A stretch of 64,000 nt of DNA from an uncultured Acidimicrobiaceae bacterium (lineage in GTDB: Bacteria; Actinomycetota; Acidimicrobiia; Spongiisociales; UBA5794): assembly GCA_964581295.1 (NCBI GenBank), contig CAZONX010000003.1:2406-66405 (forward strand). The letters are read 5' to 3'. Numbering within the stretch: position 1 is the stretch's first letter; each line of letters starts with the position of its first letter. The notes beneath the pieces are model-generated. The model saw only the letters and a list, made by a program, of their open reading frames with translations, ran no database searches and was not told where the DNA came from. Position numbers and translations under genes: made by a program. Shown piece by piece: positions 1-64,000 of this stretch.

Positions 1-744
1 GCCGGCTGGACGTTCGACCATCTCGACCCCATTTTCAACGACGCTCCGGGTCCGGTGTTCGAGGGATGGACGATGCTCGCGGCGTTGAGTGGCATCGTCC
101 AGCGGGTGCGGCTCGGCATCCTCGTGACCGGCAACACCTACCGCCATCCGGCCGTCCTCGCCAACATGGCGGCAACGCTCGACGTTGCATCGGGTGGCCG
201 GCTGGAGATTGGTCTCGGCACCGGGTGGGTCGAGGACGAGCACCGTGCATACAGCATTGCACTGCCTTCATGGAAGGAACGCTTCGACCGACTCGAAGAG
301 ACCTGCGAGATTCTCCACCTGCTCTTCACACGAGAGACCACCGACTTTGACGGCCCCTTCCACCAGTTGCGTGGGGCACGTGCGCTCCCGAAGCCGATCC
401 AACAGCCGCACCCGCCCATCGCGATCGGCGGAGTTGGAGAGAAGCGCACACTGCGCATCGCAGCAATGTGGGCCGATCACTGGAACCTGCCGGGCGGCGA
501 TCCCGAGATCTTGAAACACAAAGTCGAGGTGCTCCATCAGCACTGCGCCGACGTTGGCCGGGATCCGGCAGAGATCGAAGTGTCGGCCAAGATCATGGCA
601 GACGGTGACCCCGGAGCCCTCGCAGACTTGGTTGGCCGATTCCGAGAAGCCGGCGCTGACCACATCATCGCGCTGTTCGAAGCGCCGTTCGATCCGGCAA
701 GACTCGGCACCGTCGCCGACCGGCTCGCCCCCGTCATCGCCTGA
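1..744 (+). CDS. LLM-class (luciferase-like) F420/flavin-dependent oxidoreductase, 5'-partial (continues upstream of window)
   Basis: ORF 55..744 stays open in frame to base 1. The translation is a typical luciferase-like monooxygenase / LLM F420-dependent oxidoreductase (…GNTYRHPAVLANMAATLDVASGGRLEIGLGTGW…EAGADHIIALFEAPFD). No start codon in the window. Confidence 0.75.
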   Translation, partial: AGWTFDHLDPIFNDAPGPVFEGWTMLAALSGIVQRVRLGILVTGNTYRHPAVLANMAATLDVASGGRLEIGLGTGWVEDEHRAYSIALPSWKERFDRLEETCEILHLLFTRETTDFDGPFHQLRGARALPKPIQQPHPPIAIGGVGEKRTLRIAAMWADHWNLPGGDPEILKHKVEVLHQHCADVGRDPAEIEVSAKIMADGDPGALADLVGRFREAGADHIIALFEAPFDPARLGTVADRLAPVIA

Positions 745-794
745 GTAGGACGGCTCGGGGCTCGACGGTCGCATCGTCGCCTGAACGCGGCCAC

Positions 795-1841
795 TCAGGG
801 CTCGATGATCACCTTGAGTGCGCCGTCGCGCCGTTCATTGAAGGTGTCGATCGCTTCGCGGAAGTCTGCGAGGGGAAATGTGTGGGTGTGGAGCTCGTTC
901 ACCCGAATGCGACCGTCCGACACCAGCGGCATCGCTCGGCGCATACCGCCAGCCGTGGCACGCACGCCAACCAGCTCCTTCTCGTAGAGCACCAACTCTT
1001 GGAGCGACAGCGACACGTCCTCGACCGGGATACCCACCGAGGCACAACGCCCGCCCTTGTGCAGCATGGCGAGCGCCCAACGGTACGAATCGGGTACACC
1101 GGCACAGTCGAGCGCCACGTCGGGGCCGATGTCTTCGGTCATTGCTCGGACTGCTTCAACCGGATCGACCACGGTGTAGTCCACTGTCTCGTGTCCGAGC
1201 TCTGCCGCCTTCGCGAGGCGCTCTCCGCGGCCGACCACGATCACCCGACCAGCGCCAAGCGCACGGGCCGCGTCGGCCGCCAGCAGTCCAACCGGGCCTG
1301 GGCCGAGCACCACGACGGTGGCTCCGGAGCTGATGTTCCCGCGCTCGGCGGTGTGCAGAGCGATCGCCGCCGGATCGAGAAGCGCCCCTTCGTGGAAGCT
1401 CATCTCGTTCGGCAGGTGAAACACCGATTTGACTCCGTGGACGACATACTCGGCGAAGGCCCCCTGCCAGTTGTGGCCGTATTGGCGATGCACGTCGGTG
1501 TTGCCGTAGTTCTCGCACAGGTTGTATCGACCTTCCACGCACTTCTTGCAGAAGCCGCACGCGTCGTGCGAGGTGCCAGCCACCCGGTCACCGACGGCGA
1601 ATCCGAGCGCAGCGGCACCCTCGCCGAGTTCGCAGACCACCCCGGACCACTCGTGCCCGGGAATGAACGGATACGCGGGCGGCCAGAAGCCCGGGTAGTC
1701 GCCCCGAAGCAGGTGGGCGTCGGTGCCGCAGATCGTGATCGCCTTGACGCGACAAAGGACCTCCTGTGTCCCTGGAACGGGCTTGTCGACTTCCTCGATC
1801 GAGAACTCGCTCGGACCGGTGAGCACCAGAGCCTTCATGGG
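795..1841 (-). CDS. Zn-dependent alcohol dehydrogenase (MDR superfamily)
   Basis: Classic MDR motifs (CGTDAHLL…GHEWSGVV, structural Zn Cys cluster CGFCKKCVEGRYNLC, Rossmann VLGPGPVGLLAADAARALGA). Start chosen at MKALVL (ATG ~1841) with AGGAGA RBS. Last gene of the minus-strand Mo-hydroxylase operon. Confidence 0.85.
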   Translation of the reverse strand, partial: PMKALVLTGPSEFSIEEVDKPVPGTQEVLCRVKAITICGTDAHLLRGDYPGFWPPAYPFIPGHEWSGVVCELGEGAAALGFAVGDRVAGTSHDACGFCKKCVEGRYNLCENYGNTDVHRQYGHNWQGAFAEYVVHGVKSVFHLPNEMSFHEGALLDPAAIALHTAERGNISSGATVVVLGPGPVGLLAADAARALGAGRVIVVGRGERLAKAAELGHETVDYTVVDPVEAVRAMTEDIGPDVALDCAGVPDSYRWALAMLHKGGRCASVGIPVEDVSLSLQELVLYEKELVGVRATAGGMRRAMPLVSDGRIRVNELHTHTFPLADFREAIDTFNERRDGALKVIIEP

Positions 1842-1851
1842 GTGTCTCCTC

Positions 1852-2742
1852 TCAGAGCATCGCCAGCGGATCAACCATCGAGCCCGTCGCACCCCGGATC
1901 TTGAGCGGGAGCATCACGAAGAGGAACTCGTACACCTTGTCGCGAGCGATGTCCTCGAGGTAGATGCTCTCAAGGAGGTAGATCCCGTTCTCGATGAGCA
2001 GTTTCGTATGCACCGGCTGCGGGTTCGCAGGCGACCCGCGGTCGGGCGTCGGCATGACCTCATAGGTCTCGGTGTCGGTGCCGGTTGCGACGACACCCTT
2101 CTCCAACAGCCACTCGGCGGCCGAGAGATCGGGCCCGGCCGTCTTGTGTTCTGCCATCGCATCGGCATCGGGCCAGTACTTCAGATACCCGGTGCGAATG
2201 AGCACAACATCCCATGGCCGGACCTCGACACCTTGGGCTTCTGCGATCGCCTGCAACTCGTCTGCACCGACCGGCTCGCTCGATGGGAGAGCGTCGACGC
2301 CGCGGAACGCGGGCGGATCGAGCAGGACGCCCCTCGTGAAGAACGGCGGGAGGTGCGAGGCGTCGCCGACGATCGGTCCGTGGTCCGTGAGGTGCTCGGC
2401 GGTGTTGCCCCCGCCGTACCAGTGGTTGTCGTCCCCGATCGTCATATGACCGAGACCGTCGATGTGCGCCCCGGAATGCGAGCACGCCATCACGTACTCC
2501 GCCATATACCCGAGGCCGACCTCGTTGGGCGGTCCCCACGGCTGCACGTTGCCGGCCTTGATCCCGGGGGGCGTGCGATAGTTCAACACCTGGAACGGGG
2601 GATGGCCGGGGAACAGCGGCATCCCGGTGAAGCGTGGAACCGACAGCGAATAGGAGCGGCCCTCCTTCACCATTTGTGCGGCTTCGACCACCTTGCTGGC
2701 CGGCATGTCTCTCACCGGGCCGACGTGTTGGATCTCGCTCAT
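1852..2742 (-). CDS. cyclase-family protein (kynurenine formamidase-like metal-dependent hydrolase)
   Basis: Putative-cyclase / KynB-like fold motifs (HSGAHIDGLGH…, DHGPIVGD…). Start at MSEIQH (ATG 2742) forms an ATGA overlap with the stop of the upstream Mo-subunit gene (2739). Confidence 0.75.
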   Translation of the reverse strand: MSEIQHVGPVRDMPASKVVEAAQMVKEGRSYSLSVPRFTGMPLFPGHPPFQVLNYRTPPGIKAGNVQPWGPPNEVGLGYMAEYVMACSHSGAHIDGLGHMTIGDDNHWYGGGNTAEHLTDHGPIVGDASHLPPFFTRGVLLDPPAFRGVDALPSSEPVGADELQAIAEAQGVEVRPWDVVLIRTGYLKYWPDADAMAEHKTAGPDLSAAEWLLEKGVVATGTDTETYEVMPTPDRGSPANPQPVHTKLLIENGIYLLESIYLEDIARDKVYEFLFVMLPLKIRGATGSMVDPLAML

Positions 2743-4988
2743 GCCTGCTCCCTCATTGCTTCCCAGACGCGTTGTGGCGTGAGCGGCAGGTCGCGTATCA
2801 CCAACCCGGTGGCGTCGCGTACCGCGGCGCCGACGGCAGGAGCCGTGCACAGCAGGCTCCCCTCGCTCACACCCTTGACTCCGTACGGACCGGGTCCGTC
2901 GTGGTTCTCGATGCTCTCGCTGATCAACTCGGTCGGTAGGTCCTTGCTGGTAGGAATCCGGTAGTCGATCGCTCCGAGGTTCCTGACGCGGCCTTCCTCA
3001 TCGAGGATGTAGCCCTCCATCAGCGAATGCCCAAGGCCCATGATTGCGGCGCCGTCGTCCTGCCCGTGCACCTGCTGCGGGTTGAGGGCGGTGCCGATAT
3101 CACCGACGGTGACGTGCCGGATAATGGTGATCTCTCCGGTCTCGCCGTCGACCTCCGCCTCGATCGCAGTGCAGTTGAATTCGAAGAATGCTGCCGACCC
3201 GGCGAGCGGATGGCTCGGCACCTTGTCTTTGCGCATCTCACCGTTGCCGATGACTTCGCCGCCGAGCGGAGCGAGCGCCTGCTGCACTACCTCCACGATC
3301 GGCAGGTCTTCGCCTGCGAGACGCACAACGCCGCCGTCAACTTCGATGTCGTCTTCGTCTACGCCGTGGACTCGAGCGGCCATGGCCTTGACCTTGCCGT
3401 GAATGTCCTTGCAGGCGCGGTACACCGAGGTGCCCATGAGCACGGTCGAGCGACTGGCCGATGTCTGCTGGTCGTATGGCACCGTCGCGGTGTCACCCAT
3501 GATCACGTTGACACGTTCGATGGGGATGCCCATCTCCTGTGCAACGATCTGAGCGAACACGGTCCTCGCGCCCTGGCCCATGTCGGACGTCCCACTGAAG
3601 AGGATTGCGCTGCCGTCGTTGAGCAGCCGCACCGTCGAGTAGGACAGTCCGGTCGTCGGCCCCGACTTGAGACCGAGGGCAATGCCCCGGCCGCGACCCT
3701 CCGGAAGCGGCTTGTCCCATCCAATTAGCTCGGCGGCCTTGTCGATTGTCTCGACCCAATTGCCGTCGGCCGGCGTGTCCCCCGGCACGAATTCGTAGCC
3801 CGGCTCCGGCAGATTCCGCTTCCTGATCTCGAGCCGGTCGATCCCCAGCTCGATCGCAGCCTCGTCGAGCGTGGACTCACGCGCCCAGGTGATCTGGGGA
3901 ACACCGAACCCGCGGAACGCGGTCGTGGGCGTGGTGTTCGACAGAATTGTGCGACCCATGATCTTGACGACCGGCACCTTGTAGGGACCGGCCGCGACAT
4001 ACGACGACTTGGCCGCCACTCGATCAGCGATATCGACGTATGCACCGATGAGATAATTGGTCTCGATATCGTTGTAGATCAGCGTGCCGTCGAGCGTCAT
4101 GCCCATCTTCACCCGAACGCGGGTCGACGGGCGACGGACGGCCTGGAACGTCTCTTCGAGCGACATGATCAGACGCACCGGTCGCCCGGTTGCGAGCGCC
4201 ATGTAGCACACGAGCGGTTCGAGCTTCGGGTGCTGTTTGCCGCCGAAGCCCCCGCCGGGGTCCGGAGCGAACACCCGCAACTTCGAGAGCGGGATATCGA
4301 GCAGGCCGGCGAGCGTCTTCTGGAGCTGGAACGGATGCTGAATCGTGCTCCACACGTTGAGTTCGTGACCGTCCGGTTGCGCGATGAACGCGTGCGGCTC
4401 GATTGCGAAGTGCGTGATCATCGGGAATTCGTACTCCCGCTCGATCACGTATTCGGCGTCGCCTTCCACGGCCTCGACGTCGCCCCAACCGAACTTGATC
4501 TCGCTCTTGATGTTGGTGTTAGCGAACGGCTCGCCCTGCCGCAGCGACGGATCCTGAACGAGCGACGCTCCGGGATCGAGGGCAGCATCGATGGAGAAGA
4601 CGGCGGGGAGCACCTCATACTCGATCTCGACGAGGGCGGCAGCCTCTTCGGCGATCTCTTTCGTCTCGGCTGCGACGGCCGCAACCGGTTCACCGTGGTA
4701 GTTCACCGTGTCAACCGCGAGGACCGGGCGGTCCGCGTACTGCGGGCCGAACCGAGGCATCGGCTTCGGCAGGTCGTCCGCCGTCATGATCAGCCGGACC
4801 CCAGGGACTTGCTCAGCCTTCGTGGTGTCGATAGAGATGATGCGCGCACGCGACTCGTCGATCTTGACGAGCTTGGCGTGCAATTCGTCGACGAGATGGA
4901 TGTCTGCGACGTATTGCTGGGCGCCGGTGACACGATCTCTTCCGCCGACACGGTTTGGTGAGGCTCCGACGAGCTCGTTGGCAGTCAT
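2739..4988 (-). CDS. molybdopterin-dependent hydroxylase large subunit (xanthine dehydrogenase / aldehyde oxidase family, CoxL/XdhA-like)
   Basis: 749 aa. Aldehyde-oxidase/XDH a/b-hammerhead plus MoCo-binding domains (GGGFGGK, FRGFGVPQ, …SGTSDMGQGARTVFAQIVAQEMGIP…). Lacks the CODH VAYRCSFR loop. Start at MTANEL (ATG 4988) overlaps the small-subunit stop (ATGA). Confidence 0.9.
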   Translation of the reverse strand: MTANELVGASPNRVGGRDRVTGAQQYVADIHLVDELHAKLVKIDESRARIISIDTTKAEQVPGVRLIMTADDLPKPMPRFGPQYADRPVLAVDTVNYHGEPVAAVAAETKEIAEEAAALVEIEYEVLPAVFSIDAALDPGASLVQDPSLRQGEPFANTNIKSEIKFGWGDVEAVEGDAEYVIEREYEFPMITHFAIEPHAFIAQPDGHELNVWSTIQHPFQLQKTLAGLLDIPLSKLRVFAPDPGGGFGGKQHPKLEPLVCYMALATGRPVRLIMSLEETFQAVRRPSTRVRVKMGMTLDGTLIYNDIETNYLIGAYVDIADRVAAKSSYVAAGPYKVPVVKIMGRTILSNTTPTTAFRGFGVPQITWARESTLDEAAIELGIDRLEIRKRNLPEPGYEFVPGDTPADGNWVETIDKAAELIGWDKPLPEGRGRGIALGLKSGPTTGLSYSTVRLLNDGSAILFSGTSDMGQGARTVFAQIVAQEMGIPIERVNVIMGDTATVPYDQQTSASRSTVLMGTSVYRACKDIHGKVKAMAARVHGVDEDDIEVDGGVVRLAGEDLPIVEVVQQALAPLGGEVIGNGEMRKDKVPSHPLAGSAAFFEFNCTAIEAEVDGETGEITIIRHVTVGDIGTALNPQQVHGQDDGAAIMGLGHSLMEGYILDEEGRVRNLGAIDYRIPTSKDLPTELISESIENHDGPGPYGVKGVSEGSLLCTAPAVGAAVRDATGLVIRDLPLTPQRVWEAMREQA

Positions 4989-5461
4989 TCCTTCCCCACC
5001 TTCGCTGCCGTGAGCACGGCCTCGGTGATCTGGAGATAGCCGGCGCATCGGCAGAGATTCCCACCGAGGGCCTCATGCACGTCGTCGATCGTCGGGTCGG
5101 GATTGCTTTGCAGAAGTGCATGCGCAGACATCAACTGACCCGGGATGCAGAATCCGCACTGCGGCGCACTGAGGTCGAGGAAAGCCTGCTGGAGGGCATT
5201 CAGGTGCCCGTCCGCCGCCAGGCCTTCCACACTCGTCACGTCTCGCCCGTCGATCTCGACGGCGAGCATCAGGCAGGAGTTCATCGGAATGCCATCGACG
5301 ACCACGGTGCACGCACCGCATTCGCCAACGACGCAGCACTCCTTGGTCCCGGTGAGCCCGAGTTGATCGCGCAGAACGTCGAGCAAGGTGTGGTTCGCGG
5401 CGACGTCGAACGCACGATCGCGACCGTTGATGGTTGCTTCGATGTGGACCGTTTCGCTCAT
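4985..5461 (-). CDS. (2Fe-2S)-binding small subunit of Mo-hydroxylase (CoxS/XdhC-like)
   Basis: 158 aa with both [2Fe-2S] cysteine clusters (GTKECCVVGECGACTV… and …CGFCIPGQ…CRCAGY). ATGA overlaps on both sides. Confidence 0.9.
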   Translation of the reverse strand: MSETVHIEATINGRDRAFDVAANHTLLDVLRDQLGLTGTKECCVVGECGACTVVVDGIPMNSCLMLAVEIDGRDVTSVEGLAADGHLNALQQAFLDLSAPQCGFCIPGQLMSAHALLQSNPDPTIDDVHEALGGNLCRCAGYLQITEAVLTAAKVGKE

Positions 5462-6330
5462 GACACTCCTTGCAGTTCTTGCAGGCGCGAAATCGCCCGC
5501 TCCACGGCGCGCGCACCGAGCACCCGCAGCATCGCCCGGCGATAGTCTGGACTCGCGCGCATGGATCGAACCGACGGGCTGGCGTCGGCGAAGATCTCCT
5601 CGAACACCGCAGCCTTGGCGTCGGCAGACGCGTCGGGGTCGGCAAGAACACCGGTGTCGTCCGTTCGCAGCCAGGCACGAGGCCCAACGCTTCCGAAGGC
5701 GACCTGCGTGACGCCCGCATCATCGACCGTGGCTGCAAGCGTGACCGAAGCCAGGTCGGTGCCCTTGCGTCGGGTCATCCTTTCGTACGCGGCGCCGATC
5801 GGGCGCGACGGCACGGTCAATTCGAGGGCGAAACCGATCTCGCCGTCGCGAAGATCGACCGTGCCAGGGCCAACGATGAAGTCGTCGATGGGGACCCTCC
5901 GGAGGCCTTCGGGTCCGGCGGCGATGACGATGGCGTCGTAGGCCAACAGCGGTGGTGCCGTGTCGGCGGCTGGCGATCCGTTGCAGATGTTGCCGAGCAC
6001 CGTGGCTCGATTCCTGATTTGCACCGAACCCACCACCACGGCGGCCTCGACCAGCGCAGGAAAGTGCTGGTTGATCCGCTCATCGACGACGACCTGGGTC
6101 ATGGTGGCCGCAGCGCTGAGCGTCACGGTGTCTCCATCCCAGGCCAACGCCGGATACAACTCGGCGACGCGCTTGAGATCGACCACCACCTTCGGCTGCT
6201 TCCACCGATCCCGCATGGCGATCACCAGATCGGTACCGCCGGCGAGGATCTCGGTCTCCGAGCCGCTTGTAGCGAGCACCTGAAGCGCTTCGTCAAGCGA
6301 CTCAGGACGTTCGTAGGAGAACTCCTTCAT
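5458..6330 (-). CDS. FAD-binding subunit of Mo-hydroxylase (CoxM/XdhB-like, FAD_binding_5 + CO_deh_flav_C)
   Basis: 290 aa, MKEFSYERPESLDEAL…AGGTDLV…RATVLGNICNGSPAADTAPPLLAYDA…. First of the three redox subunits. 21-bp gap to the upstream gene. Confidence 0.85.
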   Translation of the reverse strand: MKEFSYERPESLDEALQVLATSGSETEILAGGTDLVIAMRDRWKQPKVVVDLKRVAELYPALAWDGDTVTLSAAATMTQVVVDERINQHFPALVEAAVVVGSVQIRNRATVLGNICNGSPAADTAPPLLAYDAIVIAAGPEGLRRVPIDDFIVGPGTVDLRDGEIGFALELTVPSRPIGAAYERMTRRKGTDLASVTLAATVDDAGVTQVAFGSVGPRAWLRTDDTGVLADPDASADAKAAVFEEIFADASPSVRSMRASPDYRRAMLRVLGARAVERAISRLQELQGVS

Positions 6331-6351
6331 GTCGTCACGCTCTCTTGATCG

Positions 6352-7239
6352 CTAGATGACCTTGTCTGCCTCGTCCATGATTGCCTGCGGGTTCGCTGCA
6401 CGAATCATGTAGAACGAGCGCGGTCCGCAGAAGCTCTCGGTGAAGTCGGCGCGTGACTGACGCAGCGCTTCGGTATCGGTCAGTGGCATCGTGTGCCCAG
6501 GAGCGAGCAACTCGTTCGTGAGGAAGTAGTTCTGGAGCGAATGGAAGTTCTGGAACTGCGCCTCGAACTGACCGAGTTCGGTCGTCGTCGGGTCGAAGTT
6601 GCCGTCGATGGCGGGAACGATCACGACGTCGACGTTGCTCGGCTCGTCGTAGTCCTCCCACGTCGGCATCTCGTCACCGAAGAAGATCTGCGCGCCGCGC
6701 TCGGGAGCAGCCTTGTCGGCCCGCTCGGTTCCCTTGGCACGGCTCTTGATGAAGACCGTCTTGGATCCCATGATCACGGTGCCCGAATCGTCGATGACCG
6801 TGGTCTCGGTCGAGACGAGCTTGCCACCGCGCCGGCACGCCTCGATCTGGCACATGCTCTTGCCATGGTTGGATTCGCCACCGAGGAACAAGACGGTCTT
6901 GCCCTTGTAGCGCACGGCCGATGAATGGAACGGATGCAGGCCCTTGGCCTCCATGCGCAACGCCAGCACGGTCACGATCGCCTTCTGGATCGGACCCTCG
7001 GCCCAGTCGCCGTTGAAGCGCATCGTGGTGCCGTCCCAGGCCACCGACTTCTCTGCCACGTCGCGGTCCCAGACCAGGTCGGGCTCGCTCAGCGTGACGT
7101 CCGACTCCAGCTGCACGGATGCGAGGCGGTAATTCATGAAGTCCATGTTCTGGAGCACGTGCTCGGGAACCTCGACGCCGATGACGTCGATCCGGATCCT
7201 TGCGCCGGCTGCCGACATTTCTTCGGTAAGCGTGGCCAT
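6352..7239 (-). CDS. HPr kinase/phosphorylase C-terminal-domain-like P-loop protein (function unknown), first gene of Mo-hydroxylase operon 1
   Basis: The internal segment GKTVLFLGGESNHGKSMCQIEACRRGGKLVSTETTVID matches the HprK C-domain P-loop pattern (G-x-S-x-x-GKS…L-E-x-x-x-RG-x-x-LV-x-D). Start at MATLTEEM (ATG 7239) with a strong GAAGGAGA RBS. The longer track ORF 6352..7437 has an Arg-rich, implausible N-terminus. Confidence 0.5.
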   Translation of the reverse strand: MATLTEEMSAAGARIRIDVIGVEVPEHVLQNMDFMNYRLASVQLESDVTLSEPDLVWDRDVAEKSVAWDGTTMRFNGDWAEGPIQKAIVTVLALRMEAKGLHPFHSSAVRYKGKTVLFLGGESNHGKSMCQIEACRRGGKLVSTETTVIDDSGTVIMGSKTVFIKSRAKGTERADKAAPERGAQIFFGDEMPTWEDYDEPSNVDVVIVPAIDGNFDPTTTELGQFEAQFQNFHSLQNYFLTNELLAPGHTMPLTDTEALRQSRADFTESFCGPRSFYMIRAANPQAIMDEADKVI

Positions 7240-7369
7240 GGTTGTTTCTCCTTCGTCTGTTGGTCGTTCTTGATTCTGTCGGCGCGTCGAGCCGCGCCCG
7301 ACGCGTTGGCGTTCGTTCACGGGGCTCCGGCGCCTGCCGCCGCTGCGGCCCTCGTGATCTCTGTTGTTG

Positions 7370-8098
7370 CTAGCCCTCGGCAGCCTCCTCGGAGACCGCC
7401 TCCGAAACCGCTTCGGCAAGGCCTTCGCGCACCTCATCGAGCCCTTCGATTAGGAGGGCCGCCTCGGCCGCATGCGTACGGCTCCGTTCGGCGGCAAGCT
7501 CGGGGTCCTGGTCGCGAATCGCGGCGAGGAGTGGTTCGTGTCGGAGCGAAAGCCAGTGCAGGTCCACACCGGGGGTCGACGCTGTGACGTAGGTTCGCGA
7601 GAACGGCTCGAGCATCGACCACTGGCGTGCCAGAGTCTCGTTGTGCGCGGCGGCAACGATCCGCGCGTGGAACTTCGTGTTGTGGATGGCCTGGTCGTGC
7701 GCGTCGCCGCGAGCAGCGGCCTCTTTCATCGCCACATAGAGGGCTTCAAGATCGGCGATGCACTGTTCGGTTCGCCGCTCAGCCGCCAGCCTTCCGGCCA
7801 GCGCCTCGAGCTCGGCGCGCACCTCGATCGCTTCTGTGAGCTCTTGCCTCGTCGGCTTGCGCACTCGCGCACCCTTGTGGGGCTTCATCTCGACGAAGCC
7901 AAGGATTGCGAGGTCCCGCAGTGCTTCGCGCACCGGTGCCTGGCTGACACCGAGGTCGCGAGCCACCCGGGTCTCGACGATGCGAGACCCGGGCTCCAGC
8001 TCTCCTTCGAGAATCCACGTGAGAATGCGGTCCTTCACCCGCTCGGAGAGAACTTCTCTCTCCATGGGTTCCGGTTGCGTCTCTTGTCGATTCGTCAT
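7370..8098 (-). CDS. GntR-family transcriptional regulator (FadR subfamily, FCD C-terminal domain)
   Basis: N-terminal wHTH (…ETRVARDLGVSQAPVREALRDLAILGFVEMKPHKGARV) plus FCD-type helical effector domain. Start could be 8098 (MTNRQ) or 8065 (MEREV). Confidence 0.85.
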   Translation of the reverse strand: MTNRQETQPEPMEREVLSERVKDRILTWILEGELEPGSRIVETRVARDLGVSQAPVREALRDLAILGFVEMKPHKGARVRKPTRQELTEAIEVRAELEALAGRLAAERRTEQCIADLEALYVAMKEAAARGDAHDQAIHNTKFHARIVAAAHNETLARQWSMLEPFSRTYVTASTPGVDLHWLSLRHEPLLAAIRDQDPELAAERSRTHAAEAALLIEGLDEVREGLAEAVSEAVSEEAAEG

Positions 8099-8106
8099 AT
8101 CAGTGT

Positions 8107-8125
8107 TGGGCCCTCGGAGGGCCCA
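8107..8125. promoter_or_regulatory. 19-bp perfect palindrome TGGGCCCTCgGAGGGCCCA between the PpsA-like stop and the GntR start (terminator hairpin and/or operator)
   Basis: Seen directly. 9-bp arms, 9 nt upstream of the GntR ATG at 8098. Confidence 0.45.
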
Positions 8126-8134
8126 CTCCTATCC

Positions 8135-9886
8135 CTAGAGGATCTCGACTACGCCGTTGGTCCCGTCGACCCGCAGGCGGTCGCCAGTCTTGATCTCACG
8201 AGTGGCAACGCCGGTGCCGGTGACGCCGGGAATGCCGAACTCGCGAGCCATGACTGCGGGGTGCGCAACCATGCCGCCGGCATCGCAGACGATGCCGCCG
8301 ATGATGGCGAACAACGGTGTCCACGCCGGGTTCGTCATCTGGCAGACCAGAATGTCGCCGCCCTTGACCTCGTCGAACTCGGCAGGCGAAGAAACGACCT
8401 TCGCCGTGGCTTCGATGACGCCAGGCGACACGCCGATACCTTCGATCCTGCCCTTGGTCTCCGTGTCGAAGTGCAGCTTCTCAGGGAAGCCCCACAGATT
8501 GAGATACGGGAACGCGAGCTGGTCTTCGGTCGCCGTGCCGATGAAGTCCGGCGGGCGGATCTTCTCTTGCTCGGCCCGGGTCGCACGCCGCTCGGCGACA
8601 ATGCTCTTGGCGTCGTAGCCCTCGGGATCACCCATCAAGTAGCGCAGTTCGTTGTAGCGCAAGTAGATCGTGTCGTCCGGCTCGTCCAACGCGCCCATCT
8701 CGACCAGCTTCCGGCCGATGCAGATCAGCACCACCCGAGCGTGCTGGTGCGTGCCCTGGTCGATATAGAAGTGGTGGTCGGGCGTGAGCGGGGCCATCTT
8801 CAGGTTGATCTCATTGGCTGCCTTCAGCGCCTCGAGGGCGTCGCCCTCTTCGATGCCTTCGAGCAACTCAACGGCTGCAGCCTGAATGTCCGTCTCGAGG
8901 TGGGCGACGACCGGCCGGTGGTCATAGTCCGAGTCCAGGTATCCCTTGATCACGTCAAGGACCGGTTCCGGTGTCTCGAATCGCGACGGGTAGATGAACT
9001 CGTGGCTCCACACGGCGTGCCAGCCGAACTCACGCTGGTAGGCCTTCAGGCCCTCGGCGATGAACCGGCGGCCGCGCTCGGTGCCCTCGAGAGCCGCCAA
9101 GATGTCGGCGCCGTTCTCGTTGACGAAGGCCGCCATGAGGACGTCGTCTTCCTTGATCTCGTCCTTCAGCGCCACCAGCAACTCGATCGCGTCCCAGTTG
9201 CGGTCGGCGTAGGAGTTCTGCAATCGGCCGAGGATTTCCTCGTGCTTCTGGGTGATCTCGCCGCCGAGCGCCTCTTCGAGCGTTGCTCGCAGCGCCAGGG
9301 TCGACGACAGCTGGGCGAAGTTGAGCATCCAGTGGATCTTCCAGTGACGATCGAGCATGTCGATCGCGTCCTCGAGGATCACGGCCCACTCCATGAGCGA
9401 GATGTTCTCGTAGTCGTCAATCTTCTCTTCGAGATAGGCGAGGTTTCCCGCCATTTCGGGCACGAGGCGATCCCTCCACCAATCGGGGAAGTTCGCTCCG
9501 TAGACCGGGAGCACGGCGCCGAGATAGGCGCCGATCTTCTCGGCGTAGTCCGGGTCGGCGTCCGTGGGCACCCGGGAGTCGTAGTGGAACCCGAGTTGTT
9601 CGCTGGGCACGGCCATATCCGGGTCCGGCGGGATCGCGGCCGTGAAGAGGTATCCGTTGACGACCTTGCCGACCCAGTCGGTCGCGAACGGCGTGCCGAA
9701 GCGACGGAACATGTGGTCGCACGTGAGCACCCAGTTGCCGATATCGTTGTACATCGGCGAGACGGGGCGCGGGCAGTGCAGGTCGTCGTAGACCCAGAAC
9801 AGCTTCTTTTCCTTCTCCGATTCCCACTCGACCGGGAAGCTCTCGTCTCCGAAGAACTCCGCCACAACCTTGCTGGTATCTACCAT
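8135..9886 (-). CDS. PEP-utilizing-enzyme mobile (phosphohistidine swivel) domain protein with large unknown N-terminal domain; PpsA (phenylphosphate synthase) / rifampin-phosphotransferase-like architecture
   Basis: The C-terminal ~90 aa is the PEP-utilizers phosphohistidine domain (…GGMVAHPAVMAREFGIPGVTGTGVATREIKTGDRLRVDGTNGVVEIL). The N-terminal ~490 aa matches nothing I recognise. No ATP-grasp domain in this protein. Start at MVDTSKVV (ATG 9886) with an AGGAAGGAGA RBS. The track's GTG 9913 is less likely. Confidence 0.7.
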   Translation of the reverse strand: MVDTSKVVAEFFGDESFPVEWESEKEKKLFWVYDDLHCPRPVSPMYNDIGNWVLTCDHMFRRFGTPFATDWVGKVVNGYLFTAAIPPDPDMAVPSEQLGFHYDSRVPTDADPDYAEKIGAYLGAVLPVYGANFPDWWRDRLVPEMAGNLAYLEEKIDDYENISLMEWAVILEDAIDMLDRHWKIHWMLNFAQLSSTLALRATLEEALGGEITQKHEEILGRLQNSYADRNWDAIELLVALKDEIKEDDVLMAAFVNENGADILAALEGTERGRRFIAEGLKAYQREFGWHAVWSHEFIYPSRFETPEPVLDVIKGYLDSDYDHRPVVAHLETDIQAAAVELLEGIEEGDALEALKAANEINLKMAPLTPDHHFYIDQGTHQHARVVLICIGRKLVEMGALDEPDDTIYLRYNELRYLMGDPEGYDAKSIVAERRATRAEQEKIRPPDFIGTATEDQLAFPYLNLWGFPEKLHFDTETKGRIEGIGVSPGVIEATAKVVSSPAEFDEVKGGDILVCQMTNPAWTPLFAIIGGIVCDAGGMVAHPAVMAREFGIPGVTGTGVATREIKTGDRLRVDGTNGVVEIL

Positions 9887-10233
9887 TCGGCAAATCTCCT
9901 TCCTCAACGCCACAGCGCCGGGACCGTCCCTTGCGTGGAACGACCTGATTCCGGCACCCTTTCTCGTCCGTCAGTCCTTCGTCGTGTCGTCCTACTCCTC
10001 TCCCGAGGCCGGTCGAACCGGCCCGGTGCGAACCACACAATGTGTGCATCGCACACGAGCCTTCAGTGCTTGCGGCGCAACGAAGATGGAGCAAGCTGCG
10101 GTCATGCTCTCAACCCCGGGACCGCGGGAAGATCGTTCGTGTCAAGGGGTGAATACGGTGTGGACACCGGCGCAATCGTACGAGATATCAGCATTTCGTT
10201 GACATCCAATGGCATCGGCACGGCGTATCCTCG

Positions 10234-10245
10234 ATAATCGATTAC
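10234..10245. promoter_or_regulatory. palindromic motif ATAATCGATTAc (site 1 of 3), ~350 nt upstream of the PpsA-like gene
   Basis: Extended match ATCCTCGATAATCGATTA is shared with site 3. Confidence 0.55.
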
Positions 10246-10298
10246 CCGCAGTTTACGAGTGCCGTCCCGTGTCCGTCAACTTTGCGAACGGTGTCGGA

Positions 10299-12605
10299 TC
10301 AGGTCGAGGGTTTCTCACCCGGCGGTAGGTCGGCCAATGCAGCAAGAACCTTCTCCGGGGTGACCGGCAGATCCCGAATACGAACGCCGATCGCGTCATA
10401 GAGCGCATTGGCGATCGCAGGCGGCGTCGCCGCGGCAGCCGGCTCTCCGACACCCTTGGCACCGAACGGGGCCTCCTCATGCACCGACTCGACGATGATC
10501 GGCACGATTTCCGGGAGATCCTGGATCGTCGCCACCTTGTAGTCGGCGAGGTTGCCGTTCTCGATGCGTCCGTCGCGAATAGAGAAGTGCTCGAGGATCC
10601 CATTTGAGAGGCCCATCACCACACCGCCCTCGATCTGCTGCTCGACCGTCATCGGATTGATGGCCTTGCCGACGTCGGCAGCCGCGGCCACCTTGACCAC
10701 GCTGATCACGCCGGTCTCGATGTCGACCTCGATCTCTGCGGCCTGGGTGCACAGCATCCAGAAGATGCTGCTCATCCACTCCTCACCGGGGTCGGCCTTG
10801 AGCAACGGCGACCGAGCTGACGAGAACCGCGATCCGGCCGTCATCGAGTAGCCCTCCCCCGCGAACTTCGCGAGCAGATCCCCAAGGGTGATCTTGACTT
10901 CATCGTCCAGGTCGTAGATGGAGCCGTTGCGAAGATCCAGGTCCTCCGCATCGACCTCGAGTACCTCGGCGGCCAGGCCCAGGATCTCCTCGCGGATCTC
11001 CGCGCCGGCAGCGACGATGGCGTTGCCCATGTGATAGGTGGTCCGACTCGAAGCGACCGGGCCGTTGTATGGCGTGAGCGCGGTGTCGGTGGCTGGCACC
11101 GACACGTGCTCGAGCGGGACACCAATCGCGTCCGCGGCCATCTGGGCGAGGACGGTGTCCTGCCCTGCGCCGATCTCCGGCGCCGCGCAGATCACCAGCA
11201 CACGACCGTCTTGTTCCATGTTGATCACGACGTTCGAACTCGACGGCGTCATCGTCGGCTTGATCATCGTGGCGATGCCCTTGCCGCGGCGCAGGTGCGG
11301 CGCCGGTTCGCGCTCGACCGATCCCCAGCCGATTTCGGCAGCCGTTCGTTCGATGGTCTCGGTGAGGCCGACGCTGTGCATGATCTGGCCGTTGAGGTAG
11401 GAATCGCCTTCCACGTATCCGTTCTTCAGTCGGATTTCGACCGGATCGAGATTCAGCTGCGCGGCGATCTCGTCCATCTGCGTCTCACACGCCCACGTCA
11501 CTTGGGTCGTGCCGTAACCGCGGTAGGAACCGGTGATCGCCTTGTTGGTGTAGACCTGCCGCGACAGGATTTCGATATTGGGGATGCGATACGGCCCGAC
11601 GATCGTCTGCGAGCCGCGGATGGCGACGCCGACGGTGTAGGCCGTGTAAGCCCCGCTGTCCCAGAGCACTTCGGCGCTCCTGGCGATCATCAGGCCGTCG
11701 CTGTTCACCCCGGTCTTCAGCTTCATGATCGCCGGCACGCGAAGCTGCGAGGCGATGAGGCACTCCTCGCGGGTGAACTCGACGCGGACCGGACGACCGC
11801 CGGAATTGCGCGCCAGGACGACCGCGATGGCCTCGGCGATTGGGACACCCTTGCCACCGAACGACCCACCGACCTGCGCAACGATCAGCCGGACCTGGGT
11901 GCTGGAGACGCCCAACCCTTCTGCGAGCTCGTTGCGGAGCAGGAATGGGCGATCGGTCGATACCCACAGGGTGTAGCCACCCGAACCCGCGTCGTACTCG
12001 GCGATCGCGGTGTGGACCTCGAGTGCGACATGGCTGATCGCGTGCGCCGAGTACTCCCCTTCGACCACCAGATCGGCGGCGGCGAAACCTTCCTCGACAT
12101 CGCCGCGCGAATACCGATAGAGCGTGTTGATATTGGTGTGGGGCACGATCTCATGCCCACCACGCTTGTAGGTGTGGAGATCAGGATGCACGAGTGGCGC
12201 GTCGGGATCGAGGGCGGCGCGCATGTCGACGATCGCCGGCAACTCCTCGTAGTCCACCGCAATGAGGTCGAGCGCCTCCTGTGCCTGCGCCTCGGTGGTC
12301 GCCGCGACCGCAACGACCGGTTCGCCGACATAGCGGACGCGGTCGATCGCGAGAAACGGTTGATCCTTGATCGCAGATCCGAACAACAGCGGGAAGTCGT
12401 TTCCCGTGACGACTGCCTCCACTCCCGGAGCCGACCGGGCGCGCGCTACGTCGATCGACACGATCCTGGCGTGTGGGTGTGGGCTTCGTAGAACCGCGCC
12501 GTGCAACATGCCAGGCATGGACAGGTCGACGGCGTAGACCGCGCTGCCTGTCACCTTGTCGACTGAGTCAACGCGTGGTGCCCGCGTGCCTACATACGTC
12601 GTCAT
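10299..12605 (-). CDS. molybdopterin-dependent hydroxylase large subunit, paralog 2 (XDH/aldehyde oxidase family)
   Basis: 768 aa, same domain architecture as 2739..4988 (…VVGGSFGGKG…, YRGYGTTQ, …AAPEIGAGQDTVLAQMAADAIGVP…). Start at MTTYVGT overlapping the stop of the 2Fe-2S gene (ATGA). Confidence 0.9.
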   Translation of the reverse strand: MTTYVGTRAPRVDSVDKVTGSAVYAVDLSMPGMLHGAVLRSPHPHARIVSIDVARARSAPGVEAVVTGNDFPLLFGSAIKDQPFLAIDRVRYVGEPVVAVAATTEAQAQEALDLIAVDYEELPAIVDMRAALDPDAPLVHPDLHTYKRGGHEIVPHTNINTLYRYSRGDVEEGFAAADLVVEGEYSAHAISHVALEVHTAIAEYDAGSGGYTLWVSTDRPFLLRNELAEGLGVSSTQVRLIVAQVGGSFGGKGVPIAEAIAVVLARNSGGRPVRVEFTREECLIASQLRVPAIMKLKTGVNSDGLMIARSAEVLWDSGAYTAYTVGVAIRGSQTIVGPYRIPNIEILSRQVYTNKAITGSYRGYGTTQVTWACETQMDEIAAQLNLDPVEIRLKNGYVEGDSYLNGQIMHSVGLTETIERTAAEIGWGSVEREPAPHLRRGKGIATMIKPTMTPSSSNVVINMEQDGRVLVICAAPEIGAGQDTVLAQMAADAIGVPLEHVSVPATDTALTPYNGPVASSRTTYHMGNAIVAAGAEIREEILGLAAEVLEVDAEDLDLRNGSIYDLDDEVKITLGDLLAKFAGEGYSMTAGSRFSSARSPLLKADPGEEWMSSIFWMLCTQAAEIEVDIETGVISVVKVAAAADVGKAINPMTVEQQIEGGVVMGLSNGILEHFSIRDGRIENGNLADYKVATIQDLPEIVPIIVESVHEEAPFGAKGVGEPAAAATPPAIANALYDAIGVRIRDLPVTPEKVLAALADLPPGEKPST

Positions 12606-13069
12606 CTGCGGACTCCTTTGATCTCTGCGACCGCTTCGAGGATCTTGGGATAGGCGCCGCATCGGCAGAGGATGCCGCTGAGCGCCTTCTTCACGTCCTC
12701 GATCTCCGGTTCATCGTCCCTTCTGAACATAGCAGTGGCTGTCAAGACCATGGCAGGGGTGCAGAACCCGCATTGGAACGCCCCGGTGTCGATGAATGCC
12801 TGCTGCACGTCGTTGAGTTCGCCGTCCTCGGCGAGGCCCTCCACGGTCTCGATGCTGGCACCGTCCGCGTCGCCGGCCAACACCAGGCACGAGGTGACCG
12901 GTTCACCGTCCGCGAGCACCACGCAGGTGCCGCACTCGCCGACTCCGCAGCCTTCCTTCGTCCCGGTGAGGAACACCTGCTCGCGTAGGACCTCGAGAAG
13001 AGTGAGGCGCGGATCGGTCGTGAGTTGGCGGGAAACTCCGTTCACCGTGACGTCGATAGTGATCGTCAT
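12602..13069 (-). CDS. (2Fe-2S)-binding small subunit, paralog 2
   Basis: MTITIDVTVNGV… with GTKEGCGVGECGTCVV and CGFCTPAM…CRCGAY cysteine clusters. True start at M82 of the track ORF (ATG 13069), ATGA-overlapping the FAD-subunit stop. Confidence 0.9.
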   Translation of the reverse strand: MTITIDVTVNGVSRQLTTDPRLTLLEVLREQVFLTGTKEGCGVGECGTCVVLADGEPVTSCLVLAGDADGASIETVEGLAEDGELNDVQQAFIDTGAFQCGFCTPAMVLTATAMFRRDDEPEIEDVKKALSGILCRCGAYPKILEAVAEIKGVRR

Positions 13070-13956
13070 GCCGCCACCTCCACACCCGCGGATTGCACGG
13101 CGGCACGAAGGGCCCGCAACGTGAGCACCCTCGCAAGCGTCGTGCGATACGACGCGCTGGCGCGCATGTCGCCGATCGGCTTCGCCTCGCCGGCGGCGGA
13201 CTGGGCGACAGCGGCGAGTGCCGCCTCCACTGGAATCTCCGAGCGAAGCAGCGCTTCGCTGGCAACCGCGCGAAATGGGGTCGGCCCGAGCGAGGCAAGG
13301 GCGATCATGCATTCGAGGACGCGGCCGTCGACGCCGAGAACCACACTCGCCGATACCCCTGCAAGAGCGATGTCGGTCCCGCTCCCCCGCTTGCCCAGCT
13401 TCACGTGCGCCGAGCCGAAACCCGCAGGCGGATCGGGGAGGAAGATCGACGTGATGATGTCGGACGACGCAAGCGTCGTCGCTCCCGGGCCCGAGTACAG
13501 ATCCTCCACCAAATCATCGCGAGCGCCGTCACGCCCCTCGATGGTGGCGACCGCCCGATGGACGATCAGCGCCGGTCCGAGATCGGATGCCGGCGACGCG
13601 CGACCCACATTGCCGCCGATCGTCGCCAGCGCCCGCACCGGCGGCGACGCAAGGATGGACGCGGCCTGAGCGAGTCCGGGGCAGCTCTCCTGCACGAGCG
13701 ATGACTGCTCGACGAGGGTCACCTTGGTCAGGGCTCCGATACGGATGCCTCCCTCGGCCGCTTCGATTCCGGTGAGGCCTGGCACGCGTTTGAGGTTCAC
13801 AACCGTCGACGGACGCATCCGGCCCGTCTTCATGTCGACGATGAGATCGGTCCCGCCGGCGAGCACGCGGGCGTCGTCCGGAGCGTCGGCGAGAACGTCG
13901 ATCGCTTCAGCCAGCGACGTCGGTTCGTGGTAGTCGAATGCGCGAAGTCGCTTCAC
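13066..13956 (-). CDS. FAD-binding subunit of Mo-hydroxylase, paralog 2 (CoxM-like)
   Basis: 296 aa, MKRLRAFDYHEPTSLAEAIDVLA…AGGTDLIVDMK…ATIGGNVGRASPASDLGPALIV…. Confidence 0.85.
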   Translation of the reverse strand: MKRLRAFDYHEPTSLAEAIDVLADAPDDARVLAGGTDLIVDMKTGRMRPSTVVNLKRVPGLTGIEAAEGGIRIGALTKVTLVEQSSLVQESCPGLAQAASILASPPVRALATIGGNVGRASPASDLGPALIVHRAVATIEGRDGARDDLVEDLYSGPGATTLASSDIITSIFLPDPPAGFGSAHVKLGKRGSGTDIALAGVSASVVLGVDGRVLECMIALASLGPTPFRAVASEALLRSEIPVEAALAAVAQSAAGEAKPIGDMRASASYRTTLARVLTLRALRAAVQSAGVEVAA

Positions 13957-13978
13957 CGATCATCCTTCGTGTTGGTGG

Positions 13979-14368
13979 TCATCCGGTCTGATGCAGCAGT
14001 TCGAGCGTAACGCCGTCTGGTGTCTCGACGAAGGCGATCTCATAGCCGCCGGGTCCCGGGCGTCGCTCGTAGATCTTGAGACCCTGCTCAGCGAAGCGCT
14101 CGAGGTCGGCGTCGAGATCGTCCGTCTCGATCCCGACGTGTTCGAGCCCGAGGTAGGGGATCGGCGGCGGGTCGTTGATGGTGTCGTCTTCGCCGGGCGC
14201 CGGCGTGGTGATGTTGAGACGGACGCCGTCGAACTCGACAGGAACGAAGAGCATCGTCTTGAACTGAATCTCGGGGAGCAACGTGCCCCCGAACATGTCG
14301 ATCCACCATGCCGCGCTGGCGCGGGGATCTCTCGATTTGATGTGGATGTGGTGGAGGACGTGTGCCAT
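13979..14368 (-). CDS. VOC-family (glyoxalase/bleomycin-resistance/dioxygenase fold) protein
   Basis: ~130 aa from MAHVLHHIHIKSRD…GLEHVGIETDDLDADLERFAEQGLKI…. The upstream part of track ORF 13979..14521 is Arg/Pro-rich and unlikely to be coding. First gene of Mo-hydroxylase operon 2. Confidence 0.65.
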   Translation of the reverse strand: MAHVLHHIHIKSRDPRASAAWWIDMFGGTLLPEIQFKTMLFVPVEFDGVRLNITTPAPGEDDTINDPPPIPYLGLEHVGIETDDLDADLERFAEQGLKIYERRPGPGGYEIAFVETPDGVTLELLHQTG

Positions 14369-14549
14369 GGCTCTCCTTGTCTTCGGTCGTTCCCCGCGTA
14401 CGATCGCGAGTCGACGACCCCGCTGCGGACGATCGGTTTCGGTCGCCGACGTTAGCCAGCCGGGCGCGCCCGGCCGAAAGGGGTCTGCCGAAGATCGGCT
14501 CATCACCGTCGCCGACGGCATGAATTGACGGACGGCAATTCTATTTCAT

Positions 14550-14561
14550 ATAATCGATTAT
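14550..14561. promoter_or_regulatory. perfect palindrome ATAATCGATTAT (site 2 of 3) in the divergent VOC-Mo-hydroxylase / Liv-ABC intergenic region, overlapping a TATAAT -10 hexamer
   Basis: TTGACG(14525-14530)-N18-TATAAT(14549-14554) on the plus strand. The palindrome begins inside the -10. Confidence 0.6.
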
Positions 14562-14727
14562 CAATGAAAGATTATTCCGTCGCAAGCATCGCGACACGCC
14601 GGGCGGACGATGCTGCACCTTCGTGTTCATGCCGTCGCATACACGGCATCGGTTCCGGCGTGGTATCTAGCGTGATTCAGCCGCTGGAGCCAACGGCTCC
14701 ACGTGGACGAGAAGAGGCCAGGGGCTG

Positions 14728-15600
14728 ATGGACATCATCTCCGACTCAATCGTTATTGGCCTGACGGAGCAGGCGCCCCTCATCCTCGCCGCCATGGGCT
14801 TCGCACTCCTCTACCGACTCACGGGCCTCATCAACGTGGCGTACTCGGAGACGATCACGCTCGGCGCCTACATGGGGATGTGGATCAACACCACGTTCGA
14901 GCTCAACTTCTACACCATCCTGATCCCGACCGGGATTGCCGCAGGGCTGATCAGCGTCGCCACCTACTTCGCGGTCTTCCGTCCGGCCAAGCTTCGCAAC
15001 GTCGGCGCCCTCGAAATGATCATCATCTCGTTCGGGCTGTCCGTGTTCCTCCGTCACGGCCTGCAGTTCATCTTCGGCTATCCGGTTCGGTTCTTCGATG
15101 TCCCGGCCCCGGACACGATCTTCGTACTGGGCGTCGGCGTGTCATCTTTCCGCCTCGTCGCCGTCGCCAGCGTCTTCATCCTCGCCTTCGGGCTCTACTG
15201 GTTCATCCAGAAGACGAGCTACGGGCTTCAGATCCGGGCCCTGGCGAGCGATGAGGATCTGGCGCAGGTCAGCGGAATCCGGCCAATGGCCGTGACCGTT
15301 CTCATTTGGTTCCTCGCCGGTGTCGCCGGTGGCCTCGCCGGTGCCTTCTACGGCGTCGGCTCTTCGGTCGCCCCGCTGCTCGGATGGCGCCAGTTCCTGT
15401 TCATCCTGCTGGTCGTCCTGGTCGGCGGGGCCAAGAACATCGGCGGCGTCATCATCGCCGGCGCGGTGACCGCCATCTCACTGACGTTCATGACGCTCCA
15501 GTTCGGCCAGGCGCTGTACGGCCAGATGATCCTCATCGTTGTGTTTGTCATCATCTTGAAGGTCCGCGGCACACGGTCGGCCGAAGCGGGGAAGGTGTAG
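14728..15600 (+). CDS. branched-chain-amino-acid-type ABC transporter permease (LivH-like)
   Basis: 290 aa polytopic membrane protein with typical LivH/BPD_transp_2 sequence. Follows a TTGACG-N18-TATAAT promoter-like element. Confidence 0.85.
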   Translation: MDIISDSIVIGLTEQAPLILAAMGFALLYRLTGLINVAYSETITLGAYMGMWINTTFELNFYTILIPTGIAAGLISVATYFAVFRPAKLRNVGALEMIIISFGLSVFLRHGLQFIFGYPVRFFDVPAPDTIFVLGVGVSSFRLVAVASVFILAFGLYWFIQKTSYGLQIRALASDEDLAQVSGIRPMAVTVLIWFLAGVAGGLAGAFYGVGSSVAPLLGWRQFLFILLVVLVGGAKNIGGVIIAGAVTAISLTFMTLQFGQALYGQMILIVVFVIILKVRGTRSAEAGKV

Positions 15601-15604
15601 CGCC

Positions 15605-16555
15605 ATGAATCTGGACTGGCTCGACGCATTCCTCGTCTACGGACTCTTCTCAGTCGTCATGGTGATCGGCCTGGCGCTGCTGCTTCACCTGCAACTCGGG
15701 CTCGCCCGCATCGCCAACTTCGGCATCGTGGGCTTCTGGGGCCTCGGGATGTACTCATTCGGCGTTCTGTTCGTCAAGGTCGATTGGCCGTTCGGAGAGA
15801 TCTGGGCGTTCCTGATCTCGATTGCCTTCGCGACACTCGTTGCCGGACTCGCCGGACTCGCCGTTGGATGGGTGATTGCCGACCTCGATATCGACGGTGT
15901 GCTGGTCGGCACGCTCGGCTTCGCTACGTGCGTAGCTCTCTTTGCGACGGCCGAACAGGACCTGACCGGCGGAGCCCTCGGTATGGGCGGACTCGGATTC
16001 CCCTACGACATTGGCAGCGTCAAGGCGAACGAGACGTTGTGGCTGGTCATCTTGACTGTCGTCGTTGGCTTGATCCTCTACTACGTGTCTCGCGTCCACA
16101 GGTCGCCATACGGTCGGTTGCTCATCGCGATCGGAGACAACGAGCCGCTGGCCCGCAGCCTCGGCAAGCAGTCGTTCCGGACGAAGCTGTGGTTGTTCGC
16201 AGGAAGCTCGGCGGTCATGGGTCTCCTTGGGGCGATGTTCGGCGTGATGGAGCGTTTCCTCGACATCGGCAACCTCGGCATCGACATCACCCTGGCAGTC
16301 ATGGTGGGGTTGGTGCTCGGTGGCGTCACCCGAACCTGGGGAGCCGTCGTCGGCGTCGTACTCACCGTGGCCGTATTCGACATTCTCCTTCAGTCCTACC
16401 TGCCGCTCCCCCAGTCGTGGTACGGCCAGGCAATCCCGAACCTTCGGGAGATGACGTTCGGCGCCGCACTCATTCTGGTGCTCATGTTCCGACCGTACGG
16501 CGTGCTCGGCCAGATGCGAAGAGACAAGCTGATGCGGAGGTTGCATGGTGGGTGA
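15605..16555 (+). CDS. branched-chain-amino-acid-type ABC transporter permease (LivM-like)
   Basis: 316 aa polytopic permease. 4-bp gap from the previous permease. Confidence 0.85.
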   Translation: MNLDWLDAFLVYGLFSVVMVIGLALLLHLQLGLARIANFGIVGFWGLGMYSFGVLFVKVDWPFGEIWAFLISIAFATLVAGLAGLAVGWVIADLDIDGVLVGTLGFATCVALFATAEQDLTGGALGMGGLGFPYDIGSVKANETLWLVILTVVVGLILYYVSRVHRSPYGRLLIAIGDNEPLARSLGKQSFRTKLWLFAGSSAVMGLLGAMFGVMERFLDIGNLGIDITLAVMVGLVLGGVTRTWGAVVGVVLTVAVFDILLQSYLPLPQSWYGQAIPNLREMTFGAALILVLMFRPYGVLGQMRRDKLMRRLHGG

Positions 16556-17372
16556 CATGGACAACACCGCGCCCGCAGAAGAGCCCGTGAGCGACCACCC
16601 GAGTTCGCGCCCGACCGTTCGTGTGCAGGGCGCCATCAAGAGCTTCGGTGGGCGAGTCGTGGTCGACGTCGAAGACCTGACGCTGGGGACGCATTCCATC
16701 GAAGGGCTGATCGGCCCGAACGGAGCGGGCAAGACGACACTGCTGCGCATGATCATGCACGCCATCTCCCTCGACGAGGGAACGGTCGTGCTCTCATCCA
16801 ACGGCAATGGCGACGAGACCATTCTCTCGAACCTGCCGGCCAGCAGCATGGCCCGCAACGGCATCGTGAAGACCAACCAGGTCATCACCGACTTCGAACA
16901 ATTGACCATCCTCGACTCGATGCTGCTCGCGGTCGACCAGCCATCCGACGAGCGTTCCTTCGCCATCTATCGCGAGTCGGGCCTCTACGCCGACCACATC
17001 GGTGAGATCCAGTGGTATCTCGACCAATTCGACTTCGAGGACCCCTACGGGTTCGCAAACTCCGCCGGTGAGAAGAAGCTGCTCGACATTATTCGATGTC
17101 TGCTGCTCAAGCCTCGCGTCCTGCTTCTCGACGAACCGACCGCAGGTCTCCCCGATGACATCCGCGATCAGATCATGGAACTGATCAAGCAGAAGGCCGC
17201 CAAGGAGAATATGGCCGTGGTGATCGTGGAGCACGACCTGCACGTCATCTGGAGCATGTGCGAATACGTTCACTTCATGGCGGAGGGGAGCGTTGTGTTG
17301 CAGGGCGAGCCCGCATTTATCCGAGATCATGAGACAGTGGTGGAGCAATACTTGGGAAGCGGCCATGTTTGA
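16545..17372 (+). CDS. ABC transporter ATP-binding protein (LivG-like)
   Basis: Walker A GPNGAGKTT, ABC signature, Walker B LLLDEPTAGL. Overlaps flanking genes. Confidence 0.85.
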   Translation: MVGDMDNTAPAEEPVSDHPSSRPTVRVQGAIKSFGGRVVVDVEDLTLGTHSIEGLIGPNGAGKTTLLRMIMHAISLDEGTVVLSSNGNGDETILSNLPASSMARNGIVKTNQVITDFEQLTILDSMLLAVDQPSDERSFAIYRESGLYADHIGEIQWYLDQFDFEDPYGFANSAGEKKLLDIIRCLLLKPRVLLLDEPTAGLPDDIRDQIMELIKQKAAKENMAVVIVEHDLHVIWSMCEYVHFMAEGSVVLQGEPAFIRDHETVVEQYLGSGHV

Positions 17373-18057
17373 AGCCACAGGTATCCAGAGCGGCTATACC
17401 GGCGTGACGGTGATCAAGGACCTCGACCTCGACGTAGAGCACGAGATTTTCGCGGTGCTCGGCGCCAACGGGGCAGGCAAAACAACTCTGCTCGCGACGC
17501 TGGCCCGGCTCATCCCGCTGACCGCCGGACAGATGACGTTCGATGGACAAGACATCACGACGGCCCACCCGTGGAACACGGCCGCGCTCGGTCTCGGCTA
17601 CGTGCCCCAGGAGAAGGGCGTCTTCGCCGATCTGACGGTGTTGGAGAACCTCCAGATCGGATCCATGATCGGCGACCGGAGTCAACAAGAACGGATCGAC
17701 GAGATCGTCGAACTCTTCCCCGACATCGGCAAGCGCCAGTCACAAATGGCCGGCACCCTCAGTGGCGGGGAGTCGCGCATGGTCGCCTGCGGACGAGCCT
17801 TGATGCAGGACCCAAAGATGCTTCTGCTGGACGAGCCAACCGCCGGGCTCTCGCCGCTCTACGTAGATACGTTCTTTGAAAAGATTCGCGAGATCCACGA
17901 GACGAAGGACGTCAGCATCATCCTGGCGGAACAGAACGCCACGAAGGCGCTCGAGATCTCAGATCGCGTCATGGTGCTGAGCCTCGGAGAGGCATCCGAA
18001 GTGCTCGATGCCGGTGAATGGACCACCGACAAGCTCAAGGAGGGTTACCGGATCTGA
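17365..18057 (+). CDS. ABC transporter ATP-binding protein (LivF-like)
   Basis: Start at MFEATGIQ (ATG 17365) overlapping the LivG stop as ATGTTTGA. Walker A GANGAGKTT, signature LSGGE, Walker B LLLDEPTAGL. Confidence 0.85.
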   Translation: MFEATGIQSGYTGVTVIKDLDLDVEHEIFAVLGANGAGKTTLLATLARLIPLTAGQMTFDGQDITTAHPWNTAALGLGYVPQEKGVFADLTVLENLQIGSMIGDRSQQERIDEIVELFPDIGKRQSQMAGTLSGGESRMVACGRALMQDPKMLLLDEPTAGLSPLYVDTFFEKIREIHETKDVSIILAEQNATKALEISDRVMVLSLGEASEVLDAGEWTTDKLKEGYRI

Positions 18058-18103
18058 TCGCTGTACGGCGATCCGAATGGAGGAAGAGAAAGGGAAGGGA
18101 CGA

Positions 18104-19585
18104 ATGCGAATACGTTCAAAGAGGTTTGCTAGCGGATTGATCTTGTTGTTCGTGCTTGCGCTGGTCGCCGCTGCTTGTAGCAGTGACAGCGACAGCGGAG
18201 ACAGCGACACGACCGCAGCACCTGAAACAACGACCGCCGCAGCGGGCGACACGACAACGACCGCCGCAGCGGGCGACACGACAACGACCGCCGCAGCGAC
18301 CGAAACGACGGAGGCCATGTCAACGGAGCCAGTGATCGTTTGCGAACTCGCATACTTCACGGGCGAGTTTGCGGCCTACGGACCGTCACTGACGGCGGAT
18401 GTTGAGTTCCCGATCAGCCAGATCATCAACAATGATCCGCCGCTCGGGCGCGAATGGCAGCTCATCTCCGAAGACATCGGTACGCCGGGTGAGGCTCAGG
18501 CAGCTCGTATCTGTCTCGAGCAGCACAACGCCGACATAATGGTCAGCCAGGCGCACGGCTATCGCCAGTACCGCGACTTCATGCTGGAGTATCTTGCCGA
18601 GAACGACAAGCCGCTCGGGCCAACGGTGCACGGCGGGAGCATCCCTGGGAACCTCGGCGGTGTTGGCTCTGAGCCGCTCTTCCGCGCACAGGGACTCGAC
18701 GAGGCGCTTGGCATGACCGGAGCCCTTGCGGCTCAAGATGCCGGCGCCACCTCGGTCGTGATCTTCGCGACCCAGGTCGAGGGTTTCCAGCTCGCGGCGA
18801 ACGCGGCTGAGACCACAGCTGAGGAGTTGGGATTGGAGGTCCTTGACCGGATCGACGTTCCCGCCGAGCAGCCGTCGTACGCAGCTGAAGCCCAACGCAT
18901 CGCCGATCTCGCACCGGATGCTGTGATCGTGCAGGCGGGCTCGGTGGAGTCGGCCACGCTGATCAAGCAGTCCTCTGAGGCCGGCTTGTCCCTCGACTGG
19001 ATCGGTGAGACGGGCTGGATTCAGCCGGAGTTCATCGATACGTTGGGCACGGAGCCCATCGCCAGCCAGAAGAGCGTCGGCTATGCGGCCTTCGCCTACA
19101 ACGACACGACCCCAGCATGGGCGTTCTTCGAGCCGCTGTGGGACGACACTGCCGGATACGGCGACCTGTACGGTCCGGCAACGGACCAGTACCACTTCTC
19201 CACGTACGACCTGATGACGCATACGGCGCTTGCCGTTGAGTACGCAGGCTCGTATGCGGCGAGTGCTTGGGCACCGGCCATGATCGAAGTTGGCAACCCG
19301 CCGGGCACGATGTGCTACACCTACCCGGAGTGCTTGGAACTCATCAGGGCCGGCGAAGACATCGACTACGAGGGTGTCACCGGACCGGGCCTCTACAGCA
19401 AGGGTGGCGTGAACGCACTCGTGCAGTCGTTCACCCCGTTCAATGACGACGGCACTGTCGGAGCGCCGGTCCTCCTCGATCCGGCGCTCGCGTTGGAGGT
19501 TCTCAGCATCATCGCCGTCCAGGCGGAGTGCGAGACCCCGAACCCGGCAGGGACGAACCCGGCATCACCAGGATGTGAGTGGTAA
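18104..19585 (+). CDS. ABC transporter substrate-binding lipoprotein (type-I periplasmic binding fold, Liv/amide-urea-like) with Thr/Ala-rich linker
   Basis: Start at MRIRSKRF (ATG 18104) behind GGAGGAAGAGAAAGGGAAGGGA. Signal peptide plus lipobox-like LVAAAC. Low-complexity SDSDSGDSDTT + (AGDTTTTAA)x2 linker, then a PBP type-I domain. Last gene of the operon. A strong terminator follows. Confidence 0.8.
   Translation: MRIRSKRFASGLILLFVLALVAAACSSDSDSGDSDTTAAPETTTAAAGDTTTTAAAGDTTTTAAATETTEAMSTEPVIVCELAYFTGEFAAYGPSLTADVEFPISQIINNDPPLGREWQLISEDIGTPGEAQAARICLEQHNADIMVSQAHGYRQYRDFMLEYLAENDKPLGPTVHGGSIPGNLGGVGSEPLFRAQGLDEALGMTGALAAQDAGATSVVIFATQVEGFQLAANAAETTAEELGLEVLDRIDVPAEQPSYAAEAQRIADLAPDAVIVQAGSVESATLIKQSSEAGLSLDWIGETGWIQPEFIDTLGTEPIASQKSVGYAAFAYNDTTPAWAFFEPLWDDTAGYGDLYGPATDQYHFSTYDLMTHTALAVEYAGSYAASAWAPAMIEVGNPPGTMCYTYPECLELIRAGEDIDYEGVTGPGLYSKGGVNALVQSFTPFNDDGTVGAPVLLDPALALEVLSIIAVQAECETPNPAGTNPASPGCEW
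18242..18295 (+). repeat. 27-bp tandem duplication (GCGGGCGACACGACAACGACCGCCGCA x2) encoding (AGDTTTTAA)x2 in the SBP linker
   Basis: Direct repeat seen in the DNA and in the translation. Confidence 0.6.
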
Positions 19586-19617
19586 CACCCAGCCAGGCAA
19601 GTAGGAGCAAACAAACA

Positions 19618-19655
19618 AGAGGAGCGGCAGCGGGTCATCCCGCTGCCGCTCCTCT
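19618..19655 (+). terminator. intrinsic terminator hairpin after the ABC operon (17-bp perfect stem AGAGGAGCGGCAGCGGG / CCCGCTGCCGCTCCTCT, loop TCAT, then CTTCGT)
   Basis: Seen directly in the sequence 31 nt after the SBP stop. Perfect inverted repeat with a 4-nt loop followed by a T-containing tail. Confidence 0.7.
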
Positions 19656-19697
19656 TCGTACGGAGTCTTCAGGACACCCGTCTGGCTTCGATCCTCG

Positions 19698-19709
19698 ATA
19701 ATCGATTAT
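19698..19709. promoter_or_regulatory. perfect palindrome ATAATCGATTAT (site 3 of 3) upstream of the AhpD-like-PTP-PPDK-like-UPF0261 operon, overlapping a TATACT -10-like hexamer
   Basis: Context gATCCTCGATAATCGATTATACTgc, 75 nt upstream of the AhpD-like start codon. Confidence 0.6.
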
Positions 19710-19782
19710 ACTGCATCTGTCTCGCCCGTCCCGGGACGGATTCGCATTTGTCGAGTCCACAGCAACACACGGAGGACCACCC

Positions 19783-20400
19783 ATGTCCCGACTCGACAAC
19801 ATCTCCCTCGACGGCATCGAGGAGCTCGACGGTGTCGAGGAGATGTACGAAACGGTGTTTGGGTTCGTCCCCAACGGCGTGCGCATCATGGCCCGGCGTC
19901 CCGGCATCGTTCAGGGATTCCTCCACTTGCGCCGCTCGGTCTTCGACCCCGCCACGAGCGAGGTACCGCTCGAGTTGAAGAGCCTCGTCGGACACATTGC
20001 CAGCAAGACGGCCGGCTGCCGCTATTGCCAAGCCCACGCGATCTACGGCTCCGATCGCTCGGGGACCGACCGTGCCCGACTCGAAGCCCTGTGGGATTTC
20101 GAGACCAGCGATCTTTTCGACGAATCGGAACGCGTCGCTCTGCGGTTCGCGGTGTCGGCGGCGGCGTCGCCCAACGGGGTAACCGACGAAGACTTCGTGC
20201 GGATGTCCGAGTACTGGGATGACGGGCAGATCGTCGAGATCCTTGCGGTCGTGGCGCTCTACGGCTTCCTCAATCGGTGGAACGACTCGCTGGCCACCAC
20301 CCTCGAAGAACCGTCGCAGACCGTCACCGAGGAAGTCCTCGGTTCGAAGGGCTGGGACGTTGGCAAGCATCGGCGAGACGGGGTCACCAACGTTGACTAG
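19783..20400 (+). CDS. carboxymuconolactone decarboxylase-family / AhpD-like protein
   Basis: 205 aa. AhpD-core-like CxxCxxxH (AGCRYCQAH). RBS ACGGAGGA. Preceded by the ATAATCGATTAT palindrome. Confidence 0.75.
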   Translation: MSRLDNISLDGIEELDGVEEMYETVFGFVPNGVRIMARRPGIVQGFLHLRRSVFDPATSEVPLELKSLVGHIASKTAGCRYCQAHAIYGSDRSGTDRARLEALWDFETSDLFDESERVALRFAVSAAASPNGVTDEDFVRMSEYWDDGQIVEILAVVALYGFLNRWNDSLATTLEEPSQTVTEEVLGSKGWDVGKHRRDGVTNVD

Positions 20401-21193
20401 CGACATCCGCTCCCCCGGTGAGGCCGCCGCTGTCGATGGAGCACCGAACTTTCGCGACATCGGCGGATACGAGACTTCCGACGGTCGCCGAGTCCGCTCC
20501 GGCAGGTTCTTCCGCTCTGGGATGCTGGCCGGGGTCACCGACGAAGGCGTCGCTACGCTCAGCGCCCTCGGGATCCGAACGGTCGTCGATCTGCGCACCC
20601 AGGTGGAGGTCGACGCATTCGGCCCGGACCGCCTACCGGACGACACCCGCGTGGTGCAGATCCGGGTCCCCAGTGCCGGTGCCGACCCGATGGTCGCTGA
20701 GGCGCTCAAGACCGGTCACTTCCCCTACCTGCCGAATCTCATATCGGTGAACCGTGCCTACATCACCGACGACGCCACCCAGTTCGGCGAACTCCTCACG
20801 CTCCTGGCCGATCCGGCCAACGTTCCCGTCGTGATCCACTGCCTCGGAGGGAAGGACCGGACGGGAGTGAGTACGGCGCTGCTGCTCACGATCCTCGGCG
20901 TCCCTTGGCCGACCGTACGCGACGATTACCTCCGCTCCAACGAGTACTTCGCAAGAGCCGTCGACGATGAGTCGGACTCGCTGAGCCGAGCCATGGAGGA
21001 CGGCCTCGGCCGGGCCCCGGACTACGGCGATGAAGCGTCGAAGAAGGAGTTCTTCGTGCTCCGCCCCGAGTACATCGATGTTGTGCTCGACGAAATCACG
21101 GAGAACGGCCGCACGATTGAAGAGTTCGTTAAGAGCGAACTTCAGCTTTCTGACATGACCGTGGAACGACTCCGCGAGGAGTTCCTGGAGTGA
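20393..21193 (+). CDS. protein-tyrosine phosphatase-family protein (Y_phosphatase3-like, CX5R active site)
   Basis: HCLGGKDRTG P-loop (CX5R). Track ORF 20219..21193 overlaps the upstream gene by 180 nt, so the true start is probably the TTG at ~20393 (GGAGAC upstream). Start uncertain. Confidence 0.65.
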   Translation: MTSDIRSPGEAAAVDGAPNFRDIGGYETSDGRRVRSGRFFRSGMLAGVTDEGVATLSALGIRTVVDLRTQVEVDAFGPDRLPDDTRVVQIRVPSAGADPMVAEALKTGHFPYLPNLISVNRAYITDDATQFGELLTLLADPANVPVVIHCLGGKDRTGVSTALLLTILGVPWPTVRDDYLRSNEYFARAVDDESDSLSRAMEDGLGRAPDYGDEASKKEFFVLRPEYIDVVLDEITENGRTIEEFVKSELQLSDMTVERLREEFLE

Positions 21194-21256
21194 CCGAAGG
21201 GCACGGCACCCAGACGTGCGAAACGAACAAGAAGATCGATCGAGGAGACTGATGAG

Positions 21257-23395
21257 ATGACCTACGTCTACGCATTCGACCACCGGCACGAGGGATCGCT
21301 CGACGAGACCAAGGCGCTGGTCGGGGGCAAGGGCGCGAACCTTGCGGTGATGACAAGCGATCTTGGTCTCCCGGTGCCGCCGGGGTTCACGATCTCGACC
21401 GAGGCCTGCCTGGCCTACCTCGCAGACGGATGGCCGGCCGGACTCGACGCGGAATTGCGAGGCCACATCGGCCGGGTCGAACAGACCGTTGGTCGGCGAT
21501 TCGGTGATCCCGCGAACCCGCTGCTCGTCAGTGTCCGGTCCGGCGCGCCGGTGTCCATGCCGGGAATGATGGACACAATCCTCAACCTGGGTATCAACGA
21601 GGCCACCGAACAGGGCCTTGTTGCGCTCTCCGGTGAGCCAGCGTTCGTCACCGCGTGCCGGGACCGGTTCATCTCTACCTACCGCGAGATCGTCGGCGTC
21701 GACGTCGTTCCAGAGGATCCATACGATCAACTCAAGGGAGCGGTCGAAGCCGTGTTCCGGTCGTGGAATGGCGATCGGGCGCGCAGCTACCGTTCACACG
21801 AAGGAATCTCCGAAGATCTCGGCACGGGCGTCACCGTGCAGGCAATGGTCTTCGGCAACAGCGGGCCCGATTCGGCCACGGGCGTGGTCTTCACGCGTAA
21901 CCCTGCCTCCGGTGAGCGAGTGCTCTACGGCGACGTCCTCTTCAACGCCCAAGGCGAAGACGTCGTTGCCGGCACCCATGCCACCGAGCCGATCTCTCAT
22001 CTCGATGAGCGGTCACCGGGTATCGCTGAGGAACTCAAGGCTCACTCCGACCGCCTCGAGCGTCACTACGCCGACGTCTGTGACATCGAGTTCACCATCG
22101 AATCCGGGAAGCTCTGGATGCTCCAGACGCGCGTCGGCAAGCGTTCTCCCGAGGCTGCCGTGCGTATTGCCGTGGACATGGCAGAGGACCCGGACTTCCC
22201 ACTCTCACGCGAGGACGCCGTGCACCGTGTCATGAATCATCTCGTCTCACCGCCCACTGCGGCAGCGAGGCTCGATGGGAACGCGCAACCCGTCACGACC
22301 GGTCTTGCCGCATCACCCGGTCTCGCGGCAGGTGCGATCGTGACGACTCCGGATGCCGCAGTTGCCGCCGCCGCCGAAGGCCGGTCGGTCATCCTCGTCC
22401 GCAAGGAGACGTCGCCGGATGATGTGCACGGCATGGCGGCTGCCGCGGGCATTCTCACGACAACCGGCGGTCTCGCCTCCCACGCTGCGGTGGTCGCACG
22501 AGGCTGGGGTATCCCAGCAGTTGTCGGTGCAGACACCATCACGATCGGCGAGTCCAGCGTGACGATCGGCGACGAAGCGGTCGCCATCGGTGAGTCGCTC
22601 ACCATCAACGGCGGTACCGGAAATGTCTTCCTCGGCGAGCTCGTCGGCGAGACGGTTGTTGTGCCCGAGGCCGCGCAGCTCTTGGCATGGGCAGACGAAC
22701 TCGGAATCGAGATCGCTGCGGAGGCCGACGACGCGCCAGCCCCGACGGAGGCCGGCGACGCGCCCGATGACAGAACGGCCAATACGGAGTCGATGATCCG
22801 ACTGCTCAGCATCAAGGGATTCTCAACGCCCGACGCAGCCGCCGCTGCACTCGACACAACGGAGGAGAACGCTTCCGGCATCCTCGACACGATGACCGCC
22901 GACGGTCTCGTCACGATGATGGGCACCATGTTCAGCCTCTCGGATGACGGCAAGTCGGTCGCCGCAGAGTTCCTCGCCGTCGACCGCGAGGACTGGGGGG
23001 CGGAACGCGCCGCGGCGGGACTCGATGGCTTCATCCCGCTGGACCAGCGGATGAAGGTGATTGTCACGGCGTGGCAAATGATGGAGGTCGACGGAGCACC
23101 CGTTCTCAACGACCACAACGACGTCGACTACGACACTGCGGTCCTCGCGGACCTCGCGGCGCTCCATTTCGACGCCGCCGCCTGGCTCGCCGACCTCCAC
23201 GACGAGCTCCCCCGCCTTATCTCGTACACGGAGAGGCTCGGACGAGCTGCCGACCTCGTGCAGAGCGGTGACCACGACTACATCGCCTCTCCGCGGCTCG
23301 ACAGCTACCACAACGTATGGTTTGAGTTGCATGAGGACCTCATCCTGCTCGCCGGCCGCACCCGTGAAGACGAGGTAGCGTCCGGGCGCGCGTAG
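21257..23395 (+). CDS. pyruvate-phosphate-dikinase N-terminal-like protein: ATP-grasp nucleotide-binding domain + phosphohistidine domain, lacking the PEP/pyruvate TIM-barrel, with an unknown C-terminal domain
   Basis: The N-terminus matches the PPDK start closely (MTYVYAFDH…LVGGKGANLAVMTSDLGLPVPPGFTISTEAC…). The His domain is TTGGLASHAAVVARGWGIPAVVG at ~aa 400. The last ~240 aa do not resemble the PPDK/PEPS C-terminal barrel. A wHTH-like segment (IRLLSIKGF…GILDTMTADGLVTMMGTMFSLSDDGKSVAAEF) is visible. RBS GAGGAG. Confidence 0.75.
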   Translation: MTYVYAFDHRHEGSLDETKALVGGKGANLAVMTSDLGLPVPPGFTISTEACLAYLADGWPAGLDAELRGHIGRVEQTVGRRFGDPANPLLVSVRSGAPVSMPGMMDTILNLGINEATEQGLVALSGEPAFVTACRDRFISTYREIVGVDVVPEDPYDQLKGAVEAVFRSWNGDRARSYRSHEGISEDLGTGVTVQAMVFGNSGPDSATGVVFTRNPASGERVLYGDVLFNAQGEDVVAGTHATEPISHLDERSPGIAEELKAHSDRLERHYADVCDIEFTIESGKLWMLQTRVGKRSPEAAVRIAVDMAEDPDFPLSREDAVHRVMNHLVSPPTAAARLDGNAQPVTTGLAASPGLAAGAIVTTPDAAVAAAAEGRSVILVRKETSPDDVHGMAAAAGILTTTGGLASHAAVVARGWGIPAVVGADTITIGESSVTIGDEAVAIGESLTINGGTGNVFLGELVGETVVVPEAAQLLAWADELGIEIAAEADDAPAPTEAGDAPDDRTANTESMIRLLSIKGFSTPDAAAAALDTTEENASGILDTMTADGLVTMMGTMFSLSDDGKSVAAEFLAVDREDWGAERAAAGLDGFIPLDQRMKVIVTAWQMMEVDGAPVLNDHNDVDYDTAVLADLAALHFDAAAWLADLHDELPRLISYTERLGRAADLVQSGDHDYIASPRLDSYHNVWFELHEDLILLAGRTREDEVASGRA

Positions 23396-23436
23396 GTTCA
23401 AGCGCGGCAACCCGCGAACCCGAAGGAGCCTGACCA

Positions 23437-24675
23437 ATGGCCACCGTTGTGCTACTCGGAGCGCTCGACACCAAGGGCAACGAGTATGCGTTCCTCAGGG
23501 ATCGGGTGATCGACGCCGGCTGTGACGTCCTCATGGTCAACGCCGGTGTGCTTGGTGATCCCGACTACCCCGTCGACTTCGGCCGAGCGGAAGTCGCGAG
23601 CGAGGCCGGCGCCGACATCGATGCCCTGGTGGCAGCTGGGGATCGCGGTGCCGCCGTGACCGCCATGGCCGAGGGCGCGGCTGCCCTGATTCTGCACCTC
23701 TGTGAGCAGGGAAAGATCCACGGCATTCTCGGCATGGGGGGATCCGGCAGTTCCTCGATCATCAGCCACGCCATGAGAAGGCTGCCGATCGGGTTCCCGA
23801 AGCTCCTCGTGTCGACCATGGGTGCGGGCGATGTGAGCGCGTTCGTCGGAACCTCCGACATCGCCATGATGTACTCGGTGGTCGACATCGCGGGGATCAA
23901 CGCCGTGTCCTCGAACATCCTCGGGAACGCCGCAGCAGGTTTGTCCGGCATGGCGAAGGCCTTCGAGGTTCGCGACGCGTCCGTCGACGGTCGGCCCCTC
24001 ATCGGGGCCACGATGTATGGAACGACGACGCCGTGCGTCGACCGGGCCCGCGCCACGCTCGACGCATTGGGGTACGAGGTTCTGGTCTTCCACGCCACAG
24101 GCACCGGGGGTCGCTCCATGGAGGCCTTGGTCAACAGCGGCTACATCACCGGCGTGCTCGACGTGACGACGACCGAACTCGCCGACGAGATCGCCGGCGG
24201 CACCCTCACGGCCGGCCCCGACCGCCTCGAAGCAGCGGGAGCCCTCGGCCTCCCACAAGTGGTATCGATCGGCGCCGTCGACCAGATCACGTTCACGCCG
24301 CAGTCGGCGGTTCCGGCCGAGTACCGAGATCGCAACGTCTACGACCACAATCCGAGCATCTCGCTCGTGCGTACCAACGCAGAGGAGAGCGCCAAACTGG
24401 GCCGCATGCTCGCTGAGAAGCTGAACCAGGCTGCCGGGCCAGTCTCGCTCTTCGTCCCGCTCCAGGGCGGATCGTCGTATGCCATCAAGGGCGCGGTCTT
24501 CCATGATCCAGAGGCCGACGCGGCTCTCGTTGAGAGCATTCGCGCTCACCTCGATCCGAAGGTGGAACTGGTCGAGATGGACACCGACATCAATGACCCC
24601 ACCTTTGCCGACGCCATGGCACGACGCCTCGACGAGCACTACCGCGCCTGGGCAAGCGGGCAGTCACACCGCTAG
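23437..24675 (+). CDS. UPF0261-family protein (Tm-1 N-terminal-domain-like)
   Basis: 412 aa, MATVVLLGALDTKGNEYAFLRDRVIDAGCDVLMVNAGVLG… is typical of UPF0261. RBS GAAGGAG. Follows the PPDK-like gene by 41 bp. Confidence 0.75.
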   Translation: MATVVLLGALDTKGNEYAFLRDRVIDAGCDVLMVNAGVLGDPDYPVDFGRAEVASEAGADIDALVAAGDRGAAVTAMAEGAAALILHLCEQGKIHGILGMGGSGSSSIISHAMRRLPIGFPKLLVSTMGAGDVSAFVGTSDIAMMYSVVDIAGINAVSSNILGNAAAGLSGMAKAFEVRDASVDGRPLIGATMYGTTTPCVDRARATLDALGYEVLVFHATGTGGRSMEALVNSGYITGVLDVTTTELADEIAGGTLTAGPDRLEAAGALGLPQVVSIGAVDQITFTPQSAVPAEYRDRNVYDHNPSISLVRTNAEESAKLGRMLAEKLNQAAGPVSLFVPLQGGSSYAIKGAVFHDPEADAALVESIRAHLDPKVELVEMDTDINDPTFADAMARRLDEHYRAWASGQSHR

Positions 24676-24708
24676 CGTTCCCTTCGGAGCCAATGCAGCG
24701 AGCGAATC

Positions 24709-25716
24709 ATGTCAAACGGTGACTCTGCACAGGGGCCGGCGGCCAACCGGCCGATCTACGTCGAGCGGGTGAACGCCGTCATCGACTACATCGAGTTCCA
24801 CCTGGCCGACGATCTCGACCTCGAGACGTTGGCCGACGTGGCGCACTTCTCCCCCTATCACTTCCATCGGATCTTCACCACGATGGTGGGCGAGACCTTG
24901 AGTCGCTTCATTGCACGGGTCCGCGTCGAGCGAGCCGCGACCCTGCTGATCCAGCACCCCGAACGGTCGGTCACCGAGACTGCCGTGGCGTGCGGGTTCA
25001 CCAACCCGTCGTCGTTCGCGAGAGCGTTCAGGGAGGCCTTCGGGATGAGTGCATCCGCATGGAGGACAGAAGGGTTCGCGGACTACGAGCGGGAACCGGG
25101 CGAGACCATCCATGATGTGATCGGTAATGTCGGGCGAATCGACGAGGCGTACGGTGTTCTCGAAACCGCGTTCGACCCCACCACCGGGGCCGTCGCCTGG
25201 ACGGTCGGCGCCGGGTCGCTCGGGCCGGTCAGTGTGACCATCGAACGCATGCCTGCGATGCATGTCGCCTACGTGCGCCACACCGGTCGCTATCAGGGCC
25301 TCGGCGAAGTATTCGCGGATCTCTTCACCCGCCTCATGGCGTGGGCGCAGCCCCGAGGATTCGTCACCCCGCAGGCCTCGCTGCTCTCGGTGTATCACGA
25401 CAATCCGAGCATCACCGAAGACGACCGGCTGCGCGTCAGCGTATGCATCGCCGTGCCCGAGGAAACCGAGGCGTCTGGCGGCATCGGGCGCATGGAAGTC
25501 GAGGGAGGCACATTCGCAGTCGGGCATTTCGAACTCGGCGAGCATGACTACCCCGAGGCCTGGTACACCATCGCCGGCGGCTGGTTACCCGAGAGCGGCT
25601 ACGAACCCGACGATCGACTCCCGTTCGAGCGCTTCCCGATTGGCCACACCGCGGCAGATCTCGACAACCACGTTGTCGAGATCTGGCTGCCGGTGCGGCC
25701 GCTCCGGCGCTACTGA
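24709..25716 (+). CDS. AraC-family transcriptional regulator with C-terminal GyrI-like effector-binding domain
   Basis: N-terminal AraC HTH pair (…LADVAHFSPYHFHRIFTTMVGETLSRFIARVRVERAATLL…CGFTNPSSFARAFREAFGMSASAWR). C-terminal GyrI-like small-molecule-binding domain. Confidence 0.8.
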   Translation: MSNGDSAQGPAANRPIYVERVNAVIDYIEFHLADDLDLETLADVAHFSPYHFHRIFTTMVGETLSRFIARVRVERAATLLIQHPERSVTETAVACGFTNPSSFARAFREAFGMSASAWRTEGFADYEREPGETIHDVIGNVGRIDEAYGVLETAFDPTTGAVAWTVGAGSLGPVSVTIERMPAMHVAYVRHTGRYQGLGEVFADLFTRLMAWAQPRGFVTPQASLLSVYHDNPSITEDDRLRVSVCIAVPEETEASGGIGRMEVEGGTFAVGHFELGEHDYPEAWYTIAGGWLPESGYEPDDRLPFERFPIGHTAADLDNHVVEIWLPVRPLRRY

Positions 25717-26198
25717 GCGTTCTCGAACACGGCACCCCAGTCGAACGTCGCCGAGTCCTCGTACCACTGAGGCCACGTGGCACACCACGCCGGGGTTCGG
25801 ACCTCACGGATGCGGTCGGTTGCTGGGTGGTAGGGCTTGATGTCGAGAATCGGCGTGCCGTCCTCGGCGTCAAGGTAGGGAATCGTCACGACCCCGCGTT
25901 CGATGTCGACGGAAAGCACGGCGACCGCCGTGACCGCGATCGGATTGGGGCGAGCCGGTGAGCGCGTCGCGAAGATCCCGATCTGCTCGGGAGCGTCGCG
26001 GTAGGCCCGCTCGGCGATGGTCATCTCGCGGAACGTCGGGTCATCGAGCAGGTGGGCCCACCAGAGCACGTTGATGTGGCTGAAGCCCTCCAACTCGGTG
26101 AGCGCCGGTCGGTAGGCCTCGTCGATCGACAGGGCGAATCCCTCCTCATCGACGACAACCCGACCGATTGGGTGCACGGTGTAGTGCGTATCCGCCAT
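25710..26198 (-). CDS. TsaA/YaeB-like SAM-dependent methyltransferase (TrmO family)
   Basis: MADTHYTVHPIGRV…EGFSHINVLWWAH…IFATRSPARPNPIAVTAV…ILDIKPY. Start ATG 26198 with a GAGGAGG RBS. Convergent with and overlapping the AraC gene end. Confidence 0.75.
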   Translation of the reverse strand: MADTHYTVHPIGRVVVDEEGFALSIDEAYRPALTELEGFSHINVLWWAHLLDDPTFREMTIAERAYRDAPEQIGIFATRSPARPNPIAVTAVAVLSVDIERGVVTIPYLDAEDGTPILDIKPYHPATDRIREVRTPAWCATWPQWYEDSATFDWGAVFENAQ

Positions 26199-26359
26199 GT
26201 TGGCCTCCTCGGCTCGCTGCATGCCGGTCAACGTACGTCAGAACCACGAGCCGCGCTTTTCCCATCTTGCGGCGGGATGTGCCGATCTTGCGCGACTCTT
26301 CGCCTCCCGCTCACTTCGTGCGAGGGAGACAAGAGACGAGGGTGCCCGATAGTCGTCGA

Positions 26360-26866
26360 TCAACCCAGATGACGGGGCTTCGAAACGAGAGATCCACCGT
26401 GCTGTTGGAGGACGTCGAGCATCTCGTCGGGGTGACCATGGTCGGCGACCACAACCAGCACTTGGCCGGGCTGGAGAGGAATCCGCTCCCAGTCCCACTC
26501 TTCGTCCAACACGTGTTCCTCGGACGCAAGGCCGAGCAGAGCGCCCAGGAAGGTTCCCGCGAGCGCTCCGGTGAGACCACCGGCCGCCAGGATTCCTCCC
26601 ACCCCCAGGATTCCCACGCCGGGGATGGCGAGGGCCAGCATGGCGATACCCGCGACCGCTCCTACTGGTGCGCCGACGGCGATCCCCTTCTCGATGCCGT
26701 GGGCGATGTCGGCCTCGACGTCCTCCTCGAACACGTAACCGTCCGGCTGGCGCATCGCTATCCCGAGGTGATTGTCGGCCATGCCCCGTTTCCGGAGGTC
26801 CACCACCGCCGCCTCGGCAGCCGCGTGATCGGCAAATACGGCTCCGATGTGTGTTGGGTCGCTCAT
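26360..26866 (-). CDS. glycine-zipper membrane protein (general-stress-protein-like, function unknown)
   Basis: 168 aa. The central segment is GxxxG-rich (…GAPVGAVAGIAMLALAIPGVGILGVGGILAAGGLTGALAGTFLGALLGLA…). RBS GGGAGA. Confidence 0.5.
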   Translation of the reverse strand: MSDPTHIGAVFADHAAAEAAVVDLRKRGMADNHLGIAMRQPDGYVFEEDVEADIAHGIEKGIAVGAPVGAVAGIAMLALAIPGVGILGVGGILAAGGLTGALAGTFLGALLGLASEEHVLDEEWDWERIPLQPGQVLVVVADHGHPDEMLDVLQQHGGSLVSKPRHLG

Positions 26867-26999
26867 GGCTCTCCCATCTCACGCCTCACCAATGAAATCC
26901 GTTCCTCCTTCAGATCCTAGGCGGCGCCGACCGACCCAACGCCCCGGCATTGCGGCGATCCAGCGGACGTATGCTGGAACCGTCGAGAGGAGAACTCGA

Positions 27000-27797
27000 A
27001 TGCTCGAAGCCTCATTCGTTGGAAGCGAAGGCCGGATCTTCTACCGAAGGTGGAACCCACCAGGAGAGCCACTACGCATCGTGCAGATCGTCCACGGGTA
27101 CGCCGAGCATGGCGGCCGCTATGGGCACGTCGCAGCGGCCCTCGCCGACGACGGCGCCGTCGTGTATGCCAACGATCACATCGGTCACGGACGATCGGAC
27201 GGTGAGCGAGCCGTCATCGGCGATTTTGAACATGCCGTCGACGATCTCCATATGCTCTCCGCCATCGCCCGCGATGACTACCCGAACCTCCCGTTCGTTC
27301 TCGTTGGACATTCCATGGGTGGCCTCCTGTCCGCGCGCTATGCCCAGCGCTGGCCCGACGACGTCGCCGGCGTTGCCTTCTGTGGCGCCGTGATCGGCGA
27401 CTGGCAGTGGGCACGCGATGTGCTCGCCGAACCCGAACTCCCCCACGTCCCATACGACCCCGACGCCATCTCGCGCGATCCCGCGACCGGCATCTCCTAT
27501 GCCGAGGATCCGCTCGTCTACCACGGTCAGTACAAGAGAGCCCTCCTCGTCTCAGAGGTCGCCGGACTCGACGCATACGCGCGAGATCTCGACCGGCTCA
27601 CCATGCCGGTCCTGCTGCTCCATGGAACGGAGGATCCCTTCGTCCCGTACGAGCGATCACTTGAGGCCATCCAGGACATGCCTACCGAAGACACCACCCT
27701 TCATCTCTACGAGGGTGGCCGCCACGAAGTCCTCAACGAGTCCAACCGGCAGGAGGTCATCGGTGACCTCGCTGCTTGGATTCGTCGCGTCGCATGA
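27000..27797 (+). CDS. alpha/beta-hydrolase (lysophospholipase / monoacylglycerol-lipase-like)
   Basis: Start MLEASF behind GAGAGGAG. HG oxyanion motif (IVHGYAEHGGRY), nucleophile elbow GHSMGG, catalytic His near the C-terminus (GGRHEV). Confidence 0.8.
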   Translation: MLEASFVGSEGRIFYRRWNPPGEPLRIVQIVHGYAEHGGRYGHVAAALADDGAVVYANDHIGHGRSDGERAVIGDFEHAVDDLHMLSAIARDDYPNLPFVLVGHSMGGLLSARYAQRWPDDVAGVAFCGAVIGDWQWARDVLAEPELPHVPYDPDAISRDPATGISYAEDPLVYHGQYKRALLVSEVAGLDAYARDLDRLTMPVLLLHGTEDPFVPYERSLEAIQDMPTEDTTLHLYEGGRHEVLNESNRQEVIGDLAAWIRRVA

Positions 27798-28789
27798 TTG
27801 TGCACGAGGCCGTGGAGCCCCCGGCGCTGGTGTTCGGACCGGTTCCGTCGCGGCGCCTCGGACGCAGTATTGGGATCAACAACATCCCGCCCAAGGTCTG
27901 CTCGTTCGCCTGTGTGTACTGCCAGGTGGGTCCAACGCTCGATCGAGCGATCGAGCCGCAACCGTTCTATGAGCCACAGCGCGTCGCGAACGTCGTAGCG
28001 AGACACGTCAAGCAGGTCAAGAGTCGTGGAGAGAGCATCGACTACCTCACCTTCGTTCCGGACGGTGAACCGACTCTGGATGCTGCCCTCCGCGAAACGA
28101 TCCGACTGCTTCGCCCGCTCGGAATCGACATCGCTGTCATCACCAACGGCTCGTTGTTGTGGCGGACCGATGTCCGGGAATCCCTCGGCGACGCCGATTG
28201 GGTCTCCGTGAAGGTCGACGCCGCGGACCGCGACACATGGCGGAGGGTCAATCGGCCACACCCCGACCTCGCGTATGACACGGTCTCTGAAGGCATCGCT
28301 CGGTTCGGCGATTCATTCGGCGGAGACCTCGTCTCAGAGACCATGCTGGTTGCGGGAATCAATGACGGGGCGGAGACCGTTCGGACGGTCGGTCGATTCC
28401 TGAGCAGCGCCGGGTTCGCCAAGGCATTCCTCTCGATCCCGACGCGACCTACTCCGTATGCCGCGATCACTGCGCCAGACGAACAGGCCGTGGGCCTCGC
28501 CTATCACGTCCTCGCCGAGCACGTGGCTCACGTCGAGTATCTCGTCGGCTATGAGGGGGATGCGTTCGCCACCAGCGGTGATCCCCGAGCGGACCTCCTC
28601 AGCGTCACCGCCGTGCATCCCATGCGGGCCTCAGCCGTGCGTGACCTCCTCGAACAATCCGGTGCCGACTGGCGTGTCGTCGACGGTCTCATCGCTGATG
28701 GCGACCTGGTCGAGACCAACTACCGAAACGACACCTTCTACGTGCGGCGGTTCGCGGTCCCGCTCCGAGCGAGGACCGCCGAAGACTGA
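27794..28789 (+). CDS. radical SAM protein (CX3CX2C), subfamily not assignable
   Basis: Start MIVHEA, ATGA-overlapping the hydrolase stop. Motif …GPVPSRRLGRSIGINNIPPKVCSFACVYCQVGPT… gives the CX3CX2C cluster. No SPASM-type extra Cys clusters seen. Confidence 0.75.
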   Translation: MIVHEAVEPPALVFGPVPSRRLGRSIGINNIPPKVCSFACVYCQVGPTLDRAIEPQPFYEPQRVANVVARHVKQVKSRGESIDYLTFVPDGEPTLDAALRETIRLLRPLGIDIAVITNGSLLWRTDVRESLGDADWVSVKVDAADRDTWRRVNRPHPDLAYDTVSEGIARFGDSFGGDLVSETMLVAGINDGAETVRTVGRFLSSAGFAKAFLSIPTRPTPYAAITAPDEQAVGLAYHVLAEHVAHVEYLVGYEGDAFATSGDPRADLLSVTAVHPMRASAVRDLLEQSGADWRVVDGLIADGDLVETNYRNDTFYVRRFAVPLRARTAED

Positions 28790-28802
28790 CGCAGGGGCAG
28801 CG

Positions 28803-29255
28803 CTACTTCTCCGTCGGCTCTCCGAGCCGCTTGTAGAGCACCTGGAAGAGCCGGCGGGTGATCATCAGAGCGAGCACGAGTGCCACGACCTCGATGAAGT
28901 GTCCCAACTCGACGTGATCGCCGAATACGAAGTTCACGACCTCGAGAATGAGGAGCTTCCCAAGGAACAGGATGGCGAAGAGCGAGATGGTGCCAAGAAT
29001 CTTGGCGGACGCTCCCTCCTTCTGCGCGAAGAAGTGGTGAACGCCGTGTTCGAATCGCATCACGATATCGAGGAGGATCTTCAGGAGGACGGCGGTGAGT
29101 ATCGAGATCGTGAACGAATCGATGACCACTGCATCCACGTACTCCACGAACAAGTTGAGGACGACCGTGTAGATGAGCACGTCCGACATCCAGGAGAAGA
29201 AGATGTCCTGTTTCCTGGTTATGGAGACGGTTCGGGTGTTGTCTTCTGATGTCAT
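28803..29255 (-). CDS. small hydrophobic membrane protein (unknown function), lower-GC gene
   Basis: ~150 aa from MTSEDNTRTV…, 4 predicted TM helices. Locally lower GC than its neighbours. ATGA-coupled to the upstream oxidoreductase gene. The upstream part of track ORF 28803..29663 is Arg-rich junk. Confidence 0.5.
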   Translation of the reverse strand: MTSEDNTRTVSITRKQDIFFSWMSDVLIYTVVLNLFVEYVDAVVIDSFTISILTAVLLKILLDIVMRFEHGVHHFFAQKEGASAKILGTISLFAILFLGKLLILEVVNFVFGDHVELGHFIEVVALVLALMITRRLFQVLYKRLGEPTEK

Positions 29256-30070
29256 TCGTGTCCCTCTCTGAGCAGACGACGGTTCACGTCCTCGACCGAC
29301 GACTGATCGACGCCCCTGAGGTCGGAGAGGCGATGGTAGATCTCGCGCGCCGCGTCGTGAAAGCCGGCGGGGAGCCCGACGGCACGCATCGCCGTCGCGA
29401 TCTCCGCCATTTCGCCTTCGAATCGCCAGGCCTTGCGGCCGATGCGACCGGCGGTTCCCTCTGCCCGATCGGCCAGGCCGGGAATCGAGGTTTCCCACTC
29501 CGCGATGATCTCGTCGCCCAACCCATTGGCTTCCGCATAGGCGCGAATAGCGAGGAGCAGGGCCGTGCTCCCCTTCGTCCAACCCGCATAGGCGGCCTTG
29601 AGGGCAGAAGCCGAACCGATATCCCCGTGGAGAATGCGAGCGTCGAGGTTCGAGCCGACCCACAATGCCGCGACCGTCGTTGCTTCGGGTCCCGCGAGAT
29701 ACAACCGCGTCAGGCCGGGCTCCGTCGGCGGCGGTCCAACGATCCCCCCGTCCACGAATCGGTCGAATCGGGATGCGATCTTCTTCACGGTCTCCGGGGC
29801 CACGGCATTGGCGTCGACGTAGATGCCGTCGAAGCCGAGCCGTTTCACTTCTTCAGCCACGTCGATGGCTGCATGAGGCGGACACACGGAGATCACGATG
29901 TCGGAACTGTCAACAAGGTCGGCGACAGAGCCCCGATCGACAAGGCGGTGAAGTTCGGCCCGCTCGAGCGTCTCTGCAGAGCGCCCTTCGCTCGCCCACA
30001 TCACCGAGCCGGAGGCGTCGCCGGCCAACACGGCGCCCATGGCGCCCGGATGAAGGATCCCGATCTGCAT
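29252..30070 (-). CDS. NAD(P)-binding oxidoreductase (6-PGDH-like NAD-binding domain + DUF1932-like C-terminus)
   Basis: Start MQIGILHPGAMGAVLAG (Rossmann GxGxxG). 272 aa. The remainder of track ORF 29252..30955 is non-coding. Confidence 0.6.
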   Translation of the reverse strand: MQIGILHPGAMGAVLAGDASGSVMWASEGRSAETLERAELHRLVDRGSVADLVDSSDIVISVCPPHAAIDVAEEVKRLGFDGIYVDANAVAPETVKKIASRFDRFVDGGIVGPPPTEPGLTRLYLAGPEATTVAALWVGSNLDARILHGDIGSASALKAAYAGWTKGSTALLLAIRAYAEANGLGDEIIAEWETSIPGLADRAEGTAGRIGRKAWRFEGEMAEIATAMRAVGLPAGFHDAAREIYHRLSDLRGVDQSSVEDVNRRLLREGHE

Positions 30071-30148
30071 GCCGGTCACCCTAGGCATCGCTGAGGAGGC
30101 CCAATCCCCAATGTCGCATTCGCCGGCGACCCGCAATAGTCTCGGGTC

Positions 30149-31210
30149 ATGGAAACTCGAACTGTCCGTCGGATCCTGATCGCCACCGCCGCTGTCGGCG
30201 TCGTCGCAACTGCCGTGATCCTCTACCGCCGCAGACAGCCCCACTTGCCGGCGCACATCGTTGGCAGAACGAAATCGAAACAGCCCTTCCTCATCGTCAA
30301 CCCCCACAGCGGGAGTGGCAAGGCCCAGAAGTACGGATTGGTCGACGCAGCAAACGCCCTCGGCATCGAAAACGTCCAGGGCCGCGGTCACAAGCACCTC
30401 AAGAAGCTGGCCAAGAAGGCGATCAAGGCCGGGTGCGATCATCTCCTCGTCGGTGGAGGCGACGGCTCTCTCGCTGCCGTCGCTGGTGTGGCGATCAAAC
30501 ACGGTGTCCCCATGTCGGTCGTACCGGTCGGCACGAGGAACCATTTCGCCATGGACCTCGGTCTTGACCGCAGCAATCCGCTGGAGGCGCTCCAAGCGGC
30601 GTTCGACGGTCCAGAGGTGAGGATCGACGTCGGACGCATCGGCAAGAAGCTCTTCCTGAACAACGTGTCGTTTGGGCTCTACGCCGAGGCCATCGCCGAC
30701 CCGGCCTATCGCAGTCATAGAACCGAGAGCGTTACCGAAGCAACAATCGACACGGTCGAACATCCGGACACGGGGCTCTCCGTCGACGGCCCGGACGGCA
30801 CGAGACACAGCGAGATCGAGATGCTCCTCGCCTCGAACAACCCCTACTCCTTCATCGGTGCACCTGACTACGCGGGGCGTGCTTCGCTCGACACCGGGAC
30901 CCTGGGAGTGATTCTCGCTGCTCGAACCGGAGACGACGAGAGCCGCCGCGGCCACACTGGAATGACGCGGTGGGATGCCGCAACGATCACGGTGACCTCC
31001 GATACACCAACCGTTCCCGTCGGCGTTGACGGCAGCCTTCGTACGTTCGAATCCCCGGTGAAGGTCAGGGTCGACACCGCAGCGTTGCGCGTCGTGCTAC
31101 CCCGAAGTGTCGTTGCCCGCGAGCTTCGCGATCAGCCGGAGCACGCCACGCCCGATGCGCTCGAGCACCTGAGCACCGTCCGCGCATTGGGACAGGCCGA
31201 TGACGACTGA
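30149..31210 (+). CDS. diacylglycerol-kinase-catalytic-domain lipid kinase (DAGK_cat / YegS/LCB5-like) with N-terminal TM helix
   Basis: LLVGGGDGSL motif and NAD-kinase-like fold. N-terminal hydrophobic helix RILIATAAVGVVATAVILY. Confidence 0.8.
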   Translation: METRTVRRILIATAAVGVVATAVILYRRRQPHLPAHIVGRTKSKQPFLIVNPHSGSGKAQKYGLVDAANALGIENVQGRGHKHLKKLAKKAIKAGCDHLLVGGGDGSLAAVAGVAIKHGVPMSVVPVGTRNHFAMDLGLDRSNPLEALQAAFDGPEVRIDVGRIGKKLFLNNVSFGLYAEAIADPAYRSHRTESVTEATIDTVEHPDTGLSVDGPDGTRHSEIEMLLASNNPYSFIGAPDYAGRASLDTGTLGVILAARTGDDESRRGHTGMTRWDAATITVTSDTPTVPVGVDGSLRTFESPVKVRVDTAALRVVLPRSVVARELRDQPEHATPDALEHLSTVRALGQADDD

Positions 31211-31817
31211 ACCGTCGCTGCTGCAACGCGCGGAGAACCTGGACGACGAGGTGTTCGACCTCGTTGCCGGGTGGACGTCACCGTTCCTCGATCGCGCAAT
31301 GCCGAAGCTCTCGCTTACAGCGTCGTATTCGCGGATCTGGATCGGACTCGCAGCGATGCTCGCGATCTTCGGAGGCCCGAAGGGTCGCCGGACGGCTGTG
31401 GAGGGGCTCGCAGCCGTCGGCGTCACCTCATTCCTCGCGAACGTCGTCCTGAAGGGAGTCACCCGAAGGAAACGGCCAACCGATCCGGTGCCGTCCGATC
31501 GGAGCCTCCCCAAGCCCGACTCATCATCGTTCCCGTCCGGCCATACGGCATCCGGTGCTGCGTTCTCCGGCGTGGTGGGCAAGGCGTATCCCGCCCTCTG
31601 GCTTCCGCTCAATGCATTGGCGGCGACGATCGGACTTTCGCGCGTTTACACCGGCGTCCACTACCCCGGCGACGTCCTGGGCGGATGGCTGCTCGGCAAG
31701 GGCGTCGCTTCCGCAACGCTGCACATCTCCCCACGACTCGAGTCGCGCCTCAAGGGACGTTGTAGCGGCAACACGGTCGAGGACACGCCTTCGCACTCCT
31801 CCCCTGGACCTGGCTAA
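31200..31817 (+). CDS. PAP2-family (phosphatidic-acid-phosphatase type 2) membrane phosphatase
   Basis: All three PAP2 motifs are present: KRPTDP…R, PSGH, SRVYTGVHYPGD. Overlaps the DAGK-like gene by 11 nt. Confidence 0.8.
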   Translation: MTTEPSLLQRAENLDDEVFDLVAGWTSPFLDRAMPKLSLTASYSRIWIGLAAMLAIFGGPKGRRTAVEGLAAVGVTSFLANVVLKGVTRRKRPTDPVPSDRSLPKPDSSSFPSGHTASGAAFSGVVGKAYPALWLPLNALAATIGLSRVYTGVHYPGDVLGGWLLGKGVASATLHISPRLESRLKGRCSGNTVEDTPSHSSPGPG

Positions 31818-31856
31818 CCCGCCGTCGCAGAGCCGGACCGCGCCGAGCGCCGGTTG

Positions 31857-33125
31857 CTACGGCGGGTCGCGGCTCGTGACGTAGGTGTGGCCGAGAGCGC
31901 TGGTCCAATGGTGGCTGCCATCGGGGAGCATCCGGTAGCTCCAGCCGGCTTGGTGCTTGATGCAGTGGTCGCGCCGGCAGAGGGGGTCGCCGTTGGCTTC
32001 CGTGGTCTCTCCCCCTTCGGCGTACGACACCCGGTGATCGAAATCGGAGCCGACCGCGGGCACACGACAGCCGGGGAAGACACAGACGGGACTGCGTGCT
32101 TCGACCGCGCGGCGGGTGGCTGCCGACGGTCGGCGGCGGGTGATATCGGTGTAGACGGGTTGGCCGGTGGCGGGGTCGGTGACGGTGTAGCGCCACTCGG
32201 CGTCGGGTTCACACACGGCGACGTTGCGGGCGATATCCGCGATGACGGGCCCGTAGCCGGCCAACTCGCCGGGTCGGTTGTTCAAATCGGCGAGCGTGTC
32301 GAGGTCGACTCGGATGTCGACCACACCGCGCCCGGTGCCGGTGTGGTTCGTGCCGCACAGCAGGTCGAGGTAGACGTCGGCACGGAGCTGGTCCATGGTG
32401 CGTGCCTCTCCCCCGCTCCGCAGGGATCGGGCGATCTGGTTGATTCGGTTCGTTGCGGCTGAGACCCGATCGGGGGGCAGGTCCACACCGGTGAGGTTCG
32501 CCGCCCCGTCGTCGGTAGGTTCCGCGATCACGCGACGTTGGTCGATGGCGTCGTCGTAGCGGCGCCCGGCATCATCCGGATCGACCTCAACACAGAGCCG
32601 GCGTAGCCGTGCCCGTAGCTGGCCCGTCGTCAACTCCGGCGCCTCATCGGCCACCCGATCGACCACGCGCCGCGCCGCTGCATCGTCGAGGTGCTCAGTG
32701 CCAGAGATCAACACCCGCGCCCTGCGAGCGTCGAGGCTCCCCGACGCCAACATCGCATGCACCTTTGGCAAGCGAGAACGCAACTCCAACGCGGTAGCGA
32801 GTTCAACATCGGCGCCCCGCCGCGTCAGATGCAACGCGGCGCGAATCTCCGCAGCCGCGGACTCCGCGGCATCCCAATGCGGAGAGTCGTTGTGCTCGTC
32901 GAGCGCATCGACCACCGCTGCCATGTCCTCATACAACAACGCCGTGTAGTGCGAGATCAGGCGCTGATGCGCCCGCAACACCACGACCCGGTCATAGCCG
33001 GAGATGCGCCCCACGTCGATATGGAACACAATCGCCGCCAACTCAGGCCCGGGCGGGACCTCATCAAGACCCTGCGGCACCCACGGAGCATCCTCATCGG
33101 CAGCAACATCACACAAATCCAGCAT
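31857..33125 (-). CDS. DUF222 + HNH endonuclease domain protein (REP13E12-like)
   Basis: C-terminal HNH motif (…CVFPGCRVPAVGSDFDHRVSYAEGGETTEANGDPLCRRDHCIKHQAGW…). N-terminal DUF222-like helical region. Start uncertain (33125 or 33173). Confidence 0.75.
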   Translation of the reverse strand: MLDLCDVAADEDAPWVPQGLDEVPPGPELAAIVFHIDVGRISGYDRVVVLRAHQRLISHYTALLYEDMAAVVDALDEHNDSPHWDAAESAAAEIRAALHLTRRGADVELATALELRSRLPKVHAMLASGSLDARRARVLISGTEHLDDAAARRVVDRVADEAPELTTGQLRARLRRLCVEVDPDDAGRRYDDAIDQRRVIAEPTDDGAANLTGVDLPPDRVSAATNRINQIARSLRSGGEARTMDQLRADVYLDLLCGTNHTGTGRGVVDIRVDLDTLADLNNRPGELAGYGPVIADIARNVAVCEPDAEWRYTVTDPATGQPVYTDITRRRPSAATRRAVEARSPVCVFPGCRVPAVGSDFDHRVSYAEGGETTEANGDPLCRRDHCIKHQAGWSYRMLPDGSHHWTSALGHTYVTSRDPP

Positions 33126-33235
33126 GGAGACAACGTACCGCCCCGATGTGACACAAAACATCCCGCCAAACACCCAACTCGGCCATCAGCGACGTACTGT
33201 CCCACAAGCGAAATGCCGATACCTATGGTTGGTCG

Positions 33236-34483
33236 ATGCGCCGCTTCAGCTTTCTCCTCGCCGCAATCGCCATCGCTGGTGCCGGGTGTGTGAACGGGTC
33301 GGAGGAGGCGTCGACCACGACCACGGCAGCCACGACCACCACCATGGCACCTTCACCGGTCGACGACCGGCTCGTGATCCTGGCCGCGGACGCAACGGTC
33401 GTGGTGCTCGATGACACGCTCGAGGAGATCACCTCGATCGCGCCACCCGAGGGTTCGCGGTACCGCCAACCGATCTGGTTCGACACCGAAACGATCGTCT
33501 TCTCCGAGGAGCTCGCCGACGGCAGCGGCGCCCTCATCGCGGCCGACGCCACGACCGGGACCATCTCCTGGCGGGTGGAGCTGTCGAGTTCTCCGTTCTA
33601 CTTCGACCAATCACCCGACGGGTCGGCAACGACATCGCTGCGCAACAACAACGCGGAGGGTGGCCTGATTGCCGAACTGGTCTCGCGAGACGGCGAAGTG
33701 ACCCCACTGAATGACCGATCCCCGTTCTACTCGGCGTGGTCTCCCGACGGTTCGGCGTTGGCCACCCATGTTGGTCAGCAGACGCTCGCCGTGGTCGAAG
33801 ACGGAGTGGTCGAGGCGATCTCGGATTCGACCGGTAGCTTCCAGGCCCCATCGTGGACGCCGGACGGCCTATTCACGCTTCGGTCGAGCGAGCAGTCGCA
33901 GACCCTCGCCGTTTGGGACGGTTCGGCGTTCACCGACCTTGCTCGTGTCGCGGGGCCCGTCCAGTTCGTGGCCAGCGGCGATCGGGTGGCCATCCAATCG
34001 ACATCTGCGGACGGGACAACCGGCATCGCCGCCGCATTTCGAGCACAAGTGGTCCCGAGGGTCCCGGGCGGGCGCCTTGTCGTGTTTGACACGAGCTCGG
34101 GCTCGTTCGCAACAGTGTCCGAGCGGTTCGCGCCGTTCTTCCAATGGGATCCGACCGGTGAACGGCTGCTCTATGCGGCATTCGACGAGCAACCTTCGGT
34201 GGATGTCACATGGGCGATCTGGGAAGGCGGGGAGGCAACCGAGTACGGCCCGTTCACGCCACAGCCGGAGTGGTTTGGCGAAGTCGTGCCGTTCTTCGAC
34301 CAGTACGCCCACTCGTTGTCGTATTGGTCCGCCTCTGGTGATGCCTTCGCGTATCCGGCGGTCGGAGACGCCGGGCCCATCGTGAAAGTGCAGCCGACGG
34401 ACGGATCAGCAACGAGCACCGTCGACGACGCGGTCTGGGTCTCCTGGAGCCCACCAATCGGCCAGGCACTGTTGGTGCCGTAG
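33236..34483 (+). CDS. secreted/lipoprotein beta-propeller protein (TolB/PD40-like repeats)
   Basis: Signal peptide MRRFSFLLAAIAIAGAGC, Thr-rich linker, then repeated W/F-x-PDGS motifs (WSPDGSALA, WTPDGLFT, WDPTGERL, SWSP). Confidence 0.6.
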   Translation: MRRFSFLLAAIAIAGAGCVNGSEEASTTTTAATTTTMAPSPVDDRLVILAADATVVVLDDTLEEITSIAPPEGSRYRQPIWFDTETIVFSEELADGSGALIAADATTGTISWRVELSSSPFYFDQSPDGSATTSLRNNNAEGGLIAELVSRDGEVTPLNDRSPFYSAWSPDGSALATHVGQQTLAVVEDGVVEAISDSTGSFQAPSWTPDGLFTLRSSEQSQTLAVWDGSAFTDLARVAGPVQFVASGDRVAIQSTSADGTTGIAAAFRAQVVPRVPGGRLVVFDTSSGSFATVSERFAPFFQWDPTGERLLYAAFDEQPSVDVTWAIWEGGEATEYGPFTPQPEWFGEVVPFFDQYAHSLSYWSASGDAFAYPAVGDAGPIVKVQPTDGSATSTVDDAVWVSWSPPIGQALLVP

Positions 34484-34485
34484 AT

Positions 34486-35160
34486 TCAGCCTGAATCCCG
34501 CATGATTCGATACATCGTCGCCGTGTCCTCGATGTAGCGATTCATGAGCGCCCCAAAGCGATCGGCCTCGTCGGTGGCACCGGTGCGGAGTCCCATCGCC
34601 TGCGAGGCGAACTTGGCTCCCCGGAAGTAGGCGCGCAGGTCGCCGAATGGCATTGCACTCGGACCCGGCTCGGGGAATCCCGGCGTAGGCGGAGGCTGCT
34701 CCACAGGGGAGAGACCGAGAAGGCGCAGCGCGTCGAGCGCCGCATCCTCGGAAGGTCGGTCGGCGAAGTCCCGACTCACCAGGCGCTCGATCTCGTCGCC
34801 GTTCGGATCGATCACCACGGTTGCGGGGATTGCCACACCACGGGGGTCGGCTTCATTCCTCAGGCCGTAGGGGCCAATCGCTCGGCTCCGATCGGGATCC
34901 GACAGCATTGGAAACGGCAGGTTCAGCTTCTCGACCATAGCGGCGTGCTGGCCGGGCGAGTCGACGTCGATCGCGATGACCACCGCCCCCGCCTCCACAA
35001 ACTCACGATGCCGCAATGCCACGCTGACCAGCTGGCCGTTGCAGTACGGTCACCAATCGCCCCGGAGGAACAACACGACCACCCCATGCTTGCGATGGTC
35101 CGACAGCGACCATGGTTCGCCCGCCTGGTCGAGCAGCGTGAAGTCGTGCGCCGGTTTCAT
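34486..35160 (-). CDS. peroxiredoxin-like (AhpC/TSA-redoxin family) protein with in-frame TGA at the redox-active Cys position: candidate selenoprotein (or TGA-disrupted pseudogene)
   Basis: My own translation of the minus strand from ATG 35160 gives MKPAHDFTLLDQAGEPWSLSDHRKHGVVVLFLRGDW-TGA-PYCNGQLVSVALRHREFVEAGAVVIAIDV…. This continues in frame into track ORF 34486..35022. The TGA (35050-35052) replaces the first Cys of the W-C-P-x-C redoxin motif. A SECIS-like hairpin follows (separate feature). Confidence 0.55.
35010..35045 (-). ncRNA. bacterial SECIS-like stem-loop immediately 3' of the in-frame UGA (apical loop GGUC)
   Basis: mRNA: UGA-CCGUACUGCAACG-GCCAGC-UGGUC-AGC(G)UGGC-AUUGC. A 7-bp stem (GCCAGC… / …AGCGUGGC with one bulged G) has a GGUC apical loop starting 20 nt after the UGA. 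A 4-bp lower stem (GCAA/UUGC) is also possible. Confidence 0.45.
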
Positions 35161-35309
35161 CAGCCCAACCTAGGGGCATCTGGATTCCCCGTCGACCGGG
35201 GGCGCGCCTCGACACCTGCAGGTTCCGCCGTTCTTGCAGAGCCTGCCCACCCGGAGCCGTCCTAGATTCTGAGGATGAAGACCACGCCGGTGCCGCCACG
35301 AGTGCTGCC

Positions 35310-36418
35310 GTGACCGACCTCCAGCGTCTGATCTCCGGGTTCTACTTCGTCTACTACGCATCCGCAGCGGTCCTCATCCCTAACCTGCCGTTGATCTTCG
35401 ACGATGCCGGCTATAGCGGGAGCCAGATCGGCTGGCTGCTGGCCCTTCCTCCGGTGATGTCGATCGTCGCGGCACCAACCTGGGGCGCACTCGCCGACGC
35501 GACCGGTCGCGGCCGCACGCTTCTCGCGATCGCTCTCATTGGCGCCGGCGCCTCCGCCCTGGCGCTCGGGGTGAGTTCGACCTACATGGCAACCGTCGCC
35601 GTCATGGTCGTGTTCGCCCTCACGCTCGCACCGGTGGTGCCGTTCACCGATGCGGCGTCCATCGAAGCCATTGACGACAGCAGCCGGTACGGGAGACTGC
35701 GTCTCTGGGGGGCAGTCGGATGGGCCATCGACCGCACGAGCCTCGCCCTGGCCCTGTGCTGTTCGCCGCAGGCATGGTGATCCTCCTCGCCATGACTCGG
35801 CCGATGCCAATGGCCAGCCGCCACCCCCGCCTTGCCGGGGCGCTGGGTCGAGCCCTCTCGAACTCGAGAGCGTGGGCTCCGCTTCTCGGCGGTGCCCTCG
35901 TCGCCGGCATCACCGCGGGAACGATCATCGGCTACCTCTTCCTCCCCCTTCGATCGCTCGGCGCATCCGCATTGACGATGGGGCTGGCGCTCGTGATCGC
36001 CACGGCCAGCGAGATCGTCGCGTTTTCGATGGCCGATCGCGTCATTCGCCGGCTGGGGATCGGTAGAACGCTGCTGCTCGGGATCGGTGCGGGAGTTGTC
36101 CGCCTGTTGATCTTTGGCTTGGTCCCAACAATCGGATGGGCGCTGGTAACCCAGTTGCTGCACGGCTTCACCTTCTCTCTCCCCCTCTCTGCGGGGGTGA
36201 TGGGCGCAGCGAAGCTCTCTCCGAAAGGGCTCGGTACCACCGGCCAAGGCGTCTTCTCCGCTGTCTTTCTCGGTCTCGGACCAACCGTCGGGGTGATCCT
36301 GGCCGGCTACCTGCTCGGCCAGACGTCCGAGCAGACAATGATGCTCACGATGGCCATCGTCGTGCTGGTCGCGGGAGCGATCGTCGCTCTCCCGTTGCTG
36401 CGCTCGAGCGAACTCTGA
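35310..36418 (+). pseudogene. MFS transporter split by a -1 frameshift near 35750 (pseudogene or sequencing error)
   Basis: Track ORFs 35310..35780 (N-terminal 5-6 TM) and 35720..36418 (C-terminal 6 TM) are the two halves of one MFS protein in different frames. Joining at …SLALAL|VLFAAGMVILLAM… restores a plausible TM6. Confidence 0.55.
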
Positions 36419-36513
36419 GATCGCTCTCGTCGCCCGACCACGGGAACTGCGAGGACATCCGCGCCGCGCGGCGATTCAGTCGCTAGCGTTGGACGGGGGA
36501 ACGGTGTTCGAGG

Positions 36514-38007
36514 ATGCTACGCAACGACGGATCCCAGGACGAAGCCACCGTTATCGACCTCATCGGTGATGGTCAGCGAGGTGGCGCACCTGCGACCCAA
36601 GCCCGCATCCGCCACTCGTTCGAACACCTGTTGGATGCGTTCGCAGCGTTCACCGCAGTGCGCGACAAGACCGGTCGAATCGTCGACTTCCGTGTGGACT
36701 ACGCGAACGATGCGGCCCGTTTCGTCACCGATGAAACTGCCCACCGACCGGGAGCCGAAGAGCCTGGTGAGTCGCTTGTCGATCACTACAAGCGGGAGCT
36801 GTTCGACGAATTCTGCGACGTCGTGGAGACGGGCGACCCGCTGGCAACACAGTCGTTGGATCACATCGACTCCCGGGACGGCGACAGGCGCGTGCTGCGT
36901 GCATTCGAGGTCCGTGCCGAACGGGTGGGCGACGGGTTGGCAGTTGTGTGGCGGGACGTGACCGCACATGTGCTCCTGGAAGTGGAACTCGGGCGGCGCA
37001 ATCGGGAACTGACTCTGGTCGGCGAGATGGTCGAATATCTCCAGGCGGCAGAATCGTCGGAAGAGGTGTTTGAGGTCGCGGCGAGCTTCGGTGCGCGGTT
37101 GTTCGGGGACTTCCCGGGTGGGCTGCTCGTGCAGAACGAGTCGGGAACCGCCGTGGAGGCCGCTGCCTCGTGGGGAGAGAGCATCTGGGGAGACCAGGTG
37201 TTTGAACCGGGACGCTGCTGGGCGCTGCGACGCGGCCGGCGGCACGGAAGTCTCGTCCGAACCGAACCCTTGCGCTGTGCTCACGCGGCGAACACCAAGG
37301 ACGCCGTGTTGTGCATCCCGCTGATCGCCCAGGGAACGGCGATCGGCCTGCTCGTGCTTTCAGCGCTTGCCGGTGCCGGCCGGGCTGCGGCGGCACCCTC
37401 GGCAACGGCAACCGAGGCCCTCGCTCTCTCGGTGTGCGAGCACCTTGGGTTGGCCCTCACGAACATTCGTCTGCGCGAGACCCTGCGTAACCAGTCGATC
37501 AGAGATCCCCTCACCGGCCTCTTCAACCTCCGCTACCTCGAAGAGACGCTCGAACGAGAGATCAGCCGGTGTGAGCGCAGCGACAAGCCGCTCGGATTGA
37601 TGATGATAGATATCGACAACTTCAAGGCGTTCAACGACACGTTCGGGCACCCGGGTGGCGATGCATTGCTGGTTGAACTCGGCGCACTGCTCGATCGGGT
37701 CACGCGGGTCGAGGATGCGGCGTGCCGCTACGGCGGAGACGAGTTCGTCGTGCTGCTTCCGGAAAGCACCCTCGAGGTGACGCTCCGCCGGGCCGAGGAT
37801 ATCCGACGAGCCGCGGACCGGTTCAGCATCGCTCATGACGGCTCCGTCCTGAGCGCGGTGTCTCTCACGGTCGGGGTCGCGATGTATCCCGATCATGGGG
37901 CCGACATGGCCGAACTGCTCCGCGCGGCCGACGAGGCGCTGTACGAGGCCAAGCACGCAGGCGGCGACCGCGTGCAGGTCGCTCAGGCGCCGGCCGACGA
38001 CTCGTAG
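36514..38007 (+). CDS. diguanylate cyclase (GGDEF) with N-terminal PAS-like and GAF sensor domains
   Basis: C-terminal GGDEF domain (…RDPLTGLFNLRYLEETLE…MIDIDNFKAFNDTFGHPGGDALL…RYGGDEFVVLL…). A GAF-like region precedes it (…LIAQGTAIGLLVLSA…). N-terminal PAS-like segment. Confidence 0.85.
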   Translation: MLRNDGSQDEATVIDLIGDGQRGGAPATQARIRHSFEHLLDAFAAFTAVRDKTGRIVDFRVDYANDAARFVTDETAHRPGAEEPGESLVDHYKRELFDEFCDVVETGDPLATQSLDHIDSRDGDRRVLRAFEVRAERVGDGLAVVWRDVTAHVLLEVELGRRNRELTLVGEMVEYLQAAESSEEVFEVAASFGARLFGDFPGGLLVQNESGTAVEAAASWGESIWGDQVFEPGRCWALRRGRRHGSLVRTEPLRCAHAANTKDAVLCIPLIAQGTAIGLLVLSALAGAGRAAAAPSATATEALALSVCEHLGLALTNIRLRETLRNQSIRDPLTGLFNLRYLEETLEREISRCERSDKPLGLMMIDIDNFKAFNDTFGHPGGDALLVELGALLDRVTRVEDAACRYGGDEFVVLLPESTLEVTLRRAEDIRRAADRFSIAHDGSVLSAVSLTVGVAMYPDHGADMAELLRAADEALYEAKHAGGDRVQVAQAPADDS

Positions 38008-38158
38008 GTCCGGCACGCTCACGCAGGCGATCCCGCGACGTGGCACGCGCCCTCGTCGCTCAAGATGCGGAGCCTGAACGCTGGTTGCCGAGATCACCGG
38101 GCAGAGGTACTCGAACCGACGAGCGCAGTCGGCTGTCGAACGGCTCGAGCGAGACCGC

Positions 38159-39313
38159 TCAGGGCTGCGCGGGAAGCACCCTTCGTACGAACCGGTCGAA
38201 GTGGGGGATGGCGAACTCCACCCATCCATAGCGGGGGGCGTATATCAGGCCCTCGTCAATCAGCCGATCTCGGAATGCTGCCACCTGCGGAGTCGACTTG
38301 CCACCAGCGGCGGCAACTTCCCCCGACCGGTGCGGGCCGGCGCCGAGCGACGCCAGCCCCTGCACGTAGGCGACTTCCGAAGCCGGGATGCGTGCGATTC
38401 GAGCGGCAAAGAACGAAGAATCAAGGGCGTGGTCGACGTTCGGCTCGGCTCGCTCTACGTCGGCAGCCGAGATCGGATCGCCGATGGCGGCGTTCCAGGT
38501 GTGATAGGCCCACGTCTGGACGAAGAAGGGGAAGCCATCCGAGTGGTCGACGATCAGCTCGGTCGCCTCGAGAGACCAGGACACCCCGATCTCTTCGGCT
38601 GGCTCGACGATCGCCTGAACCACCTGATCCGGCGTGAGCGGCCCGAGATCAGCGACGGTGAACATCCGCTCGGCGTACGTCGCCGCTTTGGCCACCTCGC
38701 CGATCAGATTGGGGAGTCCTGCGAGGAGGAAGTACAACGGGAGACCGTCCTGGCTGCATCGGTGCACCCCGGCGAGCAGCCGCCGCAGGTCGTGGCGGTC
38801 GAGCATCTGGGCCTCGTCGATGGCCAGCATCACACCAAGGCCCTCGTCTGCCGCCACCGCGGCGAGATCGACCAGAACGTCGGCGAGGGCCTCCCGGTCG
38901 GAGCGGCCGACCCGCCGCTCAACGGCGACACCGGTGCCGACGACCGTGAGCGAGACCGACTCGATCGAGCGCAGAGCTCGACCGACCTTCGCACCACCGT
39001 CGAACTCGTCAACGATGCGGCGAGCCTGACGCAGAATGCTCCGAATGGTGTCGTCACCGCCAACGGCTTCGACACGAATGACCCGATAGCCAACGTGCTC
39101 GCCGACGGCCGCCAGTTTGCCGAGCAACACCGTCTTGCCGACGCCGCGCAACCCGGTGATGAGCATGTGCTGGCTGGCGCGAGCCGACTTCAGGCGGCGC
39201 AGACCGACGTTGGCGATACCAATAATCTGGTCGCGGCCAACGAGCGCGGGCGGAGGAGTCCCCGCCCCCGGTGCGTAGGGGTTCGCGACCGGGTCGTACA
39301 GTTCACCTGACAT
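38159..39313 (-). CDS. AAA+ ATPase (AAA_16 / Arch_ATPase-like ATP-binding protein)
   Basis: Walker A GLRGVGKT, Walker B MLAIDEAQ, ~384 aa. Confidence 0.7.
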   Translation of the reverse strand: MSGELYDPVANPYAPGAGTPPPALVGRDQIIGIANVGLRRLKSARASQHMLITGLRGVGKTVLLGKLAAVGEHVGYRVIRVEAVGGDDTIRSILRQARRIVDEFDGGAKVGRALRSIESVSLTVVGTGVAVERRVGRSDREALADVLVDLAAVAADEGLGVMLAIDEAQMLDRHDLRRLLAGVHRCSQDGLPLYFLLAGLPNLIGEVAKAATYAERMFTVADLGPLTPDQVVQAIVEPAEEIGVSWSLEATELIVDHSDGFPFFVQTWAYHTWNAAIGDPISAADVERAEPNVDHALDSSFFAARIARIPASEVAYVQGLASLGAGPHRSGEVAAAGGKSTPQVAAFRDRLIDEGLIYAPRYGWVEFAIPHFDRFVRRVLPAQP

Positions 39314-39759
39314 GCCGCCACTTTAACAACATCTGTCAAACATGAGGCGGTTCCGTTGAACCTGGTGCGCACGTACCTCGTCGCATCCCGCGTACTACGG
39401 ATTCCGGTAGTGGATGAGGTGACTCCCGCGTCCGGCATCACCGTGGCAATGGCGGAACGGCTAGGAGGTCGGCATGGTTCGGTGGTTGATGCATCTTGCG
39501 GTCTTTGAGGTCGTCGAAGGGGCAGGCGCCGGGGTCTCCGCCACAGCAGGGGCGACGGTTGGCAGCGTTGCAGTCTCGACCTCCAGCACGACATCAGCTG
39601 CGGGGCTCGCAACGGTAGACGGTGCAGTAGCAATCACGATGGCGGCGGCTTGGCCTTTGAGACGGTCGATGGGGGGCGTATCCGGGTATCTTCAGCAGGT
39701 CGAAGGCGGATCGCCACGTGTGGACATCACGCCCCTGGATGTCACACAGCCACGATGAC

Positions 39760-41034
39760 ATGGAGCCGCCGTTGAGTATCGACTTCCTGACCAGAAACAA
39801 GACCTTCTTCGGCTGGCGCATGGTCGCGCTTGCCGCCGTCACGGGGGCGCTGACCGGTCCGGGTCAGACCATCGGTGTCAGCGTCTTCATCGATCACTTC
39901 ATCGCGGATCTCGGGATCACCCGATCCGGGGTGTCGATGGCCTACCTCATCGGCACGCTCGGAGCAGCCCTCGTGCTGCCAATGATCGGCAACCGCATCG
40001 ACCGGGTCGGTGTGCGGCGAGCGATGACGATGATCGCCATCGTGTTCGGCATCGCGCTCGTCGGCATGGCCGGCGTCAACGGACTCGTCGCTTTGACGGT
40101 CGGGTTCTTCGCCATTCGCCTCTTCGGACAAGGATCCCTCTCGCTCGCCAGCACCCTTGCGGTCACACACTGGTTCGAGGCCAAGCGCGGCCTGGCCCTC
40201 GGGATCGCGGCAACGGGTATGGGCATCCTGATGAGCCTCGTTCCCGTGGTCCTCAATGTCGTCATCGAGGCATACAGTTGGCGAACGGCATGGATCGTGG
40301 CAGCCGTGCTGGTGTGGGTGATCGTGATCCCGATCGCCCAGTGGGGTCTCATCGACCGCCCGTCGGACGTCGGCCAGTATCCCGATGGCGTGGCGCCAAA
40401 CACCGATGACGGGAACCCTGCCGCAACAGAGCCATCGGCCACGCGCGGAGAAGCGATCAGGACCTCCCGGTTCTGGATCGTTGCAATCTCCTCAGCCACC
40501 GGCGGCCTGCTGTCGACCGCCTTGAACTTCCACCAGATCTCAATGCTCGGCGATGCCGGGCTGAGTGCCACCGAGGCCGCCGCGATGTTCCTCCCGCAAG
40601 TCATCGGAACTGCGATCGCCGGCGTGCTCTTTGGGTATCTGGCCGACCGACTCACAGGACGCATCCTCATCCCCCTGGTGATGGGCATGCTCGTGCTCAG
40701 CCTCCTGCTCACCCTGGTGCTTGCGCCCGGCACTGCCGTAATCCTCTATGCCATCACCCTCGGTGCCGCCGGCGGCGCATCGCGCACCGTGACCGCGACA
40801 CTGCTCCCCCGGTGGTTCGGTGTCGGCCACATCGGAGCAATCCAGGGCACGGCGACACTCATCGCGGTCGCATCGACGGCTGTTGGGCCGGTGATGTTCT
40901 CAATCGCCAGGGACACCACGGGCAGCTACGGAGTCGCGGCGGCCTGGTTCGCTCTGATTCCCATCGCTGTCGCCATCCTCGCGACGACGATGAAACCGGT
41001 CCCGATCGATCGTCACCACGCTGAGACCTCGTAG
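39760..41034 (+). CDS. MFS transporter (12 TM)
   Basis: Hydropathy and MFS-like motifs (…GNRIDRVGVRRAM…). Start uncertain: 39718, 39739 or 39760. Confidence 0.75.
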   Translation: MEPPLSIDFLTRNKTFFGWRMVALAAVTGALTGPGQTIGVSVFIDHFIADLGITRSGVSMAYLIGTLGAALVLPMIGNRIDRVGVRRAMTMIAIVFGIALVGMAGVNGLVALTVGFFAIRLFGQGSLSLASTLAVTHWFEAKRGLALGIAATGMGILMSLVPVVLNVVIEAYSWRTAWIVAAVLVWVIVIPIAQWGLIDRPSDVGQYPDGVAPNTDDGNPAATEPSATRGEAIRTSRFWIVAISSATGGLLSTALNFHQISMLGDAGLSATEAAAMFLPQVIGTAIAGVLFGYLADRLTGRILIPLVMGMLVLSLLLTLVLAPGTAVILYAITLGAAGGASRTVTATLLPRWFGVGHIGAIQGTATLIAVASTAVGPVMFSIARDTTGSYGVAAAWFALIPIAVAILATTMKPVPIDRHHAETS

Positions 41035-41170
41035 CCACAGAGTCGCGGAGCGCGGATCCGAGGTCGCAGTACGTCCGATGGCCGAGCGCCCGATTCGGCG
41101 ATGCGAATTTGGAATAGTCGGGACAGCTATGCATGTCGACCGTGATCTCTGAAGAACGAGGCTTGACACG

Positions 41171-41186
41171 GAGTGAACGTTCACTC
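41171..41186. promoter_or_regulatory. 16-bp perfect palindrome GAGTGAACGTTCACTC, candidate TetR operator, overlapping a TTGACA -35-like hexamer (41162-41167) upstream of the SDR-TetR operon
   Basis: Read directly from the sequence. Lies 18-33 nt upstream of the SDR start codon. Confidence 0.5.
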
Positions 41187-41203
41187 ACAAGGAGTCACCC
41201 ACC

Positions 41204-42151
41204 ATGGCATGGACCGCAACCGACATCCCCGACCTGACGGGGAAGATCGCCGTTGTCACCGGAGCAAACGGGGGCCTCGGCCTCGAGACCGCCAAGGCAC
41301 TGGCCGGCGCCGGCGGCCACGTTGTCATGGCCGTCCGCAACCAGGAGAAGGCACAGGCGGCCTTCGACGAGATCAAGGCCAGCTACCCCGATGCATCCCT
41401 CGAGATCGTTGAACTCGACCTCGGATCTCAGGAATCAACGAAGGCTGCGGCCGAGACGATCGCTAAACGGCACCCCACCGTCGACCTTCTCATCAACAAC
41501 GCCGGCCTGATGGCCATGCCCGAGCGCCGCACGGAAGACGGCTTCGAAATGCAGTTCGGCGTCAACCATCTCGGTCACTGGACGTTCACCGCTGGGCTGC
41601 TCCCCTCCCTGCTCGCGGCTGATTCCGCCCGGGTCGTGACGGTCACGAGCACCGCGCATCACATGGGCCGTGCGGTGGATCCCGACAACGTCAATATGGA
41701 CGACAAGTACTCGGCATGGGGCGCCTACGGCCGCGCCAAACTCGCCAACTACGACTTCGGTATCGGTCTCCAGCGCGAGTTTGCCACGCGGGGGTTGAAA
41801 GCACAGAGCCTCATCGCCCACCCGGGTCTCTCGCATACGAACCTGCAGGTCCACACGGTCGAGCAAGGCGGCGGTGGTGCTACGGGGTCGTTCTGGGCGT
41901 GGATGGCTGAGCACACCGGCATGTCGGCGGCAGACGGGGCCCTCCCCCAGCTGATGGCCGCCACGGATCCCGACGCAGACGGTGGGGAGTTCTACGGACC
42001 ACGCTGGGTCAACAACGGCGCCCCGGTCCGCAAACCGGTCCTCCGCCGAGGCACCGACTCGCGCATCGAAACGCTCTGGGCGGTCTCGGAGCGCGAGACC
42101 GGCGTGACACTCGACTTCGGAGACGCCGGGGAGGCCGGGGAGGCCACATGA
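41204..42151 (+). CDS. SDR-family oxidoreductase (classical short-chain dehydrogenase, retinol-DH/WW-domain-oxidoreductase-like)
   Basis: TGANGGLG cofactor motif, NNAG, catalytic Y-x3-K (YGRAK). RBS AAGGAG. Confidence 0.85.
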   Translation: MAWTATDIPDLTGKIAVVTGANGGLGLETAKALAGAGGHVVMAVRNQEKAQAAFDEIKASYPDASLEIVELDLGSQESTKAAAETIAKRHPTVDLLINNAGLMAMPERRTEDGFEMQFGVNHLGHWTFTAGLLPSLLAADSARVVTVTSTAHHMGRAVDPDNVNMDDKYSAWGAYGRAKLANYDFGIGLQREFATRGLKAQSLIAHPGLSHTNLQVHTVEQGGGGATGSFWAWMAEHTGMSAADGALPQLMAATDPDADGGEFYGPRWVNNGAPVRKPVLRRGTDSRIETLWAVSERETGVTLDFGDAGEAGEAT

Positions 42152-42705
42152 CACCCGCCATGGATCGTCCTGCGGCCATTCGGCGGGCGCTCCGCGACCT
42201 CGTGGCGGAGCGGGGCTTCCACGGGGCCTCCATGGGGGCCGTTGCAAAGGAAGCAGGAGTCGCGACCGGCACTGCCTACGTCCACTACGAGTCGAAGGAC
42301 GAGCTCGTCTTCGCGACGTACCTCGAGATCAAGGCCTCGTTGGGTGAGGTTGTCCTCGAGGGATTCGACAGCGAGGCGGTCCCGGAAGAGAAGTGGAGCC
42401 ACCTGCTCAACGCGGCATACCGCTTCTTCGAGGAAGAGCCAGAGCGCGCACGGTTCCTCACGCAACTCGAGGAGTCGCCGTACTACGAGGAGGCCCACGC
42501 TCGCCATCTGGCGTCGGGCGACCCGCTGTCAGCCGCCGTTCAGAGCGAGGAGTTCATGGAACTCATCGTTGATCTGCCCGGCGAGGTCATCTACGCCCTC
42601 TCCCTGGGAGTGGCCGTGCGCCTCGTAGCCGCAGGCACACGGCTGAAGGACGAAGAACTCGACACCCTCGTCACCGCCACCTGGCGGGCCGTAACCCGTC
42701 CATAG
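42148..42705 (+). CDS. TetR/AcrR-family transcriptional regulator
   Basis: N-terminal HTH (…ERGFHGASMGAVAKEAGVATGTAYVHYESKDEL…). ATGA-coupled to the SDR gene. Confidence 0.85.
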   Translation: MTPAMDRPAAIRRALRDLVAERGFHGASMGAVAKEAGVATGTAYVHYESKDELVFATYLEIKASLGEVVLEGFDSEAVPEEKWSHLLNAAYRFFEEEPERARFLTQLEESPYYEEAHARHLASGDPLSAAVQSEEFMELIVDLPGEVIYALSLGVAVRLVAAGTRLKDEELDTLVTATWRAVTRP

Positions 42706-43002
42706 GACGACAACAACTGTTCGGGGGGGTATTGCCGCCCGTATCTGAACGCAGGGACGACTAGCTGGAGGTAGCTGATTCCTCTACGACCTCCACCTCG
42801 GACGCGATGGCTTCGGGGGTGATCGCGAGACCTTCAACTTCTTCGATCCGACCCAGTGGCTGAACTTCGACAATGACGTGTGGCGGTGTTCGCTTCCGAA
42901 GAACTCGAAGTAGGCAGAAGGAACAACCGGTGCCGACAAGTGGCACCGCGTTGGCCGTGGCAGGTTTGTGCTCATCGGTCAGGAAACGACCGAGCCGGCC
43001 GG

Positions 43003-43698
43003 CTACCCGCTGCCTGGTGTTGCCTCGGCTGGTTGGAGTTCGCCATCGAGAATCTCGACGGTTCGGTCGGTGTATTCGACCATCCTCAAGTCATGGGTGA
43101 CCATGATCCCGGCCTTGCCGCGGCTCTTGATCTCGGATGCGAGGAGCTTCACCACCTGGGTACCGAGCTCCGTATCCAGCGAAGCCGTCGGTTCGTCCAC
43201 GAGAATGAGGTCGGGATCGGTCACCAGCGCCCGCCCAATCGCCACTCGCTGGCGTTCGCCACCGGAGAGTTGTTCCGGGAGGTTGTCGCTGCGGTCGCTC
43301 AGTCCAAGTTCGTCGAGTAGCTGGTCGGCTCGTTGCCCGATCTCGTCTCGACCGGCATCAGATATCGACGCCATCACGGTCATGTTCTCTCGGGCGGTCA
43401 GGAACGGGACCAGATTGAAGCCCTGGAACACGAATCCGACCCGATTGGCCCGAAACCGCGTCTGGTCCTTCTTTGAGAGGTCGGTCAGCAGGGTGTTCCC
43501 GATGGTCACCGTTCCCGAGGTCGGGGCAAGCAGACCGCCGATGACCGAAAGCAGCGTGGTCTTGCCCGAGCCGGATGGTCCCAGGAGCGCCAGGAATTCG
43601 TTGTCGTAGAGCTCGAGGCTGGCATCGCACAGGGCCCTCACCCGCGTGCGGCCCTCTCCGTACACCTTGGTGACATCGTTGACGGTCATGGCGTTCAT
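43003..43698 (-). CDS. ABC transporter ATP-binding protein (MacB/LolD/FtsE-like)
   Basis: Walker A GPSGSGKTT, signature LSGGERQR, Walker B LILVDEPTASLD. Confidence 0.85.
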   Translation of the reverse strand: MNAMTVNDVTKVYGEGRTRVRALCDASLELYDNEFLALLGPSGSGKTTLLSVIGGLLAPTSGTVTIGNTLLTDLSKKDQTRFRANRVGFVFQGFNLVPFLTARENMTVMASISDAGRDEIGQRADQLLDELGLSDRSDNLPEQLSGGERQRVAIGRALVTDPDLILVDEPTASLDTELGTQVVKLLASEIKSRGKAGIMVTHDLRMVEYTDRTVEILDGELQPAEATPGSG

Positions 43699-44819
43699 GC
43701 CTCACCTCCGAGAGCGGCTGCGGGATCAATTCGAATAATGCGCCGGAACGAGAAGAGCGCCCCGACGGCGCCCATCAGAATGGTTGCAGCAAAGAGCGAT
43801 AGTGCAGTTCCTGTGAGGAACTCGACGGGAACGGAGGCGGGAAGGGCAAGAGCGAGAAGACGCGACAGCGCCCAGCCGACAACGTACCCGGCCACGGTGG
43901 CAATGATCGCCTGGACGAGAACTCCTTGGAGGAGGAAGCGGTTTGATGAGCCAATCGCCTTGAGAATCGCGAACTGGCCTCGCTTCTCGAGGGTGATCAG
44001 TGCGAAGAAGAGGGCGATCACGATGCCTACAACAACGAAGCTGACGACGATGATCGCGGTGAACGTCGACCGCTGCTGGTCGACCCCCGGCAGCGACAGG
44101 ACGGCCTCATCCTTCGAGACAGTTTCGGTCGTCCCGAGTGCCTCGTCGATGGCGGTGCCGACGGACGCGACGGTCATGTCTGGTTCCAGGAGAATCGGAA
44201 AGGCCTGAGCAACCGGGCCCCGTCCGATCGTTTCGGGACGTACTTCGAGTCGGAGGGACTGCCACGTCTCCAGGGGAACCCAGACGGTTGCAGCCAAGAG
44301 ATACCGTGCGTTTTCGACGAAACCGACGATCTCGACTGGCTGCGACGAATCCGTGAGTGTGACCGAGTCACCCAGCGAAATGCCTTGATCCCGAAGGGAG
44401 ACGTCGGCAACCGCGACGAACGGTTCGTCGGGAGCCGGGCGCCGGCCTTCGACCAGCTGGGTCGGCTCGCCAGCGTGACCAGGAATGTGGCCCATCACGG
44501 CAATGTCAAACGCATCGCCGTCGGCGGCCGCGGTCGCCAGGAGGACACCAAGCGCCCCGACGTCGGCAACCCCATCGACCGCTGCTACCTCGGCAAGGTC
44601 GGACAGCGGCAGTTCGCTCCGCACGAGAGAGCGGCGACCGTCGATCGAGTACACGAGTGCATCAGAGTCTCCCGTCTGCAGGGCGCCTGCCGTGCCGACG
44701 AAGAGGCCGTCGGCAAGTGCAGCGAGGACGAGAACGAGGAACACGATGAAACCGACCGCACCAATGACCGATCCCCAGCGACTCCGTCTACGGCGGATCT
44801 CGGCGAGAGCGAGTTCCAT
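43695..44819 (-). CDS. ABC transporter permease (FtsX-like/MacB-type, 4 TM with periplasmic domain)
   Basis: N-terminal TM, large extracytoplasmic domain, C-terminal 3 TM. Overlaps the ATPase gene by 4 nt. Confidence 0.75.
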   Translation of the reverse strand: MELALAEIRRRRSRWGSVIGAVGFIVFLVLVLAALADGLFVGTAGALQTGDSDALVYSIDGRRSLVRSELPLSDLAEVAAVDGVADVGALGVLLATAAADGDAFDIAVMGHIPGHAGEPTQLVEGRRPAPDEPFVAVADVSLRDQGISLGDSVTLTDSSQPVEIVGFVENARYLLAATVWVPLETWQSLRLEVRPETIGRGPVAQAFPILLEPDMTVASVGTAIDEALGTTETVSKDEAVLSLPGVDQQRSTFTAIIVVSFVVVGIVIALFFALITLEKRGQFAILKAIGSSNRFLLQGVLVQAIIATVAGYVVGWALSRLLALALPASVPVEFLTGTALSLFAATILMGAVGALFSFRRIIRIDPAAALGGEA

Positions 44820-45928
44820 CAGTGGGTCCCCTGTGCTGCCGCAGCCGGTTCAGCCCGAGCAATCCGGCGGATCGAAAGCAGCCCGGCCAGAATCGAGAAG
44901 ACGAGAACGGCGAGAGTCACAGTGAACACGAGTCTCGTATCGACCGACAAAGGAAACGCGGGATTCGAGCCCAGCGTGGCGATCCATAGCGCCGCCGTTG
45001 CAAGCAGCGAACCGAGCAACACGAGGATCACGATCTGAAGGATCAATGACCACGCCAGGTAGCCGATCCCGGCGCCGATCGCACGCAGCGTCGTGAAGCT
45101 GCGCATCTTCTGGACCGTCAGGATCAGGAAGAAGAACCCGACAACGAGGACCACAATTCCGAAGGTGATACCGACGATCAGGGCGAAGCTTTGACTGATC
45201 GACTCCACTCCGGGGGTTCCCGCTGCGGCAACCTCGCGATCGAGGCCTTCGACACCGTCAACGGATGCGGTGATGCGGTCGCCCACTGCTCCGGAATCTT
45301 CACCAGGGTCCGTGTCTGCGCCCACCAGCGACAACGGAACGTACGGCGTTCCTGGGAACTCAGCTTCGTAAACGGCCGCCCACTCCTCAAAGCTGAGGTA
45401 CGCCGTCGCGATCACGGCGTATCTCACGTCTTCGGCATAGCCGACGATCTCGAGTTCGGTGCCGCTCGGCACCAGCGTGATCGTTTCGCCGATTTCGAAC
45501 CCTTCAGACACTCCGGACTCGTCTACCACCACCTCACCCCTGCCGGGAGAGCGGCCCTCTACGATTGGTTCGGGCCTTCCGGGCCCATTGAAATCGACCC
45601 CCCAGAGCGAGACATCAGTGAGGCTTCCACCCACCTCGGCAGTGAGGGTCAGCTCGCCTATCGGAGCCGCTGCAGACACGCCCGGCACGGCTGCCACCTG
45701 GTCGACGACGGATTGGTCGAGCCGGCTCGCCTGCAGGTTTCTTCTCGCCGTGTCCTCGTACACCAGGACTTCGGCTGAGTTGTTCTCGATCGCTCCAACG
45801 AAGAACCCGAGCAACGTTGCCGAAAGCGTGTTGAGAAACAGCAGGAGAAACACGAGGAGCGCGATCGCTCCGGCCAGCAGGCCGAAGCGCAGTTTCGAAC
45901 GCCAAAGATCTCGGAGAGCAACGAACAT
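44819..45928 (-). CDS. ABC transporter permease (FtsX-like), paralog
   Basis: Same architecture as the previous gene. Stop overlaps the next start by 1 nt (TGATG). Confidence 0.75.
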   Translation of the reverse strand: MFVALRDLWRSKLRFGLLAGAIALLVFLLLFLNTLSATLLGFFVGAIENNSAEVLVYEDTARRNLQASRLDQSVVDQVAAVPGVSAAAPIGELTLTAEVGGSLTDVSLWGVDFNGPGRPEPIVEGRSPGRGEVVVDESGVSEGFEIGETITLVPSGTELEIVGYAEDVRYAVIATAYLSFEEWAAVYEAEFPGTPYVPLSLVGADTDPGEDSGAVGDRITASVDGVEGLDREVAAAGTPGVESISQSFALIVGITFGIVVLVVGFFFLILTVQKMRSFTTLRAIGAGIGYLAWSLILQIVILVLLGSLLATAALWIATLGSNPAFPLSVDTRLVFTVTLAVLVFSILAGLLSIRRIARAEPAAAAQGTH

Positions 45929-45997
45929 AGGACTCCATGGTATGGAGCTATTCGGCCGAACCGATCAGGTGGCGCCCGGATCTCAACTGTTCAGGCA

Positions 45998-46116
45998 CGC
46001 CAACGCAAGGACCCCTTGCACAGCAAGGGGTCTCGGCGTGCTCCTTCGGAGTCCGTTGCACGCCCGAAGTAACCCGACCCTGTCGCTTTGCGACAGACCC
46101 CATCCTCTTGATCCGT
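45998..46116. repeat. ~118-bp three-hairpin intergenic element, copy 1
   Basis: ~85% identical to 63735..63851. Conserved hairpins GACCCCTTG-(loop)-CAAGGGGTC, CTCC-TTCG-GGAG and GTCGC-TTT-GCGAC. Differences are concentrated in loops and linkers. Confidence 0.6.
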
Positions 46117-46355
46117 AGTCACACAACCCTCATGCCAAACCGTACCGCCCAGTGCTGTCACGTCATACCCAGTACGGGCTTCCGCTGGTCGCTGTACCGC
46201 CCCGTACCACGCCGTTGGGTTGCAGATCGGGTTGCGGAACGTAGCGCGGCCCGAGACCAGATCTCGTCGGTTGGAGCCCCGTCAGAGGTGGCACCGCAAG
46301 ACCTGTCGTGGCGTGCCAGGGAACACACCGAGCCACCGCTCCGAGCGTTCGCCCG

Positions 46356-48299
46356 TCAGGGGGTGACGATGTTGAACCAGAAGTTCGATCCAAGATCGTC
46401 GAGCGAACCCAGCAGCTCTCCGAGCTCTTCCCGGCTTCCGTCGACCTGAACAGTGCCATTCTCGATCTCTGTGTCCACATCGGATTGACCGGCAAGAATC
46501 TTGTTCAGAGTCGCACGGTCCAGGGTCACCGTGGCATCGGCCGTCGGTTCCGAGTAATCGGACCAATGGTTCAACACCGAGTTCTCGAGGAAGAGAGTGT
46601 GCTTCTCCTTGATATCCGGGAGATTGAAATTGATCGCCAGGGTCTTGCCCTCTGCCCGCTTCGCATTCAGCTGAACGCCCATGTAACCGAAAACGAGCTT
46701 CAGAGACATGTTCGCGATGATGTCGGGCGAGGTCGTGTTCGGGGTGGGTAGCTCCATCACGCCATTTCGTAGCTCACTGGCGCCGGCGAGATAGAAGTTC
46801 CGCCACGGCCCGCTCTCTGCCTGATACCCCATCTGCTCGAGTGCATCGGCCTGCAGACTCCTCGCCTCCTGATTGTCGGGCTGAGCGAAGACAAGATGAT
46901 TGATGAGCTCGGCAGCCCAGCGATACTCTCCCTGTGCGATCGCTTCGGTGCCGATCTCGAGCACTCGCGCTGCTCCACCCATCGCCGTCACGTATTTCAG
47001 ACCCACCTCTACTGGTGGTAGTGGATCCAAATGCGCCGGGTTTCCATCGAAGTAACCCAGATAGAAGTTGTACACGGCGCGGACGTTGTGACTCTGGGAG
47101 CCGTAGTAGCCGTGCGTCGACCATTGCTCAATGAGCGATTGCGGAATCTCGACGAGATCCGGCAACTCGTTCATCGTGTAACCCATATTGGCAAAGTGCA
47201 GCGTCTGGTCGTGTAGGTACTTGTAGATATCGCGCTGTGCCTTGATGTGGTCGACGACTTCCTCGTTCCCCCAGGTTGGCCAGTGATGCTGGGCGATCTC
47301 GACCTCGACTTCGCCGCCGTACGTCTTCAAGACCTCATTCAGATAGCCCGGCCACTTCTGCGCGTCCCGCGTTTTCGCGCCGCGGAGCGTGTAGAGATTG
47401 TGCATGTTGTGCGTCGAGTCTTCGGCCATATTGAGCATCTTGAACTTCGGCATGTACCACATCATCTCCGAGGGAGCCTCGGAGCCTGGCGCCATGACAA
47501 ATACGTGCTCGATCCCGTCAATCGTGTGTCTCTCGCCGGTCTTCTCGATGAGATGCGTGGGTGCGATCACCGTTGTCTCTCCCGACGAAGTCGTGATTCC
47601 GAGACCGGCGGTCATCTGCCCCGTCGGGCCCTTCGGAAGCAGATTGCCGTACATGTAGCTTGCGCGGCGCCCCATTGCGGTCCCCGCGTATACGTTCTCC
47701 TCGATCGCGTCGTCAAGGAAGCCTGAGGGCGCGAAGATCGGCACCTCGCCCGCGTCCACCGCTTCCTCATCGACGATGCCCCGGACTCCCCCGAAATGAT
47801 CGATGTGCGAATGGGTGTAGATCACGGCCGTGACGGGTTTCTTGCCGCGCTCGGCGCGGTAGAGCGCGAGTGCGTATCTCGCTGTCTCCTTGGAGATCAG
47901 AGGGTCAACGATGATGATGCCCTTGTCGCCTTCGACGATCGTCATGTTCGAGAGGTCCGCACCTCGAACTTGATAGACCCCTTCGACGACCTCGAACAAG
48001 CCGCTGTGCATCAGGAGCTGGGCCTGGCGCCACAGACTCGGATTCGCCGTCTTGGGCGCGGCCGCTTCATCCTTGATGAACGCGCGGAACGCATCGAGAT
48101 CCCAGACGACATTTCCGTCGGAGTCCTTGACCACGCCCTTGTTCGGGAGCTTGGCGATCAGGCCACGTTTGGCGTTCTCAAAGTCCCGGCTGTCGTTGAA
48201 AGGCAGAATCGAACGCAGTGCGTTGTTTGCTCTTCTTGTGACGGCTGAGGCGGGCTTCGACTCCGCGCTGGCGATCGCTGCGGGCTTTGCGTCGGTCAT
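46356..48299 (-). CDS. alkyl/aryl-sulfatase (SdsA1/BDS1-like: MBL-fold + SCP2-like + C-terminal domain)
   Basis: MBL motif THSHIDHFGG and alkyl-sulfatase dimerisation/C-terminal domains. 647 aa. Confidence 0.8.
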   Translation of the reverse strand: MTDAKPAAIASAESKPASAVTRRANNALRSILPFNDSRDFENAKRGLIAKLPNKGVVKDSDGNVVWDLDAFRAFIKDEAAAPKTANPSLWRQAQLLMHSGLFEVVEGVYQVRGADLSNMTIVEGDKGIIIVDPLISKETARYALALYRAERGKKPVTAVIYTHSHIDHFGGVRGIVDEEAVDAGEVPIFAPSGFLDDAIEENVYAGTAMGRRASYMYGNLLPKGPTGQMTAGLGITTSSGETTVIAPTHLIEKTGERHTIDGIEHVFVMAPGSEAPSEMMWYMPKFKMLNMAEDSTHNMHNLYTLRGAKTRDAQKWPGYLNEVLKTYGGEVEVEIAQHHWPTWGNEEVVDHIKAQRDIYKYLHDQTLHFANMGYTMNELPDLVEIPQSLIEQWSTHGYYGSQSHNVRAVYNFYLGYFDGNPAHLDPLPPVEVGLKYVTAMGGAARVLEIGTEAIAQGEYRWAAELINHLVFAQPDNQEARSLQADALEQMGYQAESGPWRNFYLAGASELRNGVMELPTPNTTSPDIIANMSLKLVFGYMGVQLNAKRAEGKTLAINFNLPDIKEKHTLFLENSVLNHWSDYSEPTADATVTLDRATLNKILAGQSDVDTEIENGTVQVDGSREELGELLGSLDDLGSNFWFNIVTP

Positions 48300-48574
48300 G
48301 GTGTCTCCTCTATCTGAAACCGGTCACTCTGGAGTTCGCTACGGACGAACTCTACGGATCGCTGGTTGGAAGCAATGCCAACCCAGAAACTCTCTCCGCA
48401 GACGCACCTCGGCGGATCACTCCACGGATCGACTATCGGAACGCCTCAACGGTGGTGTGGTTCGAATCTCCATTGGCGCATCAGACTCTCACGGTCCAAG
48501 TGCCCCGTAAACCAACGCAACCCTCGAATGCCGAACGAGCCACGCCGCGATCATGACGCAGCTCCGGCAATCGA

Positions 48575-48817
48575 CTACTCGTCCTGCTTGCTCTCTTCTT
48601 GGATGAGGGCTCGCAGCGTGTCGAAGAGTTCGGGAGGCGGTTGGGTGCGGCCTCGTTCGCGAATCACGCCCTTGAGTTTCGTCTCGAATTCAAAGGCGCT
48701 CATGCACGACGAGCAGCGTCTGAGGTGGAGCTTGATCCGGGAGGAATGGACGACCGAGATCTCATCATCCAGGTACTGGTAGATATATTCGATGGCGTGG
48801 TCACAACCGCTACTCAT
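48575..48817 (-). CDS. zinc-binding anti-sigma factor (ZAS family, RsrA-like)
   Basis: 80 aa. C5-x-H7 plus H-x3-C-x2-C (HLRRCSSC), characteristic of RsrA-type anti-sigma factors. Overlaps the sigma-factor gene by 8 nt. Confidence 0.75.
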
Positions 48818-49376
48818 GCGCCTGTCCTGTGATTCCGTGCTGCTCTGCCAGGTCCCACAACTTCTTCTGAAGCGCTTTTCTTCCCCGATGCAACCGAGAC
48901 ATCACGGTGCCGATCGGGATATCGAGGATCTCGGCAATCTCCTTGTATGAGAATCCTTCGACGTCGGCGTACAGCACCGGCATCCGAAACACTTCGGGAA
49001 GCGCCTCCAGCGCATCAGTGATATCCGTATCAACGAACGCATCGAGCATGTCCGCTTCGGCGCTCGGAGCCGCACCCGACACCTCACCGAGACGCTTGTA
49101 TAGGTACAGATCCTGGAGCTCACCCAACTCCACCTCGGACGGACGACGCTGCGCCTTGCGATACGTATTGATGTACGTGTTCGTCAAGATCCGATACAGC
49201 CACGCCTTGAGATTCGTGCCTTCTGTGTAGGAGTGATAGGCCCGATACGCCTTGAGGAACGTCTCCTGCACGACGTCTTGTGCATCAGCCGGGTTTCGTG
49301 TCATGCGCAACGCCGCCGAATACAACTGGGGCGCGTACTGCATCGCATCCCGCTCAAAGTCCGCCTGATCCGCCAC
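48810..49376 (-). CDS. ECF RNA polymerase sigma factor (SigR/SigE-like, sigma-70 regions 2 and 4)
   Basis: Region 2 (…[16 protein letters not shown]…[13 protein letters not shown]) and region 4 (…[28 protein letters not shown]). GTG start 49376 behind GGAGGGAG. Confidence 0.85.
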
Positions 49377-49482
49377 GGCGCTCCCTCCTAGGAGGCATGT
49401 ACTTTAGAGCGCAACCACATGCATCAGGCTCTGCGATCGCCCTGCCGCCCGGTCGGCACAAGCCGGTGTCTACGCTCAGGCC

Positions 49483-51441
49483 GTGATCTCGTATGTGCCC
49501 TCAACCATGCCTATCGTCGATCCGTCCCCGGTCATCGAGCGCGAGTGGATCGTCACCAACGGGATCGGCGGATACTCCTCGGGAACCATTGCAGGCGTGC
49601 TGACGCGGCGATACCACGGGCTATTGGTGGCCGCTCTCGATCCACCTCTCCGACGTACTGTCCTCGTCGCTAAACTCGACGACTCCGTCTCTTTCGGCGA
49701 AGATCCGGCACCTCTGTTCGCCAACCAATGGGGCGATGCGCAAGCACCGGTCGAGCCAAACGGGTTTCGGCACCTCATCCGATTCGATCTCGAGGGCACG
49801 ACGCCGGTGTGGTCGTACGAGATCGACGGCGCAGTACTCGAGAAGCGAGTCTGGATGACACCCGGTGCCAACACCACGTACGTTCGGTACGACTACCAGT
49901 CCGGTCCGCGCACCCTCCGTCTCGGAGCGAAGGTCTTGGTGAACCACCGCGACTTCCACCAGGCGACGCACTCCGGTGATTGGCGCATGGCGGTCCGAGA
50001 TGTCGCCCACGGCGTCAGAGTCGACGCTTTCGACGGCGCTGCACCCATCCACCTGCTCAGCGACGGTGCGTCGATCGAGCCGCGTCACGAGTGGTATCGA
50101 GACTACTTCTTGAGCGTTGAAGCATTCAGGGGTCTCGACGCGCTCGACGACAATCTGTACGCAGCCTACGTCGAAGCAACCCTCGAACCCGGCGAATCGG
50201 TCACCCTGGTAGCAAGCACCGAGCCGACGCCGTTGCTCGACGGTGCGGAAGCGCTGGCCGTGCGCACGCGATACGAGGCCGCCCTCATCGAGGTGGCCTC
50301 CGTCAACGGCGATGACCTCCTTGAGCGCCTGGTTCTGGCGGCCGACCAGTTCATCGTACGGAAATCATCCGATGGGGAGGAAGGCAGGACGGTGATCGCC
50401 GGGTACCACTGGTTCGGAGACTGGGGGCGAGACACGATGATTGCCCTTCCCGGGTTGAGACTGGCCACGGGGCGTCTCACCGAGGCCGCCCAGATTCTGC
50501 GCACGTTCGCTCGTCACGTTGATCGCGGGATGCTCCCGAACCGTTTCCCCGATGACGGCGACCTCCCCGAGTACAACACGATCGATGCGACGCTGTGGTT
50601 CTTCGAAGCGATCCGAGCCTTCCACGCCGTCGCCGACGACGTCGGATTGGTCGCCGACCTCTTCCCAGTGCTCGCGGACATCATCAGATGGCATCAGAAG
50701 GGGACTCGCTACGGGATTCGCGTCGACCCGGCCGATGGACTGCTCGCCGGCGGCGAACCGGGAGTTCAGTTGACATGGATGGACGCGAAGGTCGGCGATT
50801 GGGTAGTGACGCCGCGTATCGGCAAACCCGTCGAGATCAATGCCCTGTGGTACAACGCCCTCCGCATCATGGCCGATTTCGCTCGGACCCTCGGCGAGGA
50901 CCCGACACCGTACGACGCTGCGGCCGACACGGCGCAGAACGGTTTTGGGCGTTTCTGGAACGAAGAAAGAGGCTTCTGCTTCGACGTCATCGGCGGCCCG
51001 AACGGCGACGACGCGGCGCTCCGACCCAACCAACTGTTCGCCGTGTCGCTTTTTCACAGTCCGCTTCCCCCCGACCGTCAGCGCTCCGTGGTCGACGCCT
51101 GTGCTGCCTCGCTGCTGACGCCGCTCGGGCTTCGCACCCTCGGTCCGGACGAACCGGCGTATCGGGGTCGCTACGGCGGTGGACCGGTTGAACGCGACGG
51201 TGCATACCACCAGGGAACGGTGTGGCCGTGGCTCATCGGTCCGTTCGCCGATGCTCATCGGCGCGTCTACGACGACCCGGACGCCATCGAGAGCTTCCTT
51301 GATCCGCTCATCGCACACCTCGATGAATACGGCATGGGCAGCATCGCAGAGTGTGCCGAAGGAGATCCGCCACACGATCCACGAGCCACGATCGCCCAGG
51401 CATGGAGTGTCGCGGAAGTCTTGCGCGTGTTGCGGCGTTGA
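49483..51441 (+). CDS. glycogen-debranching-enzyme-type amylo-alpha-1,6-glucosidase (GDE_N_bis + GDE_C domains)
   Basis: 652 aa, …GYHWFGDWGRDTMIALPGL… (alpha/alpha)6-barrel GDE_C signature. Start could be GTG 49483 or ATG 49507. Confidence 0.8.
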   Translation: MISYVPSTMPIVDPSPVIEREWIVTNGIGGYSSGTIAGVLTRRYHGLLVAALDPPLRRTVLVAKLDDSVSFGEDPAPLFANQWGDAQAPVEPNGFRHLIRFDLEGTTPVWSYEIDGAVLEKRVWMTPGANTTYVRYDYQSGPRTLRLGAKVLVNHRDFHQATHSGDWRMAVRDVAHGVRVDAFDGAAPIHLLSDGASIEPRHEWYRDYFLSVEAFRGLDALDDNLYAAYVEATLEPGESVTLVASTEPTPLLDGAEALAVRTRYEAALIEVASVNGDDLLERLVLAADQFIVRKSSDGEEGRTVIAGYHWFGDWGRDTMIALPGLRLATGRLTEAAQILRTFARHVDRGMLPNRFPDDGDLPEYNTIDATLWFFEAIRAFHAVADDVGLVADLFPVLADIIRWHQKGTRYGIRVDPADGLLAGGEPGVQLTWMDAKVGDWVVTPRIGKPVEINALWYNALRIMADFARTLGEDPTPYDAAADTAQNGFGRFWNEERGFCFDVIGGPNGDDAALRPNQLFAVSLFHSPLPPDRQRSVVDACAASLLTPLGLRTLGPDEPAYRGRYGGGPVERDGAYHQGTVWPWLIGPFADAHRRVYDDPDAIESFLDPLIAHLDEYGMGSIAECAEGDPPHDPRATIAQAWSVAEVLRVLRR

Positions 51442-51477
51442 CCCAGGGAAGCATCACCCAACGGAGCCACACGAACC

Positions 51478-54141
51478 ATGACGACCGCCGAACACGCCAG
51501 ACTCGCGGACGATGCCGCGAACAATGCAGAGTGGAAGAACTGGGGCCCGTATCTGAGCGAACGGGCGTGGGGAACCGTGCGCGAGGACTACAGCGAGCAC
51601 GGAACGGCGTGGGATGCGGTTCCGCATGATCACGCCCGAAGCCGGGCGTATCGATGGAATGAGGACGGTCTCGCCGGCATCAGCGACCGTCGCCAGTACC
51701 TCTCCTTCTCCGTAGCTCTCTGGAACGGTGAGGACTCGATTCTCAAGGAGCGTCTCTTCGGTCTTTCGGGGCCGGAAGGCAACCACGGTGAGGACGTCAA
51801 AGAGGCGTACTACTACCTCGATGCCACGCCGACCCACAGCCATATGCAGATGCTCTACAAGTATCCCCAATCCGCGTTCCCCTACGACGAGCACGTCGCA
51901 GAGAATGGCAGGCGAGGGGCGGATGATCCCGAGTACGAACTGATCGACACCGGCGCCTTCGACGACGGGCGATACTTCGACGTCGACGTCTCGTATGACA
52001 AGGCCGGCCCGAACGACATGCTCATTCAGATCATGGTCACGAACCGTGGACCCGATGCCGCTCCGTGTGTTGTGCTCCCCACCCTCTGGTTTCGCAACAC
52101 GTGGAGTTGGGGCTACGAAGCGGGCCCGATGGCCGACGTGCCGGAGCGTCCGGAGATGCACGCGGCGCCGTTCATCAACGGTACGTCCACCATCGTCGCG
52201 GAGCACCCAGTCCTCGGCACCTACATCCTCTACGCCGAGGATGCTGGTGACCTGCTCTTCACTGAGAACGATACGAACAGCAAGCGGCTCTTCGCTTGGC
52301 CGCTCGCGACGCCGTACGTCAAGGACTCCTTCCACCGGTTCATCGTCGATGGAGAGACCGACGCCGTGAACCCGGCCCAGACCGGCACAAAAGCCGCAGC
52401 GGTCCATCGACTCGACCTCGACGCGGGTGAGACGAAAACGATCCGTCTCCGCCTCAGCAGCACAGCCCACGAAGCACCGTTCGACGACTTCGGCGAACTC
52501 GAATCTCTCCGTCGCGCCGAGGCCGACGAGTTCTATGGCACCGTCCTGAACGCAAGCCTCGATGCAGAGGAACGATTGGTCCAGCGACAGGCACTCGCGG
52601 GGATGATCTGGTCGAAACAGATGTACTACTACGACGTACGACAGTGGCTCCATGGCGATCCATCGGGTCCGAAGCCGCCGGAGAGCCGGCGATGGGGCAG
52701 GAACCGAGACTGGGAGCACCTGAACAACTTCGACATCATCTCCATGCCGGACGCCTGGGAGTACCCGTGGTTCGCGGCGTGGGATCTTGCGTTCCATACC
52801 GTGCCGCTGGCACTGGTTGACCCGGAGTTCGCCAAGCGCCAACTCCGGCTGATGACCCGCGAGTGGTATATGCATCCCAACGGGCAGATCCCCGCCTACG
52901 AGTGGGCATTTGGTGACGTCAACCCGCCCGTCCATGCCTGGGCGACTCGGCGCGTGTTCGAGATCGAAGCCGAGCAGACCGGTACGAGGGACACCGCATT
53001 CCTCAAGACGGTCTTTCACAAACTGCTCCTCAACTTCACGTGGTGGGTCAACATGAAGGACACCGATGGGAACAACGTGTTCCAGGGCGGCTTCCTTGGG
53101 TTGGACAACATCAGCGTCTTCGACCGCAGCGCCGCGCTCCCAACCGGCGGGCACATCGACCAATCTGACGGCACCGCTTGGATGGGGTTCTTCACGCTCG
53201 AAATGCTGAAGATCGCACTCGAGCTCTCGAAGGACGATCCGGTTTACCAGGACCTCGCCACGAAGTTCTTCGAACACTTCCTAGCGATCGCCGGCGCCAT
53301 GGCGGACGTGGGGGGTAGCCACGGCCTCTGGGATCCGGAAGACGGCTTCTACTACGACGTGCTCCATCTGCCCGACGGTTCGTCGACCCAACTGAAGGTG
53401 CGCTCGCTCGTGGGACTGATGCCGCTCCTCGCCGTCGATGTCGTTGGACACGATCGGGTCGAAGGCCTGACAGCGTTCACCCGGCGCACGCGCTGGTTCC
53501 TCGAGAACCGTCCCGAGATGCGACAGCACCTCACTGTGGAACTGGGAAAGGGATCGGATGGGCGCTATCTCGTCTCGATCCTCTCGAAGGAGCGAGTTGT
53601 TGCTCTCCTGAAGTACATGCTGGATGAGGATGAATTCCTCTCGCCGTACGGGATCCGGTCGCTGTCAAAGGTCCACGAAGCCAACCCATACCGCCTGAGT
53701 TTCGCCGACGAAACGTTCGAAATCGGCTACGAGCCGAACGAATCCACAGCGGACCTGTTCGGCGGCAATTCGAACTGGAGGGGACCAGTTTGGTTCCCGA
53801 TCAACTTCCTTCTCATCGAGGCACTCCGAGAGATCCACCGTTACTACGGCGATGATCTCCGTGTCGAGATGCCCACCGGATCTGGGGTAGTGATGAACCT
53901 CGCCGATGTCGCCGATGACTTGTCGCGACGCCTCATCGCTCTTTTCCTCCCAAGCGCCGAGGGGGACCGACCCGCCCACGGCGGCGTCGACCGATACCGG
54001 GACGATCCGAATTGGAACGACCTCGTACTGTTCTACGAGTACTTCTCCGGAGATACCGGAGCCGGACTCGGAGCCAGTCACCAGACGGGTTGGACGGGCC
54101 TCGTCGCCACGCTGCTGCAAGGCCAAGGAGAAGAACGATGA
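51478..54141 (+). CDS. GH63-like (MGH1-like) glycoside hydrolase, large form
   Basis: 887 aa. N-terminal beta-sandwich plus C-terminal (alpha/alpha)6 barrel with processing-alpha-glucosidase-I-type motifs (…WEYPWFAAWDLAFH…, …NWRGPVWFPINFLL…). Confidence 0.75.
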   Translation: MTTAEHARLADDAANNAEWKNWGPYLSERAWGTVREDYSEHGTAWDAVPHDHARSRAYRWNEDGLAGISDRRQYLSFSVALWNGEDSILKERLFGLSGPEGNHGEDVKEAYYYLDATPTHSHMQMLYKYPQSAFPYDEHVAENGRRGADDPEYELIDTGAFDDGRYFDVDVSYDKAGPNDMLIQIMVTNRGPDAAPCVVLPTLWFRNTWSWGYEAGPMADVPERPEMHAAPFINGTSTIVAEHPVLGTYILYAEDAGDLLFTENDTNSKRLFAWPLATPYVKDSFHRFIVDGETDAVNPAQTGTKAAAVHRLDLDAGETKTIRLRLSSTAHEAPFDDFGELESLRRAEADEFYGTVLNASLDAEERLVQRQALAGMIWSKQMYYYDVRQWLHGDPSGPKPPESRRWGRNRDWEHLNNFDIISMPDAWEYPWFAAWDLAFHTVPLALVDPEFAKRQLRLMTREWYMHPNGQIPAYEWAFGDVNPPVHAWATRRVFEIEAEQTGTRDTAFLKTVFHKLLLNFTWWVNMKDTDGNNVFQGGFLGLDNISVFDRSAALPTGGHIDQSDGTAWMGFFTLEMLKIALELSKDDPVYQDLATKFFEHFLAIAGAMADVGGSHGLWDPEDGFYYDVLHLPDGSSTQLKVRSLVGLMPLLAVDVVGHDRVEGLTAFTRRTRWFLENRPEMRQHLTVELGKGSDGRYLVSILSKERVVALLKYMLDEDEFLSPYGIRSLSKVHEANPYRLSFADETFEIGYEPNESTADLFGGNSNWRGPVWFPINFLLIEALREIHRYYGDDLRVEMPTGSGVVMNLADVADDLSRRLIALFLPSAEGDRPAHGGVDRYRDDPNWNDLVLFYEYFSGDTGAGLGASHQTGWTGLVATLLQGQGEER

Positions 54142-54875
54142 TTCCTAGCGCCACCTCCGCCGAGGTTCCGTATCTCACCACCGATCAGATGATCGAGGTT
54201 GACCGAGCCATGATGGAGGACTACCGAATCGACCTGGTCCGAATGATGGAGAATGCCGGGAGGAACCTGGCTCACCTCGCACGGGAACGGTTCCTTGGTG
54301 GCGACCCACGAGGACTTCGGGTCGTCGTGCTCGCCGGGACCGGAGGAAACGGCGGTGGTGCTCTCGTCGCTGCCCGCCGACTTCACAACTACGGGGCCAT
54401 CGTCCGCGTCCTTGTGACGAAGCCCATCGACGAGTTCGCGCCCGTGCCCGGGCGACAGTTCGACCTCCTGCACCGCATGGGGCTCACCATCGGATCATCC
54501 AGCGATGTGGAGTCGGTCGGAACGCTGGACGTCGTCCTCGACGGCGTAATCGGATACAGCCTCCAAGGCGCACCGCGGGGTGAGGCGGAAACGCTGATCC
54601 GCTGGGCGAATGAACAAGCAGCTCCCGTCCTCTCCCTCGACGCGCCATCCGGTGTCGACACAACGACCGGGACCGTGTTCGAACCTGCAATTCGGGCCGC
54701 GGCGACGATGACGCTCGCTCTCCCCAAGGAAGGGCTCAGAGCGCCCGGCGTTGAGACCCATGTTGGTGAGTTGTACCTCGCCGACATCAGCGTGCCGCCC
54801 GAGCTGTACGCCAGATTCCTCGGAATCGACGTAGGTCCAATCTTCGCCGAGGGCGACATCGTCCGGCTTGTGTAG
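54138..54875 (+). CDS. NAD(P)H-hydrate epimerase (YjeF N-terminal domain)
   Basis: Start MIPSAT, ATGA-overlapping the GH63 stop, RBS AAGGAG. YjeF_N motifs (…VVVLAGTGGNGGGALVAARRL…DGVIGYSLQG…). Confidence 0.75.
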   Translation: MIPSATSAEVPYLTTDQMIEVDRAMMEDYRIDLVRMMENAGRNLAHLARERFLGGDPRGLRVVVLAGTGGNGGGALVAARRLHNYGAIVRVLVTKPIDEFAPVPGRQFDLLHRMGLTIGSSSDVESVGTLDVVLDGVIGYSLQGAPRGEAETLIRWANEQAAPVLSLDAPSGVDTTTGTVFEPAIRAAATMTLALPKEGLRAPGVETHVGELYLADISVPPELYARFLGIDVGPIFAEGDIVRLV

Positions 54876-54964
54876 AGACAACCAAGAACCAAGACATGCG
54901 AGAGCCGGATCCCGGCTCTCAGCTTTCTCTGCTGGCTCGTTGGTCGGAACTGGCGACTTCCTGA

Positions 54965-56413
54965 TCAGTCTCCCGTCCAGGCCTTGCCTCCCAGCGCCAG
55001 GCGCTGATCCATCGCGGCGGGGCCCCAGGTACCGGCTTCGTAGCGGTGCGGCTCCGGGCGGTAGTCGAGGAGCGGGTCGTAGAGGCGCCATGATGCGGCC
55101 ACTTCGTCGGCTCGCACGAACAGAGTCTGGTCGCCTTCGATGACATCGAGGATCAAGGCCTGGTAGGCGTCGGGGAGCCTCCCGTAGACGTCGTCATGGC
55201 TGAAGTCCAGAGCCTGTGAGTCGAGCATGAGGGACTCTCCAGGCGCTTTCACGTTGAATTGCAGCGTGAAGCCTTCATCAGGTTGCAGGGTGATCAAGAG
55301 CACGTTCGGTTTCAAGACACACGCATCTCGATGTCCGTGAAAGATGCACAGTGGCGGACGCTGAAACGTGACGGCAATCTGAGTCAGTCGCTTCGGAAGA
55401 CGCTTGCCCGTTCGGAGGTAGAACGGCACACCCCGCCACCTCCACGTATCGACCTCGAGCCGAAGGCCGACGAACGTCGGCGTTCGCGAGTCGACAGCGA
55501 CATTGTCCTCGTCGCGATAGCCGGGGACCGCGATGCCGTCGATCGATCCGGCGTCGTACTGGCCGAATACGACGTTCTCGCGTCGGATCGGTGCGATCGC
55601 TTCGATCACCTTGACCTTTTCGTTGCGGATCCGCTCGGCGTCGAACGAGCTCGGCGGCTCCATGGCCACCAGTGCAAGGACCTGGGTGAGGTGGTTTTGC
55701 ACCATGTCGCGAAGGGCCCCAGCCGTTTCGTAGTATCCGGCCCGCGTCCCAATCCCGAGGTCTTCGCCGACGGTGATCTCGACGGACTCCACGCGCTCTC
55801 GGTTCCACACGCTCTCGAACATCGGATTCGCGAACCGGAACGCCAATAGGTTCTGCACCGTCTCCTTGCCCAGATAGTGATCAATCCGGTAGACCTGCGT
55901 CTCGTCGAAGGAATCATGCACCAGAGCGTTTAGCTCGCCTGCGGATTCCAGATCGGTCCCGATCGGCTTCTCGATTACGAGGCGGGTCCATCCAGGGCTC
56001 TCGTTCAGTCCGGCTTCTCCGAGACCTGTGATGGCGGAAGGAAATACCGCAGGGGGGAGGGCCAGATAGAAGGCTCGGTTCCCTGGGAGATCGCGGTCCG
56101 CTTCGATCGTTTCGATGCGGTGGCGCAGCCTTTCGTACGATCCCGGGTCCCGGTCGAGCGTTTGGTAGAAGACGTTCTCGTCGCACCACGCTTCGAGATC
56201 GTCGTCGCCGAGACCCGCTTCCTCCAGTGCTGAACGAGCCCACGACCGGTAGGCGTCATCGTTGAGATCGTTCGGGGCGACTCCCAGCAGAATGCACCGG
56301 CCGTCGATACCGTTCTCCGTGATGAGACGGTAGAGCGACGGGATCAATTTGCGGCGCGCAAGATCACCCGTCCCACCGAAGATGACGAAGACATGGCGCT
56401 CGACCTCAGCCAT
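54965..56413 (-). CDS. zwf: glucose-6-phosphate dehydrogenase
   Basis: FVIFGGTGDLARRKL NADP-binding motif, RIDHYLGKE active-site motif, 482 aa from MAEVERHV. The track ORF's upstream extension is Arg-rich and non-coding. Confidence 0.9.
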   Translation of the reverse strand: MAEVERHVFVIFGGTGDLARRKLIPSLYRLITENGIDGRCILLGVAPNDLNDDAYRSWARSALEEAGLGDDDLEAWCDENVFYQTLDRDPGSYERLRHRIETIEADRDLPGNRAFYLALPPAVFPSAITGLGEAGLNESPGWTRLVIEKPIGTDLESAGELNALVHDSFDETQVYRIDHYLGKETVQNLLAFRFANPMFESVWNRERVESVEITVGEDLGIGTRAGYYETAGALRDMVQNHLTQVLALVAMEPPSSFDAERIRNEKVKVIEAIAPIRRENVVFGQYDAGSIDGIAVPGYRDEDNVAVDSRTPTFVGLRLEVDTWRWRGVPFYLRTGKRLPKRLTQIAVTFQRPPLCIFHGHRDACVLKPNVLLITLQPDEGFTLQFNVKAPGESLMLDSQALDFSHDDVYGRLPDAYQALILDVIEGDQTLFVRADEVAASWRLYDPLLDYRPEPHRYEAGTWGPAAMDQRLALGGKAWTGD

Positions 56414-56415
56414 CG

Positions 56416-57324
56416 TCACGACTCCTGCTTGACGGCGTGTCCGCCGAACTGATTGCGCATCGCAGAGAGCAGCCGATCCGCGTAGTCCACCTCGTCGCGG
56501 GATCCGATCCGACGCATGAGGGACAGGGTGATCACCGGGGCGGAAACGTCCAGGTCGATCGCCTCGAACACGGTCCAGCGACCCTCGCCAGAGTCCGGGA
56601 CCCACGGCGCAATCCCTGCCATGGTCGGATTCTCGGAGAGCGCATTGGCGGTGAGGTCGAGCAGCCACGAGCGAACGACACTGCCGTCCTGCCAAATCGC
56701 GGCGATCTGGGAGAGATCAAAGCCGAATTCGTCCTTCGCCTCCATCAAGGCGAAACCTTCTGCGTATGCCTGCATGAGGCCGTACTCGATTCCATTGTGG
56801 ACCATCTTGACGTAGTGCCCTGCTCCAGAGTCTCCGGTGCGTCCCCATCCCTTGTCGGCAGCCGGTGCGAGCGTCTCGAAGATCGGCCGGAGGCGCTCTA
56901 CGACATCGACGTCGCCACCGACCATCATGGAGTAGCCCTCGGCAAGTCCCCAAACGCCGCCGCTGGTACCGACGTCGACGAAGTGGTGGCCGGAATTGCG
57001 GCACGTGGCGGCTCGGCGCAGCGTGTCCTTGTAGTTCGAGTTGCCGCCGTCGATGAGCGTGTCCCCCTCCTCGAGGTGGGGAAGGAGTGCCTCGATCGTG
57101 GCGTCGACGGGCTGACCAGCCGGCACCATGATCCAGATAGTGCGAGGTGACGGCAGTGCGGACACCAACTCCTCGAGTGTTCCGACTCCTTCGGCGCCGA
57201 TGTCGACGACTCCCTGAACCGAGTCGGGGTTGAGGTCGAAGCCGACCACGCGGTGCCCGCCGTTGACGAGCCGCTGGGTCATGTTGGCGCCCATCTTTCC
57301 CAGACCAATCATTCCGAGTTCCAT
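56416..57324 (-). CDS. gnd: 6-phosphogluconate dehydrogenase, decarboxylating, short (~300 aa) form
   Basis: MELGMIGLGKMGANM… Rossmann fold plus 6PGD C-terminal motifs (…GHYVKMVHNGIEYG…). RBS AAGGGAGAAC. Confidence 0.85.
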   Translation of the reverse strand: MELGMIGLGKMGANMTQRLVNGGHRVVGFDLNPDSVQGVVDIGAEGVGTLEELVSALPSPRTIWIMVPAGQPVDATIEALLPHLEEGDTLIDGGNSNYKDTLRRAATCRNSGHHFVDVGTSGGVWGLAEGYSMMVGGDVDVVERLRPIFETLAPAADKGWGRTGDSGAGHYVKMVHNGIEYGLMQAYAEGFALMEAKDEFGFDLSQIAAIWQDGSVVRSWLLDLTANALSENPTMAGIAPWVPDSGEGRWTVFEAIDLDVSAPVITLSLMRRIGSRDEVDYADRLLSAMRNQFGGHAVKQES

Positions 57325-57338
57325 GTTGTTCTCCCTTG

Positions 57339-57950
57339 TCATACGGCCACACCCAGCTCCCTGAGCGAGGTGCGCAATTGATCGGCGTTCTTGAAGTGGA
57401 TTGTTTGGATACCGGCCCGGTCTGCACATTCCAGGTTGAGTTCTCGGTCGTCGATGAACACGTACTGCTCGGGGCGGTGCTGGGTGATGTCGACGGCGAG
57501 GCGAAAGATGTGCTCTTCGGGTTTCTTGATTCCGAGGTAGCACGAAGACATGAACACTGAGAAGTGCTCTCGCAATCCGAATGTCTCGATCCGGTGGTCG
57601 TTCAGCTCTCTCGACTCGTTGTTCAGCGTTGCGAGCACGTATTCACCTGAGGCCGTGAGGTCGGCGAGTAGCGCCAGCGACTCCGGCATCGCCTCGGACT
57701 GGCCTTTCATGAAATCGATGAACTCGCCTTCGGTGAACGGCCGCTCTCGGTAGAAGACCGTCCGACGCAGGTACTCCGTGATGGTGAGTTTCCCGGTCTC
57801 GAAGTCCGGGGCAACGAACTCGTGTCGGTCCTGGAAGTCCTCCCAATCGAGATCGAACCGTTGGCAAGCCAGGCGTCGTGCTTCGCGGTCCCAGCCGTTC
57901 GTGAGGAGTACGCCTCCCACGTCGAAGAGCAGCACCTTGACATCAGGCAT
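57339..57950 (-). CDS. HAD-superfamily hydrolase (phosphatase, HAD-IA-like)
   Basis: N-terminal DxG motif (LLFDVGGVL), C-terminal FIDDRELNLECA (motif IV). Confidence 0.75.
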   Translation of the reverse strand: MPDVKVLLFDVGGVLLTNGWDREARRLACQRFDLDWEDFQDRHEFVAPDFETGKLTITEYLRRTVFYRERPFTEGEFIDFMKGQSEAMPESLALLADLTASGEYVLATLNNESRELNDHRIETFGLREHFSVFMSSCYLGIKKPEEHIFRLAVDITQHRPEQYVFIDDRELNLECADRAGIQTIHFKNADQLRTSLRELGVAV

Positions 57951-60687
57951 TCAGCACCTCCTCGAGCACGGCCAGTCCCCTGGCGGGGTCGTCGCTCAGG
58001 TTCACGCGCAGCACCCGACGTTCACGGGCAGTCAGCGCCTGATAGTCGCCGACCGCCTGCGCAACAATGAGCTCGCCGAACGTGTAGTCGGTACCGGGCA
58101 CTTCGAGGTCATCCGGTGTGTCATCCACGAGCTGGAGGAACATGCCACTGTTGGGGCCGCCCTTATGGAACTGGCCGGTCGAGTGCAGGAAGCGAGGACC
58201 GTAGCCGACCGTCGTCGCGACATGCAGTCGATCCCGCAGACCTAGTCGGATCCTCTGGAGGGCCTCGGTCGTTGGGCTATCGGGTCGGAGGTATGCCTGT
58301 ATCGACACATAGTCACCCGGGTGCGCTTCCTCCAGCCAATCAAGAACCGCATTGTTGAGTACGTCCTGCTCGTGGACGTCTACCTCCTCGAGGCCGTCTG
58401 TATCGAGGTCTCCTGCCATCGCGCGACGTGCGAGTTCCTTGGCGTGCTGGACGTCGGGCTGGTTGAACGGGTGGATGCCCATGGCGGCGCTCGCGGCAGC
58501 GACCGCGAGCTCGGCACGGAAGATCTCCGCTCCCATGTCCTCTCTCTCGTAGAGGCGAATGCGAGCAACGGGGCAACCCGAGGCCTCGAGAGCATCAACC
58601 TGCGCCGACTGCTCGTCATCGTGGTCACCAACGTATGAAAGGTAGACAAAGAAGCGATCGTCGCCGTAGACGTCGGGCGGGCCGACCGGCTCATCGGCTA
58701 CGGGGAGGATGCCGGCGTCGTCCTTGCCGGTGCTCTCGGCGACGAGCTGCTCCAACCAACTGGGGAAGGCGGCGAGGGACGGGGAGACCAGGAACGTCAC
58801 CTTGTCGACTCCGTCGAGCGCAAGTTCGCCGAGTGCTGCTCCAAGCCGAAGCGCAGGACTGTAGGGCTCGGGGACACAGACCGCCGATGCTTCCGCCATG
58901 CGCCATGCGCGATCAGTGAGCCGATGAACATCGACGCCGATCAGGGCTGCCGGCACAAGCCCGAATGCGGTCAGCGCGGAATAGCGCCCGCCGACATCGG
59001 GGGTGGCTTCGATCACTCCGCGGAAGCTGTGCTCCCTGGCGAGGTCGATCAATGAGGTTCCCGGGTCGGTGATTGCGATGAAGTGATCGCCGGGACGATT
59101 GGTGACAGCAGATACTTGATCCCAGAAGTAGCGGAAGAACGAGAGTGGCTCGATCGTGTCGCCCGACTTGCTGGCGACGACGAACAGGGTCGTTGCCGGA
59201 TCGATGAGGTCGTGTATTGCCCGTACGGCTCCGGGGTGGGTGCTGTCGAGTGTGATGAGTTCGGGATAGCCGGATCGATTGCCGAAGGTGCGTTGGTAGA
59301 CCTCCGGGGCAAGACTCGACCCACCCATGCCGAGGAGGACAACGCGTTCGATTCCGTCGCGCCGTACCTGTTCGGCAAGCGCGACGTAGTCGTCGAGGAC
59401 TTCCTGCATGGTTTCGGGAAGGGTGAGCCAGCCGAGCCGGTCGACGATCTCCGGTTGAGGCTGCTCGCTCCACAAACGGTGGTCCTTGGACCAGAGTCCA
59501 AGTGAGAACCCGGTCCGGGTCCAGTCTTCCAGCCGGTCCTGGACGGCTGAGCCATACGACCCGAGGCTGAGCGTCTGATCGTTGGGGATCTGGCCGCGCA
59601 ACTTGGAGCTCTTCTCATGCAGAGCGTGCAGGAGTTGGTGGAACGACTCAGTGAATGCCGCGAGACCCTGGTCTTGGAGATCGTCGGTGATGTCTTGAAG
59701 ATCCATGCCTAGGGCGGCAAGGCTCGCGAGCGCGATGTCGGCATCTGCGACGTCTTCGGTAAGCGTCGATCCGTGCGGCAAGCCGTGGTGCTGGAACGCT
59801 GCCAAGGTTGCCGGGGGAACGGTATTAACGGTGTTGGGACCAACCAACTCCTCGACGTACAGGACGTCCGAGTACGAGGGATTCTTCGTTCCGGTGCTCG
59901 CCCACAACACACGCTGGGGTCGACCGCCGCGGGAGCGGAGGGCGTCGAATCCGGGACCTTCGAAGAGTTCCTGATAGCGGCGGTAGGCCACCTTGGCGTT
60001 CGCCACCGCGATCTTTCCCTTCAGGTCGAGCGCTGCGGCGCTGCCGATGGCCTCCAACTGGCGGTCCACGGCGGTGTCGACACGGCTCACGAAGAACGAG
60101 GCGACCGAGGCGACTCGGGACGGGTCGGCAGCGCGTTCGAGACCGCGGAGGTAGGCACCAGCGACCTGCTCGTAGTGCTCGAGCGAGAACAGGAGTGTCA
60201 CATTGACGTTGATGCCTTCAGCGATCAGCTGTTCGACGGCGGATATTCCCTCGGTGGTCGCCGGTACCTTGATCATGAGATTGGGCCGGTCGACGACACG
60301 CCACAGGCGCCTGGCCTCCTCAACGGTCGCTTCGGTCTCCCGAGCAAGGTCCGGTGACACTTCGAGACTGACGTAGCCGTCTGCGCCGTCGGTAGCGTCG
60401 TAGACAGGTCGCAGTGTGTCCGCTGCTCGTTGAATGTCGTCGACGGCAATGCGGTCGAAGAGGCTCGAGGGTGCGATGCAGGCGTCGGCCTCGATGTAGC
60501 GGGCGAGGTCGGCGTCGTAGTCCTGGCTTCCGGCGATCGCCTTCTCGAAGATGGACGGGTTGCTTGTGACGCCACGGATGCCCTGGCCGATGAGGCGATC
60601 GAGTTCGCCGCTGCTGAGGAGTTCGCGGCGGATGTAGTCGAGCCAGATGGACTGGCCGGCGTCTTGGAGTGCCGTGATCGGATTCAT
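57943..60687 (-). CDS. bifunctional transaldolase / glucose-6-phosphate isomerase fusion
   Basis: 914 aa from [11 protein letters not shown] (RBS GAAGGAGAC). N-terminal ~360 aa is transaldolase (…[12 protein letters not shown]…). C-terminal ~550 aa is a PGI/SIS domain (…[15 protein letters not shown]…). The upstream part of the track ORF is non-coding. Confidence 0.85.
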
Positions 60688-61163
60688 GCTTGTGTCTCCT
60701 TCTTCGAGTCGTGTTGTCCTGTCTCTATCGCCCGCACCTTGGCGAGGCGTCGGAGGTGGCGTTCTTCGCCTGAGAAGACTGCGTTGCTGAACGCCGAGGC
60801 CAACTCCCTGGCGACCGCCTGGCCGATCACGCGGCCGCCAAGTACAAGGACGTTCATGTCGTCGTGTTCGACCCCTTGCCGGGCCGAGTAGGTGTCGTGA
60901 GCCAAGCCGGCACGGATCCCTGTGAGCTTGTTCGCCGCGACGGAAGCACCGACACCGCTGCCACACACGATGATGCCGCGGTCGGCTCTGCCATCGAGGA
61001 CCGCTCTGCCTACGGCCTCGGCGAAGTCGGGATAGTCGACCGGCTCGGGACCGTGTGTTCCAAGGTCGACGATGACGTGACCCTGCCCATCGAGGAGAGC
61101 GATGAGGTCGTCCTTGATCTCATAGCCGGCATGGTCTGCGCCGAGGGCGAAGCGCATCGTCAC
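60684..61163 (-). CDS. rpiB: ribose-5-phosphate isomerase B
   Basis: [16 protein letters not shown]…[19 protein letters not shown] overlaps on both sides. Confidence 0.85.
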
Positions 61164-63154
61164 GACCTCCCGACGAGTGCCGTTGCTCGCTCCACGACGT
61201 GATCCACGGTGAATCCCAAATCGGCGTAAACGTCCGGACCGGGTCCCGATGCTCCGAATCGATCGATCGAGATGACTTCGCCGCTGTCGCCGACGAACTC
61301 ATGCCACCCCATGCTGTGAGCAGCCTCGATCGCCAGTCTGGGCACGCCGACGGGCAACACAGATTCGCGGTACTCGTCTGACTGCTCGCGAAAGATCTCC
61401 CACGACGGCAACGAAACGACCCGGGCAGCAATACTCATGTCGGCAAGACGATCCGCAGCGTCGAGGGCAAGGCTCACCTCCGAACCTGTGGCGATGAGAG
61501 TCACCTGGGGGCTCTCACGGTCGGCCCCCCGAATGACGTAGCCACCGCTGGGGACTCCTTCGCTCACGGGATAATGATCGGTTGCGAGCACCGGCAGCTT
61601 CTGGCGGGTGAGGACAAGCACCGTGGGTCCCGGCCGTTCAACCGCGATTCGCCATGCTGCGACCGTCTCGTTCGCATCGGCGGGTCGCAGGACCACGATC
61701 CCCGGGATCGACCGCAGGCTCGCAAGGTGTTCGACCGGCTGGTGGGTCGGCCCGTCTTCGCCGACCGCGATGCTGTCGTGGGTGAACACGTAGACCGCGT
61801 GGGTCTGCATCACTGCCGAGAGGCGGAGGGCAGGACGCAGATAGTCGGCAAACACGAAGAACGTCGCGCCGAAGGGCAGAACGCCGCCGTGCAGCGCCAT
61901 CCCGTTGATGATGGCGCCCATGGCGTGCTCTCGAATGCCGAAGTGGATATTGCGGCCGGAACCGTTGTCGAGCCCGAAGTCTCCAAGCCCGATCAGCTCG
62001 GTCTTCGTCGATGGATTCAGATCTGCGGAGCCGCCGATGAAGGTCGGGTAGCCGCGAGCAATACCGTTCATCACCGCGCCGGAGGCGTCGCGGGTCGAGA
62101 CGGGTCCCCCGTCCGGATCGAATGCGGGGATCTGCCCGGCCCATCCCTCTGGCGCGCGCCCCTCAACGGCTTCGTCGAACTCTGCTGCGAGCTCGGGGTA
62201 CTCGTTGCGGTAGCGTGCGAGAAGACGAGTCCATGCCGCATTACGATCGCTGCCTTCGTCCCGTGATCGTACGAAGTGGGCGGCGGCCTCGTCGGGAACG
62301 AAGAAGGACGGTTCGGTCGGCCATCCGAGCGCCTCCTTGGTGGCTGCGACGCCGTCGGCGCCGAGCGGCTCCCCGTGAACCGCCGCTGTGTCCTGGCGCG
62401 GGCTGCCGAAACCGATGTGGTTCCTGACCATGATCAACGACGGGCGCTGGCTGGCTCTGGCTGCCTCGATTGCACCCTCGATCGCATCGAGGTCGGTGCC
62501 GTCGGCGACTCGGAGGACCTGCCATCCGTAGGCCTCGAATCTGCGTTCGACGTCTTCGCGGAAGGCGAGGTCGGTGTCGCCTTCGATCGAGATGTGGTTG
62601 TCGTCGTAGAGGTAGATCAACTTGCCGAGACCGAGTGTTCCTGCCAGTGAAGCCGCTTCGGATGAGATGCCTTCCATGAGGTCGCCATCCGAGACGATTG
62701 CATACGTGGTGTGGTCCACGATTGGGAAGTCGGGGCGGTTGAAGTGGGATGCGAGGAAGCGTTCGGCGATAGCCATGCCGACCCCCATGGCGAATCCCTG
62801 ACCAAGGGGCCCGGTCGTGGCCTCGACGCCGGCAGTGTGTCCGTACTCGGGGTGTCCCGGTGTCGCGCTGCCGGTCTGGCGGAAGCGGCGGACCTCGTCC
62901 ATGTGAAGTCCGTACCCGTAGACGTGGAGGAGCGCGTAGAGCATCGCCGAACCATGACCGGGTGACAGGACGAATCGGTCTCTGTTGAACCATGAGGGAT
63001 CTGTAGGGTCGTGGCGGAGGAAGCGGTCCCATAGCGTGTAGGCCATCGGCGCTGCACCGAGGGGCAGACCCGGGTGCCCGGAGTTGGCTTGTTCCACCGC
63101 GTCGACGGCGAGAAAGCGGATCGTGTTGACGTTGATCTGATCGAGGTCGGTCAT
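61160..63154 (-). CDS. tkt: transketolase
   Basis: 664 aa, …[19 protein letters not shown]… ThDP motif plus Pyr and C-terminal domains. RBS AAAGGA. First gene of the tkt-rpiB-tal/pgi-HAD-gnd-zwf operon. Confidence 0.9.
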
Positions 63155-63734
63155 GGGGGTCCTTTGGGTTGGTTAGCCGATCGCCGGAGTCGTGAGCTTG
63201 CGAAGTGGTTCCGGGACTCTCAGTAGGTCAAGCGAGGGACCGGTCCAAATATGCCCGAGTTGCCTCGCGTCAAGACCACAGCCACACCATTGGGCCCAAC
63301 CGATCCGCCCCACGTGGCCACTCGACCGGCTCCACGTCGCGCGACGAGGAGCGCGAGTCGATACAGGCGACTGCCGATGACGTTCGCCATCTCGAACAGT
63401 GCCTCGGCCAGCCAACCGTCCGACGCGGGGCTTTGCGGATGGAGTGTCGGCTAGCGGGTCCGCGGATGCAATACCTGTCGCTCACCCAGCGGTCCGACCG
63501 AGCGCGGATCCGATCAGCAGCCCCTTCCCCGGTCGGGACGCTGGCTTGCTCCCGGCTCTGGCTGTGGTCGCGACTTCTCGTCCTCGCCGGAATCAACCCC
63601 CCGAGGCTCTAAGCGGAACTGACCCGTTGACCCGTTGGCAGCGAGTCAATCACCATTCTCGGCAATCACCGGCAAACGCGGCCGACCAAGATACAACCGA
63701 GAAATCCGCAGGCCAGACACAGCAGTTCGGGAGC

Positions 63735-63851
63735 GCCAATGCAAAGACCCCTTGCACGACAAGGGGTCTTTGCATACTCCTTCGGAGTCCGTTGCACGCC
63801 CAGCGGAACTCGACCCTGTCGCTTTGCGACGGGCCCCATCCTCCTGATCCG
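63735..63851. repeat. ~118-bp three-hairpin intergenic element, copy 2
   Basis: Matches 45998..46116. Here the first hairpin extends to a perfect 15-bp stem (TGCAAAGACCCCTTG / CAAGGGGTCTTTGCA). Confidence 0.6.
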
Positions 63852-64000
63852 CAAATCTCCAAGGGGTGTCCACAGGCGTCCAGAGCTATTGGCTCCCAGC
63901 GAGGGCACTGGCCAGAGCAGTGCGGCAGGAGTACATGCTTCCGCAGCGACCCATACATGGCCCGGAACGTCTGCAGGGCAAGGATTATCGGTTGCGGGAT

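Follow-up and report, generated by a model that had tools for sequence, protein, structure and literature searches.

Does the in-frame TGA found on the minus strand of this locus (34486-35160), in the middle of a predicted redox motif, terminate a damaged gene, or is it read as selenocysteine (Sec)? To gain insight into this question we analyzed the window, i.e. the whole stretch of 64,000 nucleotides, together with 80 orthologous loci. These were obtained almost entirely from metagenome-assembled genomes (MAGs) of Acidimicrobiia and were 48-79% identical. We conclude, with a probability of roughly 0.88, that the region 34486-35160 is one intact gene for a cytoplasmic selenoprotein of 224 residues, in which UGA codon 37 is decoded as Sec.

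Reading frame and annotation of the locus

Translation of the minus strand from the ATG at 35160-35158 gave MKPAHDF...LFLRGDW, followed by the TGA at 35050-35052 and by PYCNGQLVSVALRH..., and continued in frame to the true stop TGA at 34488-34486. The complete coding sequence of the putative selenoprotein (34486..35160, minus strand) therefore comprises 224 codons, with the internal TGA as codon 37. This confirmed the first-pass annotation, which had let the frame run from ATG 35160 through the TGA into the ORF 34486..35022. An in-frame TAG was located four codons upstream of the ATG, and in the orthologs the TGA most often followed the first start after 35-36 codons. Besides the in-frame TGA the gene carried no other disabling mutation.

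The mechanically called ORF (34486..35022, minus strand) begins at a GTG, encodes 178 aa and is without the whole active-site motif. It is the only ORF listed for the gene, which had been described as split by the ORF track. The loss of 57 codons stated at the same time was wrong; 46 codons were lost (224 minus 178). Nearly all homologs in the databases were truncated likewise, with lengths of about 178-180 aa and a coverage of 79%, and the NCBI records of such truncated homologs are named "redoxin domain-containing protein". Essentially every database entry of the family has lost the active site in gene calling, and there is no NCBIfam model that would rescue the truncated annotation.

None of the genes adjacent to the orthologs was conserved, so that no hint to the substrate was obtained from the neighbourhood. 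In the window, a neighbouring MFS transporter gene is split by a frameshift.

Conservation of the TGA codon

Codon 37 (35050..35052, minus strand) takes the first position of the motif W-U-P-Y-C, where U denotes the putative Sec. At this position TGA was present in 80 of 80 orthologous loci, and in all 81 sequences of the alignment, while a sense Cys codon, which the orthologs might alternatively have carried, was found in none. Around the site the sequence RGDW-U-xYCxGQLxS was invariant in the 81 sequences. More distant homologs of full length showed the corresponding pairing of Sec with Cys, and 53 of the 56 representatives that covered the motif carried Cys at the Sec site (e.g. P0125, P0134 and P0141). 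At least six Cys-bearing distant homologs also share the C-terminal extension described below. Furthermore, U37 aligns with the first Cys of the WCxxC motif of ResA. The proposal that the TGA occupies exactly the place of the first Cys of the redox motif was thus borne out.

The 31 codons upstream of the TGA had a pN/pS of 0.32 with a pS of 0.66. This is the signature of purifying selection and argues that they are translated in this frame. Downstream of the TGA the pN/pS was 0.46-0.55. That the 80 loci are copies of one contaminant sequence is excluded by their divergence. In a systematic search of the loci for other conserved in-frame TGAs only the peroxiredoxin (Prx)-like gene, frame shadows and gene junctions were found.

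A nonsense-mutated pseudogene, in which a former Cys codon (TGC or TGT) changed to TGA and left the gene dead or truncated, can be practically dismissed: although the split transporter next door testifies to at least one disrupted gene in the assembly or genome, the same TGA recurs in 80/80 orthologs despite 48-79% identity, the codons upstream are still under purifying selection, and a truncated ORF would be without the whole redox motif.

Reading of UGA and Sec machinery

The genes for the Sec machinery (selA, selB, selD and tRNA-Sec) were found neither in the 64-kb window nor in about 2.7 kb of additional flank nor in 1.22 Mb of related loci. ARAGORN detected no tRNA-Sec in the window and the 80 loci. 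A motif scan of the loci for SelA, SelD and SelB gave nothing, and neither did tblastn in the 1.22 Mb of loci with E. coli SelD, a query sequence verified against PDB 3u0o. No sel genes were present among the Pfam matches of about 40 ORFs of the window. Within the same class, Sec machinery has been reported for the order Actinomarinales, where 84 of 84 complete genomes have it (bioRxiv 10.64898/2026.04.03.716425).

UGA might also be read as Trp, Gly or Cys, either by a reassigned code or by SECIS-independent near-cognate read-through, and selenium would then play no part. The missing machinery in the window and the related loci fits with such a reading, as do the JGI calls P0001 and P0057 and the ENA call P0241, which render the TGA as W. 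However, P0001 also passes the true terminal TGA and extends to 320 aa, and can thus be recognized as an artefact of gene calling. In addition, TGA is the most frequent of the true stop codons in the window (24/40 genes), and 54 of the 81 orthologs end with it. A reassignment of the genetic code was rejected. The site is that of the nucleophilic Cys of a CxxC motif with Cys in the homologs, the RNA is constrained directly after the UGA (see below), and the machinery is known within the class. Altogether we consider the insertion of a standard amino acid very improbable.

A conserved stem-loop downstream of the UGA

In the following, offsets are counted from the U of the UGA. The minimum free energy structure predicted by RNAfold contains a candidate SECIS upper hairpin of 7 bp, GCCAGCU-GGUC-AGC(G)UGGC (35018..35036, minus strand), here named register A. 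It has a 1-nt bulge on the 3' arm at 35022 and an apical GGUC loop at 35026-35029 (offsets 23-26). Counted from the A of the UGA, the loop begins at 20 nt, which corresponds to offset 23. The fold agrees with the first description of the element, a stem of 7 bp that bulges a single G and is capped by GGUC at this distance. The pairs of register A were kept in the 81 sequences with wobble changes only, and the bulged base varied between G, C, U and A. The hairpin sequence, synonymous sites included, was retained in all TGA-containing orthologs. Like the other comparisons proposed in the first-pass annotation, this speaks for a selenoprotein.

Synonymous variation was suppressed over codons +3 to +10 after the UGA (35020..35043, minus strand), the lowest of 144 sliding windows, with values of 0.37-0.39 versus a median of 1.05. 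The pS of these codons was 0.245 compared to about 0.65 elsewhere. This collapse at synonymous sites lies exactly over the hairpin. Within the zone Val was encoded by GTC in 73/73 sequences, Gln by CAG in 81/81, Ser by AGC in 79/81 and Gly by GGC in 75/81. The third base of the next Leu/Val codon (offset 32) was G in 79/81, which is explained by register A only.

Below the upper hairpin a lower stem, CUGCAA/UUGCGG (offsets 8-13 with 36-41), extends the predicted element in the window to 35011..35044 (minus strand). The lower stem (offsets 9-13 with 36-40) was conserved in part; since its inner three pairs were formed in only 30-45% of the sequences, we do not claim its conservation. The stability of the hairpin was not better than that of dinucleotide shuffles (z = -0.55; 52 of 200 shuffles folded as well) and was dropped as evidence, so that the support for the hairpin is its conservation. 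Pair counts on the 81 sequences revealed no compensatory pairs in the stem and did not exceed the shuffle controls; the stem is almost invariant, which accounts for the lack of compensatory changes.

With Rfam, where a match to SECIS had been looked for, no SECIS model matched the hairpin: there was none at gathering thresholds across the whole window, and at E-values up to 10 the sole match in 34960-35080 was a spurious miRNA. Bacterial SECIS elements are poorly covered in Rfam (bioRxiv 10.64898/2026.04.03.716425). A bacterial SECIS has been characterized as a stem-loop that directly follows the UGA and has G in its small apical loop (PMC1088965), and the 7-bp hairpin with its GGUC loop has these features in all orthologs.

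The likeness to the SECIS of E. coli fdhF suggested in the first-pass annotation holds in part. Both are stem-loops within the ORF with a GGUC loop at a near spacing (offset 21 in fdhF versus 23 here). The bulge differs, being a variable base on the 3' arm here and a U on the 5' arm in fdhF. This bulged U of fdhF is needed for the binding of SelB.

A second TGA-containing gene of the lineage adjoins the Prx-like gene in two of the loci (L036 and L043) and in six metagenome contigs. It gave a weak end-to-end match to the NCBIfam family CC/Se (seleno)protein. Its hairpin has a different stem, of 6 bp without a bulge, yet it presents GGUC in the loop as well, and again at offset 23. The combination of another stem with the same loop and spacing provides between-gene support for the SECIS structure.

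Alternatively, the gene would still encode a selenoprotein, but the functional SECIS would be a second hairpin, here named register B, and not the one with the GGUC loop. Register B (GGCC-AGCU-GGUC; 35026..35037, minus strand) consists of 4 bp and the loop AGCU (offsets 19-22), to which the pairs G10-C29 and C11-G28 may be added, and A and B are mutually exclusive. It represents the RNAalifold consensus and, with other pairs allowed, is nearly isoenergetic with register A in the window (-16.0 versus -16.4 kcal/mol). In a subclade of eight loci the linked change of CUG GUC to UUG GCC makes register B perfect (GGCC/GGCC) and weakens register A, and here B was more stable in 8/8. In addition, the distant TGA-containing homolog P0241, from a lineage with 42% GC, has a strong hairpin of 6 bp with an AGUU loop in register B. 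In the main group, however, register B has only 4 bp including a G-U pair, and register A was the more stable one in 70 of 73 sequences. Register B also leaves the constraint on G at offset 32 unexplained, and GGUC forms the loop in both the second selenoprotein candidate and fdhF. We therefore regard register B as unlikely to be the functional element, and register A as the pairing that is probably used.

Most likely, a stem-loop within the coding sequence right after the UGA directs its decoding, and the best candidate is the 7-bp hairpin with the GGUC loop. By analogy with SelB and SECIS of E. coli, the hairpin would bring SelB with its Sec-tRNA(Sec) to the ribosome, and Sec insertion at codon 37 would depend on SelB. 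The terminal UGA of the gene is without such a hairpin and would be read as a stop.

Fold and active site

Residues 2-121 (34798..35157, minus strand) form an AhpC/TSA domain of the thioredoxin fold. With U replaced by C the protein matched Pfam AhpC-TSA (PF00578) with an E-value of 1.5e-30 and 106.1 bits, compared to a gathering score of 26. None of the NCBIfam models reached its own cut-off on the selenoprotein. The AF2 model of the ortholog P0057 had a pLDDT of 92, and the best Foldseek matches were BCP/PrxQ/AhpE and ResA. A signal peptide or membrane anchor was not found, since the fold starts at residue 2 and the N-terminus is not hydrophobic.

The motif W-U37-P-Y-C40 is placed at the start of helix 1, facing the conserved Pro112. 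Cys40 (codon TGC, 35041..35043, minus strand), the putative resolving partner of U37, was present in 81/81 sequences, and no other Cys column was conserved in the family. Its counterpart in ResA is the second Cys, and that in BCP/PrxQ the peroxidatic one. Pro112 (34825..34827, minus strand) was present in 79/81 and takes the cis-Pro position of thioredoxin-like oxidoreductases. It aligns with the cis-Pro of the LPTT loop of ResA as well as with the position of the catalytic Arg in A. pernix BCP. In a residue-by-residue alignment the WCxxC motif and the cis-Pro loop matched those of the ResA structures 3c71 and 4nmu. By these alignments and the model, the active site carries the CxxC and cis-Pro signature of the ResA/TlpA type with the putative Sec in the position of the nucleophile.

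The family-specific C-terminal extension (residues about 146-224; 34489..34725, minus strand) is composed of a linker rich in Pro, followed by two long helices. It contains no known domain and had no match in Pfam. The helices at 170-190 and 196-223 had a pLDDT of about 90 in the model of P0057. The extension lies outside every PDB match, as these align over about 147 columns. Y178-x-R-G and R192 were conserved in it, and its pN/pS was 0.55.

The protein could also be a true peroxidase, namely a selenium-dependent peroxiredoxin with Sec or Cys40 as the peroxidatic residue, instead of a thiol-disulfide oxidoreductase. The best matches in Pfam, PDB and NCBIfam include peroxiredoxins of the BCP/PrxQ/AhpE type, Cys40 aligns with their peroxidatic Cys, and the reaction of Sec with peroxides is fast, as known from GPx. 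The peroxiredoxin signature PxxxTxxC plus Arg is missing, however. Compared to FFPAAFSPVC of A. pernix BCP the selenoprotein reads FLRGDWUPYC, so that the Pro is replaced by Arg33 (R in 81/81) and the Ser/Thr by Sec37, and Pro112 takes the position of the catalytic Arg. Furthermore, the E-value of the match to ResA, which has the WCxxC and cis-Pro pattern, is similar. On its sequence the protein is probably not a true peroxiredoxin, and a peroxidase function seems rather doubtful.

For an oxidoreductase of the ResA/TlpA type the following cycle can be proposed. The selenolate of U37 would attack an oxidised substrate, for instance a disulfide or a sulfenic acid, and possibly also a peroxide. 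The intermediate would then be resolved by C40 to an internal selenenylsulfide, and a reductant of the thioredoxin type would recycle the latter.

Relation to known families

Prx-like selenoproteins with UxxC are an established family, as had been assumed for this gene from the outset. The family of Prx-like thiol:disulfide oxidoreductases (pfam00578, UxxC; "Prx-like 1" of the Sargasso Sea and GOS selenoproteomes; reference WP_010940744.1) is defined in PMC2398784 (Table 2) and PMC9312934, its function being predicted only. The combination of PF00578 and UxxC found here matches this predicted family, and the AhpC/TSA domain, Sec as the first residue of UxxC, the Cys homologs and the stem-loop within the ORF are common to both. 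Our gene is a new member of it. Compared by description, the Acidimicrobiia clade differs by its unannotated C-terminal extension of about 80 residues and by Sec being fixed in 81/81 sampled sequences.

ResA/TlpA/CcmG (e.g. Bacillus subtilis ResA, PDB 1st9 and 3c71) have the same fold, a W-C-x-x-C motif that aligns with W-U-P-Y-C, and a cis-Pro-Thr loop (LPTT in ResA versus IPAT here). In contrast, ResA/TlpA are membrane-anchored, extracytoplasmic and carry Cys, whereas the protein described here has Sec, neither signal nor anchor, and additional helices. Only about 22% of the residues are identical to ResA, whose NCBIfam model gave 39.6 bits versus a cut-off of 170.

The closest solved folds are those of BCP/PrxQ and AhpE (3hjp, 5epf, 1xxu and 2cx3), with a TM-score of about 0.85 on the target and an rmsd of 1.6-2.5 Å. 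They share the Cys at the position of C40, but their catalytic Pro, Thr and Arg correspond to Arg33, Sec37 and Pro112. Weak local similarity within the N-terminal thioredoxin fold was seen to NCBIfam NF040737 PrxU (38.5 bits versus 270) and NF040769 SelL-related redox protein (34.8 bits versus 120), and the protein is a member of neither. PrxU is a TxxU peroxiredoxin and has Sec at another position than the UxxC proteins.

Implications for Acidimicrobiia

The current understanding of selenoproteins is not changed by these results; a known family is extended. Tentatively, and at somewhat less than even odds, we propose a redoxin that occurs throughout Acidimicrobiia and has Sec as a fixed residue (81/81 species-level genomes, none with a Cys form), with an undescribed C-terminal domain of two helices and a minimal, lineage-typical GGUC SECIS 23 nt from the UGA, one subclade having switched to the overlapping register by two linked substitutions.

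A bacterial SECIS model could be built on the 81 aligned sequences together with the CC/Se gene, which offer a clean candidate specific to the lineage. How a SECIS evolves under coding constraint can be tested on the difference between registers A and B among the clades. Open literature on the use of Sec in Acidimicrobiia is almost absent, with the exception of one preprint of 2026 on Actinomarina (bioRxiv 10.64898/2026.04.03.716425). Carriers of the gene are probably selenium users. If the proposal is true, a major actinobacterial class of soil and sea would generally decode Sec, a trait that has gone largely unreported and that standard annotation pipelines would all systematically miss.

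Reading frame and gene call

Translation from the ATG at 35160 on the minus strand gave MKPAHDFTLLDQAGEPWSLSDHRKHGVVVLFLRGDW, then a TGA (35050-35052) and then PYCNGQLVSVALRH..., and the frame stayed open down to the TGA stop at 34486-34488. A TAG was located in frame four codons before the ATG. The single TGA-interrupted frame at 34486-35160 proposed by the first-pass annotation was thereby borne out, since it is continuous on both sides. The mechanical ORF list contained only 34486..35022 (-, 178 aa) for this gene and so lost 46 codons, and not 57 as previously stated. With Cys put in for TGA, the 224-aa product matched Pfam AhpC-TSA (1.5e-30, residues 2-121).

The TGA in homologous genes

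With the full-length protein as query, the database search returned hundreds of homologs. Nearly all were ~178-180 aa long and covered 79% of the query, and are thus cut at the same point. The only "full-length" entries in that search, the proteins P0001 and P0057, both read RGDW-W-PYC, indicating that the gene caller took the TGA for Trp. As P0001 (320 aa) runs on through the genuine terminal TGA, these Trp calls are artefacts that expose the TGA. Such code-4-type calls were seen in P0001, P0057 (JGI) and P0241 (ENA), and searching for a 'W' called at a CxxC position could point to further overlooked selenoproteins. P0241 (L090 26-679 (+)) is a distant redoxin homolog on a 42% GC metagenome contig; its TGA at codon 47, called as W, opens the CxxC motif (YRGHW-U-PFC).

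The ortholog set comprised 80 loci from species-representative genomes, almost all Acidimicrobiia MAGs, with 48-79% identity. TGA, and not Cys, was present at the Sec codon in 80/80 orthologs (81/81 with the window gene), within the invariant motif R-G-D-W-U-x-Y-C-x-G-Q-L-x-S. The 31 codons before the TGA had a pN/pS of 0.32 (pS 0.66; 81 genes), as compared to 0.46 for the remainder of the domain and 0.55 for the C-terminal part, which argues that this segment is translated in this frame and under selection. A reassigned genetic code was ruled out, as TGA is the most frequent stop of the window genes (24/40) and also ends 54/81 orthologs. Among more distant homologs covering the motif (exhaustive search, cluster representatives) 53 of 56 carried Cys at the TGA position, e.g. 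YRGDW-C-PYCNGQL, and at least six of the Cys-bearing ones share the C-terminal extension.

The published criteria for bacterial selenoproteins (PMC1088965) ask for a TGA conserved in frame, for Sec/Cys pairs and for a stem-loop downstream; at the sequence level the Prx-like gene has all three.

Candidate SECIS element

The mRNA 3' of the UGA reads CCGUACUGCAACG GCCAGCU GGUC AGC(G)UGGC AUUGCGG. RNAfold reproduced the hairpin described initially, an upper stem of 7 bp with a single bulged G on the 3' side and a GGUC apical loop at offsets 23-26 (counted from the U of UGA), and added a lower stem of 6 bp in the window sequence. Its likeness to the E. coli fdhF SECIS in loop and distance held as well: GGUC is found in both, at offset 21 in fdhF (sequence confirmed under the annotated gene) versus 23 here. 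The hairpin was no more stable than shuffled sequences (energy z-score -0.55), no match was obtained with the Rfam SECIS models that had been suggested for this region, and no compensatory changes were found among the 81 sequences, the stem being too conserved.

The hairpin was expected to be conserved in TGA-containing orthologs, and codon choice over it is nearly frozen in the 81 genes. Within codons +3 to +10 Gly was encoded by GGC in 75/81, Gln by CAG in 81/81, Val by GUC in 73/73 and Ser by AGC in 79/81, and the next Leu/Val codon had a third-position G in 79/81; elsewhere in the gene these amino acids draw on all their codons. This stretch had the lowest synonymous variation of 144 sliding windows (0.37-0.39 versus a median of 1.05), and synonymous divergence dropped here from ~0.65 to 0.245. 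The bulge base was unconstrained (G, C, U or A), and variation was free again at the first codon position past the stem. Support for the candidate SECIS is conservation, not stability or covariation.

A second TGA-interrupted gene

Every locus was scanned for an in-frame TGA with a GGUC-loop hairpin downstream of it. In two loci of relatives, L036 (7186-7518 (-), TGA 7390-7392) and L043 (-, TGA 9223-9225), a second candidate selenoprotein gene of ~97 codons was found, with a peptide conserved across the TGA at codon 30 (...DFIxPVG-U-GKPAEVSVDTNT...; motif PVG-U-GKP). NCBIfam NF041239 'CC/Se motif family (seleno)protein' matched weakly but end to end (21.8 bits, cut-off 40). All of eight further metagenome copies (L081-L088) kept the TGA. 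The hairpin, GGUGUC-GGUC-GACACC, has a wholly different stem from that of the Prx-like gene, whereas the GGUC loop and its offset of 23 are identical. It lacks a bulge, so the one in the Prx-like hairpin probably plays no part in recognition. In L036, in L043 and on six of the eight metagenome contigs, the second gene divergently adjoins the Prx-like gene. Two conserved TGA-interrupted genes side by side, at least in this clade, fit a working Sec system.

Register of the hairpin

Instead of the 7-bp hairpin with GGUC loop (register A), RNAalifold favoured a shorter one that overlaps it, GGCC-AGCU-GGUC (register B). The two were nearly isoenergetic in the window sequence, which makes B a serious alternative there, but constrained folding found A more stable in 70/73 main-group sequences (mean -13.8 versus -9.8 kcal/mol). 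The remaining eight sequences form a subclade (L033, L049, L058, L059, L064, L071, L076 and L080) with linked changes at offsets 21 and 25, CAG CUG GUC to CAG UUG GCC (Val to Ala), which turn the GGUC loop into GGCC. Here GGCC-AGUU-GGCC is perfect and A is weakened, with a mismatch at the base of its stem in four of the eight (C17-U33 in L059, L071 and L080, C18-C32 in L058); B was more stable in 8/8, and the subclade may have switched SECIS register. P0241 likewise forms a strong 6-bp hairpin in register B, whose AGUU loop occupies offsets 19-22. That B is the functional hairpin in place of A nevertheless seems the less likely reading, as it leaves the constraint at offset 32 unexplained. For the group of the window we favor register A, since it alone accounts for this constraint, presents GGUC like E. 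coli fdhF and has the same loop and spacing as the second TGA gene.

Fold and active site

In the confident AlphaFold model of the ortholog P0057 (pLDDT 92, pTM 0.86), two long helices, at 170-190 and 196-223, come after a thioredoxin fold. The nearest solved structures were BCP/PrxQ/AhpE peroxiredoxins (TM ~0.85 over ~147 residues), with ResA among the matches too. These matches held no counterpart of the two helices, and a Pfam search of the C-terminal extension gave no family. In the alignment to A. pernix BCP, U37 is matched with the Ser/Thr of PxxxT/SxxC and C40 with the peroxidatic Cys, and Pro112 occupies the Prx catalytic Arg site. Aligned to ResA, U37 and C40 take the places of the first and second Cys of WCxxC, and Pro112 that of the cis-Pro. 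R33, U37 and C40 were invariant in the 81 sequences, P112 was present in 79, and C40 was the only conserved Cys. Based on these alignments and invariant residues, the active site is predicted to be a thiol-disulfide centre of the CxxC type, in which a Prx-like scaffold carries Sec as the nucleophile. No signal peptide or membrane anchor was detected, so the protein is presumably cytoplasmic. Every NCBIfam model stayed under its cut-off (PrxQ 43/260, ResA 40/170, PrxU 38/270, SelL-related 35/120), which accounts for systematic mis-annotation.

Genomic neighborhood and Sec machinery

No conserved neighbour gene was found around the orthologs. In the window, the MFS transporter gene directly upstream (35310-36418, +) is split over two frames, 35310-35780 and 35720-36418 (MFS_1_like profile positions 4-145 and 218-368); the frameshift reflects either a real pseudogene or an assembly error. 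Two genes from the Prx-like gene lies a DUF222 + HNH endonuclease protein (31857-33173, -) of an Actinobacteria-typical family, possibly a mobile or selfish element. The ORF in between (33236-34483, 415 aa) had faint beta-propeller hints and no Pfam family. A long ORF (57943-60966, -) with fused transaldolase and phosphoglucose isomerase domains sits in a pentose-phosphate cluster (transketolase, G6PD). The transketolase is identical to one on ENA contig ERZ25083855:NODE_177, which places the window in a metagenome assembly.

Neither tRNA-Sec nor selA, selB or selD was found in the 64-kb window or within 1.22 Mb of related loci, and ~2.7 kb of flank beyond the window held no sel genes; the SelD query had been checked against PDB 3u0o. 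All that follows from this absence in the searched DNA is that the Prx-like gene and the machinery are unlinked. The open literature on Sec in Acidimicrobiia is nearly silent besides a 2026 preprint, which reported that each of the 84 complete genomes of Actinomarina, a member of this class, carries selA, selB, selC and selD (bioRxiv 10.64898/2026.04.03.716425). Two molybdenum hydroxylase sets of the xanthine-dehydrogenase/CO-dehydrogenase type, each with a MoCoBD large subunit and a FAD-binding subunit, are located at 2739-6330 (-) and 10299-13956 (-). A labile selenium cofactor is known from some enzymes of this type, but nothing in the present sequence points to one in these two sets.

Taken together, the TGA retained in all orthologs, the Sec/Cys pairs, the selection upstream and the synonymous constraint uphold the selenoprotein interpretation of the first-pass annotation, and the Prx-like gene is almost certainly a genuine selenoprotein gene overlooked by the ORF track. 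Its product joins an already established selenoprotein family as a new, clade-wide member and carries an uncharacterised helical extension at the C-terminus; the system as such is of a known kind.

Follow-up and report, generated by a model that had tools for sequence, protein, structure and literature searches.

In the direct repeats of partial tRNA genes catalogued by Islander, an integrase joins attP, which carries a copy of the tRNA 3' part, to the tRNA gene, whereby the gene is regenerated and the old fragment is left at the far end of the island (PMC4383910). The tRNA-Arg(ACG) gene of Corynebacterium is a known hot spot of this kind, where a 100-bp repeat makes a pseudo-tRNA (PMC4293111). 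Repeated integration and decay account for the scattered partial tRNAs of tycheposon islands (bioRxiv 10.1101/2020.12.28.424599), while CIMEs are integrase-less units bounded by att sites that can be mobilised in cis (PMC5704250). Here, we analyse a repeat from an uncultured Acidimicrobiaceae bacterium, the two copies of which are very probably decayed partial-tRNA attachment-site relics of integrative elements targeting tRNA-Arg(ACG). The repeat is real and has an ordinary explanation, belonging to a known kind of sequence in an unusually modified form.

The window (the whole 64-kb stretch of DNA that was analysed) contains two copies of 135 nt each, copy 1 at 45984-46118 and copy 2 at 63720-63854, which share the same orientation and align without gaps with 23 mismatches over 135 positions (83% identity). 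This confirms an earlier note that reported a two-copy repeat in the same orientation, with a true extent slightly longer than the 118-nt core described there, over which the identity is 86%. A repeat finder identified a single 132-nt pair (45984-46115 and 63720-63851, 84% identical) as the sole long non-coding repeat in the window, and the identical 25-mer and 20-mer blocks each occur 2 times, against 0.00-0.02 expected in shuffles. The note had copy 1 overlapping the 3' region of the sulfatase, but its location is intergenic, 237 nt past the alkylsulfatase stop and 55 nt before the ATG of an FtsX-type permease. Copy 2 is located 581 nt upstream of the tkt start, matching the ~580 bp given previously, and a contig reaching past the window places it approximately 215 nt downstream of a co-directional Zn-alcohol-dehydrogenase (Zn-ADH) gene. 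Each copy is thus situated between tandem minus-strand genes, in the same orientation (sulfatase and FtsX operon; Zn-ADH and tkt). The organism is represented solely by metagenome assemblies, and the named homologues of its proteins are from Acidimicrobiia MAGs. The features are listed below, the minus strand corresponding to the tRNA sense.

44819-45928, minus strand: FtsX-type permease gene, ATG at 45928
45984..46118, minus strand: copy 1, whole element, read as a degenerate tRNA-Arg(ACG) 3' fragment plus trailing hairpin (from alignments and a relatives-only profile)
46098..46118, minus strand: copy 1 tRNA-like start, CTACGGATCAAGAGGATGGGG, equivalent to tRNA positions 32-52 (from alignments to fragments and genuine genes)
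46080..46097, minus strand: copy 1 insertion 1, 18 nt, hairpin CTGTCGC-AAA-GCGACAG, splitting the T-stem
46058..46079, minus strand: copy 1 T-loop and 3' T-stem, both decayed, followed by the acceptor 3' strand CGGGCGT (intact) and the discriminator G
46033..46057, minus strand: copy 1 insertion 2 (~20-25 nt), separating the tRNA end from the trailing hairpin
46010..46032, minus strand: copy 1 trailing hairpin, GACCCCTTG-CTGTG-CAAGGGGTC, a homologue of the one that immediately follows genuine tRNA-Arg genes
46356-48299, minus strand: alkylsulfatase gene
61160-63154, minus strand: tkt
63720..63854, minus strand: copy 2, whole element, sub-structure as in copy 1 (from alignment and the relatives-only profile)
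63834-63854, minus strand: copy 2 tRNA-like start, beginning TTGCGGATCAGG
63816-63833, minus strand: copy 2 insertion 1 hairpin
63794-63815, minus strand: copy 2 decayed T arm and acceptor strand
63769-63793, minus strand: copy 2 insertion 2
63746-63768, minus strand: copy 2 trailing hairpin, extended to 16 bp over 63739-63775
63855..63899, minus strand: copy 2 element-side arm, GGGAGCCAATAGCTCTGGACG + CCTGTGGACA + CCCTTGGAGAT (arm profile E=7e-7)

Contigs carrying FtsX orthologues were compared with the window at several levels of divergence. In L009, with an FtsX identity of 92%, weak partial matches to the element were detected in three intergenic gaps. Upstream of FtsX, this contig contains two perfect 45-nt direct repeats (CTACGGATCAGGAGGTTGGGGGTTCGAGTCCCTCCGGGCGTGCCG), 726 bp apart, which flank a HicA/HicB-like pair; this unit is followed by a Fic/antitoxin pair. 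When numbered as a tRNA, the 45-nt repeat comprises the anticodon loop C32 U33 A34 C35 G36 G37 A38 (CTACGGA, with ACG specifying Arg), the 3' anticodon stem, the variable loop, the T arm GGGGG-TTCGAGT-CCCTC and the acceptor 3' strand through the discriminator. The Rfam tRNA model adopts the same register on both repeats, with sub-threshold scores (16-18 bits) as expected given that the 5' half is absent. A 24-mer from the repeat was scanned against the genome collection, yielding at least 120 loci, and 103 of its 126 occurrences fall inside tRNA-Arg(ACG) genes called by ARAGORN.

Alignment of both copies to the L009 and L135 fragments, as well as to genuine tRNA-Arg genes of Acidimicrobiia MAGs (L057 and L086), revealed matches at 16-17 of 18 nt in the anticodon-stem/variable region and at 8-9 of 9 in the acceptor strand. 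The similarity continues into the trailing hairpin, which in the case of the L057 tRNA-Arg is AACCCTTG-CTGTG-CAAGGGTT, and both copies share hairpin, loop and tail with it. The genuine L057 gene is followed by GAACCCTTG-CTGTG-CAAGGGTTTC-TTCGCGTTCGC, while copy 1 has GAGACCCCTTG-CTGTG-CAAGGGGTCC-TTGCGTTGGC at the equivalent place. A profile was made from the sequences of six relatives only, with zero window sequence, and searched against the 64-kb window. It retrieved copy 1 at 46118-46006 (E=1.4e-7) and copy 2 at 63851-63742 (E=9.9e-8), both on the minus strand, with the next-best window match at E=2. At the level of sequence, this demonstrates that the element is a homologue of the tRNA-Arg(ACG) 3' part together with its trailing hairpin. 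The earlier note could assign no family to the repeat, having missed that the minus strand reads as a tRNA-Arg 3' fragment. No functional tRNA was found in either copy: ARAGORN makes no call, nothing corresponds to the 5' half, and the 18-nt insertion splits a T arm that is also mutated. ARAGORN called no tRNA in the window or in contig L008, and no intact tRNA-Arg gene lies in the window or the adjoining 2.9 kb.

The two copies resemble the Islander-catalogued repeats (PMC4383910) in that they correspond to the tRNA 3' part from the anticodon loop onwards, are directly oriented and mark a boundary between conserved and variable DNA; the canonical versions in relatives are perfect repeats behind an intact tRNA. 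Unlike those repeats, they are unpaired with an intact tRNA, have no integrase nearby, are strongly decayed, share two hairpin insertions and include the trailing hairpin. The Corynebacterium hot spot, occupied by corynephages and the C. ulcerans tox island (PMC4293111), concerns the same tRNA and anticodon in the same phylum, with a repeat of ~100 bp that likewise exceeds the tRNA part and a pseudo-tRNA at the far end. In that case, however, a near-perfect repeat adjoins the intact tRNA and the island contains integrases, whereas the copies described here are old and isolated, and no integrase was found. The repeats suggest that, as in Corynebacterium, tRNA-Arg(ACG) is a major hot spot for insertion in Acidimicrobiia.

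As aligned, the sequence of copy 1 is fully accounted for by the tRNA fragment, two insertions and the trailing hairpin, and the same applies to copy 2. Positions 32-52 in copy 1 cover the anticodon loop with ACG, the 3' anticodon stem, the variable loop and the 5' T-stem, the copy 2 counterpart of CTACGGATCAAGAGGATGGGG being TTGCGGATCAGGAGGATGGGG. A linker described previously as variable (CGAAGTAACC in copy 1, AGCGGAACTC in copy 2) corresponds to the decayed T arm. The three hairpins that first drew attention to the repeat are, from their position in the alignment, the trailing hairpin of the tRNA gene itself and two lineage-specific insertions common to both copies. The hairpin GTCGC-TTT-GCGAC is that of insertion 1, not present in real tRNA-Arg genes or canonical fragments; its stem and the trailing-hairpin stem GACCCCTTG/CAAGGGGTC are identical in both copies, as had been stated. 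The supposed UUCG tetraloop is located in insertion 2, where CTCCTTCGGAG forms CTCC-TTC-GGAG (CTCC-GAA-GGAG on the minus strand), with 4 bp and a 3-nt loop rather than C(UUCG)G, and the copy 2 stem reported as a perfect 15 bp is 16 bp long. No counterparts of the two shared insertions occur in any other sequence found. Copy 2 retains in addition a shortened version of a conserved arm with the GGGAGCCA motif, 90-97% identical to the arms preceding tRNA-Arg fragments in L135 and L009. An arm profile search of the window found no arm upstream of copy 1, which is without the arm motif.

Three options had been put forward for the repeat: a small structured RNA family, a REP/MITE-like repeat or a duplicated terminator module. 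A structured non-coding RNA with its own transcript, acting via the three hairpins, is very improbable. On either strand, the copies are predicted to fold more stably than shuffled sequences (z -2.5 to -6.9), but this follows from the presence of three perfect hairpins, as it would for any such sequence. The three hairpin cores are identical between the copies, and one or two changes in the stem extensions are compensatory. While none of the 23 differences falls in the three core stems, these stems were picked as conserved. Stems taken from the MFE fold of one copy show no depletion of mismatches at paired positions (P=0.23-0.85), and approximately half of the pairs hit by a mismatch are disrupted. 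An overall conserved RNA fold is consequently not in evidence, as the MFE-defined stems are not spared, and the earlier claim that substitutions are confined to loops and linkers holds for the three short core stems and not for the fold as a whole.

The searches proposed in the earlier note (copy counting, Rfam and covariation) likewise gave little to support a structured RNA. The whole window gave 0 Rfam matches at gathering thresholds; around both copies there were only chance-level matches at E<=10, so that no family emerges even there. An exact 21-mer of the best-conserved block had no match in 185,579 species-representative genomes or in IMG/VR, and was detected in JGI metagenome contigs solely at the locus of copy 1 itself. 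BLASTN in distant mode against plasmid and phage collections gave no match, and a six-frame translation searched against 5.8 billion proteins, in order to catch spurious ORFs over other copies, returned only the element's own locus. Thus, the collections of genomes, metagenomes, viruses, plasmids and phages yielded no third copy. With the copies available, covariation carried little information, the trailing hairpin showing no more of it across 8 homologues than column shuffles. There is no promoter-like site at copy 1 or copy 2, the element is missing from the orthologous loci of relatives, and the sequence is fully explained by the tRNA fragment, insertions and trailing hairpin. By the standards of the earlier note itself (copy number, presence at orthologous loci and covariation), the structured-RNA idea is already largely refuted.

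The earlier interpretation is partly supported: the duplicated terminator module comes nearest of the three options, as the long hairpin is homologous to the one that follows tRNA-Arg(ACG). It is possible, if doubtful, that the element has been co-opted as an intergenic terminator or insulator. Its conservation at two loci would then be due to selection for hairpins that keep transcripts of the upstream gene from running on into the FtsX and tkt operons. Both copies are placed between co-directional minus-strand genes, in keeping with such a role. Similar to intrinsic terminators after tRNA genes, a GC-rich hairpin directly past the tRNA 3' end is conserved in position and largely in sequence in Acidimicrobiia tRNA-Arg, and is kept in both copies; unlike in those, the T-tract of this putative terminator is weak, or absent in copy 1. 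Across 8 homologues of the trailing hairpin, 83% of cells are paired compared with 24-70% when the partners are slid, and every G-U wobble falls on the tRNA-sense strand. A simple terminator scan of the minus strand called the copy 2 hairpin with its TCTTTGCATT tail terminator-like. The copy 1 hairpin, however, lacks a T-rich tail and was not called, its tail having too few T's. Relatives manage both junctions without the element, and the absence of mismatch sparing in fairly defined stems also speaks against selection for the hairpins; the three core stems, free of all 23 differences, speak for it. Termination would in any event be an add-on function that leaves the origin of the element unaccounted for.

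We consider it extremely unlikely that the element is a mobile repeat of the MITE/REP type or encodes a short leader peptide. The element is an intergenic repeat with hairpins, and a 7-nt direct repeat, ATCCGCA, flanks copy 2 (63704-63710 and 63847-63853). However, there are no terminal inverted repeats, no target-site duplication at copy 1 and hence no consistent one, and two copies only. As for a leader peptide, minus-strand ORFs of 51 and 80 aa begin at or span the ATG of an AGGAGG-ATG motif. This candidate was rejected, as the motif is the AGGAGGTTGGGG of the tRNA with one T>A change and has no spacer between Shine-Dalgarno and ATG. The peptides of the two copies differ by 9 non-synonymous versus 4 synonymous changes (hand count), and have no homologue beyond the copies themselves among the 5.8 billion proteins.

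Comparison with relatives demonstrates that both copies mark borders of conserved operons with variable DNA. L009 is 88% identical to the window across the FtsX operon, and this homology ends at 45981, three bases from the inner edge of copy 1. The upstream neighbour of the FtsX operon is different in every relative sampled, with six kinds observed: sulfatase and copy 1 in the window, a toxin-antitoxin array with canonical fragments in L009/L143, galactokinase and no element in L140-L142, an epimerase in L011, a metallophosphatase in L013 and a BTAD regulator in L014. On the outer side of copy 1, the contigs L002, L005 and L007 (three loci from two independent assemblies) start at CGGATCA, corresponding to 46115 and positioned inside the former anticodon (CTA/CGGATCA, the slash marking the break). 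The two copies share no long k-mer at this position that could explain a contig break. In the case of tkt, the relative L144 (91% in tkt) has 445 nt upstream of the gene in common with the window and diverges ~120 nt before copy 2, and in L145/L146 (83-86%) the place 90 nt upstream of tkt is taken by a ROK gene. Neither element nor arm is found upstream of tkt in L144, L145 or L146. In this uncultured marine lineage of Acidimicrobiia, the repeats thus flag two junctions at which strain-variable DNA abuts a conserved operon, that of an FtsX-type ABC transporter in one case and the pentose-phosphate operon in the other. No meaningful synteny was found between the window genes and genuine tRNA-Arg loci.

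The earlier note also observed that the copies bracket a segment as direct repeats. They are indeed repeats of the attachment-site type, but the bracketed tkt-to-GH63 block is core synteny. L146 keeps the window order tkt-rpiB-tal/pgi-HAD-gnd-zwf-...-YjeF_N-GH63, and the segment between copies 2 and 1 is therefore largely core and not an inserted island. As a cargo unit, this 17.6-kb segment was rejected on the same synteny and because the L009 upstream gene is not an ADH orthologue. Only the sulfatase/ECF-sigma end of the segment is slightly lower in GC content, at 0.60 vs 0.62-0.65.

Relatives contain more regular arrangements of such fragments. In L107, L066, L080 and L036, an intact tRNA-Arg(ACG) is followed by 1-3 directly oriented 3' fragments of tRNA-Arg, spaced at 0.3-4 kb. 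These loci belong to Acidimicrobiia/Actinomycetes MAGs. Small cargo units are bounded by the canonical fragments, which form perfect direct repeats, and each array unit (L107, L066, L080, L036 and L135) ends in an arm plus tRNA fragment, with the order GGGAGCCAAT-CTGGGAGCCAATAGCTCTGGAC, 10-nt-periodic GNCTGTGGAC repeats, TTGGAGAT and tRNA core in L135/L009. Among the loci retrieved with the 24-mer (at least 120), GGGAGCCA is found within 260 nt upstream of 10/18 fragments vs 0/106 intact genes. On the downstream side, 11 intact genes have it within 220 nt, of which 9 are from Acidimicrobiia or other Actinomycetota; the background rate is 0.18 per kb. The cargo between fragments includes HicAB and Fic toxin-antitoxin pairs, an alpha/beta-hydrolase, DUF998, an HxlR-FAD oxidase, a helicase with a REase_MTES_1575 domain, a Schlafen/AlbA_2 protein and pentapeptide-repeat proteins, while several cargo proteins have no Pfam match. 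No recombinase was detected in ~40 cargo and flanking ORFs of these arrays, the far side of the intact tRNAs included. A viral scan with the tRNA 24-mer and the arm motif returned two phage tRNA clusters and one unrelated, low-GC attP-like fragment, with no arm.

These arrays are similar to CIMEs (PMC5704250) and tycheposons (bioRxiv 10.1101/2020.12.28.424599) in consisting of small integrase-less units separated by partial tRNAs, in their accessory cargo (toxin-antitoxin, defence genes and hydrolases) and in the degenerate partial tRNAs scattered at variable regions. They are unlike them in that the units are very small (0.7-4 kb, often one gene) and share a GGGAGCCA / GNCTGTGGAC-repeat arm; the comparison is one of architecture alone, with no recombinase family identified for the units. 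It is conceivable, if rather improbable, that Acidimicrobiia and other Actinomycetota possess an undescribed cassette-like system, in which small integrase-less units would accumulate in tandem behind tRNA-Arg(ACG) through a tRNA-derived core with GGGAGCCA/GNCTGTGGAC arms and a recombinase encoded elsewhere. Such a system would be integron-like in function, and the two window copies would serve as diverged yet usable landing pads seeding variable regions beside core operons. The array architecture is the more interesting lead: if a dedicated recombinase exists, this would be a compact gene-capture system worth describing. The integrase-less small units with GGGAGCCA arms behind tRNA-Arg(ACG) in Acidimicrobiia/Actinomycetota MAGs merit a separate study.

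The reading we prefer is that both copies are attachment-site relics. An element bearing an integrase would insert at tRNA-Arg, regenerating the gene and displacing the old 3' part to the far end of the insert, and repeated insertion and decay would produce tandem cargo-only units as well as scattered partial tRNAs. Both copies probably descend from one already-modified fragment, as the two hairpin insertions and the ruined T arm are common to both, and would now be relics, devoid of tRNA function, at two insertion or rearrangement junctions. A residual role may persist, with the GC-rich trailing hairpin halting read-through from the sulfatase into the FtsX operon and from Zn-ADH into tkt. Pfam lists covering ~10 kb around copy 1, ~10 kb on the tkt side of copy 2 and 2.9 kb beyond copy 2 contain no recombinase. 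Given that no integrase was found near the copies or in the ~40 ORFs of relatives, site-specific recombination is deduced from the architecture, and we infer that an integrase made the junctions. The tRNA fragment could have reached two loci without a tRNA by rearrangement between fragments, by secondary-site integration or by loss of the tRNA.

The copies may still be substrates for further recombination. It seems unlikely, however, that they are active sites at present, i.e. secondary attB landing pads or attL/attR of mobilisable units that act as current insertion hot spots, with the integrase encoded elsewhere or on the incoming element. Mobilisation in cis as described for CIMEs (PMC5704250) would allow this. 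In comparison with the real tRNA, the part nearest the presumed crossover (CGGATCA..GAGG.TGGGG) and the acceptor strand are best preserved, in contrast to the decayed T arm. The end of contigs from two independent assemblies of the same population at CTA/CGGATCA suggests strain-level alternative junctions, although low coverage can also cause contig breaks, and the strains with 92% FtsX identity show three junction configurations. Against current activity, no integrase was seen near the copies or in the arrays of relatives, copy 1 is without arm motifs, and the copies are 17% diverged with insertions inside the former core region.

For annotation purposes, the 135-nt repeats should be labelled as pseudo-tRNA-Arg or att-site remnants as opposed to candidate sRNAs. 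Spurious ORF calls over the repeats should be dropped, for example a call of 168-170 aa that runs across copy 1.

Arrays of small cargo units were found in tandem behind tRNA-Arg(ACG) at these loci of Acidimicrobiia/Actinomycetota MAGs:

L107:1100-5800, tandem array behind tRNA-Arg(ACG)
L066:350-2030, tandem array behind tRNA-Arg(ACG)
L080:1785-6500, tandem array behind tRNA-Arg(ACG)
L036:3700-5815, tandem array behind tRNA-Arg(ACG)
L135:425-3240, tandem array behind tRNA-Arg(ACG)
L009:900-2480, tandem array behind tRNA-Arg(ACG)

The units measure 0.3-4 kb, frequently hold a single gene, and carry HicAB, Fic, hydrolase, DUF998, helicase-nuclease or Schlafen-like cargo. A tRNA-Arg 3' fragment marks the boundary of every unit, and conserved GGGAGCCA arm motifs flank that fragment on both sides. 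No recombinase was detected in the sampled units or their flanks. In L135 and L009, the GGGAGCCAATAGCTCTGGAC motif is separated from the tRNA-derived core by runs of 5-7 copies of GNCTGTGGAC with a 10-nt period, which look like arm-type protein-binding sites:

L135:450-545, GNCTGTGGAC repeat run
L135:3020-3110, GNCTGTGGAC repeat run
L009:1564-1653, GNCTGTGGAC repeat run

At copy 2, one of the two degenerate tRNA-Arg(ACG) 3' fragments in the window, a single GNCTGTGGAC unit is left (63867-63874). A tRNA-Arg(ACG) 3' fragment starting from the anticodon loop was also observed outside any tRNA call on a low-GC viral contig from IMG/VR (GC 0.34; L148:681-715). Probably it serves as the attP for a host that is unrelated, and it shows that this anticodon-loop sublocation is in use elsewhere too.

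At copy 1, the other fragment, the public gene calls place an ORF that spans both the copy and the sulfatase-FtsX spacer:

Window 45937-46449 (L001:9480-9992), plus strand, ORF of 168-170 aa (protein P0001)

This is almost certainly a spurious call, because it has no Pfam match, has no homologue besides itself, and overlies a tRNA-derived repeat.

Adjoining copy 1, the alkylsulfatase and ECF sigma/anti-sigma segment (46000-50000) has a GC of 0.596-0.600 versus 0.62-0.65 in the remaining region, weakly consistent with an acquired part at the copy-1 junction. Copy 2 is flanked by a 7-nt direct repeat, ATCCGCA (63704-63710 and 63847-63853), with no equivalent at copy 1. On the minus strand this reads TGCGGAT, the former anticodon-loop region; the distal occurrence may be the beginning of a third, nearly erased tRNA fragment, or chance.

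Further features were noted around tkt and elsewhere in the window:

Window 63155-63599 (L008:3141-3585; L144:2032-2477), conserved stretch upstream of tkt
Window about 57.9-60.7 kb (L008:6053-8797; L146:12468-15212), minus strand, TAL_FSA + PGI fusion gene
Window 18008-19585, plus strand, 525-aa solute-binding-like protein

Upstream of tkt, 445 nt show 88% conservation with the closest relative (L144) but none with the 83-86% tkt relatives, where a ROK gene adjoins tkt. They represent either a non-coding stretch of unusual conserved length or a small ORF before the pentose-phosphate operon. Among the products of this operon is a transaldolase-phosphoglucose isomerase fusion of 914 aa, which is kept in relatives. 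In the solute-binding-like gene, a 27-nt tandem repeat (18227-18309; 3.1 copies, 94% match) is ordinary and encodes a TTTAAAGD-type low-complexity linker shortly after the lipoprotein signal peptide.
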